Of a DNA stretch of 64,000 nt, positions 1 to 64,000 are shown piece by piece (within the stretch, counting starts at the first letter, position 1; every line of letters starts with the position of its first letter). A program made the position numbers and the translations under genes. The notes under the pieces were generated by a model. That model had not been told where the DNA came from. It saw only the letters and a program-made list of their open reading frames with translations, and ran no database searches. Source of the DNA: Nemertoderma westbladi (taxonomy: Eukaryota > Animalia > Xenacoelomorpha); NCBI GenBank assembly GCA_032718475.1, contig JAUCBJ010008813.1, positions 63,417 through 127,416 on the forward strand, written 5' to 3'.

Positions 1-3000
1 AGACTTAGAGATATCGTTGTAAGTTTATCTGTAGAGAGACTTAGAGAGATCGTTGTAAGTTTATCTGTAGAGACTTAGAGAGATCGTTGTAAGTTTATCT
101 GTAGAGAGACTTAGATAGATCGTTGTAAGTTTATCTGTAGAGACTTAGATAGATCGTTGTAAGTTTATCTGTAGAGAGACTTAGAGAGATCGTTGTAAGA
201 TTATCTGTAGAGAGACTTAGAGAGATCGTTGTAAGTTTATCTGTAGAGAGACTTAGAGAGATCGTTGTAAGTTTATCTGTAGAGAGACTTAGAGAGATCG
301 TTGTAAGTTTATCTGTAGAGAGACTTAGAGAGATCGTTGTAAGTTTATCTGTAGAGAGACTTAGAGAGATCGTTGTAAGTTTATCTGTAGAGACTTAGAG
401 AGATCGTTGTAAGTTTATCTGTAGAGAGACTTAGAGAGATCGTTGTAAGTTTATCTGTAGAGAGACTTAGAGAGATCGTTGTAAGTTTATCTGTAGAGAC
501 TTAGAGAGATCGTTGTAAGTTTATCTGTAGAGAGACTTAGATAGATCGTTGTAAGTTTATCTGTAGAGACTTAGATAGATCGTTGTAAGTTTATCTGTAG
601 AGAGACTTAGAGAGATCGTTGTAAGTTTATCTGTAGAGAGACTTAGAGAGATCGTTGTAAGTTTATCTGTAGAGACTTAGAGAGATCGTTGTAAGTTTAT
701 CTGTAGAGAGACTTAGAGAGATCGTTGTAAGTTTATCTGTAGAGAGACTTAGAGAGATCGTTGTAAGTTTATCTGTAGAGACTTAGAGAGATCGTTGTAA
801 GTTTATCTGTAGAGAGACTTAGAGAGATCGTTGTAAGTTTATCTGTAGAGACTTAGAGAGATCGTTGTAAGTTTATCTGTAGAGAGACTTAGAGAGATCG
901 TTGTAAGTTTATCTGTAGAGAGACTTAGAGAGATCGTTGTAAGTTTATCTGTAGAGACTTTGAGAGATCGTTGTAAGTTTATCTGTAGAGAGACTTAGAT
1001 AGATCGTTGTAAGTTTATCTGTAGAGACTTAGAGAGATCGTTGTAAGTTTATCTGTAGAGACTTAGAGAGATCGTTGTAAGTTTATCTGTAGAGAGACTT
1101 AGAGAGATCGTTGTAAGTTTATCTGTAGAGACTTAGAGAGATCGTTGTAAGTTTATCTGTAGAGAGACTTAGAGAGATCGTTGTAAGTTTATCTGTAGAG
1201 ACTTAGAGAGATCGTTGTAAGTTTATCTGTAGAGAGACTTAGAGAGATCGTTGTAAGTTTATCTGTAGAGAGACTTAGAGAGATCGTTGTAAGTTTATCT
1301 GTAGAGAGACTTAGAGAGATCGTTGTAAGTTTATCTGTAGAGACTTAGAGAGATCGTTGTAAGTTTATCTGTAGAGAGACTTAGAGAGATCGTTGTAAGT
1401 TTATCTGTAGAGAGACTTAGAGAGATCGTTGTAAGTTTATCTGTAGAGAGACTTAGAGAGATCGTTGTCAGTTTATCTGTAGAGACTTAGAGAGATCGTT
1501 GTAAGTTTATCTGTAGAGAGACTTAGAGAGATCGTTGTAAGTTTATCTGTAGAGAGACTTAGATAGATCGTTGTAAGTTTATCTGTAGAGACTTAGAGAG
1601 GTCGTTGTAAGTTTATCTGTAGAGAGACTTAGAGAGATCGTTGTAAGTTTATCTGTAGAGAGACTTAGAGAGATCGTTGTAAGTTTATCTGTAGAGAGAC
1701 TTAGAGAGATCGTTGTAAGTTTATCTGTAGAGAGACTTAGAGAGATCGTTGTAAGTTTATCTGTAGAGAGACTTAGAGAGATCGTTGTAAGTTTATCTGT
1801 AGAGGCTTAGAGAGATCGTTGTAAGTTTATCTGTAGAGAGACTTAGAGAGATCGTTGTAAGTTTATCTGTAGAGAGACTTAGAGAGATCGTTGTCAGTTT
1901 ATCTGTAGAGAGACTTAGAGAGATCGTTGTAAGTTTATCTGTAGAGAGACTTAGAGAGATCGTTGTAAGTTTATCTGTAGAGAGACTTAGAGAGATCGTT
2001 GTAAGTTTATCTGTAGAGACTTAGAGAGATCGTTGTCAGTTTATCTGTAGAGAGACTTAGAGAGATCGTTGTAAGTTTATCTGTAGAGACTTAGAGAGAT
2101 CGTTGTCAGTTTATCTGTAGAGAGACTTAGAGAGATCGTTGTAAGTTTATCTGTAGAGAGACTTAGAGAGATCGTTGTAAGTTTATCTGTAGAGACTTAG
2201 AGAGATCGTTGTCAGTTTATCTGTAGAGAGACTTAGAGAGATCGTTGTAAGTTTATCTGTAGAGACTTAGAGAGATCGTTGTCAGTTTATCTGTAGAGAG
2301 ACTTAGAGAGATCGTTGTCAGTTTATCTGTAGAGAGACTTAGAGAGATCGTTGTAAGTTTATCTGTAGAGAGACTTAGAGAGATCGTTGTAAGTTTATCT
2401 GTAGAGAGACTTAGATAGATCGTTGTAAGTTTATCTGTAGAGACTTAGAGAGGTCGTTGTAAGTTTATCTGTAGAGAGACTTAGAGAGATCGTTGTAAGT
2501 TTATCTGTAGAGAGACTTAGAGAGATCGTTGTAAGTTTATCTGTAGAGAGACTTAGAGAGATCGTTGTAAGTTTATCTGTAGAGAGACTTAGAGAGATCG
2601 TTGTAAGTTTATCTGTAGAGAGACTTAGAGAGATCGTTGTAAGTTTATCTGTAGAGACTTAGAGAGATCGTTGTAAGTTTATCTGTAGAGAGACTTAGAG
2701 AGATCGTTGTAAGTTTATCTGTAGAGAGACTTAGAGAGATCGTTGTAAGTTTATCTGTAGAGACTTAGAGAGATCGTTGTCAGTTTATCTGTAGAGAGAC
2801 TTAGAGAGATCGTTGTAAGTTTATCTGTAGAGAGACTTAGAGAGATCGTTGTAAGTTTATCTGTAGAGAGACTTAGAGAGATCGTTGTAAGTTTATCTGT
2901 AGAGACTTAGAGAGATCGTTGTCAGTTTATCTGTAGAGAGACTTAGAGAGATCGTTGTAAGTTTATCTGTAGAGAGACTTAGAGAGATCGTTGTAAGTTT

Positions 3001-4138
3001 ATCTGTAGAGAGACTTAGAGAGATCGTTGTAAGTTTATCTGTAGAGAGACTTAGAGAGATCGTTGTAAGTTTATCTGTAGAGAGACTTAGAGAGATCGTT
3101 GTAAGTTTATCTGTAGAGAGACTTAGAGAGATCGTTGTAAGTTTATCTGTAGAGACTTAGAGAGATCGTTGTAAGTTTATCTGTAGAGAGACTTAGAGAG
3201 ATCGTTGTAAGTTTATCTGTAGAGAGACTTAGAGAGATCGTTGTAAGTTTATCTGTAGAGAGACTTAGAGAGATCGTTGTAAGTTTATCTGTAGAGACTT
3301 AGAGAGATCGTTGTAAGTTTATCTGTAGTGAGACTTAGAGAGATCGTTGTAAGTTTATCTGTAGAGAGACTTAGATAGATCGTTGTAAGTTTATCTGTAG
3401 AGACTTAGAGAGATCGTTGTAAGTTTATCTGTAGAGAGACTTAGAGAGATCGTTGTAAGTTTATCTGTAGAGAGACTTAGAGAGATCGTTGTAAGTTTAT
3501 CTGTAGAGACTTAGAGAGATCGTTGTAAGTTTATCTGTAGAGACTTAGAGAGATCGTTGTAAGTTTATCTGTAGAGAGACTTAGAGAGATCGTTGTAAGT
3601 TTATCTGTAGAGAGACTTAGAGAGATCGTTGTCAGTTTATCTGTAGAGAGACTTAGAGAGATCGTTGTAAGTTTATCTGTAGAGAGACTTAGAGAGATCG
3701 TTGTAAGTTTATCTGTAGAGAGACTTAGAGAGATCGTTGTAAGTTTATCTGTAGAGACTTAGAGAGATCGTTGTAAGTTTATCTGTAGAGAGACTTAGAG
3801 AGATCGTTGTAAGTTTATCTGTAGAGAGACTTAGAGAGATCGTTGTAAGTTTATCTGTAGAGAGACTTAGAGAGATCGTTGTAAGTTTATCTGTAGAGAC
3901 TTAGAGAGATCGTTGTAAGTTTATCTGTAGAGAGACTTAGAGAGATCGTTGTAAGTTTATCTGTAGAGAGACTTAGATAGATCGTTGTAAGTTTATCTGT
4001 AGAGACTTAGAGAGATCGTTGTAAGTTTATCTGTAGAGAGACTTAGAGAGATCGTTGTAAGTTTATCTGTAGAGAGACTTAGAGAGATCGTTGTAAGTTT
4101 ATCTGTAGAGAGACTTAGAGAGATCGTTGTAAGATTAT
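1..4138 (+). repeat. 34/36-bp tandem array (~115 copies; runs off the window start) built from an EPC exon 3' end plus its splice donor
   Basis: Unit is AGAGACTTAGAGAGATCGTT|GTAAGTTTATCTGT(AG). The exon part reads R-D-L-E-R-S-(TT) and joins the exon at 4203 in frame (TT|G GAC CTT). Copy number estimated from length. Confidence 0.95.
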
Positions 4139-4202
4139 ACGTTCTGTTATGTTAATGTTAAACCGTTCTAAATTTGGTTACCATGGTATTTTGTTTATTT
4201 AG

Positions 4203-7200
4203 GGACCTTCTGAATTTAGTTCGTAAACGGGAGAAACAAAAAAAGGAGTTGGTACGTTTGTCTATAGAACTGTATGAGAAGCAGTACCAGATGGGAGACT
4301 ATACCTCGACAGTCTACAATGACCTCGTCAAGGTTTTGAGACACGAGAAACCCTCGTACACAGTGCCAGTAGTGCCCAAATACAGACGGCAGGGGGAGCA
4401 GACCCACCCAAGGGTAAGTAAGAAACCCTCGTACACAGTGCCAGTAGTGCCCAAGTACAGACGGACGGCAGGGGGAGCAGACCCACCCAAGGGTAAGTAA
4501 GAAACCCTCGTACACAGTGCCAGTAGTGCCCAAGTACAGACGGACGGCAGGGGGAGCAGACCCACCCAAGGGTAAGTAAGAAACCCTCGTACACAGTGCC
4601 AGTAGTACCCAAGTACAGACGGACGGCAGGGGGAGCAGACCCACCCAAGGGTAAGTAAGAAACCCTCGTACACAGTGCCAGTAGTGCCCAAGTACAGACA
4701 GACGGCAGGGGGAGCAGACCCACCCAAGGGTAAGTAAGAAACCCTCGTACACAGTGCCAGTAGTACCCAAGTACAGACGGACGGCAGGGAGAGCAGACCC
4801 ACCCAAGGGTAAGTAAGAAACCCTCGTACACAGTGCCAGTAGTACCCAAGTACAGACGGACGGCAGGGAGAGCAGACCCACCCAAGGTAAGTAAGAAACC
4901 CTCGTACACAGTGCCAGTAGTACCCAAGTACAGACGGACGGCAGGGGGAGCAGACCCACCCAAGGTAAGTAAGAAACCCTCGTACACAGTGCCGTTATTG
5001 TTCCAGGACGACTACCGTAAGCGCCGCCGTTACGAACGTTCCCGCGGTGGTTCTATCGCCAAACTGAAGTCCTACCGTTCGGTGTACCCTCCCCACCCGG
5101 GTAGCCAACCCCCCTACCGTGGCAACCCCACCCACCATCCACCCGCGCACTACCCCCCCTCCGCCCAGACGTCCCAGCACCCACCCAGACTGCGGGTGGA
5201 CTCCTCCAGGGTCTACGAGTTGGGGGAGACAGAGCGACGGGCCGTCGAGACATCGACAGTTCCTGCACAGTCGCCGGCCCAAAAGGTTAGATAAAGTAAA
5301 CCAACGGAATTTATTATATGTTATTCTTTAAGAAATATGTGAAACGCTTGCACTTAATTTAAAGAAGTAATTTAATTGGAAAGTTTGAGATTACAGTAAC
5401 TTAAATTAAATTTAATTAATTAATTAATGCAATTAAATCCTATATTCTCCTTCTTCTATAATACAATTGCCAATGATATATGTTTGTTTGACACAGCCGT
5501 ATCTACACCTAAACGCTCCGGTGGTTTGCTACAAGACTTTGTATGGTGATTTACATGTGTATTGGCCATGGAATAGGAAAGTTACGCATTAATTAATTAA
5601 TTAATTCTCGAGATAATTAAGAAATTGATTGGAATTGAATTGAAAATTGAAATGTTTTCATTATATGGAATTTTTCTATCAGTAAACCAACCAGTAATCA
5701 ATAGCAAGGCATTGATTACAGGCAGAAAGCCGGTCTTCCCAGGATGCCTTGTATAAGGCGAAGCAGGACTCCGCCTTTCTTGGTGTTCCCGCTGAACGGC
5801 GCACGGCGGTTGAGAGAACGGTGTCCCACAAGACGGGTGGGTGGCTGTCAGCGCAGCCCTCCGTTGTGGATCACAGTGATCACAACGATCTGGACCCGGA
5901 GGTGTTCCGCGATAACCTCAATCTGAGGTATGGACTGACACCACCGAGTCTACCAGCTAGCTGCGAGGGGTGTGGGGGGGCGTTTACGACCTCGCATGCC
6001 CTGAATTGCAAGTCTGGTGGGCTCATTATAAAGCGCCATGACGAGGTTCGCGAGGTATTCGGAGACCTCATTGCGACTGCCTTTGGGGGGTCGGTTGTCC
6101 AGCGGGAGGTCACGTTGGTAACTGTGACCCTGATAGACAGGGCCGCGAGGTGGGGGGAGTCAGGGCAGACCTCTTGGCGAGGGGAGTCGGGGCCGAACTG
6201 AGGGTGGCGTCTTTTGATATCGCGATCATTAACGCTGACGCCCCCTCATACGTTAATCGGACCCTAGACTCCGCCCTCCAACAGCGGGTCCGCGCAAAGA
6301 AGGGTCCACTACGGTGCGGTTTGCGAGGATCGCCGGATCTCCTTCACCCCCCTAGTCGGAACCACCGTCGGGGTGTGGTGCAAGGAGGCCGAGATCTTGA
6401 TTCGCCACGTAGCGGAGACCTTAGTCGCACGGCGGGATGCAATGCGTCAACGCGGCCTTGCGTGCGTGTTGGGCGGGGTTCGGAGGCGCCTCCAATTCGC
6501 GCTACTCCGCTCCAACTCCCTCTGTCTGCGCGGTGGTCGAAGGCCGTGGAGGGGACTCGGGTTTGTAGACGGTGCCGGTCTGAGGGGGTCTGACCTCCCA
6601 GATCGTTACTGATCCCCCCCCCCCCCCCCCCCCCCACTCTTTAATTACTTCACATGTCTTCTGGTGGTGGGTCATCATTTACCTTTTTGATGCATTTTAT
6701 AATATATTACTTTATGAGAATTTAGAAGCAAGTATTCCAGTCAAATTGTAATCAATAGCAAGATAATATTAATATAACTTTATCTTACTACTTTTTCAGA
6801 AGTGTAAGATAAAGTGAATGTCACCAAAATCCCGCCACATATACTAATAACTTAGGAATTTAATCCAAAATTGCAATCCCGATCCCGGAAATCCCGAAAA
6901 GTCAGGTCCCGTTTGAACACTATGATATACCATCGAAAATAGAAATTTGAAAAACAAGTTTCTGGCCCCCACTAACAGCCTGCGGTAGATTTTTAACAAA
7001 ATTTATCTAAAAACACTTATCCCGCACATTAGTTGGAGCCCCCATTCTGCTCCCATTCTGCCCCCATTCTGCTCCCATTCTGCCCCCATTATGTCCCCAT
7101 TTTGCCCCCATTCTGCTCCCATTCTGCCCCCATTCTGCTCCCATTCTGCCCCCATTCTGCCCCATTATGTCCCCATTTTGCCCCCATTCTGCTCCCATTC

Positions 7201-10200
7201 TGCCCCCATTATGTCCCCATTTTGCCCCCATTCTGCCCCCATTCTGCTCCCATTCTGCCCCCATTCTGCTCCCATTTTGCCCCCATTCTGCCCCCATTAT
7301 GTCCCCATATTACCCCCATTCTGTTCCCATTCTGCCCCCATTCTGCTCCCATTCTGCCCCCATTCTGCTCCCATTCTGCCCCCATTCTGCTCCCATTCTG
7401 CCCCCATTCTGCTCCCATTCTGCCCCCATTCTGCCCCCATTCTGCTCCAATTCTGCCCCCATTTTGCCCCATTCTGCTCCCATTCTGCCCCCATTATGTC
7501 CCCATTTTGCCCCCATTCTGCTCCCATTCTGCCCCCATTATGTCCCCATTTTGCCCCCATTCTGCCCCCATTCTGCTCCCATTCTGCCCCCATTCTGCTC
7601 CCATTTTGCCCCCATTCTGCCCCCATTCTGCCCCCATTATGTCCCCATTTTACCCCCATTCTGCTCCCATTCTGCTCCCATTCTGCCCCCATTCTGCCCC
7701 TGCCCCCATTCTGCCCCCATTATGCCCCCATTTTACCCCCATTCTGCTCCCATTCTGCCCCCATTCTGCTCCCATTCTGCCCCCATTCTGCTCCCATTCT
7801 GCCCCCATTATGTCCCCATTTTGCCCCCATTCTGCTCCCATTCTGCCCCCATTATGTCCCCATTCTGCCCCCATTCTGCCCCCATTCTGCCCCCATTATG
7901 CCCCCCTTATGTCCCCATTTTGCTCCCATTCTGCTCCCATTTTGCCCCCATTTTGCCCCCATTCTGCTCCCATTTTGCTCCCATTCTGCCCCCATTCTGT
8001 TCCCATTCTGCTCCCATTTTGCCCCCATTATGTCCCCATTTTGCTCCCATTCTTCCCCCATTATGCTCCCTTTTGGATTATGATTACGATTATGCCGACC
8101 TAAAATTTTCATTATGGCGGTTTTCGTGGTCGAGGATTTCTTTTTCAAAATTAGTTGTGGAATATTTGGTGGAATCTAGGTCAGTCTGTCCGCGGGTCTG
8201 TTTTACATTTTACGGACAGACCGGATGACTGACAGACATCGGGAACTAAGAAATCTAGCCGTATTCTAGAAAGCTAACCCGTATTCAGATCTGAAATCCT
8301 TTTTAAATTTACCAGCGGTATTTTGTTGAATATAATTTATTCAATAAATTTATTTATATTAATTACGAATTTATTTGAATATTTCTTAAGGTAAATTTGT
8401 TACCCAATTGTAATTTTATTATAATAATAAACGTTCAGAATCAATCTCGGATCTTCTCCCTTTTTAGGGAGAGTATGTTGGATTTATATTATAAATACTG
8501 GTTTCCGTCGTCAATTTATATTTTCGTTTGAAATTACGTATAGCTAGAAGTTAACAACGTTTTATGGTTTATAGCCTACTCCAGCGGCGGTTGCTGTGGA
8601 TCTACAACCCGATGGACAGTTCACATTCCGAAGAATAGATGGCGCTTCATACTATGCAGTAAGTGTTACACCTTCGGGGGGGGGGGGGGGGGGGGGGGTA
8701 GAGGAAGGGTTGTATATAATTCATTATCATATCGTTTAGGCTTCTACAACAGACACAGTGCAATCAATGTATCCTCCACCCTACCGCTTGATGGCGTTAC
8801 ACTCGCCTGGCGCTCACACCCCTGGCGACGGCGATAGTCCAATAGGAAGGGGGCGTCATCGTTGCCTTGGATACGGTCGTCGGAGATTGGCCAGAGGCGG
8901 TAGGGTGTCCCTTGATAGGTGGGTGGACATTAACTTTAATTTAACCAATAATTATCTTATTAATTGTTGTTGTTACACTATTTTACATTATCTCTTTTTT
9001 TAATCAGTTTAAAAACAATAAATTTATAATTTAATATTTAACGATTTTAATTTAGAGATTTTAAATGTCGGAAGATTATAATACTCGAAATATTTCATCC
9101 GAAACTACATAGATGCACGATTTCACAGACTTTTATGAACGGGACTTGGTAACAAACTACACGAAAATCAATATTAGGCCCTTCAAATAGTTTCTACAGG
9201 GGCTTGGAATATAAGTTACTCTAATTATATTTAATATATATTTTCAATTCGCAAATTGTTAAAGCGTCGTCTCTATTACTGAATAGCACAACATATCTAC
9301 CGTGTGCCCCATCACAGTCAATGTTAGCGACGGCTACATCAGCTAATGGAGTTCCACAATGGACTTTATCATTGATTGTTCCCAAGGCATTCAGTAAACT
9401 CCGGCGATTCTCGGTCAATACGAATATCTGAAAAGTTAAAATAGTTTTATTGGTTACCACCACAGTCACCCCTCTAGCGGGAGACTCGAAAAATACTAAT
9501 TATAATGTAAACATTAGACAGAGACTAGGTGTTTACCGGGTTTGGTTTCATTTCATCAAGATTAACTTGAGCTATTCGCTTTCAAACATTAGCTAACAGA
9601 CATACATACAGGACAGACCGACCGACCGACCGACCGACCGACCGACCGACCGACCGACCGACCGACCGACCGACCGACCGACCGACCGACCGACCGACCG
9701 ACCGACCGACCGACCGACCGACCGACCGACCGACCGACCGACCGACCGACCGACCGACCGACCGACCGACCGACCGACCGACCGACAGACAACTACTGAA
9801 ACAGCGGTTCCCCTATGTTAAGATCTTTTACTGTATTGATGCGGTAATAATAACATATTTATCTAAGTCGAACCTTGGCTCCTGTAATTCTGTGTGAGCA
9901 GCAGTCCTTTCTGTTGTAAACGACAACATTGCTGATCGAGGTTACTATCTCAAGGTCCACCCAGAACCAGTGAGGTCCATTGTTTCCGGCTGTGTGTGAA
10001 CAAGAGTTGCGGTTATACCGGCCACCTGTGTTACCATCCACCGCTCTAGAGGATAGTCCACCAGAATCTGTACTATCCTGTCCGGTTGGTTTAGCTATGG
10101 CGACATTACCTACACAACATAATGGTAAACTCGAACTATAGCTTGCGATATTGATATTCTCAGAAAATAATAAATTTTGAGATTTTTGTTTTTTTTTAAA

Positions 10201-13200
10201 CACCCGGAACTAATAACTCGATGAAATTGGAAGTATACTTCATAAAACATTACTTAACATAAGATAGTTCCAAATCCTCTTTGACCGAATTGTTCCTATC
10301 GGAACTCCAGAACTGTTTTCAATCCCCCATAACTACCTACTCCCCGGGAGAAACTAACACTCATTTAGATACCATTAGTGTGCCTTGGCTAGTTCCTTAG
10401 TTACTACCCAGGTCCCCATGCCGGGCTCGAAGCCACGACCTCGACGATAAATTTAATCCAACGGATTTAACCACGACGCCAAGATGAACATGTTATGGGA
10501 CATGGGACACATTTTCGAGTATTTTGTTTAGATATTGTTTTATGCTAAAATTTCACCTACAAGTTCTCCATGCTACATATTCTATTAAGCTTTAATATTC
10601 AGGATACTGAATTTCTATAACATGGAACTTACGCTTCTTGTTTTCAAGCAGGCAAGTTTCTTCAATATATTCCAAGTGGTAATTTGTGGTGTTTCTGACT
10701 CCCTTACACAACCACTGAAACGTACATAAAATTACAGTTATAGTATGATGGTGTCAGACTGACTGTCATATTATAATCATAGACAGTGGTATTATGGTCA
10801 GTTACACTTACTGGTACTGTAGTTGTCAGACTGACGGTCATATAATCATAGGAATACGATGGTACGAGATCATCTGGACTCACATCCTCCGCATATTTGT
10901 CGTTTAATTGGCAAGCGAATCCATCTGATTGCTTGTTGTTTCTAAAGTTGATTGATTTGCAATTACGATTCCTGTAATTTAATTGTGTAATCTTGTTTAC
11001 ATCATGGTGTAATGTAATGTAATACTTTATAGGATTACTATGCAGTATACATGTTGGTTTACTTACTTTATATCGCACCGGCCCACATGCATTCACCTCA
11101 AACACAACGCCGCTACCACAATAGTAAAGGAAACTCTTTTTTAGTATTTAATATTATTATTTTGTATTTTATTTAAAAGTCAAGGAGAATAAACTATTGA
11201 GATTCTCAGAGGTGTTTATTAATAAGTTCTGCTCTGATTAACATCTCATTGTACAGTGTAGCCTATAGCGAACCATTAGGTGGTCTCTTACTCCACTATA
11301 TTGGTACACTATGCACACCCAACAATGGCCTTATAGTATATTTGATACAAAACATTGAATAGAATTGAATTGAATTTCGTATTGAATCCGTATTCGATCC
11401 TCAACGCATAGCCTAGAATCCAATATCTTGGATTTCTGATATAAGTAAATTGTGCCATAATGTTTAAATAACTCACCCGGTACACACACCAGCACATCTT
11501 AATAACTCACCTGGGTACACACACATACCAGCACATCTTAATAACTCACCCGGTACGGGTACACACACCAGCACACATCTGAATAACTCACCTGGTACAC
11601 ATACCTGCACATCTTAATAACTCACCTGGTACACATAGCAGCACATCTTAATAACTCACCTGGGTACACACACACACCAGCACATCTTAATAACTCACCT
11701 GGTACACATACCAGCCACATCTTAATAACTCACCTGGGTACACAACACACACATACCAGCAGATCTTAATAACTCACCTAGTACACATACCAGCACATCT
11801 CAATAACTCACCTGGTACACATAGCAGCACATCTTAATAACTCACCTGGGTACACACACATACCAGCACATCTTAATAACTCACCTGGTATACATACCAG
11901 CCACATCTTAATAACTAACCTGGTACACATACCAGCCACATCTTAATAACTCACCTGGGTACACAACACACACATACCAGCAGATCTTAATAACTCACCT
12001 GGGTACACAACACACACATACCAGCAGATCTTAATAACTCACCTGGTACACATACCAGCACATCTTAATAACTCACCTGGTACACATACCAGCACATCTT
12101 AATAACTCACCTGGTACACATACCAGCACACATCTTAATAACTCACCTGGGTACACAACACACACATACCAGCAGATCTTAATAACTCACCTGGTACACA
12201 TACCAGCACACATCTTAATAACTCACCTGGTACACACACCAGCACACATCTTAATAACTCACCTGGTACACATACCAGCACACATCTTAATAACTCACCT
12301 GGGTACACAACACACACATACCAGCAGATCTTAATAACTCACCTGGTACACATACCAGCACATCTTAATAACTCACCTGGGTACACACACATACCGGCAC
12401 ACATCTTAGTAACTCACCTGGTACACATACCAGCACATCTTAATAACTCACCTGGGTACACACACATACCGGCACACATCTTAGTAACTCACCTGGTACA
12501 CATACCAGCACATCTTAATAACTCACCTGGGTACACATGCCAGCACACATCTGAATAACTCACCTGGTACACATACCAGCACATCTTAATAACTCACCTG
12601 GGTACACACACATACCGCCACACATCTTAGTAACTCACCTGGTACACATACCAGCACATCTTAATAACTCACCTGGGTACACACACATACCGGCACACAT
12701 CTTAGTAACTCACCTGGTACACATACCAGCACATCTTAAGAACTCGTACACACACATACCAGCACACATCTTAGTAACTCACCTGGTACACATACCAGCA
12801 CATCTTAATAACTCACCTGGGTACCCACACACACATACCATCACATCTTAATAACTCACCTGGTACACATACCAGCACATCTTAATAACTCACCTGGGTA
12901 CACACACATACCAGCACACATCCTAGTAACTCACCTGGTACATATACCAGCACATCTTAATAATTCACCTGGGTACACATACATACCAGCACACATCTTA
13001 ATAACTCACCTGGGTACACAACACACACATACCATCACAACTTAATAACTCACCTGGTACACATACCAGCACATCTTAATATCTCACCTGGGTACACACA
13101 CATACCAGCACACATCTTAGTAACTCACCTGGTACATATACCAGCACATCTTAATAACTCACCTGGGTACACATACATACCAGCACACATCTTAATAACT

Positions 13201-16200
13201 CACCTGGGTACACAACACACACATACCATCACAACTTAATAACTCACCTGGTACACATACCAGCACATCTTAAGAACTCACCTGGTACACATACCAGCAC
13301 ATCTTAATAACTCACCTGGTACACATACCAGCACATCTTAATAACCCACCTGGTACACATACCAGCACATCTTAATAACTCACCTGGTACACATACCAGC
13401 ACATCTTAATAACTCACCTGGTACACATACCAGCCACATCTTAATAACTCACCTGGTACACATACCAGCACATCTTAATAACTCACCTGGTACACATACC
13501 AGCACATCTTAATAACTCACCTGGTACACATACCAGCACATCTTAATAACTCACCTGGGTACACACACATACTAGCACACATCTTAACAACTCACCTGGT
13601 ACACATACCAGCACATCTTAATAACTCACCCGGTACACATACCAGCACATCTTAATAACTCACCTGGTACACATATCAGCCACATCTTAATAACTCACCT
13701 GGTACACATACCAGCACATCTTAATAACTCACCTGGTACACATACCAGCACTTCTTAATAACTCACCTGGTACACATACCAGCACATCTTAATAACTCAC
13801 CTGGTACACATACTAGCACACATCTTAACAACTCACCTGGTACACATACCAGCACATCTTAATAACTCACCTGGTACACATACATACCAGCACACATCTT
13901 AGTAACTCACCTGGCTGGTACACATACTAGCACACATCTTAATAACTCACCTGGTACACATACTAGCACACATCTTAATAACTCACCTGGTACACATACT
14001 AGCACACATCTTAATAACTCACCTGGTACACATACATACCAGCACACATCTTAGTAACTCACCTGGCTGGTACACATACTAGCACACATCTTAATAACTC
14101 ACCTGGTACACATACTAGCACACATCTTAGTAACTCACCTGGTACACATACCAGCACATCTTAATAACTCACCTGGTACACATACATACCAGCACATCTT
14201 AATAACTCACCTGGTACACATACCAGCACATCTTAATAACTCACCTGGTACACATACCAGCCACATCTTAATAACTCACCTGGTACACATACCAGCACAT
14301 CTTAATAACTCACCTGGTACACATACCAGCACATCTTAATAACTCACATGGTACACATACCAGCCACATCTTAATAACTCACCTGGTACACATACCAGCA
14401 CATCTTAATAACTCACCTGGTACACATACATACCAGCACATCTTAATAACTCACCTGGTACACATACATACCAGCACACATCTTAGTAACTCACCTGGCT
14501 GGTACACATACTAGCACACATCTTAATAACTCACCTGGTACACATACTAGCACACATCTTAGTAACTCACCTGGTACACATACCAGCACATCTTAATAAC
14601 TCACCTGGTACACATACATACCAGCACATCTTAATAACTCACCTGGTACACATACCAGCACATCTTAATAACTCACCTGGTACACATACCAGCACATCTT
14701 AATAACTCACCTGGTACACATACCAGCACATCTTAATAACTCACCTGGTACACATACCAGCACATCTTAATAACTCACCTGGTACACATACCAGCACATC
14801 TTAATAACTCACCTGGGTACACACACATACTAGCACACATCTTAATAACTCACCTGGTACACATACTAGCACACATCTTAGTAACTCACCTGGTACACAT
14901 ACCAGCACATCTTAATAACTCACCTGGTACACATACATACCAGCACATCTTAATAACTCACCTGGTACACATACCAGCACATCTTAATAACTCACCTGGT
15001 ACACATACCAGCACATCTTAATAACTCACCTGGTACACATACCAGCACATCTTAATAACTCACCTGGTACACATACCAGCACATCTTAATAACTCACCTG
15101 GTACACATACCAGCACATCTTAATAACTCACCTGGGTACACACACATACTAGCACACATCTTAATAACTCACCTGGTACACATACTAGCACACATCTTAA
15201 TAACTCACCTGGTACACATACTAGCACACATCTTAATAACTCACCTGGTACACATACATACCAGCACACATCTTAGTAACTCACCTGGCTGGTACACATA
15301 CTAGCACACATCTTAATAACTCACCTGGTACACATACTAGCACACATCTTAGTAACTCACCTGGTACACATACCAGCACATCTTAATAAATCACCTGGTA
15401 CACATACATACCAGCACATCTTAATAACTCACCTGGTACACATACCAGCACATCTTAATAACTCACCTGGTACACATACCAGCACATCTTAATAACTCAC
15501 CTGGTACACATACCAGCACATCTTAATAACTCACCTGGTACACATACCAGCCACATCTTAATAACTCACCTGGTACACATACCAGCACATCTTAATAACT
15601 CACCTGGTACACATACCAGCACATCTTAATAACTCACCTGGTACACATACCAGCACATCTTAATAACTCACCTGGTACACATACCAGCCACATCTTAATA
15701 ACTCACCTGGTACACATACCAGCACATCTTAATAACTCACCTGGTACACATACCAGCACATCTTAATAACTCACCTGGTACACATACCAGCACATCTTAA
15801 TAACTCACCTGGGTACACACACATACTAGCACACATCTTAACAACTCACCTGGTACACATACCAGCACATCTTAATAACTCACCTGGTACACATACCAGC
15901 CACATCTTAATAACTCACCTGGTACACATACATACCAGCACATCTTAATAACTCACCTGGTACACATACCAGCCACATCTTAATAACTCACCTGGTACAC
16001 ATACCAGCACATCTTAATAACTCACCTGGTACACATACATACCAGCACATCTTAATAACTCACCTGGTACACATACCAGCACATCTGATCCGAGAGATTG
16101 GCTTATTTTCAGTTGTTATTACATGTTCTACTAGCAGGTGATTCTGATAGGACTCGTATGTCAACTCCCTATGCCACTTCTTGTACTACAACAATATACG

Positions 16201-19200
16201 TAGTCTATTGAGTTGTAGAAGATTGAAGTCAGTATAATAGTTTGTAGAAGTTGAAAGTTCTCATCCATAATACAGTATAATAACGAATATTCCTCACCAT
16301 AAACTAACTAAGCATTTAGAATAATTGTATCCGCGTCCTAAAACCCAATTAAATAAATATTGTATTATTTGAAAAAAAAAAAGTTAGTATAACACGAAAC
16401 TATGCAGTTCTATGTGAATTGTAGTTTTGTTAAGATTATAAGTAAACATTCAAAGATTACGTTTTGTAACTTTATACAGGTTTGGAATGCAGGTGTACTG
16501 AGCTAATTCAACTTTTAATACAACATAAATATTGTAACAGTAATTACCTCAAAGTAGTTTTATATACTTCAAAGTGTACCATCAAACAGAGTATAATTGT
16601 TTTTTCATTTGAATTTAAATTAGCGATTAATAAATTATATTACGAATAAATTGCAGCTGTTGCCTTCGATCATTATCAGTACCCTGTGGTTAGTTCTATT
16701 GGCGACACACAATTATTTCACAACCATAAATTATATTGGTGTAATATACTTTAGAGACACAAAAGTTTGAGATACTGCATTGCATTTCATTTAGTCAATC
16801 CACTAACTCCAACTGGTTGAACTTATTAGAGCATTAAAGTCTATCTGAAGTCCTTTATATACAACTAATTATTATTCTAGAATCCACCACGAACTCGATT
16901 CGTTACTCTCTCAAACCGCCAGTGTATCACAAAGTCTTCCTTCACTTTCACAAACTGATTCTTTTGATTGGCTGTAAGTAAATCTATTACTATAATATTA
17001 TTTTACCTTACAGATTGTTCATATATTAGGTCACGATATTTTGACTCATTCCTTCCCAATTTCATGTTTATCATAAAATTCCAGACCCCCCACCCCCCTT
17101 CGGCGATGCATGCAACCAGAGATCAGCTGATCGGTAGGTTTCGCCACGCTCAGCTGAAGGCATTCTCAGGAGGCCAAGCCATGAAAAGTCTTGTTGACTG
17201 GCTTGAACTGTTTACATTTCAAAGTAACCGCACGACACTCACTACGTCCTATTTACCCAATGTACTCACACACAAGCCCGCCATTAACAAACATAATCGT
17301 GATTGACTAAGTTTGTGGTGCTGCTTCCCAGTGGTTAGTTACAACACAAACGTCTCTCTTCTGTTCACTAACCGTTCTTTCTCCGTTTGGGATTTCTCTC
17401 TAAAGAGATTTTCTTTGCTTGACCTCCTGAGAATGCCGTCAGCTGCGGAGCGAAACCTACCGATCAGCTGATCTCTGATAGCATGCGATCAAAATAGATC
17501 CAGTTGCATTTAGTTTTTTATTTTTTGGTCCTTGCTCACCACCGGTAAGGCCCTTGCTCCACTGGCAACACATGTCAGAAGTCAGTGTGCTCCCGTGCAC
17601 CACTGGTAAGTCATACGTCTTTTCTTTAAGAATATAAGATGGGTCTCACATTCAATCGAACACTTGAACATTTAATGGCTTGCTGCTACCCAAAGTAACC
17701 AATCACAGGCCTCTTGCCAGAAAGAACTCATGGGTCGTATGTCAAAAATGGAACATGGGACATAATCACTTTCGACTCATGGGTCGTAACAAACGACTTA
17801 TGACATACCAGTGTAGACGCTCCCATTGAAACCTGATGTGTTTCTTAATTTATTTTGACTTATGACATACGACAACACGTTCGTGGGGACTTCGCGCAGC
17901 ACGAGAGTGCATGCATACGTACAAATTTTGGTTTAATTTAATCTGCAATTGCCCGACTTATTTCGGTTTTTATAAAAAGTCTGAACTGCAATTGCCCGAC
18001 TTATTTCGGTTTTTATAAAAAGTCTGAAACCACCGGTACCGACTGACCTATTTTTAGTAACTTCAGATACTTTCCAAACTTTTAATGGACTGCATACGTA
18101 CAAGTTTGGTTTAATTCATCATTTGATTGAACGACTTATTTCAGTTTTTATCAAAAGTCTGAAACTACCGGTACCGAGTGTCCAACAGTCTTATTTTGAT
18201 AAAAACTCAGATTATTTCTAAATTTCTAATAGACTGCATGCATAATGTAATAAAAGTTGGTTTAATTCTAGTAATTATTGTTGGCTTTAAAAAAAATGTA
18301 ATATAAAAAACGTGCAAAATAAGTTTCGCCAGAGATATGATTCGAACCAGCGCGAGAAGATCCATTGGATGGATAGTCCAACGCCTTATCCACTCAGCCA
18401 ACACCGCTCGAGGTAACGAGCTGGCCAATGAAGGTATTAAAGTTTTATACTGCAATTTCATAATCACTACTGATAAGTACAACAGTAGGCCTAGCGTACC
18501 GGTAGGCCTATGTCATTACTTCGGAGTCTCTAGCGGATCCCCAATTAAATGTCTTAACTTTTCAATTTCGTAAAAGATAGACTTCATAATTCTCTACAAG
18601 CAACCAAAATTTCAGCTCAGGAAAATGAGGCGTTCCCGAGAAATTTAACATTTTCTAAAAACCACATAATCTGTCGTAGCTGACGTCAGACTGCATGATT
18701 TTTCACCAAACTTTACAAACTTTCTAAACTTTCTCTCTACTACTTACCTACTAAGTTTGGTTCAATTCCGAACGAGCGATGCCGAGAAATTCGCGTTCAA
18801 ACATTTACCAGACGGACGGACAGACAGACAGACGGACAGACAGACAGACAGACAGACGGACATGCCCCATTTGCCCTATATGAACCGTATGCCAAGGCTC
18901 GCCGACTACGTGTCTCGCCCCACATATGACTTACCAGTGGAGTACGAGCCTAAGATTTTTTACTCAACATTACTGAATAATTTAGTAATTTTTTTATGTT
19001 TTCTCAATGTTCTTCAACCTGAATGTTGGCCTGCGGATTGTGAATTAATACCGGTGTGTAACTCGTTTCTTCTTCGCCTTTCTTACTGTTGTTTACAGGG
19101 ACTTTATATCAATCCGTCTTTATCTGTTTATATTAAATTATTAAATTATTTTATGTTTCAGTTCGTCTCTTAGTTTCTCCCCTCAAGAACCGACTAGCAG

Positions 19201-19804
19201 TAGGTATCTGCCCCCCCGAACCCCGTCGCCCCCTCTCCCGTCCCCCAACACCCCTCCGTCGGAGACCACCCGGGTCTGGCTGGTGGACCACGGCTATTCG
19301 GCGTCCCCGCGGACCCTCACAACGCCCCCTAGCGGGGACCCCAGAACAAACAACCCACAATCCACATCGCACACCAAGGCTTTCTCACAGCACCGCCATC
19401 AAATCGACAATCTATACGGAACACTGCCTCGCGTAAACCCTTCAATTCGTGACTCATCGTCGTCTAGGCGACCAACCTCAACCAATCAGCGAGCGGCGTC
19501 GCCTAGCAACGAGGACCCCTTCCCGCGCATACAATCGCCCAAAGCGCATCTCGCTGTGAACGCGCTCCTCGCTACGCTCGTTAACCAGCAACGGGAGCCC
19601 CCCGCATGGCTCGCCCCGTCCGCCGCGACGGAACCGGTTGGCGTCTCTGAGTCGCTAGCGCCCCCCAGCGGCGTCGGACAGGAGGATATGGTCGACTCGT
19701 TGCTATTGGAGACGGAATCAACCCCCGGGGGCGACTCCTTGTTGAAGCGGTCGCCCCAGCAACAGTTAATACTGGTAGCTAAGGGAGTGAACGGAGTAGT
19801 CTAG
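4203..19804 (+). CDS. EPC: Enhancer of Polycomb homolog (NuA4/TIP60 subunit), 3' part; exons 4203-4413, 5007-5285, 8575-8658, 8740-8918, 19162-19804 (5' exons lie upstream of the window)
   Basis: GT-AG boundaries are phase-consistent. Peptides DLLNLVRKREKQKKELVRLSIELYEKQYQMGDY, PDGQFTFRRIDGASYYA, RCLGYGRRRLARGGRVSLD and RYLPPRTPS match recalled EPC1 motifs (IKRREKSKRELLHLTLEIMEKRYNLGDY, PDGPFAFRRKAGCQYYA, RCIGFARRRVGRGGRVLLDR, RPRTPS). An extra small exon after 8918 cannot be excluded. Confidence 0.88.
4347..4993 (+). repeat. 75-79-bp tandem array: one exonic copy, 7 full and 1 partial intronic copies of the EPC exon end plus GTAAGT donor
   Basis: Units start at 4347, 4422, 4501, 4580, 4659, 4738, 4817, 4895 and 4973. 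Full units end CCAAG(G)|GTAAGTAA. Confidence 0.95.
5709..6747 (+). mobile_element. 5'-truncated, frameshifted CRE-type non-LTR retrotransposon (zinc knuckle plus restriction-like endonuclease) in an EPC intron
   Basis: Motifs GGWL..FRDNLNLRYG..CEGCG..HALNC.SGGLII.RHDEVRE..RADL..FDI.IINADAPSY are spread over three frames. A 15-bp direct repeat GTAATCAATAGCAAG sits at 5694-5708 and 6748-6762. Confidence 0.85.
7037..8070. repeat. 11-bp minisatellite (CCCATTCTGCC / CCCATTCTGCT), probably inside a HINE-like element (~6950-8295)
   Basis: Clear 11-bp period; followed by a GACAGAC-containing tail similar to other HINE-like copies in the window. Confidence 0.9.
9221..16185 (-). CDS. PAN/Apple + F-type lectin (fucolectin/FTP) protein nested antisense in an EPC intron; exons 16185-16064, 10971-10812, 10714-10633, 10109-9874, 9427-9221; 5' end unresolved
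   Basis: All junctions are GT-AG and phase-consistent. PAN cysteines: CAGMCTR|RNRNCKSINF..CQLN. F-lectin motifs: NVAIAKP.GQ, AVDGN, CSHT..WFWVDL..NRKDCCSHR (H-x27-R-x-D-x4-R), GRYV, LTICE. Confidence 0.88.
9530..9830 (+). mobile_element. HINE/DINE-1-like element remnant with an expanded (GACC)n microsatellite at ~9616-9785
   Basis: GTTTGGTTT..CATC core followed by a GACA/GACC microsatellite, as in the copies at ~18.7 kb, ~25.8 kb and ~60.8 kb. Confidence 0.6.
10260..10480 (-). mobile_element. tRNA-derived SINE fragment
   Basis: Minus strand has A-box-like TGGCGTCGTGG and B-box-like GCTTCGAGCCC, followed by a CTCCCGGGGAG body. Confidence 0.55.
11467..16085 (-). repeat. 34-bp (variants to ~44 bp) tandem array, ~130 copies, built from the PAN exon 3' end plus its splice donor
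   Basis: Minus-strand unit is ATGTGCTGGTATGTGTACCAG|GTGAGTTATTAAG. The first copy is the real exon end (16084-16064). Copy number estimated from length. Confidence 0.95.
17108..17486. mobile_element. MITE with ~65-bp terminal inverted repeats
   Basis: GCATGC..AGAGATCAGCTGATCGGTAGGTTTCGC..GGCATTCTCAGGAGG at the left has its reverse complement at ~17422-17486. Related sequence occurs at ~57105-57232. Confidence 0.8.
17905..18935 (+). mobile_element. HINE/DINE-1-like (Helentron-associated) element with internal tandem subrepeats, a (GACA/GACG)n tract and a 3' hairpin-like end
   Basis: Repeated CGACTTATTTCGGTTTTTAT blocks; microsatellite at 18810-18860; ends GGCTCGCCGACTACGTGTCTCGCCCCACA. Similar TCGCCCC ends at ~25920, ~34345 and ~60985. 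Confidence 0.6.
18327..18407 (-). pseudogene. tRNA-Ser-like pseudogene or SINE head
   Basis: Minus strand reads GCGGTGTTGGCTGAGTGGATAAGGCGTTGGACT..TCCAATGG..CGCGCTGGTTCGAATC. D-loop, long variable arm and T-loop resemble tRNA-Ser, but the anticodon loop and acceptor stem are degenerate. Confidence 0.65.
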
Positions 19805-19958
19805 CTGAACGCGTACCAAGTCATATTGAATAATTAAAGGATTCCCTCTCAATAGTTAGTCTGGATTTACATTAAATTATTCGAAAAGGCCCAATTAAAG
19901 TCGAGTCGATTCTTTGTTACTCAACTTAATATTTAATAAAACATCGATAAATGCCGCA

Positions 19959-20403
19959 GGATGGCGTAACAAAACGAAACGATAACTAAACGAAAGAAAA
20001 AATCTTCAAAGGTTTGAAAGTTTTTACTTTCTCAATATTTATTGTAAACAGACGAGACGGGGGGGGGGGGGGGTAAACAAATCCCATCTCGGCGAGTTAT
20101 TATTTCGCCTCAATATTAGAGAAATTCAATTTAGAGAAAGGAGCAGGTTACAGTGACATGTTATTCTAACCAAAACAATAGATTGGATGCTATACACCAC
20201 TACTGGCGTTAATGATAATTACGCTATACACCAGAGTGATAAACTTGGAGTAAAAATTCCTTAGAGTTAAAAAATTAAAAACTAATTTAAAACGAAGGAA
20301 ACTAACGAAAATTGGACAGATTGAAAAAAAAAATCTAAGGAAATTTCGAACTGGAAACAAAAAGAAACGAGATTGAAATTCGTTTGGTTTCGTTATGTCA
20401 TCC
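19959..20403. mobile_element. Degenerate MITE
   Basis: GGATGGCGTAACAAAACGAAACGA at the left versus reverse complement GGATGACATAACGAAACCAAACGA at the right (20/24 identical). Confidence 0.5.
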
Positions 20404-20836
20404 CAACTTATTATTAAATTGTATAGTTGAATCCTAATAACCAATATATAATTTATTCAGCCGCCTTATTCCATAACAGTGTGTTTAGCATCTCCAGACA
20501 ATGTCTCATATTCAATTTATTAGTTTAGGTTTTATTCTCATTTGGTTTATATTATATTAGCGTAAAGCTTTCGGTCTGTTCGTAACCCATATTAACACAT
20601 ATCAATATATATTGATTTAGGCGGGAAATCCTTCTGTAATATTCAGCATATTGTGTGTATTATTTTAATGATTACACGGAGTATTAAATACACGTTTATT
20701 ACCGGTATTAGGATAGTGAGTGTGAATATTAGGTGTAGCATTATACGGGTGAATCGCGAAAGAACTTTTTTGTGGTTGCGGATATTTCGAAGGTTATGGA
20801 TTGGTATGTGACACTATGGGATTAAATCGAACATCA

Positions 20837-23800
20837 TTGTGTGTGGTTGGAACTAACACCTTGTGTGTGGTTGGAACTAACACCTTGTGTGTGGTTGGAA
20901 CTAACACCTTGTGTGTGGTTGGAACTAACACCTTGTGTGTGGTTGGAACTAACACCTTGTGTGTGGTTGGAACTAACACCTTGTGTGTGGTTGGAACTAA
21001 CACCTTGTGTGTGGTTGGAACTAACACCTTGTGTGTGGTTGGAACTAACACCTTGTGTGTGGTTGGAACTAACACCTTGTGTGTGGTTGGAACTAACACC
21101 TTGTGTGTGGTTGGAACTAACACCTTGTGTGTGGTTGGAACTAACACCTTGTGTGTGGTTAGATCTAGATCTAACACCTTTGGGTGCGGTTAGATGTAAC
21201 ACCTTTGAGTGCGGATAGATCTAACACCTTTTGGGTGCGGTTAGATCTAACACCTTTGAGTGCGGATAGATCTAACACCTTTGAGTGCGGATAGATCTAA
21301 CACCTTTGGGTGCGGTTAGATCTAACACCTTTGAGTGCGGATAGATCTAACACCTTTGGGTGCGGATAGATCTAACACCTTTGGGTGCGGTTAGATCTAA
21401 CACCTTTGGGTGCGGTTAGATATAACACCTTGTGTGTGGTTAGATCTAACACCTTTGGGTGCGGTTAGATATAACACCTTGTGTGTGGTTAGATCTAACA
21501 CCTTTGGGTGCGGTTAGATATAACACCTTGTGTGTGGTTAGATCTAACACCTTTGAGTGCGGATAGATCTAACACCTTTGAGTGCGGATAGATCTAACAC
21601 CTTTGGGTGCGGTTAGATCAACACCTTTGGGTGCGGTTAGATATAACACCTTGTGTGTGGTTAGATCTAACACCTTTGGGTGCGGTTAGATATAACACCT
21701 TGTGTGTGGTTAGATCTAACACCTTTGGGTGCGGTTAGATATAACACCTTGTGTGTGGTTAGATCTAACACCTTTGGGTGCGATTAGATATAACACCTTG
21801 TGTGTGGTTAGATCTAACACCTTTGAGTGCGGTTAGATATAACACCTTTGAGTGCGGTTAGATCTAACACCTTTGAGTGCGTATAGATCTAACACCTTTG
21901 AGTGCGGATAGATCTAACACCTTTGGATGCGGTTAGATCTAACACCTTTGGGTGCGGTTAGATATAACACCTTGTGTGTGGTTAGATCTAACACCTTTGG
22001 GTGCGGTTAGATATAACACCTTTGAGTGCGGTTAGATCTAACACCCTTGAGTGCGGATAGATCTAACACCTTTGAGTGCGGATAGATCTAACACCTTTGG
22101 GTGCGGTTAGATCTAACACCTTTGGGTGCGGTTAGATAAAACACCTTGTGTGTGGTTAGATCTAACACCTTTGAGTGCGGTTTATATATAACACCTTTGA
22201 GTGCGGTTAGAACTAACACCTTTGAGTGCGGATAGATCTAACACCTTTGGGTGCGGTAAGATCTAACACCTTTGGGTGCGGTTAGATATAACACCTTGTG
22301 TGTGGTTAGATCTAACACCTTTGAGTGCGGTTAGATCTAACACCTTTGAGTGCGGATAGATCTAACACCTTTGAGTGCGGATAGATCTAACACCTTTGAG
22401 TGCGGTTAGATCTAACACCTTTGAGTGCGGTTAGATATAACACCTTGTGTGTGGTTAGATCTAACACCTTTGGGTGCGGTTAGATATAACACCTTGTGTG
22501 TGGTTAGATCTAACACCTTTGAGTGCGGTTAGATCTAACACCTTTGGGTGCGGTTAGATCTAACACCTTTGAGTGCGGTTAGATCTAACACCTTTGTGTG
22601 CGGTTAGATCTAACACCTTTGAGTGCGGTTAGATATAACACCTTTGAGTGCGGTTAGATCTAACACCTGTGGGTGCGGTTAGATCTAACACCTTTGGGTG
22701 CGGTTAGATATAACACCTTGTGTGTGGTTAGATCTAACACCTTTGTGTGCGGTTAGATCTAACACCTTTGAGTGCGGTTAGATCTAACACCTTTGAGTGC
22801 GGTTAGATCTAACACCTTTGGGTGCGGTTAGATCTAACACCTTTGAGTGCGGTTAGATATAACACCTTTGAGTGCGGTTAGATCTAACACCTTTGGGTGC
22901 GGTTAGATCTAACACCTTTGAGTGCGGTTAGATCTAACACCTTTGAGTGCGGTTAGATATAACACCTTTGAGTGCGGTTAGATCTAACACCTTTGTGTGC
23001 GGTTAGATCTAACACCTTTGAGTGCGGTTAGATATAACACCTTGTGTGTGGTTAGATCTAACACCTTTGGGTGCGGTTAGATATAACACCTTTGAGTGCG
23101 GTTAGATCTAACACCCTTGAGTGCGGATAGATCTAACACCTTTGAGTGCGGATAGATATAACACCTTTGGGTGCGGTTAGATCTAACACCTTTGGGTGCG
23201 GTTAGATATAACACCTTGTGTGTGGTTAGATCTAACACCTTTGAGTGCGGTTTATATATAACACCTTTGAGTGCGGTTAGATCTAACACCTTTGAGTGCG
23301 GATAGATCTAACACCTTTGGGTGCGGTTAGATCTAACACCTTTGGGTGCGGTTAGATATAACACCTTGTGTGTGGTTAGATCTAACACCTTTGAGTGCGG
23401 TTAGATCTAACACCTTTGAGTGCGGATAGATCTAACACCTTTGAGTGCGGATAGATCTAACACCTTTGAGTGCGGTTAGATCTAACACCTTTGAGTGCGG
23501 TTAGATATAACACCTTGTGTGTGGTTAGATCTAACACCTTTGGGTGCGGTTAGATATAACACCTTGTGTGTGGTTAGATCTAACACCTTTGAGTGCGGCT
23601 AGATCTAACACCTTTGGGTGCGGTTAGATCTAACACCTTTGAGTGCGGTTAGATCTAACACCTTTGTGTGCGGTTAGATCTAACACCTTTGAGTGCGGTT
23701 AGATATAACACCTTTGAGTGCGGTTAGATCTAACACCTTTGGGTGCGGTTAGATCTAACACCTTTGGGTGCGGTTAGATATAACACCTTGTGTGTGGTTA

Positions 23801-25557
23801 GATCTAACACCTTTGTGTGCGGTTAGATCTAACACCTTTGAGTGCGGTTAGATCTAACACCTTTGAGTGCGGTTAGATCTAACACCTTTGGGTGCGTTTA
23901 GATCTAACACCTTTGAGTGCGGTTAGATATAACACCTTTGAGTGCGGTTAGATCTAACACCTTTGGGTGCGGTTAGATCTAACACCTTTGAGTGCGGTTA
24001 GATCTAACACCTTTGAGTGCGGTTAGATATAACACCTTTGAGTGCGGTTAGATCTAACACCTTTGTGTGCGGTTAGATCTAACACCTTTGAGTGCGGTTA
24101 GATATAACACCTTGTGTGTGGTTAGATCTAACACCTTTGGGTGCGGTTAGATATAACACCTTGTGTGTGGTTAGATCTAACACCTTTGAGTGCGGTTAGA
24201 TCTAACACCTTTGAGTGCGGTTGGATCTAACACCTTTGGGTGCGGTTAGATCTAACACCTTTGAGTGCGGTTAGATATAACACCTTTGAGTGCGGTTAGA
24301 TCTAACACCTTTGGGTGCGGTTAGATCTAACACCTTTGAGTGCGGTTAGATCTAACACCTTTGAGTGCGGTTAGATATAACACCTTTGAGTGCGGTTAGA
24401 TCTAACACCTTTGTGTGCGGTTAGATCTAACACCTTTGAGTGCGGTTAGATATAACACCTTGTGTGTGGTTAGATCTAACACCTTTGGGTGCGGTTAGAT
24501 ATAACACCTTGTGTGTGGTTAGATCTAACACCTTTGAGTGCGGTTAGATCTAACACCTTTGGGTGCGGTTAGATCTAACACCTTTGAGTGCGGTTAGATC
24601 TAACACCTTTGTGTGCGGTTAGATCTAACACCTTAGAGTGCGGTTAGATATAACACCTTTGAGTGCGGTTAGATCTAACACCTTTGAGTGCGGATAGATC
24701 TAACACCTTTGGGTGCGGTTAGATCTAACACCTTTGGGTGCGGTTAGATATAACACCTTGTGTGTGGTTAGATCTAACACCTTTGGGTGCGGTTAGATAT
24801 AACACCTTGTGTGTGGTTAGATCTAACACCTTTGGGTGCGGTTAGATATAACACCTTGTGTGTGGTTAGATCTAACACCTTTGAGTGCGGTTAGATCTAA
24901 CACCTTTGTGTGCGGTTAGATCTAACACCTTTGAGTGCGGTTAGATATAACACCTTTGAGTGCGGTTAGATATAACACCTTTTAGTGCGGTTAGATATAA
25001 CACCTTGTGTGTGGTTAGATCTAACACCTTTGAGTGCGGTTAGATCTTACACCTTTGCGTGGTGTTAGATGTAACACCTTTGTGTGCGGTTAGATCTAAC
25101 ACCTTTGAGTGCGGTTAGATCTAACACCTTTGCGTGGTGTTAAATCTAACAACTTTGTGTGTGGTTAGATCTTACACCTTTGCGTGGTGTTAGATCTAAC
25201 ACCTTTGCGTGGTGTTAAATCTAACAACTTTGTGTGTGGTTAGATCTTACACCTTTGCGTGGTGTTAGATCTAACACCTTTGTGTGCGGTTAGATCTAAC
25301 ACCTTTGATTGCGGTTAGATCTAACACCTTTGCGTGGTGTTAAATCTTACAACTTTGTGTGTGGTTAGATCTTACACCTTTGCGTGATGTTAGATCTAAC
25401 ACCTTGTGTGTGGTTAGATCTAGATCTAACACCTTGTAGGCGGTTGGAATTTACACCTTGTGTGTGGTTAATAAATCTAGATCTCACACCTTTGAGTGCG
25501 GTTAGATCTAACACCTTGTGTGCGGTTAGATCTACCACTGTACGGTTAGATCTAACA
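20837..25557. repeat. 24/25-bp minisatellite; most units contain the palindrome GTTAGATCTAAC; includes a ~1070-bp higher-order duplication
   Basis: Main unit ATCTAACACCTTTGAGTGCGGTTAG; homogeneous 24-bp block at 20837-21160; rare variants recur 1070 bp apart (22041/23111 and 22181/23251). Confidence 0.95.
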
Positions 25558-27391
25558 GCTATGTGTTACTAAGTTATGTAAGTTGCAGTTGGTAGGTAAT
25601 TCTAACATTTTAACTGAACTATCCAGGCCGACCCTGTATAGAGTTGTATTGTAATTTATACATCTTCCCTGTAAAAATAAATTATTTAAAATAAAAACAT
25701 AAAAGATATAAGTATAATAACTGTTTCAAAATATAACTCGTTCCTTGGGCCTTCGCTCAATGCTCAATGGGTCGGCACTATTTCAACTCTGGAAGTATTG
25801 TGATAGACTACATATCTGTTCCGAGTTTGGTTTAATTCATCGACGATTAGTCGAGGTTTATTAGCCGTCAAACATTAGCCGACATGCTAAACTTAAACTC
25901 CCATATTTCGTCGCTCGCCCCTCAACCATAAAGAATGTAACTTAATTTATAAAAAGTAATTTGTTAAGAAAATAACCTATAAAGTACCGGCATGAATTCT
26001 AAGAAATTGGTTTTTAATGACCACATTGCTACGATGTTGCACGGCTAGAGATTTAGCGCTCTTTTAATTTATTAAAAAGTATAAAACTTTACCGGAAATT
26101 CTTTGTTAATTTTTATTTCTAAATTATAAAATAAATAAATTTTTAAATTATTTGTATAGTTATTCCTTTATTAAACTGCACATTATGTTTTTTCCTTAAA
26201 ACACACACATTGCTTGGTACAACAGTGTTTACTTAAACCAAAATAAATATTTTAAAATGATAAACTTTCTTTATCTTGTTAAATTATTTAATTTTTAGCC
26301 GTTAGACTTTCCAAAATTGCAAAATTTCCTAAAAATAAAAACAAAAACCAGGACTTAGTGTTTACTGGTCGAATAGCTTTATGTCAATTATATTGGTTTT
26401 AAACTCATCCGCGTCTAGATATTCTTGTTGATTTTGTTATGGTGCTAATTCTCTTTGTTAGGAAAGTTGAATAATCAATCTCTTAAAGTTACACTGAGTT
26501 AATCACTGCGGTGTTAATGGTATAAACACTTAGCAATTATTGTTTGTCTATCATAATAATATTATCCTAAATTATTTGATATTGAAGATTAAATTGTTTT
26601 TTTCGTGATATACCATATTTTCTTATACGACACCTCACTCTCCCTCTCTGGCGAGTAAAGCTTTCTTGGTAATGGGAATTTACCTGCTGTGATATGGCAG
26701 ACCAAGTAATAATAATAATAATAATTTTATTTTCAAGATACCTCACAAACAATACAGATGCACCGCACCAAAAATTGTATGAAACAGTAATATAATTACT
26801 AAACGTTATTGTTTATCAGTCTCCATTGACTGGTGCCTACAATTTTAGGAGATTACCTAGACACAATAGCAAAGCTAGTGCTGTGCCTGGGTAACCTTTT
26901 ACTAACATGTTGATTTGCGAGGGGGGGGGGGGGGGGGATTGGCGGTATGACGCCAAAGAATTGAGTAACCATCTTATACACCTGAGAATGATAACTGCGG
27001 GAAGCCAACCCAGAGTACTCCCGCAAGGACCTTCTCACTGACCAGATGTGGTCGATATGTCAAAGGATAACTGTAACCGATGTTACGCAGAGGGTATAAT
27101 TCTAAGAGATGTGACAGACTGGATAATTGAAACCGATGAGTAAGAGTGGAAAATTGTAACCAATATTTCAAGGTAGATAAATGTACTCTCACTGTAGTAC
27201 TACTCACTGAGGTAAGGTTCCTCAATAAGAGATTGTAGAATACCTCATTACTTAATTAATGTCCCCTAATCACATTAAGACCTCACAAAATTCCGACTGA
27301 GGTCTAGAATATATGTGCCAGGTGTCAATCAGGAAAAATGGATTATAAACAAAAACAATAATACGAATGATTTCAGCCCCCTAGCGGTAGA

Positions 27392-29078
27392 TAGAGGCGT
27401 AGCGAGCACTTCTGGTGCCCGGGGGAATGAAGCTGAGATCCCCCCCCCCCCCCCCTCCCCGCCTTCAATAATTTTAACTTTTCATTTATGGCGGTTTTTT
27501 TATATTATATATATATTTTTATATATATATGTGAAGTCACTCGTGTAATAACCATTGCCAATGTTGAGCTATATCGAGACAATCGGTGGTCCATCACGGC
27601 GAATTGGTATTTTACTCGGTAGAGAGTGCTTCCACCATAAGCAAACACATTACAATGGAAAACAACCCATGTAATACATTAGGAGGCCGGTTAGTGCGTG
27701 ATATGACAAGGCATTTATGGGATTAATGTACATTACCGCCCTTATTGTCACAATATCACCACGATATACCGCATGTGTAGCCAGCCAATTATCACCTTGC
27801 TACTACCACAAGGGATAATATGCTTGTTGCATTGTTGTGCCTCACGATACTCCGGCCCATTTTAGTCATAATATCGTCTCTGAATGACCTTTTAATTAAT
27901 CTGTCATTCTACCAATCTGTACGAGCGTATATGCGATGCGCGTAGGTTAGAATACCCTGTTATTATTTGTAGAGTCTGATAATGTTTAGTTAGGTTTTAA
28001 GAGGACTAAAATAATTAACTATTAACTAATTTGAGCATAATTATTTGTACAAATGCACCGAGATTGCATGTACTTGTAGTGCATTGCAATGCATGTAGGG
28101 CAAAGAGTAATATATTAAGTGTTATGTGTAAACTCAACGATATTATGTTTTCCGGGATGGTTGCCTATCTTATCTAACTCTCCGAGATTAGATTCCGAGA
28201 TGTTCCGAGATATCTAGAAGAGGGACTGGACAACACAAAGAACCGCCAATCCCGGTCAGTGAGTAGGACGTAAACCCTTGCACTTGTCTTGTCCATTAGC
28301 CTGAACAAAGCATTGGTAAGCGTGTTTCACCCCTGTTGTCACTTGCTCCCGCTTTGAGTTAGGAAACAGACCCGAATTGTCGTTCTGGAACACCATAACA
28401 AGTAAGTGTCAGAAATAAAGTGCTCAATTAGTGATTAATTACAAATCCAAAAAAATCAAACTAATGATTATTACATTTTACAAATTTGAGATATGTAACT
28501 AATGCATCTGGTTTACTGTGAAATTGCGCGTTGGAGATTAGCTTCTGATTGAAATCAACAAACTTAAAGCCGATAACGTTACGAGTCCGTAACGTTATTA
28601 CGAACTGTCCAAACACGCACGGCTATACAACTAGAACAAAATAAGTTGGACTCACAATAACCACCTTGCGTTCGTGCGCGTACAATATAACAGTAGGCCT
28701 ATATACTATATCAAATCCTCAAATCGATTATATACAAGTTTGATATGGTGCAATTATAATATAATTATTATATTAACATTATATATATATATATATAACA
28801 GTAGGCCTATATACTATATCAAATCCTCAAATCTATTATATACAAGTTTGATATAGTGCAATTATAATATATTGAATGGCGAGCAAAGTGAGCCGAGAAA
28901 AAGGTTACATTTTTCGCTTATGACACATGTCCTGTATACTGTATCATAATCCCTGAATTTTCACTGATTTGTCTTATTTTTACAAGAATACCCTGACATT
29001 TGCCTGGCATTTCAGCGCCCCCTGGTGAGCGCGCCCGGGGGAACATTCCCCCCTCCCCACCCCCTCGCTACGCCTCTG
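27392..29078. mobile_element. Non-autonomous hAT-type DNA transposon
   Basis: TIRs TAGAGGCGTAGCGAG and CTCGCTACGCCTCTG; perfect 8-bp TSD GCGGTAGA at 27384-27391 and 29079-29086. Confidence 0.9.
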
Positions 29079-30575
29079 GCGGTAGACTTGTGAACTGCCG
29101 AGGGATTACCTCGAAGGACAGTACCTGTAGTTTCTTTCACCTCTAGTGTTCAGCATGTCGGCCTGATATAGAGCTACACTACATGAGTGTATCCATATCA
29201 TTATTCAATCGGGAATCGGGTGCTATTAAATCATCTATACATGAAACTTATTTGGGATCTGGGGAAGAAGGGATTTGCCAACAATCATTTTCTTAAATTC
29301 TATGCATAAACAGTTCTCTATTTCCAATTTCGTATTCATACAACCAGGCATATATAATAATCAGTTTATTACAGAGTCGTATCTCAATATAACACAACAA
29401 CAATACTCATTGACACAATTGTAACCAATTTCAAATTGTAAATTTGTATTGTTTTACTACCTAATAAAAAGTACTAGCTAACACAAAATCTAAATTTCTA
29501 GCTATAATCTTACTGTATTTGTTCTAGAACAAAATCCTCATGCTAAAAGCTATTCTTCCCAAGAAAAAATTGGACTTCTGGATTTCTCTCACAAAAAACC
29601 TCTTTATCTAATACTGTTTAATTTAATTTGATTATCCGGCTTAAATTCGCCCACGCAAATTCCTTCAAGTTGCCGTAAATGTTGAGCAACTTTTACGGCA
29701 ACTTTTTTTCAGGAATGGATCATGTTATAGTTTATAATGTCGATAAATTGAATTAATTTGAGCAACAAAAACAAAAATTATTATTTATTTATTACATAAA
29801 TCAGTTAATGTAATTAAACTTTAGGTTAATTTATAAGTAATTAATAAATATATATATAATATCTATTTTTTCAAAGGAATGTATTTTAATCATAACAGTA
29901 AATAAACAAGTAGACTATAGAATAAACATTGAACAAACCACAGCAACATTATTAATTAATTTACAAGTTTGGTCTAATTAACAATTGGAATATAATAACT
30001 AATCTCCAGACGTTAATGCAGCTAGTTTAAATAATGTATGTATGCGTAATCATTAAGTAAGGTTGGTGGGGTGATGAAGATAAAAAAAGGAAAAATAAAA
30101 AATGACTCATAAATGACAAAGCAGACACAACTTAAAAGTGAGCTAAAGTTTATTGTCCAGGATAGTAGGATCCTTCTTTTCAACTGTTTGCAAACTTGTC
30201 GGATTCTGGAATTATCCGGATCCCAGATAAGATCAACTTAGAAAGAAAGAATTAATTAATTTCCTTGGCATTGAGAAAACATGTTCTACATCATTACAAA
30301 AAAAAAAACAATTGAACAGTTAGCCCGGTAGGGGTAATGTAAGAAGAAAAGTAGCTTACCCAAAAAGTTTATCAATAATTTAGTGGTCATTTCTTCCAAA
30401 TTAAAATTTGACAGTGCGATAATAAAAAACAACGCGCCTAGACGTACATATTACCCCTACGCCTACAGTTTGTACTTATTTTTTGTTATAATAATACCCC
30501 AAGATTGTATTTTTTTTACTTTACTCTTACGTAATTTTTTTATCCCTACAGTTTGTAATTTTTTACCCAATTATT

Positions 30576-32660
30576 TTATGTTCTGCGAGATTTTATGTAA
30601 ATTAATCTATTGGAATTTGTTTTAGATAAAAAGAAGCCAAGACGGCGACCCAACACTGCTAGTCTATCGTAACTCCAACAACCGAAACCGCCATCCACGT
30701 CTATAGTGCCCAGACAGGCCCTGTTGGAAACGTCGTAGACGCCAATACAATGACGTCCGTCGGCCTCAAAAGGAACCAACCAATGGGCGGTTGGCCCAAT
30801 GTAGAACAATTCTAATCCACCAATAGGATTCCAGGGGCCACAATCTAGAGTACTGAAGGTGCAATCAAACTCCAGGGAATTATTTGAATAATCCGCCCTG
30901 TACAAATAGACTTCCAATAAACTTTTGTTTATCTGATAGAATCCGAAATAGCTACCCAAAGAGCTGACCAAACGACCGGGGTTCTCTAATGCAGTTAAAC
31001 CTAGAACTTCGAGATTATTTGTGTCGATAATGATTACGTTATTGTTGCTAGTAGCAACCCAGCCGACACCAATGCCCGCACCCACGTGGACACCAACTAC
31101 TGTACCCGCAACCTCTCTCTTAAACTCATTGTTATAAATGCATAAATGCTTTATTTCGACTCTGTCGAGTCCTCGTCTCATACGGAAACCGAATACACAA
31201 TATTCAGTAGAAGCTAACCAATTGTTATTATCACCTCTCAAGAGTTTAACATGTTCCTTGTTGGGATATTCGCAAGCAGTTTGTCCAGTCAGGTCTACAG
31301 GCTGTCCACAACGTGAAAACTTATTTGTTTCTTTGCTGATATTAAATATCAAAATTCGGTTATTTTCAGCATCGCTCATAGCTAGATTATTGTGCCAATC
31401 TGTGCCAATCGTTCCAACTCTATTAACTCCAAACAACCCACAGTTTATTGTACAACTCTCGACTAGTTGGGGGACTTCTGGAACATTTTTCTGGTATACA
31501 TAACCATGAAGTCCTATTAAACGGTCGGTTTTAATTACCTCCGTTTGAGCCTGAACGTCATCAAGTATCTCATCTTCTCCATCCTTCTCATATGTTTGTG
31601 TTCCCACCGTCGTATTATTTAGCGCCTTGTCATCGATATCTTCGTGTTGACCGACTACAACCTTCCCAATTAATTTACTAAACGATTTTGAAATAACATT
31701 TTCTTCTACAGATTTAAATTTAATTTCTGGAAATTCAACAATTTCAATTTCATTTATCTCTATCGTAATGTCTTCGAAACGGCTAATAAGATCTTTAGCA
31801 CCATTAAGTTGGTCCATTAGTTCTGAGTTGTTCAAATTGTAGTAATGTTCCGATCCTTTCGGTAAGTCAATTTCCTTAAGATATTTTTTGGTTTTGGATA
31901 ATTTTTCTTTAGTTACAGAGTTTATATCTTGTACTTTTTGTTTCAACTTAATTTTAGCTGCTTCCAACATGTCTACCATGTTACCAATATGTTCGTCTAT
32001 TTCATTCACGCATCGTTCAGTAACTTCATCAAACAATTCTAAAACATTTTCACAAATTGATAATCGCGATTGCAATAAATTATTGACAATTCGAGGACTT
32101 TCTTCCAATTTAAATCTGAAGTTTTCAGCAACATCAGCAGAAGGTAATACATCATGATCGTTATTGTGATGGTCTTTACAGACAAGCTTCTCGCAAACAA
32201 GACAGAATTGAGATGTTGAACATATATGAGGGACCCTAATCTTAGGCCTGGCTCCAGGCTGTTGTTTATCCTTTGAAGTTGGACCCATCTTGTCTTCAGT
32301 CTCAACACAAGATTCGTGCTGGTTTCGCTCATGGTGTAACTCGCACTCGTTACAGATTTCCAGATGACAATCTTTGCAAGGTGTTGTACCTTTCTCTTTG
32401 TTACAGCGCTCACAGACTTTACTCTCTCTAAATGTGTCTACCAACGAACCTACCAGATGGTTCTGCGCCAGGCCCGACAAAGATTCCACCTTCGTTACAA
32501 TTCTACATTTGGGACATTCCAATGTAAAAGCGTCGCCAACTTCTTTTGAAAGGTCTTTAATGCAACTGAAACAAAAAGTATGCTGGCAAGAGAGAACTCT
32601 TGGGTTTAGGAGAATTCTGAAACACATAGGGCATTCTAAGTCACGTTCGATTCGATCCAT
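30576..32660 (-). CDS. Intronless TRIM-type E3 ubiquitin ligase (RING-HC, B-box, degenerate second B-box, coiled coil, divergent NHL-like beta-propeller)
   Basis: 694-aa ORF. RING: CPMC..CQHTFCFSC..CPKC. B-box: CERC..CKDC..CNEC..HH. Helical middle region; AMSDAENNRILIF is an NHL-like blade. Confidence 0.9.
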   Translation of the reverse strand: MDRIERDLECPMCFRILLNPRVLSCQHTFCFSCIKDLSKEVGDAFTLECPKCRIVTKVESLSGLAQNHLVGSLVDTFRESKVCERCNKEKGTTPCKDCHLEICNECELHHERNQHESCVETEDKMGPTSKDKQQPGARPKIRVPHICSTSQFCLVCEKLVCKDHHNNDHDVLPSADVAENFRFKLEESPRIVNNLLQSRLSICENVLELFDEVTERCVNEIDEHIGNMVDMLEAAKIKLKQKVQDINSVTKEKLSKTKKYLKEIDLPKGSEHYYNLNNSELMDQLNGAKDLISRFEDITIEINEIEIVEFPEIKFKSVEENVISKSFSKLIGKVVVGQHEDIDDKALNNTTVGTQTYEKDGEDEILDDVQAQTEVIKTDRLIGLHGYVYQKNVPEVPQLVESCTINCGLFGVNRVGTIGTDWHNNLAMSDAENNRILIFNISKETNKFSRCGQPVDLTGQTACEYPNKEHVKLLRGDNNNWLASTEYCVFGFRMRRGLDRVEIKHLCIYNNEFKREVAGTVVGVHVGAGIGVGWVATSNNNVIIIDTNNLEVLGLTALENPGRLVSSLGSYFGFYQINKSLLEVYLYRADYSNNSLEFDCTFSTLDCGPWNPIGGLELFYIGPTAHWLVPFEADGRHCIGVYDVSNRACLGTIDVDGGFGCWSYDRLAVLGRRLGFFLSKTNSNRLIYIKSRRT

Positions 32661-35210
32661 TGAGTTCGATTCGACCCTTATAACTATTGAAGATAACGTT
32701 GCAGACTGACTATTATTGAAATTTACATAAAATTTATAAAAAAATCACTAAATTATCTTACAATTAATTAATGTGTAATTAATTTTTGCAGTTTAAGTAT
32801 TGTTTTATTTCAACTAGCCTGTCTATAACGTATAACATTACACGAGTAATATAAGTCGTCAATAAGTCGAACTAACATCTAATATGTTCCCTAATATATC
32901 AGACGAGTATCAGACCAACTATTGGACCCTTCATTGTCCGGATAATGTTTGTTGATGATACGAGATATTCATTTCCAAAGTTCATTGACTTATTTCCAAT
33001 TGGCTTATATGGAATGCGGAAATAATTATTGGGTGAAGTGGTAAACCTTATACTTGGTTGTGGGTATTGTGAGGATATTATGATGTATATATGTGTGCAA
33101 ACAACTGAGTAACACTCCCAGAGAACCGAACTGACACTGTTAGAGGGTGGGTCAATATTGGTAAATAGTTGTTGTCGTTTATTGTTACCATTTTGACATG
33201 CTAATAACTTTGTCGAATTTAAAGCTGTTGAGTTGAAAATTTGTAGGAATTAATAAAACCAAAAGTTGTGATTTTTACGACCTTTAGATACCATTAGTTC
33301 AACTTTCTGCAGCTAGAGGGCCGTTCAAGCTGATATTTGGCAGATTTGCACTAGGCCATTAGGCAGATAAACATGCAAGACAGTAAACCATATATTGGCT
33401 ACATCTTTGTTGGGACGGTAATCCCTCGGCAGTTCTCCAGTCTACCGCTAGTGGGCTGAAATGAAAAGATTTTAGAAATATCTAAAATGAAAAATTATAT
33501 GTTTTTTTGCTGAATCAGAAGTGGCAGGGTGTTGGATTGTATGATACTGACATCATACAATACATAACTAACTCTAGGTAAAATTGGACGACTTATTGGT
33601 CAGAACTTTTAGAGAACGTTTAGAGACTGTCATTATCATTTATAGTTATGATGGTTTATATTATCATTTAAAAGTTTTGTCTTAATTAAGAAGAACCTAA
33701 TGACTTAATTATATAATTTTTGGTTGAAGCAGTATCCCCCCCCCCCCCCACTTGGACCCTTCCCATGTCCAATGGAAGTATTGTGAATATTAATATCATA
33801 TAATGAATATTTATGTTTACTCGTAATTTGTAATTTATAACCATTGACCTGTCATTAGCAACAAATTATTCTTTCAAAACTTGGGGTAATGTAATTGAAT
33901 GGTGTAACCTTTAACTCACTAACTGTAACCTTCGACTCAGTATTTTGTAACCTGCTTTGACTTGCCATTTTCGAAAGATAAATTTTGTAACCTTCGACAC
34001 GTTGTAACCTTTGACTCTTTGTAACTTTCGACGCGGAATCCGGTGTGACTGGGTGGACTAGAGCAAGCGCTCCTTGGAATGAGGGAGCTGGAAGTATAGG
34101 GTGGATACGGGGCATTTTAATAACTAAATTAAGTTTAGATCAATTAAAACCACATTTCTTATAGCAAATCACTTGAACTAATTAAAAACTATAATGGAAT
34201 GGGGTATGAGGATTACATCTGTATAATTTTTAAGTATAATTATTAAAATCTTCTCCTAGAAAATAACTAATTACAATTAAAGGACAGTCAGAAAAATCTA
34301 AGCTCAGAATAGGATAAGCTCGCTTACTTTCGTGGCTCGCCCCACCAACTTTGTACGAAGTTACACTACCATCAATCTGATTGGCTGACTCACATAGCAA
34401 ACTTCTCCTTTAATATGCCTATAAATGTAAGTTAAATATCTTTATATACTTTACTACCTTTTGAGAAATTAAAGATTTTCGATCTTTAAATAATATTATT
34501 AGTGGAGTGGTTACAGATGATCGTTTCGGATTATTTCTGTATATAATTTCTGTAAGTATGTGAGAACAGCACTAATAATCGCCTTTGAAAATTCATATAT
34601 TTCAATGCATTACTGCTGTTATTACAGGTATTCCTGTTTGTTTTGTTACCAACGGTTTCCCTACGGAGCTGGAGCCAGACTCCCTAAATTTTATATCCAA
34701 ATATAAGATTAAACAATAAGACCTGATTCGTATCTGGTACTTTCGCATCTTAAGTCTGCGGCTTTACGTAAATAACAACAACAACAACAACAAAAATTAC
34801 ATTCCTCTTTGACACTTTCCCTCTTTCCTACTTTCCTACAACAACTATATATCTCTATTAAAGAGTCAGTTTCGTTATAAAACTTCATACATACATAGGC
34901 CTACATTCTGCAAAAGTGTTATAACCCTTATAGGCCTGTCTGCTGTCTCTACTTTGCATAGAGTAATTTACTATTTACACACAATTAATAATTAGGTAAT
35001 TATAATATTACTTTACATGTACTCCCCGCGTCACACAGCACACAGACCGGCGTTAGAATATGTGCCTCGCTCCTATTTGGATGCGGGAATGGCAAGCTGT
35101 AGTCGTAGTCGTGCGATTTCACCAATGTTTTCACTGGAGTGTGAGTCTCACCCACCCAGATAGTCGACATTATCGGACCAGTGTGTCACTGGTGTAGATC
35201 AGATTCGGTG

Positions 35211-36710
35211 CAGTGGCGGATCCAAGGGGGGGCATACCAGGCGACCGCCGGGGGTGTCAAAAATTGGCCATCATAAGGAATTTAGAGAAATTCATGTTTA
35301 GTGCGAGCAGTTTAAAGTAAGGTTTGCTATTTCCTTATACATTGAACTGGTTACTACAGCAGCAGAAGGAGAGAGCTGTCGTCTCCAAAGCTATTATTAT
35401 TGGGAAATCACAAAATAGCACACGCACTCCCTATGCCATACTGTACAATTTCATGTTAAACCCAAGACAAACACGTGACCAGCAACACTCGACAGGCATG
35501 CTGTCCAACCACTATCAATGGCTGGCAGTGGGTGGCTTCCTGAGACTTGAAATCTAACCTTGGCTCAATGGGAGGAAGATATATTTAGCCTAAGCTTATT
35601 AGTCAACTGATTGCTTGAGACACACTCCCTTATTGCTAAACTCTGCCCCAGGGCTCCCCCCACTGCGTTATTTTAACACATCGCGCTATTTCCAAAATTT
35701 TGCATTATTCGACTATTATTGAGCAAAAAACATTAATGTTGCGTTATTTCTTGATTTTCTATAAAAAGAAAAGTAATGGAATTAATAAACTTTGTAAGTT
35801 ATAACTGCAATTATCAGATTATAATGGTGGCGATATATCAAAATTATATAAATAAAGTTGCACCTATAAGGAACTTTTACTTTGAGAATCTATCTTTGAT
35901 TTGGTCCCTCCCCTCCCCAATTACAAGACGAGGATTAACATTTAAATACATTTAAATTTCAATATAACTAAAATATTTCAGTTACTGTACGTTGAACAAT
36001 TTTTAATTCTATTCATTGCCACATCCATTGCCTACGAGCAATTTTGACTGAAATATACCTGGGGCCTATTTATACACAATACAGCCCAAAAATGCCGGTT
36101 TGGGACCTTTTCTCTCTTAACTGAATCCAAATCATTTTTAGCCAACATTACTCGACAGCCTTCTGGCGTTAGATCCTCTATGTTCCATATTTTAACTGAT
36201 TTCAGTCAGAATTGTTCGAGAAATACTTCCAGAATTATTCGAAACTTTACATCTTTCCTAAGATACTGTATACGTGAAAAATATCGTTTTAGCCATTTTA
36301 TTAATATCTTTACTTTATCTTGGGTGCCTTTGTGATGAAATTGCCGTATACAATTGAAAAAATGCTTGTGTGTTTTAAATCTCCATTAAATTCTGCACAG
36401 GATATGATCATTAAAATTTGACAATTGGGCCTGGAGCCCAGCCCAGTCAGGGAAATGATGTATTAAATTGGTTACCTTGTAGTCTTGGCTAGCCAATTTG
36501 GAATTTAGTCCTGTCTTTCTTTCTGTTGCTGCCACTTTATACTGTTATACAGTTGTTAAAAATTATTTTACACACATTTTGCACGTTATTTTAATCAAAA
36601 CAATAAACTAAACACAATAGAACAGGTTACAGCTTGAAGTACAAAAGGTGTATCAATGACATTTATTTTTGTTTCGCCTGCCCTGTGAAAAAATCCTGGA
36701 TCCGCCCCTG
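35211..36710. mobile_element. Non-autonomous hAT-type DNA transposon
   Basis: TIRs CAGTGGCGGATCCA and TGGATCCGCCCCTG; perfect 8-bp TSD ATTCGGTG at 35203-35210 and 36711-36718. Confidence 0.92.
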
Positions 36711-37189
36711 ATTCGGTGTGAGTTAGTTTCACCTCCCTCTCCCTTCTTGCTGGGTGAGCCAGAATTTTTATTTTCGCTTTCAATATTTAGCTACCAGCCT
36801 TTGAAAAAATGTGACCCCGTTGATATTGAACCAGTTACACCGCAGTTATTCGTCAACCAAATAGTGATTAGTGGCCTAATGATGGAAAGCTGACCGACGT
36901 GCAAGGATTCCAAATATTATGTATAATTTGGTTGGGCGTTCGAAAGTTGAATTGTTTTGCATCTGGGCGTTTCTCATTTGCATCTTTTATTAAAATTTAT
37001 TTTAACTAGAACGCCATCAAGATAGCTTTAAACGAACCTGTCTTACACAGACTCCAAGAAACAGATGGGATTGGAAGATGCAAACCAAGAATGACTTGCA
37101 TCAACCAAACAAACTGCCTCCCATCTATTGTAAAACACAGTCTTACCGTATAAGTAAATCACAATCACAATTAGTCGAAGGGATACTGA

Positions 37190-37580
37190 GAAGAGGAGAT
37201 TAAACTTTTCCAAAAGAGGAGATTAAGCTGGGGATAGGTAAACTTGAAAGAAGGAAAGCCGCTGGTGCTGACCCTTTTCTTAATGAATTCTATTATCGTG
37301 GCTGAAGACGAGTTAATAACGCCGGTTGCAGTAATCTTCAATGAGGTACTACACTCAAGGTACTAAGGTCGGATGCAATCATTAATCCTATTTATAAAGG
37401 TAAAGGACATTAGGAGAACTGGTTAATTATAGGTGTATATCCCTGCATTGGAGTAATTTTTTAGAGTATTTCTGAGTTATTACCGCATGCTTATGCTGGT
37501 TTTCGGCCAGGTTAGTGTTTCGCACAGTAGACCAACTCTTCACTTTACGCGGCCTAATTGGGTGACTACAAAATAAAGAC
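37190..37580 (+). mobile_element. Decayed LINE reverse-transcriptase fragment
   Basis: Broken frames give KLERRKAAGAD, IFNEVL, IINPIYKGKG, NYRCISL, AGFRPG and TVDQLFTLRGLI. Confidence 0.8.
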
Positions 37581-39043
37581 CCAATTAAGTAACGTGAATA
37601 ATCTTGTAACATTTGTTAACTCTCATTTATTGTTTTGGTTCCACCAACACGCCTATGTAGACTGCTCCTTTAATGGCGATGGGACCTAACGCGACTTTAC
37701 CTCATTGTTTTGTACAGAACGGACTGGTATTACCTTTTGTGTCAGCAAGCTGACAGGGGGGGGGGGGGGGAGTGTTAGTGGATTAATACCAAACCAATAA
37801 GCGTCATAATTAGGAGAGTAACAACTATGGATGAATTATTGGCTACAGAGTGAGTAATGGCATTACATGGTTATAAAACCACTAAGAAAGGTGTGAACTC
37901 ATGATGAGGTTCAAATCGAGTGTTAAATATTGCGTATTGGCAGACAGAACAATGATGCAATAAAGTACTGTAGGAGTGTAATACAGTAGGAACAATGCAT
38001 CTGGTTATTTGTTGCAGTAAAAGGGGACTATTATTACATAGAAAGGGAATACCAGGGATTACTCACGGCTGAGAGAGGGGTAGCTAACATTTTGGTGTAT
38101 AACAGGTGAAGGTGTTATTTGGATTATTATTAGAGATTTGTCAGATGTTGGTAGAGATTATTGTCAATATTGCGGTGTAGATAATATGGTGTTTCTGATT
38201 AAGAACTTCATTCCTTATGTGCATTTCTACATTAAATGTCACCTTTCCTATAACTCTCCTATATTACTTTACTGTTGTATATTATTGTGTTATTGTTATT
38301 ACGCTACTTCGCACCGTACGTGCAATAACTATTATTGGTGAGAGATATTAGATATTATCTAGTAAATGCCATTATACTACTACAAGTCAAACTGAACCAT
38401 CTTATTTGTGACACTGATTCCGGGGTCTAACGCATATCCTCGACAGGCTACTGGTTGACCAACAGCAGGTTTCCTGAGCGAAACCGGAAGTTACGTGGGA
38501 AGGCGAGAGCACACAATAGCATACAATAAAAAATTAAAAAAATTAACAAATTAGCTAGTGCTTTTTTTTGTTCTAGAACAAAACATATTTGTCCTAGAAC
38601 AAAATTTTTATGTTAAATGAATAGATAATTATGTTTTAGAACATTTAAAAAAAAAAAAAATCTAGCTAGTATAAAAAATTTAAACGTAACAAAATGTAAT
38701 TGTACCCGTAGAGTATATTACAATCTAAATATAATTATATTGAATATAATATAGGTGGCACGGCAAACTGTAAGAGAGCCCATGTTGTTTATGTATGAAA
38801 AGCTATGTAATAGCAAGGCCATCGTAATATTACAATGGCCTCCTTCACTATAACCTCAGAACCAGAAAGTCGTCAGAATCTCCCGGAATATGGTGTCGTA
38901 ATTCGAGACAGTTCGTGGCAAGTTATTCTAACCAAAACAATAAACGAAAATAAATAGTACGGGCTACAGTTATTTTTTGAGAGTATTAGTAGTAGTAGTA
39001 ATTAAATACATTGTATTTAAGGTACCGGTCTCTAAGCAACCTA

Positions 39044-41406
39044 GATTTAGTATAACGACATGATAGGATTTAATTATCAGAACCGCCATTCTTTAACTAG
39101 ACGAAATTTGAAACCGAACACCAAGAAAATTCAAGTTCGAAGCAGATCGCTGTTGGTGCATTTCCAAAAGAACATAATAATAGATGACATTCCTATTACC
39201 TATTAACACATTTATTCTATTTGGACCTAATCTAAAAGAGAATTGTTTTCTTAAACACCGGATGTAACATGTTAACTACCTATGCTACATTCGGAAGAAG
39301 AGTTCTAATTAACTCGCCTGAATCAAACGCTTTAGAAAGTTCACTTTTTGATCCCCATCACGCTGCTGAAAACGCCATCGCGGTCAAACCACCTGTTAAG
39401 GAGGTCGGCATGCTGTGATTGGTCAATTTTTCCAGACTCCTTATCTCGAGATTCATGGTCCTACGAATTACCAAAAAAAACACAAAATTACCCAAAAATA
39501 CACAAAAAAAAAACACAAAAAATAAAAAAAACGCAAAAATTAACACAAATAAAACAAAAAAACGCAATTATTAAACTTACCCAAAAAGACAAAAATAATT
39601 CATATCCTATATATAGTTATAAACTGATGTCAGTACTGTCAGGAACACTGGTCACAATATGTCTAATTTACAGCCAGAATGTGTCCGTGGAAAACGTTCT
39701 CAGAGTGAAATTTCCCCATAGAAAACAATGCTAAATTTCATTTGAAAACCGGCAGTGCATTTTTAAGAATCCTGTGCCGGCTTGTCTACAAAATTATGCC
39801 ATTAGACTCGCCATCAACTTCCCTATCACCCATGACATTTGAGACTTAGATCATCCGCATCGTTGGGATAACTATCATAATATTAAAAATAAAAATGTGC
39901 CCAGCTTCTGCCTTGAGTACTAGTGGAGTTACAACCAAAATATGTCCGGAAATATAATCGCAGCCTGTGAAGGACAAATAGTGGCTGCACAGACACTTTC
40001 TGGCTGTAAATATGTGGACAATTTTTGACCAGTGTTCCTAACTGCAGTACTGCACAGACAGCAGTCATGTGTGCTGGTATCAGTAGTGCGATTTAGTATT
40101 TTGGTTATGTTAGATACCGGTACAGGTAATGAGGTATTGAATAGGCCATACATAGCAATATGTATATATTTTGTTTTATATATATATATATATATATATG
40201 TATATTATATTTTTGTGTGATTTTTTGTGTTTTTTTGTATTTTTTTGGGTAATATTACGTTTTTTTGGGTAATTTGTAGGACCCCTAGATCAATTATTCA
40301 CTCCTTGAGTGCTGCCGAAGTACAAGATTAAAATGTTCTCTGGCGTGGTCCTCACGGCGAAAGCAATGTCCTGCAATAGCGGTAGGCGATTTTGTTCTAA
40401 GTGTTCATTTAAGCTTGTGGGGAAACTCTACGCTGACAACCACTGCCAACAATGGTTATGAATATGTGTCCTGAGTTCGCGACTCGTGTGCATTGTTTTG
40501 GTGACCCATCCACCGCCAAATACCAACCCCCCCCCCCCCCCCCCCACCAAAAAAATGTTTCATTTAACATGTATTTACAATAACTAATTGTTGTGGAATA
40601 CTGTATATATTATTATTGATGTACTCCTGATGCGTATGCATGGTTGTAAATTTTGCACTTAATTTCTAGAATAATTCACTTTAGTGCAAATAATTATAAT
40701 TTATATAATGTTCTCTGGTATCTCTGGTGTGTTCCAAAAGACCTCCACTTCCACCAGCTTAGGGTTATGTGTTACTTCCACATATAATAATACATGTGTA
40801 ATATAAATTGGGGGGGTTTATGCGCCTGTCGATTTATACGAATCGACAGGCGCAACAAAAGTATTTGGAATATTATGCCCATGTATATTTATATATGTAA
40901 GCCTTCAAGTATAAACAAAACTGACCTTAACAAAATCAAGGTAGGCATTTGTTATTTTCCATCAGCAACATGGGCTTTAACTTTTAACTTTACATGGGAT
41001 TAATAATACTGTAATATTCTAAAACAATACCACATGGCCAACGCCGTCGGCCATGCACTCGCACGGCGCAAATGCTCCATTTGCGCTCTCCACCTGGATT
41101 TAGTATAACGACATGATAGGATTTAATTATCAGAACCGCCATTCTTTAACTAGACGAAATTTGAAACCGAACACCAAGAAAATTCAAGTTCGAAGCAGAT
41201 CGCTGTTGGTGCATTTCCAAAAGAACATAATAATAGATGACATTCCTATTACCTATTAACACATTTATTCTATTTGGACCTAATCTAAAAGAGAATTGTT
41301 TTCTTAAACACCGGATGTAACATGTTAACTACCTATGCTACATTCGGAAGAAGAGTTCTAATTAACTCGCCTGAATCAAACGCTTTAGAAAGTTCACTTT
41401 TTGATC
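39044..41406. repeat. Pair of apparently identical 310-bp direct repeats (39044-39353 and 41097-41406)
   Basis: Read base by base from GATTTAGTATAACG to CACTTTTTGATC; no mismatch seen. Confidence 0.9.
39458..40283. mobile_element. Inverted-repeat (MITE-like) element with A-rich arms
   Basis: GGTCCTACGAATTACCAAAA.. at the left and ..TTGGGTAATTTGTAGGACC at the right; no clear TSD. Confidence 0.65.
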
Positions 41407-41779
41407 TTGCTGGGAAATGGAAGATGGGTCCGTGACTTGGCATAACCAAAGTACAGTAGTTCTGTATACCTAATTGTACAGAAGTGCGGGTCGCATCCTT
41501 TTTAACCTTGATCTTTATTCAGATACCTGCTGTGTTCCTCCGCTAAGCTAGGCGTTTCAGCTACAGGCGCACTATAATTAATAGGTCTCTACGGGGGTGC
41601 ATTTTGCTGGACTTTTATACTTTTGGGGCGAGCCACGTTCTATGCATTGATATAGCAATATGTTGTAATTAGTTTAATGAGTTTCTGCGAGTCTGCGAGA
41701 TATCTTTTTATTCTCATAAGTCTCACTAACATTGAGATTACTCACAACTGATGAATAGTGTAGCATATATTTAGTGTAG

Positions 41780-42362
41780 CCCAATTATTTAAAACAAAAA
41801 TTCAACAGAGTACGCGATACACACTCTTACAGTACCAGAGCTAGTGCTTCAAACTTCTACCTCCCGAATTGTAAATCCTTCGAATCTGATACTTTCTTTT
41901 TTAACGGCATTAAAAATTGGAACGCTCTGCCTAATGAAATTAAAAACCTAAATAATCAACATTCTTTTAAATCTGCAGTTAAATCTCACCTCCGTGTGCA
42001 ATGAAAAAATAGGTACAATAGTCCTACAGTAAGTTATTAGTTTATTAATTATTTACTATTTATACTGTAATTACGTTTTATAATAAATTGTTCTGTACAT
42101 TACATCTTTATCGTTGAGTCGGGCATTGTCACGCTCTCGGTAAAGTTGTACATGTACATAGTGTAATTACGTTTTATATTGGTTTTAGGTTAGCGTAGTG
42201 TAATATTGTATTTGTAACCAAGTAACATAAAGGACCCCCTTGGAAATAAGCTGCAAAGCTTTAGGGGTGATCCTAATGTTGGACAATACCTTTATACAGG
42301 TACATTGTTTGGTGTATTTGTTATTGTTTTTACATAATGTAGAAATAAATCTATCTATCTAT
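41780..42362 (+). mobile_element. 3' end of an L2/CR1-type LINE (ORF2 C-terminus plus 3' UTR)
   Basis: HSYSTRASASNFYLP..FFFNGIKNWNALPNEIK..SFKSAVKSHL, then a UTR ending AATAAA(TCTA)n. Confidence 0.8.
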
Positions 42363-45300
42363 ATGGTGTTCAATATGGGTTACCCAACAACTATGAATTG
42401 TTGGAGAGGGTTAAATCAGTAAATCTTTACCTACAGAAACTCACGATAACCCAATAAGATGGTTTTACACTGTGATTAACTATGGTATTGTAAATCAATT
42501 TATTTTTAAGTGAGTAGGATATAGGGGCGATTAGTTTAATAATTCAATTAATGTATCTGCTTATATACTGTAGTACATAATAGTAGGTATAATTTTAAAC
42601 ATTTATCTTGTATAAAAAATTCTTACTTATTGAGTTAATTGAACACCTGAGACCCACATAATTTTACAACCGCTGTAAACTAAATTATTTTACTCGCTAT
42701 AAATATTCATGAGTGAACATATTGGCTCAGTTAGGTTTTCCAAACCACATGAACAATGCAATTATTATTTAATTATTATTATATATGGTTTGTTTGAATT
42801 TTAATTAGTCGCGTAAGGTAAGTAAGTACTGTAGGCCTAATGCTTACAGGTAGACTGCGTAATCCCTGGCCTAGTGGCCGAAGAAAATTTACTTTACTTT
42901 TTTTTTTTACTTTTTTGCACCGCATACTGAGACCTAAACGCAGCATTAACTGATTACGGGAAGGTTTTTTGCTTAAAAAAATCTTCTATTTATTTTTTGC
43001 TGATTAATCTCTTAATTTTTAATATTTTCCTACATTTAGGTTAAAAGGAAATCCCAGTATGATGACGTCAATACAGCGCCTAATTATTTTATACACAATT
43101 TGTCTTATTGGTGTAATGGCATTTCCAGAAAACCCAACACGGCACCTATCACATCAACACCACAGGTAGAAGAGTGTTACACTTCATAGCACTTTATAAA
43201 AATAATTAATGAAGGATAACCTACAGATTGACTGTAGGTTCTACAGGAATTAATTCATGTCACTTTTCAAGTGCTGTTAACTATAATCACAGTAATTATT
43301 ATCAAATAAAAATTGAGTTTGGATAACAGAATAAATTTTGTGTAGAAGCAGAAACTTTATACCTGTCATGTCATGTTTTTATGTTCATATTTATGTTGTT
43401 AATTAAACCAACAATGTTAAAACAAACAAGGATATATTTGATTAAATACTGTCACTAAATTGTAAGACAACATTTATAAATAATTCTATTTTTATTTACA
43501 TATTTTAATTTATTCACAGAAATTTAGTGAAATTCCCAATGTTAAAGAGATCATGGGAATACTTCAGCTGCGCGAGTTGTATCAAGAACTGCAGAGGAAA
43601 TCGTTACTGCGAGGAATTCTGTGCTGATACATGTTTGGGCTGAACAGATGTTGTACGGAAATTTCCTTGTTACTGTCAGAAATAATGATTTATTTTGAAC
43701 TTTGAAGTGGAATTGGATTAAAAATCTATTGTACTTGCGTTTATGGATAATTATATAAAATCTTAGTTGTTTCATTAAAAATCATCATATCTATTAATTT
43801 GCATGGAATTATTAATTTCACACTTCAAATCACCGGACGACATAATTTCCAACCTTATATCGCAGTGCGACATTATTTCTCAGTATGTCCGCTACGCCAT
43901 ACGTTTACGATATATGTCGCAGTTACGTCACCGCGTTAGATTATTACCATTACACTAAAAATTCTGAAATTAATGTGATTCGAACCAACGACCCTTCCAT
44001 TCACAACCCTGCGTAATATCCACTACAATACTTTGGTACGATATAAATGGCTCAATAACAGAAAAGTAGCCAAAAAAGAAAAACAAGAAAAAAATGTAAA
44101 TTAAAAAAAAATTAAAAAAAATTAGCATTATCCCAGTTCTACTGAATAAAATTTCATGAAATAAAATGTTAAAGGTAGACTTTTTTTCATCAGCAATCAA
44201 GGAAACAATATTTGACACGGAAAACGTGATTATTTGAAAAAATGTGTAGTTAATAAATAAGTAGTTGTAGTTTCTATCAGAAGGATATACCAAATGAAAA
44301 CTGAAAATTTGTCTTTAATTAAAAGAAGAAAAACATCACAATTTCTAGATGTAATACCTAGCGCGCAGGGGGTTCTAGAACACATTATTTTCTACTACAC
44401 CCCTAATATGCCCCCAATGGAAAAAATATAATATTATCAATTATTGTGGTTACAGAATACATTATTGCTGTTGTAAGTATCTGAAACTTCTCATATATTT
44501 CATTTATTATGTGTTGAACTATTTCGATATCTATCGGTTAGAAAACCAGCCACTATTTGTTTATAATACACTAATCGCATATTCATCATTGTTAATTTAT
44601 CGGATATGCAGATCAAAGTCGAAATGTCCAAATGACAAAATAACTCTTAATATCTTAATTAAATTCAATATCAATATTAATGTCTGAAATCACCATAAAT
44701 GTTTGTTCTAGTTTTAATTAATTAAGGAAGTTAAGTAAATTAGCACTTATTGTGCCCTGAACAGATAAATTTGATACGCGAACAACCTAAGAAGGAGTGG
44801 TTGTTATCACCATGCTATACAGGTGGTGTTTAATACATTTAAATATATTACCTAACAGCAACATTCATATTACATATTGTACATATTGTATGGGAACTGC
44901 AAAAAGTGTAAAATTTGTAGGGAATCATTTTTTATTGGATCAATTAAATTTATTTTTAATTTCCTCAAACGCCGAATTTCTCTAAGGACAAAAAAGTAGA
45001 AAACGTTTAAACGAAAAATCAAAAAATGTCACACACACAAATCAGAAGTATGCCTACAGATAACACCAAACTTTAGCTTTCAATTAATTGCCTATACAGA
45101 TGTAAATCAGTCCATTGGTGTTACAGTATCTATTTACAGTTAGTTAAAGGATAGATAGGTTTACCGGAGTTTCCATAAAAACTGAAAGCAATTTCAGTTA
45201 TACGTAAATTTATTATGTTTTGTAAAAAAAAATTTTTTTGGGGGGCGGGGGTTGTGTACCTGAATAAAGATACTGCATTCCAGTTATGTTACAAATATCA

Positions 45301-45789
45301 CTCAAATTTTTATTTATTGAGATATTTCCAATAAATTTGGTTTATTTAACCTCATTTTGAGGTGCATTACATTAAGGTTTTTACAACCATTAATTTTCTT
45401 TCACAATAAATAACCTACAGACAACAACTTTGCCTTGAAACAGCATAATATGAATCTTTGTAACCTTTTTACATATTATTATTATTAAAAAATTATCAAT
45501 GCGTCCAAAAACTGAAAACTTCAGCTTCTTGGGATAGGGTCCAATATTAATTTATTTTTATTGCTTTGATTTGTTTTTACTCAATTTCGCACTGAGCCAC
45601 TTTCCACTATGACCCGGTATCACATTCCAAACTTTTTGGAAATCGACCACTACTACTTATGCAGGGCGAGAGCAATATGCTGACCTGTAAACTGGGAAAA
45701 ATATTAAAAATAAATGGTTAGAATTTAAATTAAACGAACAACATTATTTTCTATAATTTAAATTAGGATATATTTTGTGCTGATATATA

Positions 45790-46929
45790 ATGGATCTTAT
45801 ACCACTAGAATCTACGTCCACCTCACCAAACGATCCCAGTTACTACAATGTCCCTTCGGTTGTTAAGGAATCAAGTTACTACAACATTCCGTCGAATTAT
45901 GAAATCTCTACAGAAATAAAAAAGGAGCCAGTTATTGATTATCGCGATACCGTTAATGTGTCTGAGGAATCTAGCGTAAAAGCTAACGGGTCTGGAAGTT
46001 ATGATCAGGACAATGTTGAAGATCCACAATTAGGGTTTATCGAGTATTTTATAACAAAATGTAAAGAAGAAACGATGGAGTTGAAAGTGAAACCCTGGAA
46101 GACTATAATGGTAGGCCTTATAGTTCTGATAATTCTTTATGTAATTGGCATGGCAACAATCATTGTTAGATTGAGAAGTGATAACAATGATATCCTTGAT
46201 AAAATAACAAAGCAAAGGGAAGTCTTTAATGAAGAAATCAAATTACAAGAAAGTTTATTTATTGATAAACTTGAGAAGCAAAAGAATCAATTAATAAGAA
46301 GTCTATTGTGTCCCAATTCACAATCAAATAATTCGGTTAATTTCTACAACAGTCCAATTGGACTACATGGGTTGATCCGATGTGATACTTATGGGCCTAA
46401 CGGACCGTGGTTGCTTATACAGCGTAGAAAAGATGGGCATGTGAATTTCTATCGAGACTGGGCTGATTATACAGCCGGATTTGGGGATATTCAGAATGAA
46501 TTCTGGTTGGGTTTAGATAAAATACATAAACTGTCTAAATGTGGTGTTTCGTTAAGAATTGACATGTGGTTGAATGGAATTAGTAAATATGCGGAATATT
46601 CTTCTTTCCGAATCGAAAATGCTTCAACGAATTACTCATTGGCTATATCGGGTTACTATGGTGACGCTGGTGATTCTATAATAGTTGGCAGCCCAGATGA
46701 TGATGCATATCTTACTGGGCAACCCTTCAGTACTAAAGACAAGGACCATGACTCATGGGACGACGGCAACTGTGCCGCCACGTACAAAGGGGCCTGGTGG
46801 TACAATAACTGTAGCAATTCGAGTCCTAATGGCGTGTACGGTGGGTGGAGTAATGGTAAAGGTCTTCTTTGGCTGCCCTGGACAAACAAGTTAGACAAAG
46901 TTGAAATAAAACTAAAAATAAACTTGTAA
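45790..46929 (+). CDS. Intronless type II transmembrane fibrinogen-related domain (FReD; FIBCD1/ficolin-like) protein
   Basis: 379-aa ORF. TM segment TIMVGLIVLIILYVIGMATIIV, coiled-coil neck, then FBG motifs WLLIQRRKDG..FYRDW..GFGD..EFWLGLDKIH..FSTKDKDHD..CA..GAWWY..C. Confidence 0.93.
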   Translation: MDLIPLESTSTSPNDPSYYNVPSVVKESSYYNIPSNYEISTEIKKEPVIDYRDTVNVSEESSVKANGSGSYDQDNVEDPQLGFIEYFITKCKEETMELKVKPWKTIMVGLIVLIILYVIGMATIIVRLRSDNNDILDKITKQREVFNEEIKLQESLFIDKLEKQKNQLIRSLLCPNSQSNNSVNFYNSPIGLHGLIRCDTYGPNGPWLLIQRRKDGHVNFYRDWADYTAGFGDIQNEFWLGLDKIHKLSKCGVSLRIDMWLNGISKYAEYSSFRIENASTNYSLAISGYYGDAGDSIIVGSPDDDAYLTGQPFSTKDKDHDSWDDGNCAATYKGAWWYNNCSNSSPNGVYGGWSNGKGLLWLPWTNKLDKVEIKLKINL

Positions 46930-47113
46930 TCGCAATTCGATTCAAATTAATGTATTTTAATTTCCAGACTACCCGTCTATAAAGTTGCACATTTATGAAC
47001 CTTAATGTTACCTAACGCATTTACTACGGAGTTATTCACTATATTTAATTAAATTAATAACAAAACATGCTGGAAGATACAACTAACGGTTTCACACCAA
47101 GAAGGGACTACTA

Positions 47114-47558
47114 TGAGGCCGTGTTAGAGGGATACTGTATGGCACAGCTGTCGGTTTAGTACAGCAACAGCTGTCGTTCTCGAACGAAACTTTTCGAGCA
47201 ACAGCTGTCGGTTTCGTACGAAACGTTACGAACAACAGCTGTCTGTTTCGTACTAAACGTTTATAGTAACAGCTGTCTGTTTCGTACTAAACGTTTATAG
47301 TAACAGATGTCGGTTTAGTACGAAACTTTACGAGCAACAGCTGTCGGTTTAGTACGAAACTTTTCGAGACAGCTGTCGGTTTCGTACGAAACTTTTCGAG
47401 ACAGCTGTCGGTTTCGTACGAAACTTTTCGAGACAGCTGTCGGTTTCGTACGAAACTTTTCGAACTACAGCTGTCTGAACTTTTCGATTAACAGCTATCG
47501 GCGTTTCTGAAAAAGAAAGTTTCGTCTACGGTGGCCAATTGAGAGTATTCCACGGCTC
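47114..47558. mobile_element. MITE-like element filled with a ~30-33-bp palindrome-rich tandem array
   Basis: Units contain ACAGCTGT and GTTTCGTACGAAAC; imperfect inverted ends TGAGGCCGTG.. and ..CACGGCTCA. Confidence 0.65.
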
Positions 47559-47954
47559 AATTACTTTATATCTTCATGCAAACAGGATGACTTCTTCTCA
47601 ATTCTACATTGCCTTTATATTTTTACCTTATTGAATTATTGATTTCGCTACCGGTATATCAACTGAATCCTGAATCTTAAATAGGAATTTGTATGGGGGA
47701 GGTGAATAGTAATTACTCAGGGGGAATATATTGAACTTGGGGTTTTGGTTCCATTAGTCAAAACATCCAGACATAACAAACTAATTGAATATTCTCATAT
47801 CCTTTTTTACAAATCAAACTGATCGCCTGGACATAAAAGCCACAAACATCCCCCAACAAACACCCTACCCTTCCCCAAACCACCAGACCCTTGTTCACCC
47901 CCCCCCCCCCCCCCCCCCCCAATAAAGAACCCCATCTACACCCCAACCCTAACC

Positions 47955-48680
47955 CCACCCCCACCCACACCTCACTACTCCCCCATACCGCCACACCCCT
48001 GTCCCACCCCCTCAAACAAAGACCCCCACAAACACCCCAATCCGCACCCCCACCCACACCTCTCTACTCCCCCATACCGCCACACCCCTGTCCCACCCAC
48101 CCCCTCAAACAAAGACCCCCACAAACACCCCAATCCGCACCCCCACTCACACCTCACTACTCCCCCATACCGCCACACCCCTGTCCCACCCACCCCCTCA
48201 AACAAAGACCCCCACAAACACCCCAATCCGCACCCCCACCCACACCTCTCTACTCCCCCATACCGCCACACCCCTGTCCCACCCACCCCCTCAAACAAAG
48301 ACCCCCACAAACACCCCAATCCGCGCCCCCACCCACACCTCTCTACTCCCCCATACCGCCACACCCCTGTCCCAACCACCCCCTCAAACAAAGACCCCCA
48401 CAAACACCCCAATCCGCACCCCCACCCACACCTCTATACTCCCCCATACCGCCACACCCCTGTCCCACCCACCCCCTCAAACAAAGACCCCCACAAACAC
48501 CCCAATCCGCACCCCCACTCACACCTCACTACTCCCCCATACCGCCACACCCCTGTCCCACCCACCCCCTCAAACAGAGACCCCCACAAACACCCCGATC
48601 CGCACCACCACTCACACCTCACTACTCCCCCATACCGCCACACCCCTGACCCACCCACCCCCTCAAACAAAGAACCCCAT
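47955..48680. repeat. 93-bp C/A-rich tandem repeat, ~7.5 copies (G-rich on the minus strand)
   Basis: 93-bp period, seen as a 31-aa period in the spurious ORF 47891-48649. Confidence 0.9.
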
Positions 48681-48861
48681 CTGCACCCCCACGCCACCCC
48701 CCTTTCTTTACAATTTCGTAAAGTAAGGATAATGTGAATAAACCATAAATAATTGTTGCGTTTGTAATATTTTCTATAGAAAATATCCATTAATTTGCGA
48801 AGACCCTAAATTAAAATTATAAAACTAAAATAACAAAACCAAATGTAATAATGGTCGATCT

Positions 48862-51800
48862 CTAGTCCTTCCCCCCTACAGCCTCCTCCCACTGTTTAGC
48901 CAGACTACGTCGCTTCTGTCGCAGTAAGCTTCCTGTACTCCGCACTCTCGGTTCCATCACTACTTGTTGCCCAGCAACCGGGGGACTCATACTTACGAAC
49001 CCGCTGGTGTCCTGAGAACTTGTTCCCGACCTGCACAAAAATAAGACGACGATTTAAAATTGTGTCGGTGCGTTCAGCAACATTTCATTATGATCCCATT
49101 TTATAACAAAAAAACGATAATCATGATGATTTTATTTATGTTAACGTATCATATTATTAACATCCAAGATTAAAGCAATTTAAACACAAAGAATCTAAAA
49201 AAAATGAGTTTCCCGAAATTATTGTGGTGATTTAATTTTCCGCTTTATTTGAGATGCAGTTGTGTGGCGAGCAACGAGTTAAGCGAGCTTAGCATACCGG
49301 TATCACCGTTTCATACATTGCCTGTCTGCCGGTCGATCTATTTTTAGGCGGTATTTTTACATCTCATGGTACACATCAAGTATGAAATAGGATTTAGGAA
49401 GGGTTACTGACGTGTTCTCCAGCCTGCCGGTTGAGGGTGCTTAGGCAAGCGGTGGTACACGTATGATACGCTACTGTAGCTTATTGGAAGTCCGAACGAA
49501 CGTTTCCGCTCATCCTGTTTAAATTATCGAATTTTAGAAAACATTTTATATAGTCTATACTGTAGATCTATTCAATTAATTATATTCATTATGTTTTTAG
49601 CTCAGGCTAATAAACAGAGGCGGCGCAAGGGGGGGGGGGGGGGTTATATTAAATATATACAGCAATTACAATAAGCAATAACTTTCATAACTCTCCATCC
49701 CCAACATTTACCTGGCCAATGGCGGGTCCTTGGGGGAGTGGGGGGGGGGGTATATTATATCAGTTCTGAGCTTGACCTGGTCATAATAAGTTCACATGTT
49801 CACTGTTCACATAGAAGTGAACAGTGGTGTAGCACCTACACAGCTGCTACAGTACAAGGCTAAATATAGTTGGAATAGGGGTGATGTAAATTAGGCACCC
49901 CGACGAGTTTTACGAGTTTTACAGAAACGACGTAGACGATTAGAAACTGGCTAACGAAGTGCGAGACTGCAGGATTCCTTTGAGAGGACTCAGTGAGAGT
50001 GAATACCCAAATACTTTTGATTAATAAATTAATTTATTAATTAATTACATCTTATGGAGATTATATCTTTCCTAACCTGCGTATCGCTCTTCTTACAATT
50101 TCAGTTTTCATTGCAGTAAACTTAAATTAATAGTAAATTATTACCTGCGTACTACAACTACAATGTCAGAGAAACGGTTGTCAGAACTAGCCCTTCTTAG
50201 TATAGAGTCAGAAACATTAGATAACTTAGAATTATATGTATTAATAATTATCGAATTAGCTTCACTCAAATCACATATAAGTTATTTTATAAATAGACAT
50301 ACTTTTTTAAAATAATTATTATACTCATAAAATTGGCACTCTCTCATTTTTGTGTAATTTTTGTTGGGGCGGGGGGGGGGGGGGGGGGGGGGCTCTCAAT
50401 TCGCTGTGCCCCTGCTAATAATTGCAATATTAAGTTAGTAAAATAGTCATTGCAAACGTCTATTTATTATACTTCGCCCTTATAAACAATTTCGTAAACA
50501 TTGTAAGTGATTTGATATATAGAATATAACATTGTGTCTCATTGTTTCCCCCAAGCTTGACACCAGAACAAAGCCGCCTCCGCTTGGCAGGACATTGTAT
50601 TGCTTTCGTCATTGACAATTGATTGTGGACAATCTTGTGCTTTGGCAACCCCATGGAGCAAATAAGCATGGTGGACAGCCCTATGACGTTTCGTGAGACG
50701 CTTCTTAAAGGCCATTGGCCTTGAAGATGCGGATGATCTCGCGAAATGTCATGGGGGATAGGGAAGTTGTGGCGGCGCAATGTTTGATCGACAAGCCGGC
50801 ATAGCATTCTTAAAAATGCAGCTGCAATGCAGCATGCCGATCCCAGTAGTAGTAGATATATAGAATCTAAACATTCAAGACAACATTGGAATTTGTATTT
50901 AGGGATTACGACTAGGTGTAGCCCCAGCCATACCGGCCAGCCCAACGAGAGATTCATAACTAATTTACCTCGTATCTTCCAGACTATCGGTTCCCCCAGG
51001 TGCACCACTTTGGGACTTCCTCGGAGAGACTCGTTTAGGTAAACCATCCGACTTCGTTGTCGTGGCAGATACTTTAGTAGACGTTGTAGATTCTGTAGAC
51101 GAAGGATTCTTTGACTTTGTTGTTGAGATGGATGGAGTACCATCGCTGATTATTGGCGCTTTTATTCCGCGCGAAGAGATTGATGGATTAGTTTTTTGGT
51201 TATTTGTAGCGGTTTTTAACGGTTTAAAACGCTGACGGAACTTTGAATCGCGGATTAGAGGAAGTTCATCTACGTTGTCGAGAACGTCACCAGTGTTGTC
51301 CACCGTCTCAACGGCCTCCGACTCATCGATAAACTCGCGACTTTTCCTCAGCTCGCTTTCCTTCTCCTCGGCTTCCTCCATCTCTTTCCTCATGATGCTC
51401 CGCCCACTTAATTTCCGTTTTACTGTGGAAAATAAAAAACGGCGTTTAGAACTAAACCGCAATTCACTAGAATTCGATAAAAGAGCATAATAAGATAATA
51501 TATATACTATTATATAATAATAATAATAATAATAATATTTAATCATTTGTATAGCGCCAACGTTACCGGTAGTATTCTATGGCGCTAATCAGAGTTAGGT
51601 TAGTCAATTTAAATAATCAGAGGACTAATATCAGAGCATAATATATACACTATCGGTATTATAGAGAGCATAGAGAATGATTTCAGAAATCGGAAAAAAA
51701 CATCAGCCAATGGAATCCCATCCAAAGCGTTCCATTAGAACCAACAAAAACTCAATAAAGTTTAAGAATACCTGCGGTGTAATTGGTGAGATTTCGCAGT

Positions 51801-54800
51801 AGACGACTTTTTAAATCCTAGTAATAAAAATTCTGACGGATATTGTGGGGTCATTTGACCACATTATTCAAGGAGATAGTGTATATTAGATACCTGGGTT
51901 CCGTTTTGTCCTTTTCATTTGGCGGACCCATTCTGGTGTTTTTTCGTCCTCTGATGAATTCTCCCTACCAACAGTGTTCAATTTCTTATTGGTTGCAGCG
52001 TCATTGGTTGCCCCAGAAACACTTCCTACCGAATTTTTTGGCTTGTATGTTAACTTCGCCTGAAATAAAATCATTATATTCAAATATTACAAATAAAATT
52101 AATCAAAATTATGGGCATTTAAAAAATTACGTCAGCCAACACTCAACCCAACACTCCCCCCAACACTCCACCCAACACTCCACCCAACACTCCACCCAAC
52201 ACTCCACCCAACACTCCATCCAATACTCCACCCAACACTCCACCCAACACTCCACCCAATACTCCACCCAACACTCTACCCAACACTCCACTAAACACTC
52301 CACCCAACACTCCATCCAATACTCCAAGCAACACTCTATCCTACACTATATCTGACTCCACCAACACTCCACCCAACACTCCACCCAACACTCCACCCAA
52401 TACTCCATCCAATACTCCACCCAACACTCCACCCAACACTCCACCCAACACTCCACCCAACACTCCACCCAACACTCCACCCAACACTCTACCCAACACT
52501 CCACTAAACACTCCACCCAACACTCCATCCAATACTCCAAGCAACACTCTATCCTACACTATATCTGAAACTCCACCCAACACTCCACCCAACACTCCAC
52601 CCAACACTACATCCAATACTCCATCCAACACTCCACCCAACACTCCACCCAACACTCTACCCAACACTCCACCCAACACTCCATCCAATACTCCATGCAG
52701 CACTCTATTCCACACACTATATCTGAAACTCCATCCTACACTCATTCAAACAATCCATTGAACACTCCAGCTATCATTCCACCCAACATTCCACCCAACA
52801 CTCCACCCAACACTCCATCCAACACTCCACCCAACACTCCACCCAACACTGCACCCAACACTCCACCAAACACTCCACCCAACACTCCACCCAACACTCC
52901 ACCCAACACTCCATCCAACACTCCACCCAACACTCCACCCAACACTGCACCCAACACTCCACCCAACACTCCATCCAACACTCCACCCAACACTCCAACC
53001 AACACTCCATCCAACACTCCATCTAACACTCCATATAACACTCCACCTAACACTCCATCCAACACTCAAGACATTTATTAAGGATATGGATTGCTAGCCT
53101 CTTGCATTGTTCTGTTAACCTGACCTTTACAGGTTGCGTAGCAACCTCCATCGGACTATAAATTTTATCTTTCGCAGATCCTCGGAGTTTGAAGTTGTTC
53201 AACGCACTTTTTGCACCGGAAAATATCGGCGGTATTTGGATCTAAAATAAAATAAAAAACAAGGAAAATTAAGTAAGGAATAGAGAATGTGCAGAATCTG
53301 AAATTCTATGTAAATTACCAGTATAATGGTACCAGTATAATAAATAAAAATAAAATATTAAAAATAAATTAATTAGACCTTTGGTTTCTGTGGCAACGTC
53401 GGTACTGAGTTCCTTCTATTATTCCAGACATTTCCTCTGTCTTCTTTGTTTTTCGTCAACAATTGATTAACCAGAGGTTTTGAAGGAAAAAGTCCTGCAT
53501 AAAAATGGTAAATAGGTTCTGCATGTCATATTATAGTTAACTAAAAGGTACATTTAGTCCTACACATATTAAATATTTACTCGAAAGAAAAGAATCATTT
53601 GAACAAAATCGCCAACTCTTCATTAAAGAAAATTATTTGAAAAAAGAAAGATCATCCGGTTTTATTGGCTATTCAGTAGATAATAAAAAGTTGTTAAAGA
53701 GAAGAGTAAATAACTCTTATAATTTGTAATAACAGACAATAAATGTTTGTATTTCAGTGTTGAAACAATAGAAGTAAAATCACCTGTATGCGAAGTATCC
53801 GATCCATTAGCAACCAAGAACTCGTTCTGCAACTTAGTTCGAACTCCGATCTCTAGTTGAGCCATCTCCCTATCGGTAGCCACGGCGTGCTCCCGTTGTA
53901 ATTGGAGTCGGATCTCCTTATCGACGATGGATGTCGGAACTCTGTCGTCTGCGGGAGAGAAACTCCTCTCCGCCTCATCGTCGTCGCTAAGCTCCGGAGT
54001 CCTTAGCAACGGGGTGCTGAAAGCCGGAAGGTCCGGGTCGTTTATTATCGTCTGTTCGAAAAATAAATTGCGATCCAACTTCGGGATCATCGAGAGATCG
54101 AGAACGGGACACGGGAGGGAAGATCGCTTCTTCTGTTTCCTGAACGAGGAAACGAACTTTGGTTTCATAGGCCAATCTGGTGACTCACTTCTCGGTGTTG
54201 ATTTCTTCTTTACATTAGTTTTAACATTTTTGGTTGACTTTTCAGCTTCAGATCTTAATTCTTGGATAACTTCCGGTGGCTTCTTGCGCTTTTCAACTGC
54301 TTCACATGTTTCCGACTTACTGGTTAATCTTGACCCCATAGAAACATTATTTACGTCAGCTTCAGATGGAGAAACAACACATTGTTGTAAATTGTTTTGT
54401 ACGTCAATCTTCAACAAGTCGTGAGCAATACCAGGTAGTTTCGAAGTTTCAAGTGTAACAATGCTAGTAATATCTGGAATAATATCACGTGGTGCGTTGA
54501 ATGATGGAATGTCTGTTTCACTTGTGCGCAAGTTGCTGGTTTCCTGTGAACTATTGTTCCATATTTCCACGGCCTCAAAACAAACATTACCACCTTTATT
54601 GATATCGGATTGGCTCATATTTTTAGAGTTCATATTTTCCAAACTATCTTCTTCTATTCCGCTCCTAATATCCTTATTAGGAGGCCGTTGTAATGCTGCT
54701 TTAGTAACTTCTTCTATGAATTTTTCAGCGTACTCTCTCCATTTGCTGTAAGATTTGTTTGTAAAGCTATCTAAGATATTGCTAACATTAACAACATTGA

Positions 54801-57800
54801 GACCACTAGAGGATTGTCCGCTCTGGGAACCAATGGAATCTATAGACATTGCACATGTTGAAGCCTGATTGGTAATATCGACATCGCGAAAATTATTAAA
54901 AGCGTTCCGTAGAGATGAATTGATCGCAGAATTAGCACTTATATTAGGCGCATTCATCGCAGAATTGGAATCACCACTTAGCGAAACAACTACATCAGCC
55001 TTTTGAGTCTCATTAATATCAGCAGGTTCATCCATGAAGGATGGAGGGGGAGGAACTATTAACATCTGTAAAGTCCCAACTGTTTTACATCCAGATTTCG
55101 ATATTCCCGATAAGGAGCTACTGTTAATACTCGAATCAGTGAAATTAGGTAATGAAAGGCGAACGTTGAAGTCAGTTCCTCTAGATTCCAATGGACTATT
55201 CGAAACATTTATACAATCAGATGGTTGAGGATTCTGTCCCGTTTTGAAGGAAACCTCCTCACTTACGACTATCTCTTTTGTATCTTCTGCACAAACACTT
55301 GCAATGTCTTCTTCAACTGCGCCACTGATAGCTGATGTGGATTGAGTAACAACTGTACCGACATTTTCCTTGGAATTATTATATTGTGATGAATTTTCTG
55401 TATTTGCTTCTAATCGTTCAGAATTGACCTCATAATTTTCATCATATGGAACAATAAGTTGAGAATTAGAATTTAAATACTTTTGTTTGTCGTAAAAGTC
55501 TATAACTTGTTCCGCATCTTTTTTGTTCTCATCTGTGGAGTTTTCCGCATCTACCTGTAACTTGAAGCTATGTTCATCAAACTCAATGTTGGTAAGTACT
55601 TTCTCAGTAATAGTCGCTTCAGATATGGAATTATCATTGCTGTTGTTTGTTTTAAAACTTGTCTCTAAACTGTACATCGATGAAGGTTCTAGAAAATTTA
55701 TATTAGTAGAGTTGTTGTCAGTAATATTGACAATTGAGTGTTCTTGAGATGTTTCATCATTAATCGAATCATCTTCAGTAATAATTAGACAGCCAACAGG
55801 ACCTCCAACATTCGTATAAGTTGACTTATTATGTTTATCCGAGAGAGAATTGCCGCATATCTCTAAAGACGGATACTCCGAGAGAGACTCATCCAAAATA
55901 TACATAGTATTCGGGTTTTTAGAAGGGTCGTTGGTATCATGTGGCTCCGAATGGAAGAAGTTTAAAGACGGTAACTTCGGAGGAGGTAAATCATTATCTT
56001 GATCATCCAACCAAAACTCGTCGTCTATTAACTCGTCTATGATTAATTCGAGTTCTCCAACGTCCTTGAGAGTGCCTTCCGACGCGTCGCTGCTGAAGCG
56101 AGACGTTAACTGTTCACTCCATTTATTTTGTACCGCAGCAGAACTCTGTTCGTAAGATTCCAAGGGATAACTCGGTTTATCGGTAACCGAAGAAACAATC
56201 TCGGATTCTAGAATGTTCGAGACGTTTGTAAGATCATCTGTAACCGTGTCAACGTCTTCCAAGTCGCAACTTATAACGACGAAACTAGAATTGGTTGTTC
56301 CGCTAACCGGATTCCTTTCTAAATCGTCAGACACAGCATTAGCTGGGCTCAAAGTTTCTCCAAATGATAACATAGACTTGATGCTGTTACCCTCATTAAA
56401 TAAACTCTGACTTACAGAAGAACTTATACTGCTTAGTAAAGAATATCCATCTGGTTTGGATTTGTTTGCAGATGTTTTTTTCCGCGGGCTATTTATAGAA
56501 TGCTGAGGTTTCGGTTGAATTTTTGGGCGCAAGTTGCCCGATGTTGGAACACTATCACTCGTTGCGTTTATTCTCTGTTGTAAATGAAGGCTAGATTCAA
56601 ATGGTTTGATGTTCTCGCTTGGTTCATCAAGGCTGTTCTCCAGTATGGGTTCGAGATTTCCTTCATTGGGGTCAGACAAACTAAATGCGGTGCCGTGGTT
56701 GTCGGCACCGCGTGGTCGGTCGGTGGGGTCTGCTGAATGGACGTAGCAACTCGTCTCTATGAATGGAACAGATGGTTCGGCATCTGTTAAAAAAGTAATC
56801 AAATCATATAATATATATTTTGTAAGTTGGAAAATTAAGATAATCTTTATTAGCTTGCAATATCATTAACTTAAATTGATATTTTATTATCACTATTTTA
56901 CATATTTTTTTAATTATTAGACAGTCAAGTAAAGAATCTTTGCGGTAGGTATACATAAAAATTGGTACCGGTGACTTACTAAGATATTATTATTATGAGG
57001 ACAATCCATGAAATGACATGAAAGCGATTGCACGCTGCCGTCCTCCTTGTTGCCACACGCAACCGCAAGGAAGTCATCAACAGTGAGAAACGTGATAGGT
57101 GCAAGCTTGTGTTGCTGCTTCCCAGTTGTTAGTTGCTGGACAACCCCCCTTTTCATATCATTACACCGACCTTCCTCATTTTGACATCATTTGCCATTTA
57201 ATTTCCTGGCTTGGCCTCTTGAGAATGCCTTCCACTGCGAGGAAAAACTATACAATGCCTGCTGATAACTCATTGCATGCAGTATCTAGGTCTCCATTTA
57301 TGTTCAGGTTACCAACCGGAGAGGTTTTTAAGTCATTTCTTTGACTCACAATATAATATATTATTCAAAAGTAGGATATGAAAGAATCCCATGATTTTAC
57401 ATTATTTTCAAATATAGTTTAAAAAAAAATGACAGTTAGACCACGCAAACAATAATCTAAATCTCAATCGCTTTAAAACACATGGAAAAGTCTGGAATGA
57501 TTTCTCGCAATATTTAATGGAACAATAAGACAACCTGGTAGTTGTATAAACTACCAGGAACTATATTAGCAACCAGTTAACTATATTAGCAACCAGTTAA
57601 CTATATTAGCAACCAGTTAACTATATTAGCAACCCGTTAAATATATTAGCAACCCGTTAACTATATTAGCAACCAGTTAACTATATTAGCAACTATATTA
57701 GCAACCAGTTAACTATATTAGCAACCAGTTAACTATATTAGCAACCAGTTAACTATATTAGCAACCAGTTAACTATATTAGCAACCAGTTAACTATATTA

Positions 57801-60800
57801 GCAACCAGTTAACTATATTAGCAACCCGTTAAATATATTAGCAACCCGTTAACTATATTAGCAACCAGTTAACTATATTAGCAACCAGTTAACTATATTA
57901 GCAACCCGTTAAATATATTAGCAACCCGTTAACTATATTAGCAACCAGTTAACTATATTAGCAACCAGTTAACTATATTAGCAACCCGTTAACTATATTA
58001 GCAACCAGTTAACTATATTAGCAACCAGTTAACTATATTAGCAACTATATTAGCAACCAGTTAACTATATTAGCAACTATATTAGCAACCAGTTAACTAT
58101 ATTAGCAACCAGTTAACTATATTAGCAACCAGTTAACTATATTAGCAACTATATTAGCAACCAGTTAACTATATTAGCAACCAGTTAACTATATTAGCAA
58201 CCAGTTAACTATATTAGCAACCAGTTAACTATATTAGCAACCAGTTAACTATATTAGCAACCAGTTAACTATATTAGCAACCCGTTAAATATATTAGCAA
58301 CCCGTTAACTATATTAGCAACCAGTTAACTATATTAGCAACCAGTTAACTATATTAGCAACCCGTTAAATATATTAGCAACCCGTTAACTATATTAGCAA
58401 CCAGTTAACTATATTAGCAACCAGTTAACTATATTAGCAACCCGTTAACTATATTAGCAACCAGTTAACTATATTAGCAACCAGTTAACTATATTAGCAA
58501 CCCGTTAAATATATTAGCAACCCGATAACTATATTAGCAACCAGTTAACTATATTAGCAACCAGTTAACTATATTAGCAACCAGTTAAATATATTAGCAA
58601 CCCGTTAACTATATTAGCAACCAGTTAACTATATTAGCAACCAGTTAACTATATTAGCAACCCGTTAAATATATTAGCAACCCGTTAACTATATTAGCAG
58701 CCAGTTAACTATATTAGCAACCAGTTAATTATATTAGCAACCAGTTAACTATATTAGCAACCCGTTAAATATATTAGCAACCAGTTAACTATATTAGCAA
58801 CCAGTTAATTATATTAGCAACCAGTTAACTATATTAGCAACCCGTTAAATATATTAGCAACCAGTTAACTATATTAGAAACCAGTTAACTATATTAGCAA
58901 CCCGTTAAATATATTAGCAACCCGTTAACTATATTAGCAGCCAGTTAACTATATTAGCAACCAGTTAATTATATTAGCAACCAGTTAACTATATTAGCAA
59001 CCCGTTAAATATATTAGCAACCAGTTAACTATATTAGCAACCAGTTAATTATATTAGCAACCAGTTAACTATATTAGCAACCCGTTAAATATATTAGCAA
59101 CCAGTTAACTATATTAGAAACCAGTTAACTATATTAGCAACCCGTTAAATATATTAGCAACCAGTTAATTATATTAGCAACCAGTTAACTATATTAGCAA
59201 CCCGTTAAATATATTAGCAACCAGTTAACTATATTAGCAACCAGTTAATTATATTAGCAACCAGTTAACTATATTAGCAACCCGTAAACTATATTAGCAA
59301 CCCGTTAAATATATTAGCAACCCGTTTAATATATTAGCAACCAGTTAACTATATTAGAAACCAGTTAACTATATTAGCAACCAGTTAACTATATTAGCAA
59401 CCCGTTAAATATATTAGCAACCAGTTAACTATATTAGCAACCCGTTAACTATATTAGCAACCAGTTAACTATATTAGCAACCAGTTATCTATATTAGCAA
59501 TCAGTTATCTATATTAGCAGGCTCATTCCATGAAAAGGTCAACCTCCCCACTAATTTCGAAAAATGAGATGTAGCTTTGAATTTATACTTCTTTTAGGTC
59601 AAAAATTTATCGTACTTCCTGAATGCTAAAAATTGTATCAACACAGGTGGTTTCTCAAAAATAGTCTAATTAAAAATTATGCACCTGCTCTGCACAAAAT
59701 GTGAATAAAAGTGTGCAAAAGTCCGTTTCCTGTAGTCACTTCCTATGACCAATAAATTAACATTTCTGAGCATGAACCAAATCAAAAACAAACCCATTTT
59801 CAAATTTCATTTTCAAGTTTCATTCCTCTGTAATGAAATCGATAAAGTTAATCATGTGATGTCCCATAATTTACCTAAAATAGTGAAATTTTTAGTTTAT
59901 TCACAGAGATGTAACTCAGCCTAATCACCCAGTGGAATGCAAAGCACGTTTGTGTTGCGTCATCGTATAAAACAATTAGTTTCATCTTCACTCCCTCAGA
60001 AATATCGTGGCGGCCAATTGAAAATTGTCCCATACTTTACCATTAAAATGGCGATTATATTAGTGCACTGTATTAATGTAATATGTGAAGCCATGAGTGA
60101 TATAATACTCTAAGGTCATAGTCGACCGTAAGAATAGGAGTCTATATTTGAACTGAGAATCATTCCTCAGTCAAGAAATCTTTGGGTTTATGCATGTAAA
60201 GTCCCATACTTTACCAAAAAATAGTGAAATTTTTAATTTATACACAGAGAAGTAGTCTAACTAAGCCCAATCACCCAGTGGAATGCAAAGCACGTTTGCG
60301 TTGCGTCATCTTAAGAAACAATTACCTGTAGTTTCATAATCTACTCCCTCAGAAACATCATGACGGCCAATTGAAAATTGTCCCATACTTTACCATTATA
60401 ATGGCGATTACATTAGTGCACTGTATTAATGTAATATATGAAACCTGGAGGGCAGGAGTGTTATAATGCTTTAGGGTGATAGTAGTTTCTGAAGCATAGA
60501 AGTATGCATTTGAACAAAGAACCATTCCTCAGTTAACTAATCTTTGAGTTTATGCATGTAAAGTCCCGTACTTTACAACAATTTTCAAAAATTTTAGTTT
60601 TTTAGCAGATAAGAAGATCGGTAAGTACAGTAATTGATACATTTTTAGAAAAATGGAAAGAATTTCTAAACTTTTCACAGAATACATGTGTACCAAGTTT
60701 GGTTATACAGTATTTCATCAATGATTGGCGGACTTATTTCGGTTTTTATCAAAATTTTGAAACTATCGGTACCAACAGACAGACTGTCTGATATGTGACC

Positions 60801-62641
60801 TTTGATTCCTTAAACTTCAGATTATTTCCAAACTTTTGACAGACTTCATACGTACCAAGTTTGGTTTAATTTCATCTATAAATGACCGAGTTATACAGTA
60901 TTAGCGATCAAAAATTAGACAGATGACAGACAACTCGTCAACGGCACCCGTATGCTAAGACTTCGGGTCAATTTGTGGGTCGCCCCACATTTTGCATCCA
61001 TATCTTGGTTGGAAATACTTAGTTGCACTTTATTATCACTATTTATCCAGAAATTACTGTTAGATTTAATTGTAAGAGACCATTTCGACCATAAAATTCG
61101 TCCAGGTCCCGTACTTTACCTAGCAATGTCCCATACTTTACCACACAAACCACGCTGTAAAAAATTAGCAATGTAGCAATTCGTCTGATATTTATATTTT
61201 TATTTTAGCTTAATAATACAGCTCTATCCTAAACATCAACTCAACACCGTACCTGCGCACAATTCGCTAAATTTTAGAATTGAAATCATAAAATAAAAAA
61301 AACCATTTCGTACGAATCCGTACTTTACCTTAATTGGACAAGCTGGTGTTTTCTCAAAAGTGACTAAGTCCCGCCATAAGCTTCGCGAAATCAAAGCTGA
61401 TATTCGAAAGTTCAATCCAAGCACAATTTTGTGCACATATGTGCTGTGGATAACATTGTACAGGCAATCAAAATTGTGTACGAATGTCCCGTACTTTAAG
61501 CCCTCTTTAGGCTTCAACCCTTTAAGTATATTATCAACCCGTTAATTATATTAGAAACCAGTTAACTATATTAGCAACCCGTTAACTATATTAGCAACCA
61601 GTTAACTATAATAGCAACCCTTTAAGTATATTAGCAACCAGTTAACTATAATAGCAACCCTTTAAGTATATTATCAACCCGTTAACTATATTAGAAACCA
61701 GTTAACTATATTAGAAACCAGTCAACTATATTAGCAACCAGTTAACTATATTAGCAACCAGTTAATACCACCAGTTAACTATATTAGCAACCAGTTAACT
61801 ATTAGCAAACGGTTAACTATATTAGCAACCAGTTAACTATATTAGCAACCAGCTAACTATAATAGCAACCAGTTAACTATATTAGCAACCAGTTAACTAT
61901 ATTAGAAATCAGTTAACTATATTAGAAACCAGTTAACTATATTAGCAACCAGTTAACTATATTAGCAACTATATTAGAACCAGTTAACTATATTAGCAAC
62001 CAGTTCACTATATTAGCAACCCGTTAACTATATTAACAACCCGTTAACTATATTAGCAACCAGTTAACTATATTAGCAACCAGTTAACTATATTAGCAAC
62101 CAGTTAACTATATTAGCAACCAGTTAACTCCACCAGTTAACTATATTAGCAACCAGTTAACTATATTAGCAACCGGTTAACTATATTAGCAACCAGTTAA
62201 CTATATTAGCAACCAGTTAACTATATTAGCAACCAGTTAACTATATTAGCAACCCTTAACTATATTAGCAACCAGTTAACTATATTAGCAACCCTTAACT
62301 ATATTAGCAACCAGTTAACACCACCAGTTAACTATATTAGCAACCAGTTAACTATATTCGCAACCAGTTAACTATATTAGCAACCAGTTAACTATATTAG
62401 CAACCAGTTAACTATATTAGCAACCCTTAACTATATTAGCAACGTACTCACCGTGGTTGTCGCAAGAAATCAAAGGTTTCGGAAGATCCGCTACAACCCA
62501 GAAACTTTGCTCACTGAGACCGTAGAACCGATCTGGATCGTTTTGTACATGCGGCGATCCAGTGGATCCAATCTGCACGGATCCAGTTGGTGATCCGGAA
62601 TCTAAGTCGCTCGTAAAATCGATCAGATTATTTCCTTCCAT
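48862..62641 (-). CDS. AKAP2/MISP-like large disordered scaffold protein (~1403 aa); exons 62641-62452, 56783-53784, 53494-53379, 53241-53125, 52059-51894, 51422-50969, 49030-48862
   Basis: All junctions are GT-AG and phase-consistent (total 4212 nt). Motifs SIVDKEIRLQLQRE, SIMRKEMEEAEEKESELRK and C-terminal VVMEPRV..QKRRSLAKQWEEAV resemble recalled AKAP2/MISP motifs ([37 protein letters not shown]). Confidence 0.78.
49615..50414 (+). mobile_element. Decayed hAT element with a transposase dimerization-domain remnant (~50115-50290)
   Basis: SKLKLIVNYYLRTTTTMSEKRLSELALLSIESE; ends CAGAGGC.. and ..GCCCCTG; TSD CTAATAAA / CTAATAAT (7/8). Confidence 0.8.
50540..50855 (+). mobile_element. 3' fragment of an RTE-like LINE
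   Basis: Broken frames give RLRLAGHCI..NLVLWQP.HG..GGQPMTF..GLED; short (AGT)n tail. Confidence 0.7.
52135..53066. repeat. 12-bp intronic minisatellite CCACCCAACACT with higher-order blocks
   Basis: Clear 12-bp period; marker ACACTATATCTGA recurs at ~52343, ~52556 and ~52714. Confidence 0.92.
57559..62443. repeat. 20-bp intronic minisatellite AACTATATTAGCAACCAGTT, split by a ~2-kb insertion
   Basis: Array blocks at 57559-59518 and ~61516-62443; starts 8 nt after the exon-1 donor of the minus-strand gene. Confidence 0.93.
59519..61515. mobile_element. Transposon-like insertion with a ~340-360-bp internal tandem duplication, a recurring GTCCCATACTTTACC motif and a nested HINE-like piece (~60660-60990)
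   Basis: Interrupts the 20-bp array; motif variants occur about 9 times; duplicated blocks at ~59860-60200 and ~60200-60575. No TIR pair recognised. Confidence 0.6.
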
Positions 62642-63489
62642 GTCGGTCTAAATTAACTAAACTAAAACTTTTGCGAACTAGATAAATTAGTTCACTAACT
62701 CAATTAGTTTTATACACTGGCCGGAATATCATTTCGAGTTTTAGAGATAATAGTTGAAGCGAATAACCCAAACAGCAATATTGTCAGACCTCTTCTGCAC
62801 CTAATGAAGAGTTTCTTTGCGAAATTCCGGCGCATTTTGATAAAATACACAACAAGTAATAATAATTAATAAATGAAATATTACAAACAATATTCTATTA
62901 GGGACAATGAAATATATATGGAACCGTAATTCTTAGCTGAATTCTACCCGGACGCCGTACTGTAATGGCAATTGGGTTTGTATTATTGGGATGCCAAAAA
63001 ATAGCGAGTCTTGTGGATTTGGGAAAAGTTCCAAAAATATTCTTCCCAGGGTGTCCAACAACATAGGCGCATCCCTAACACACAATGACTCACACAGAAT
63101 AATTATTTACACAACAATAATATTATACATTATAATGGATCACATTATTGTTAAGTACTGAATCGTCCGTAGTTCAGCATTAACTGTATCCCCAGTCATT
63201 GAATACGATTTACGGTACGGATGCACGAATATAAAGGAGATAACGCCCCTTGTTTTAGCATATTTGTTGGCGCCGATGATATTTTATTATTAATAAGATA
63301 GTTAGTTTACAGTACATGATGATGTCCTTAGTTTGCTATTGAATATCATCTCGTTTTCAATGCCAACACACTTTCAGATAAAAGAAGGATGGATGTTACT
63401 GAACCCCCTATTATTAATTCTAAATCAGCCAACTAAATCTTTTTATAATAAGGCTACCGATCAACATTTTACACAACTCTGAAGGGCAT

Positions 63490-63870
63490 TAAATGGTTTC
63501 TGGTTTACTTTGAGAGCGGTGTGTCTGCTCTTTGTGACAACGGCGACCACCTTGCATTCATTGCGTGGCGCTAGAAGAGGCATCCCAAGCGTTGTCGAGA
63601 CAAGGTGTCACTTCCGGTGGTGCGGAGGTTCTCTTCTATCAGGCTGGAAAGAATATGTTAGACCTTTCAAGGAAGAAGCGGTGTTCTGGAATAGCGTTTG
63701 GATTTAAGCTGGTCGACCAATCGCACAGAAGAGGAATATTATTCATTCCAAGAGAGTAGCCGAATCCCAGTGTATGTATGCTATTCGCTGATTGAAAGTA
63801 AAAAGGGTTGACAAAGTTCGTGGAGATAAATTTATTGAATACCTTGACAATAACAATAATTGTGATCTTT
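63490..63870 (+). mobile_element. Decayed LINE ORF2 linker-region fragment
   Basis: SGWKEYVRPFKEEAVFWNSVWI*AGRP..YAIR is typical of the region between endonuclease and RT; contains an in-frame stop. Confidence 0.7.
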
Positions 63871-64000
63871 AACGTTTATAACGTTTATAACCAAGAGTAT
63901 AGAGTTATGAGTTTAGTTCATAGGAAAAAAATGTTGGCACGGTTGGTGAGATAATTCCCACAGATATGTTGAGAAAATAATCTATATATATAATAAATTA

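Follow-up and report, generated by a model that had tools for sequence, protein, structure and literature searches.

Repeats that span exon-intron borders have been described in lancelets under the name of mirages, in Adh3, the globins BflGb6 and BflGb9, troponin C and PGBD5 (PMC3087553, PMC3902484; Canestro et al. 2002, as cited in both). In the sections of these papers available to us, mirages are found on the donor and on the acceptor side (BflGb6 being an acceptor-side case), the mRNA is normal, the repeats show concerted evolution and their origin is termed unclear (PMC3087553, PMC3902484, the last point from PMC3087553). In humans, the available part of Borensztajn et al. describes a 37-bp VNTR in F7 intron 7, together with minisatellites in IFI6 (6-16), CBS intron 13, LMNB2 and PDGF intron 4 (PMC1557585). 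Mutation in F7 shows that splicing selects the donor lying furthest upstream. According to the same text, only the most upstream donor is used in F7, LMNB2 and PDGF, for which concerted evolution is described as well, and the next two donors are also used in CBS and IFI6 (PMC1557585). As far as the accessible sections of two further papers go, a 403-bp duplication of FGG exon 8-intron 8 is harmful, with intron retention and a cryptic acceptor in the copy (PMC9052919), and boundary repeats have been linked to new introns (PMC2812944). An earlier note on the DNA studied here knew of no named system for repeats built on exon-donor junctions, which the lancelet mirages (PMC3087553, PMC3902484) and the human junction minisatellites (PMC1557585) supply. 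The three arrays analyzed in this work are most likely unusually long members of this already described type.

Tandem Repeats Finder was run on the whole 64,000-nt stretch of DNA (the window) and found the three arrays, A1, A2 and A3, again at the same positions (Table 1). Their sequences are unrelated and they lie in two genes on opposite strands, A1 and A2 on the forward and A3 on the reverse strand, as reported earlier. The units measure 34-36 nt, 78-79 nt and about 34 nt, within the size range of minisatellites (about 10-160 nt). The start of A1 is truncated, since the window begins within the array and the upstream exon lies off-window. Ten arrays with at least five copies and a period of at least 10 were found in the window, a count that leaves out period-4 microsatellites and rows of two to four copies; together they occupy 20,036 of 64,000 nt (31%). 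Seven of the ten are not built on junctions.

Table 1. Positions of the arrays and of the exons around them in the window.
Feature	Positions	Strand	Details
Array A1	1-4138	+	Period 36; 34-nt (33) and 36-nt (83) units among 116 complete ones; 117 donor-like sites
Final donor-like site of A1, then single-copy intron (74 nt) up to the acceptor	4129-4202	+	
Enhancer of polycomb (EPC) coding exon	4203-4413	+	Covered without mismatch by a spliced X2 contig
Array A2	4346-4993	+	Period 79; 8 donors spaced 78-79 nt; first donor 4414
Next EPC exon	5007-5294	+	Joined to 4413 in X2 contig; 3' end provisional
Lectin exon E, F-type lectin (F5/8 type C-like)	9874-10109	-	Joined directly to exon A in X2 contig
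Lectin exons C (starting at 10971, with uncertain donor) and D (10714-10633)	10633-10971	-	Predicted; absent from X2 contigs
Candidate fourth case	10752-10850	-	Pair of diverged copies spaced 72 nt, spanning the predicted donor of exon C (10835)
Array A3	11467-16086	-	Units of about 34 nt (period 34); 126 donor-like sites, of which 116 are CAG|GTGAGT
Lectin exon A	16064-16185	-	First half of predicted PAN domain; acceptor predicted; donor 16063 is the first of A3

The arrays were examined in two DNA runs, X1, which comes from a separate sample and a separate study, and X7, which may be the source of the window itself. Summed contig depth in X1 reached 6,669 in A1 against 29.9 in the flank, about 140 in A2, and 437 in A3 against 27.6, while in X7 it was about 1,550 in A1 and 1,356 in A3 against 18, these depths not being copy numbers. 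X7 also shows a joint that goes back 79 nt for A2, and the genomic entry into A1 is identical in both runs. All three arrays are thus genuine repeats in the DNA, by the depth excess in X1 and X7. The short-read contigs do not span the arrays, so the array lengths are those of the assembly; the last A3 unit carries a 5-letter insertion in X1 relative to the window, total lengths being unreadable from contigs. These unspanned lengths, and the possible use of X7 in the assembly, are what speaks for an assembly artefact. Such an artefact is extremely improbable, given that X1 has the depth excess on A1, A2 and A3 and shares the A1 entry of X7, and that the units include structured variants. For the presence of the arrays, this reading is largely refuted.

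A1 and A2 both belong to an Enhancer of polycomb gene. The exon at 4204-4413 is similar to human EPC1 (E=1.3e-10). Its relatives are only 32-50% identical in an HMMER search, and a word-index search gave no match. The 74-nt single-copy stretch that follows A1 is probably the remainder of the original intron. On the reverse strand, five predicted exons of the A3 gene form one open frame. This frame has an F5/8 type C-like lectin match (E=6e-15) and a weak PAN match (E=0.0015, which falls short of the curated cut-off), and A3 is assigned to a predicted PAN and F-type lectin gene. An exon at 11125-11069, guessed from the list of open reading frames, was dropped, as exon A and the exon at 10971 give a better PAN-like reading and the open five-exon frame. 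The candidate fourth case may instead be a repeat within an exon. In addition, there is a fibrinogen-domain gene with scattered relatives at 31-48% identity, many of them from marine invertebrates.

The edge unit of each array spans a real exon-intron boundary. In A1 the unit consists of the last 11 nt of the EPC exon and 25 nt beginning with the donor, as seen in X1, X2 and X7 contigs. A division into 20 nt of exon and 16 nt had been proposed without the exon in view, but only 11 nt are exactly shared. The A2 unit has about 70 nt of exon and 7-9 nt of intron; a 4-nt insertion that the exon lacks is common to its later units, and 20 nt of exon copy remain after the last donor. The A3 unit is made of the last 23 nt of exon A and about 11 nt of intron. 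Its exon part is identical to the true exon end in 51 of 125 units, and the mean edit distance from that end rises from 1.8 in the first 30 units to 4.9 in the last 35 (rho 0.27, the units being non-independent). The units differ from one another through point changes and dinucleotide slips and include structured variants. The A2 insertion, the A3 drift and the 11-nt limit of the A1 match correspond to concerted evolution with diverged boundary units, and both the unit variation and the drift of A3 with distance are as expected from repeat turnover. Apart from the donor, the three units have no sequence in common. The A3 unit contains a 6-bp hairpin. Hairpins were considered as a common seed and rejected: A3 and a non-junction 34-nt array fold far below shuffles (z about -4), while A1, A2 and six others do not.

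The earlier note saw in each unit a separate tiny piece that starts with GT and ends with AG (16, 9 and 13 nt), and proposed that it is multiplied through a rolling circle closed at the AG or is taken out recursively. An AG can indeed be placed at the junction in all three units. However, the closing AG of A2 and A3 also occurs in the true exon, immediately ahead of the copied stretch, and is thus part of the exon copy or junction microhomology. The shared design is thereby reduced to an exon end plus the first intron bases. AG makes up 7.7% of exon dinucleotides, and we estimate the chance of an AG in one of three junction registers at about 1 in 5 per array. In A1 the exon match begins 9 nt after the AG in question. 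The 20 nt of exon copy after the last A2 donor would need more than one event, and the units vary along the array instead of being uniform copies. A module of this kind is highly improbable, and neither the circle nor recursive removal finds support. Nor do the arrays behave as rows of recursive splice sites or micro-introns: the pieces have 9-16 nt and no unit occurs in the spliced contigs, to which stepwise use without trace would be invisible. To our knowledge, 9-16 nt is below the size of any spliceosomal intron.

Splicing was read from X2, a run labelled 'DNA?' that we took as RNA because its contigs join exons. The evidence is one contig per gene from this one run, and contigs drop rare forms. 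For A2, a 1,883-nt contig matches 4203-4414 at every position, among them letters that only the first unit has, and continues into the exon at 5007, which means that the first donor is used. The upstream part of the EPC contig equals the sequence that enters A1 in X1 and X7 and reads as the expected EPC peptide, so the first A1 donor is used as well, even though the last one would leave an intron of 74 nt. An 882-nt contig bears letters unique to the true exon A, which identifies the first A3 donor in the same way. Each array therefore starts at the donor used by a spliced contig and runs from there into the intron, as had been claimed. No array unit was found in the X2 contig at either EPC junction. 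None of the 7 later donors in A2 and none of the 125 in A3 is both in frame and free of stops. The last two A2 donors have the consensus AAG|GTAAGT, yet their use was not seen in the X2 contig. It had been proposed that the spliceosome either chooses one donor among about 100 decoys or removes them recursively; the contigs of the main transcripts agree with the choice, which falls on the first donor, and give no support to the removal. The main mRNAs thus use the authentic donor and contain no repeat units, while the choice of acceptor after A3 skips two predicted exons. In this lectin contig exon A is joined to exon E without exons C and D, out of frame and with an immediate stop.

Some features of A1 would fit a function in splicing. 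Output might be tuned by the later donors as decoys or sinks, or the A1 units might serve, through their internal AG and donor, as an in-frame 18-nt microexon adding six residues. In A1, a pyrimidine-rich AG precedes each donor at a distance of 18 or 20 nt, and the 18-nt piece from AG to donor preserves the EPC frame without a stop. The 15 nt upstream of the 11-nt match read L-stop-R-D-L, against L-R-R-D-L in the exon, so that 9-15 nt spell the residues of the exon (L-x-R-D-L) with other codons; we put the chance of the R-D-L likeness in random sequence at about 1e-4 to 2e-4. The out-of-frame skip in the lectin contig also counts in favour of a function. However, the EPC contig lacks unit sequence at both junctions, and nothing beyond the donor is common to the three units. 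The likeness in A1 can also be either an old copy of the exon end, given the K or R found at the odd position in EPC relatives, or an internal 10-nt slip of the AG run in the unit. A splicing function is therefore very unlikely.

The arrays exceed what random placement predicts. Under a placement null of 16 donors in the 43,964 nt that lie outside arrays, 0.13 of 10 arrays are expected to straddle a donor, and 3 do (P=2e-4 for three or more, uncorrected for window selection); the window was chosen for the pattern, which weakens this figure by an indefinite factor. None of the ten arrays straddles any of the 18 acceptors located in the window, in agreement with the claim that no array is built on an acceptor. 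The comparison of donors with a junction array (3/16) and acceptors (0/18) is not significant (Fisher p=0.094); counting the doubtful two-copy case at 10835 gives 4/16 donors and p=0.039. The 16 donors are 15 in the window plus that of A1, and most boundaries are predicted, 3 donors and 3 acceptors having contig support. The three cases in 16 kb, from which a donor-linked process had been proposed, do surpass chance placement, but their density comes from a window with 31% of tandem arrays, most of them (7/10) not junction-built.

A donor-biased mutation process would account for this excess and for the difference between donors and acceptors. In such a process, DNA just across 5' splice sites would have a higher duplication rate than other DNA of this genome, with transcription-coupled breaks or R-loops at the exon-intron border as possible causes, and the copies would then undergo ordinary turnover. 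Such a bias would also fit a further array, which starts 8 nt inside the predicted donor at 62451 and does not copy the donor itself. The selection of the window, the p values above and the predicted boundaries argue against it. In addition, an acceptor-side mirage has been published (BflGb6), and survival bias predicts an equal asymmetry. Within the parts of the literature that our search reached, there was no genome-wide count of donor versus acceptor arrays and no R-loop mechanism for donor minisatellites. We regard donor-biased mutation as unlikely.

The reading that we prefer, and hold to be probable, is that A1, A2 and A3 are minisatellites of the mirage type, born by local duplication across a border, amplified and homogenised like their seven neighbours, and surviving since the first donor wins. 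The seed of each array would have been a single local duplication whose junction had 0-2 nt of homology, likely made by replication slippage or microhomology repair. Slippage and unequal exchange may then have amplified and homogenised the units, as in the seven other arrays of the window; the repeat-prone setting supports this view. The choice of the first donor would follow the 5'-to-3' preference measured for human F7, and the arrays are likely tolerated because the spliced contigs use that donor. Selection would purge arrays that disturb splicing, and those seen here would remain as functionless intron filler. We thus infer origin, turnover and neutrality. Tolerance is not automatic, since the donor duplication in human FGG causes disease, and A3 may not be harmless, as its only contig skips two predicted exons out of frame. 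Furthermore, the observed 3/10 against 0.13 expected, together with the candidate fourth case, may be a density that chance plus tolerance does not explain.

Much more would follow from a genome-wide mutational bias that amplifies exon-donor borders, with a junction repeat at about 1 in 5 donors, up to more than 120 identical decoys, the first donor still taken across more than 4 kb despite a 74-nt alternative, and one array as a fossil of older exon codons. This is a doubtful reading; if true, nature would have provided a system in which first-come donor choice and the transcription-linked birth of repeats can be tested on a large scale. A true genome-wide donor excess, if counted, would raise the importance of these arrays. 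Under the mirage-type reading, a known repeat type is extended to a further animal lineage with much longer arrays, and the choice of the first donor is seen against more than 100 near-identical rivals, with just 74 nt left as single-copy remainder of one intron. Such arrays generate false exons, which is a warning for annotation. The points of note that remain are the array length, the local density, and the puzzling codon echo of A1.

The arrays described here resemble the lancelet mirages in the boundary-spanning unit, the size of 10-160 nt, the diverged edge units and the normal mRNA. Lancelet PGBD5 has two mirages in one gene, as does EPC here. Mirages occur on both sides of introns, whereas all three arrays here are on the donor side, in a different animal lineage. 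The lancelet globins and PGBD5 have 2-7 copies in the published text available, against 117 or more in A1 and 126 in A3, over 4 kb. The human minisatellites are alike in that the first unit spans the exon end and the donor, identical pseudo-donors follow and the most upstream one is used. They have 5-25 copies in the part of the source at hand, and the exon contributes 4 nt to the unit in F7, compared with 11, 23 and about 70 nt in A1, A3 and A2. Use of later donors such as that in CBS and IFI6 is beyond what our contigs could show; two later A2 donors have a perfect consensus and yet were not seen in use. The FGG duplication is likewise a tandem copy of an exon end and donor within an intron, but it is single, long and pathogenic, and illustrates the class that selection would remove.

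The sole spliced contig of the predicted PAN and F-type lectin gene (9874-16185, -) joins exon A directly to exon E, and the two predicted exons lying 3' of A3, the junction array at the donor of exon A, are absent from it. The reading frame is lost at this join and a stop codon follows straight after. This exon skip could be a cost of A3, a different allele or a choice made in assembly. A second copy of the PAN-like exon (10870-10983), about 87% identical, was found elsewhere in the genome, in contigs from the two DNA runs X1 and X7. Three letters of the window, at 10398-10400, are missing from both DNA runs, a difference which is possibly an assembly error or an allele.

In A1, the junction array of the Enhancer of polycomb (EPC) gene (1-4138, +), the part of the unit that lies 5' of the exact 11-nt match agrees with the true exon in the residues it encodes, through different synonymous codons. 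The A1 unit may be the fossil of an older exon end. The proline/serine-rich frame listed in the table may be the last EPC exon or a piece of another gene; if it is the last EPC exon, the lectin gene lies within an EPC intron. A further coding-like stretch, GC-rich and with a broken frame, is present at 5716-6612 (+), its end preceding a poly-C run. A Pfam search of this stretch gave no match; in its features it is similar to the end of a reverse-transcriptase-related element.

Open frame, intronless genes and tandem arrays not built on exon-donor junctions
Feature	Position	Strand	Remarks
Proline/serine-rich frame, 219 codons	19145-19804	+	3' of an acceptor
RING-finger gene	30579-32744	-	intronless
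Fibrinogen-domain gene	45784-46926	+	intronless; hydrophobic stretch
11-nt-unit array	7038-8070		C-rich, strand-skewed; in or adjoining gene
25-nt-unit array	20822-25566		185 copies; palindromic core
34-nt-unit array	47163-47475		palindromic core
93-nt-unit array	47956-48679		C-rich, strand-skewed; in or adjoining gene
12-nt-unit array	52136-53067		C-rich, strand-skewed; in or adjoining gene
20-nt-unit array	57559-59519		within predicted minus-strand intron
20-nt-unit array, same unit	61522-62443		same predicted intron

The second of the two 20-nt arrays starts 8 nt into the intron from the predicted donor at 62451, and copies neither the donor nor the exon. The 34-nt unit with a palindromic core folds well below its shuffles (z ~ -3.6). 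A stretch of about 300 nt, its ends set by eye, occurs twice with a spacing of 2 kb (39046-39352 and 41099-41405), with a 60-codon frame shared by both copies. The RING-finger gene is presumably TRIM-like.
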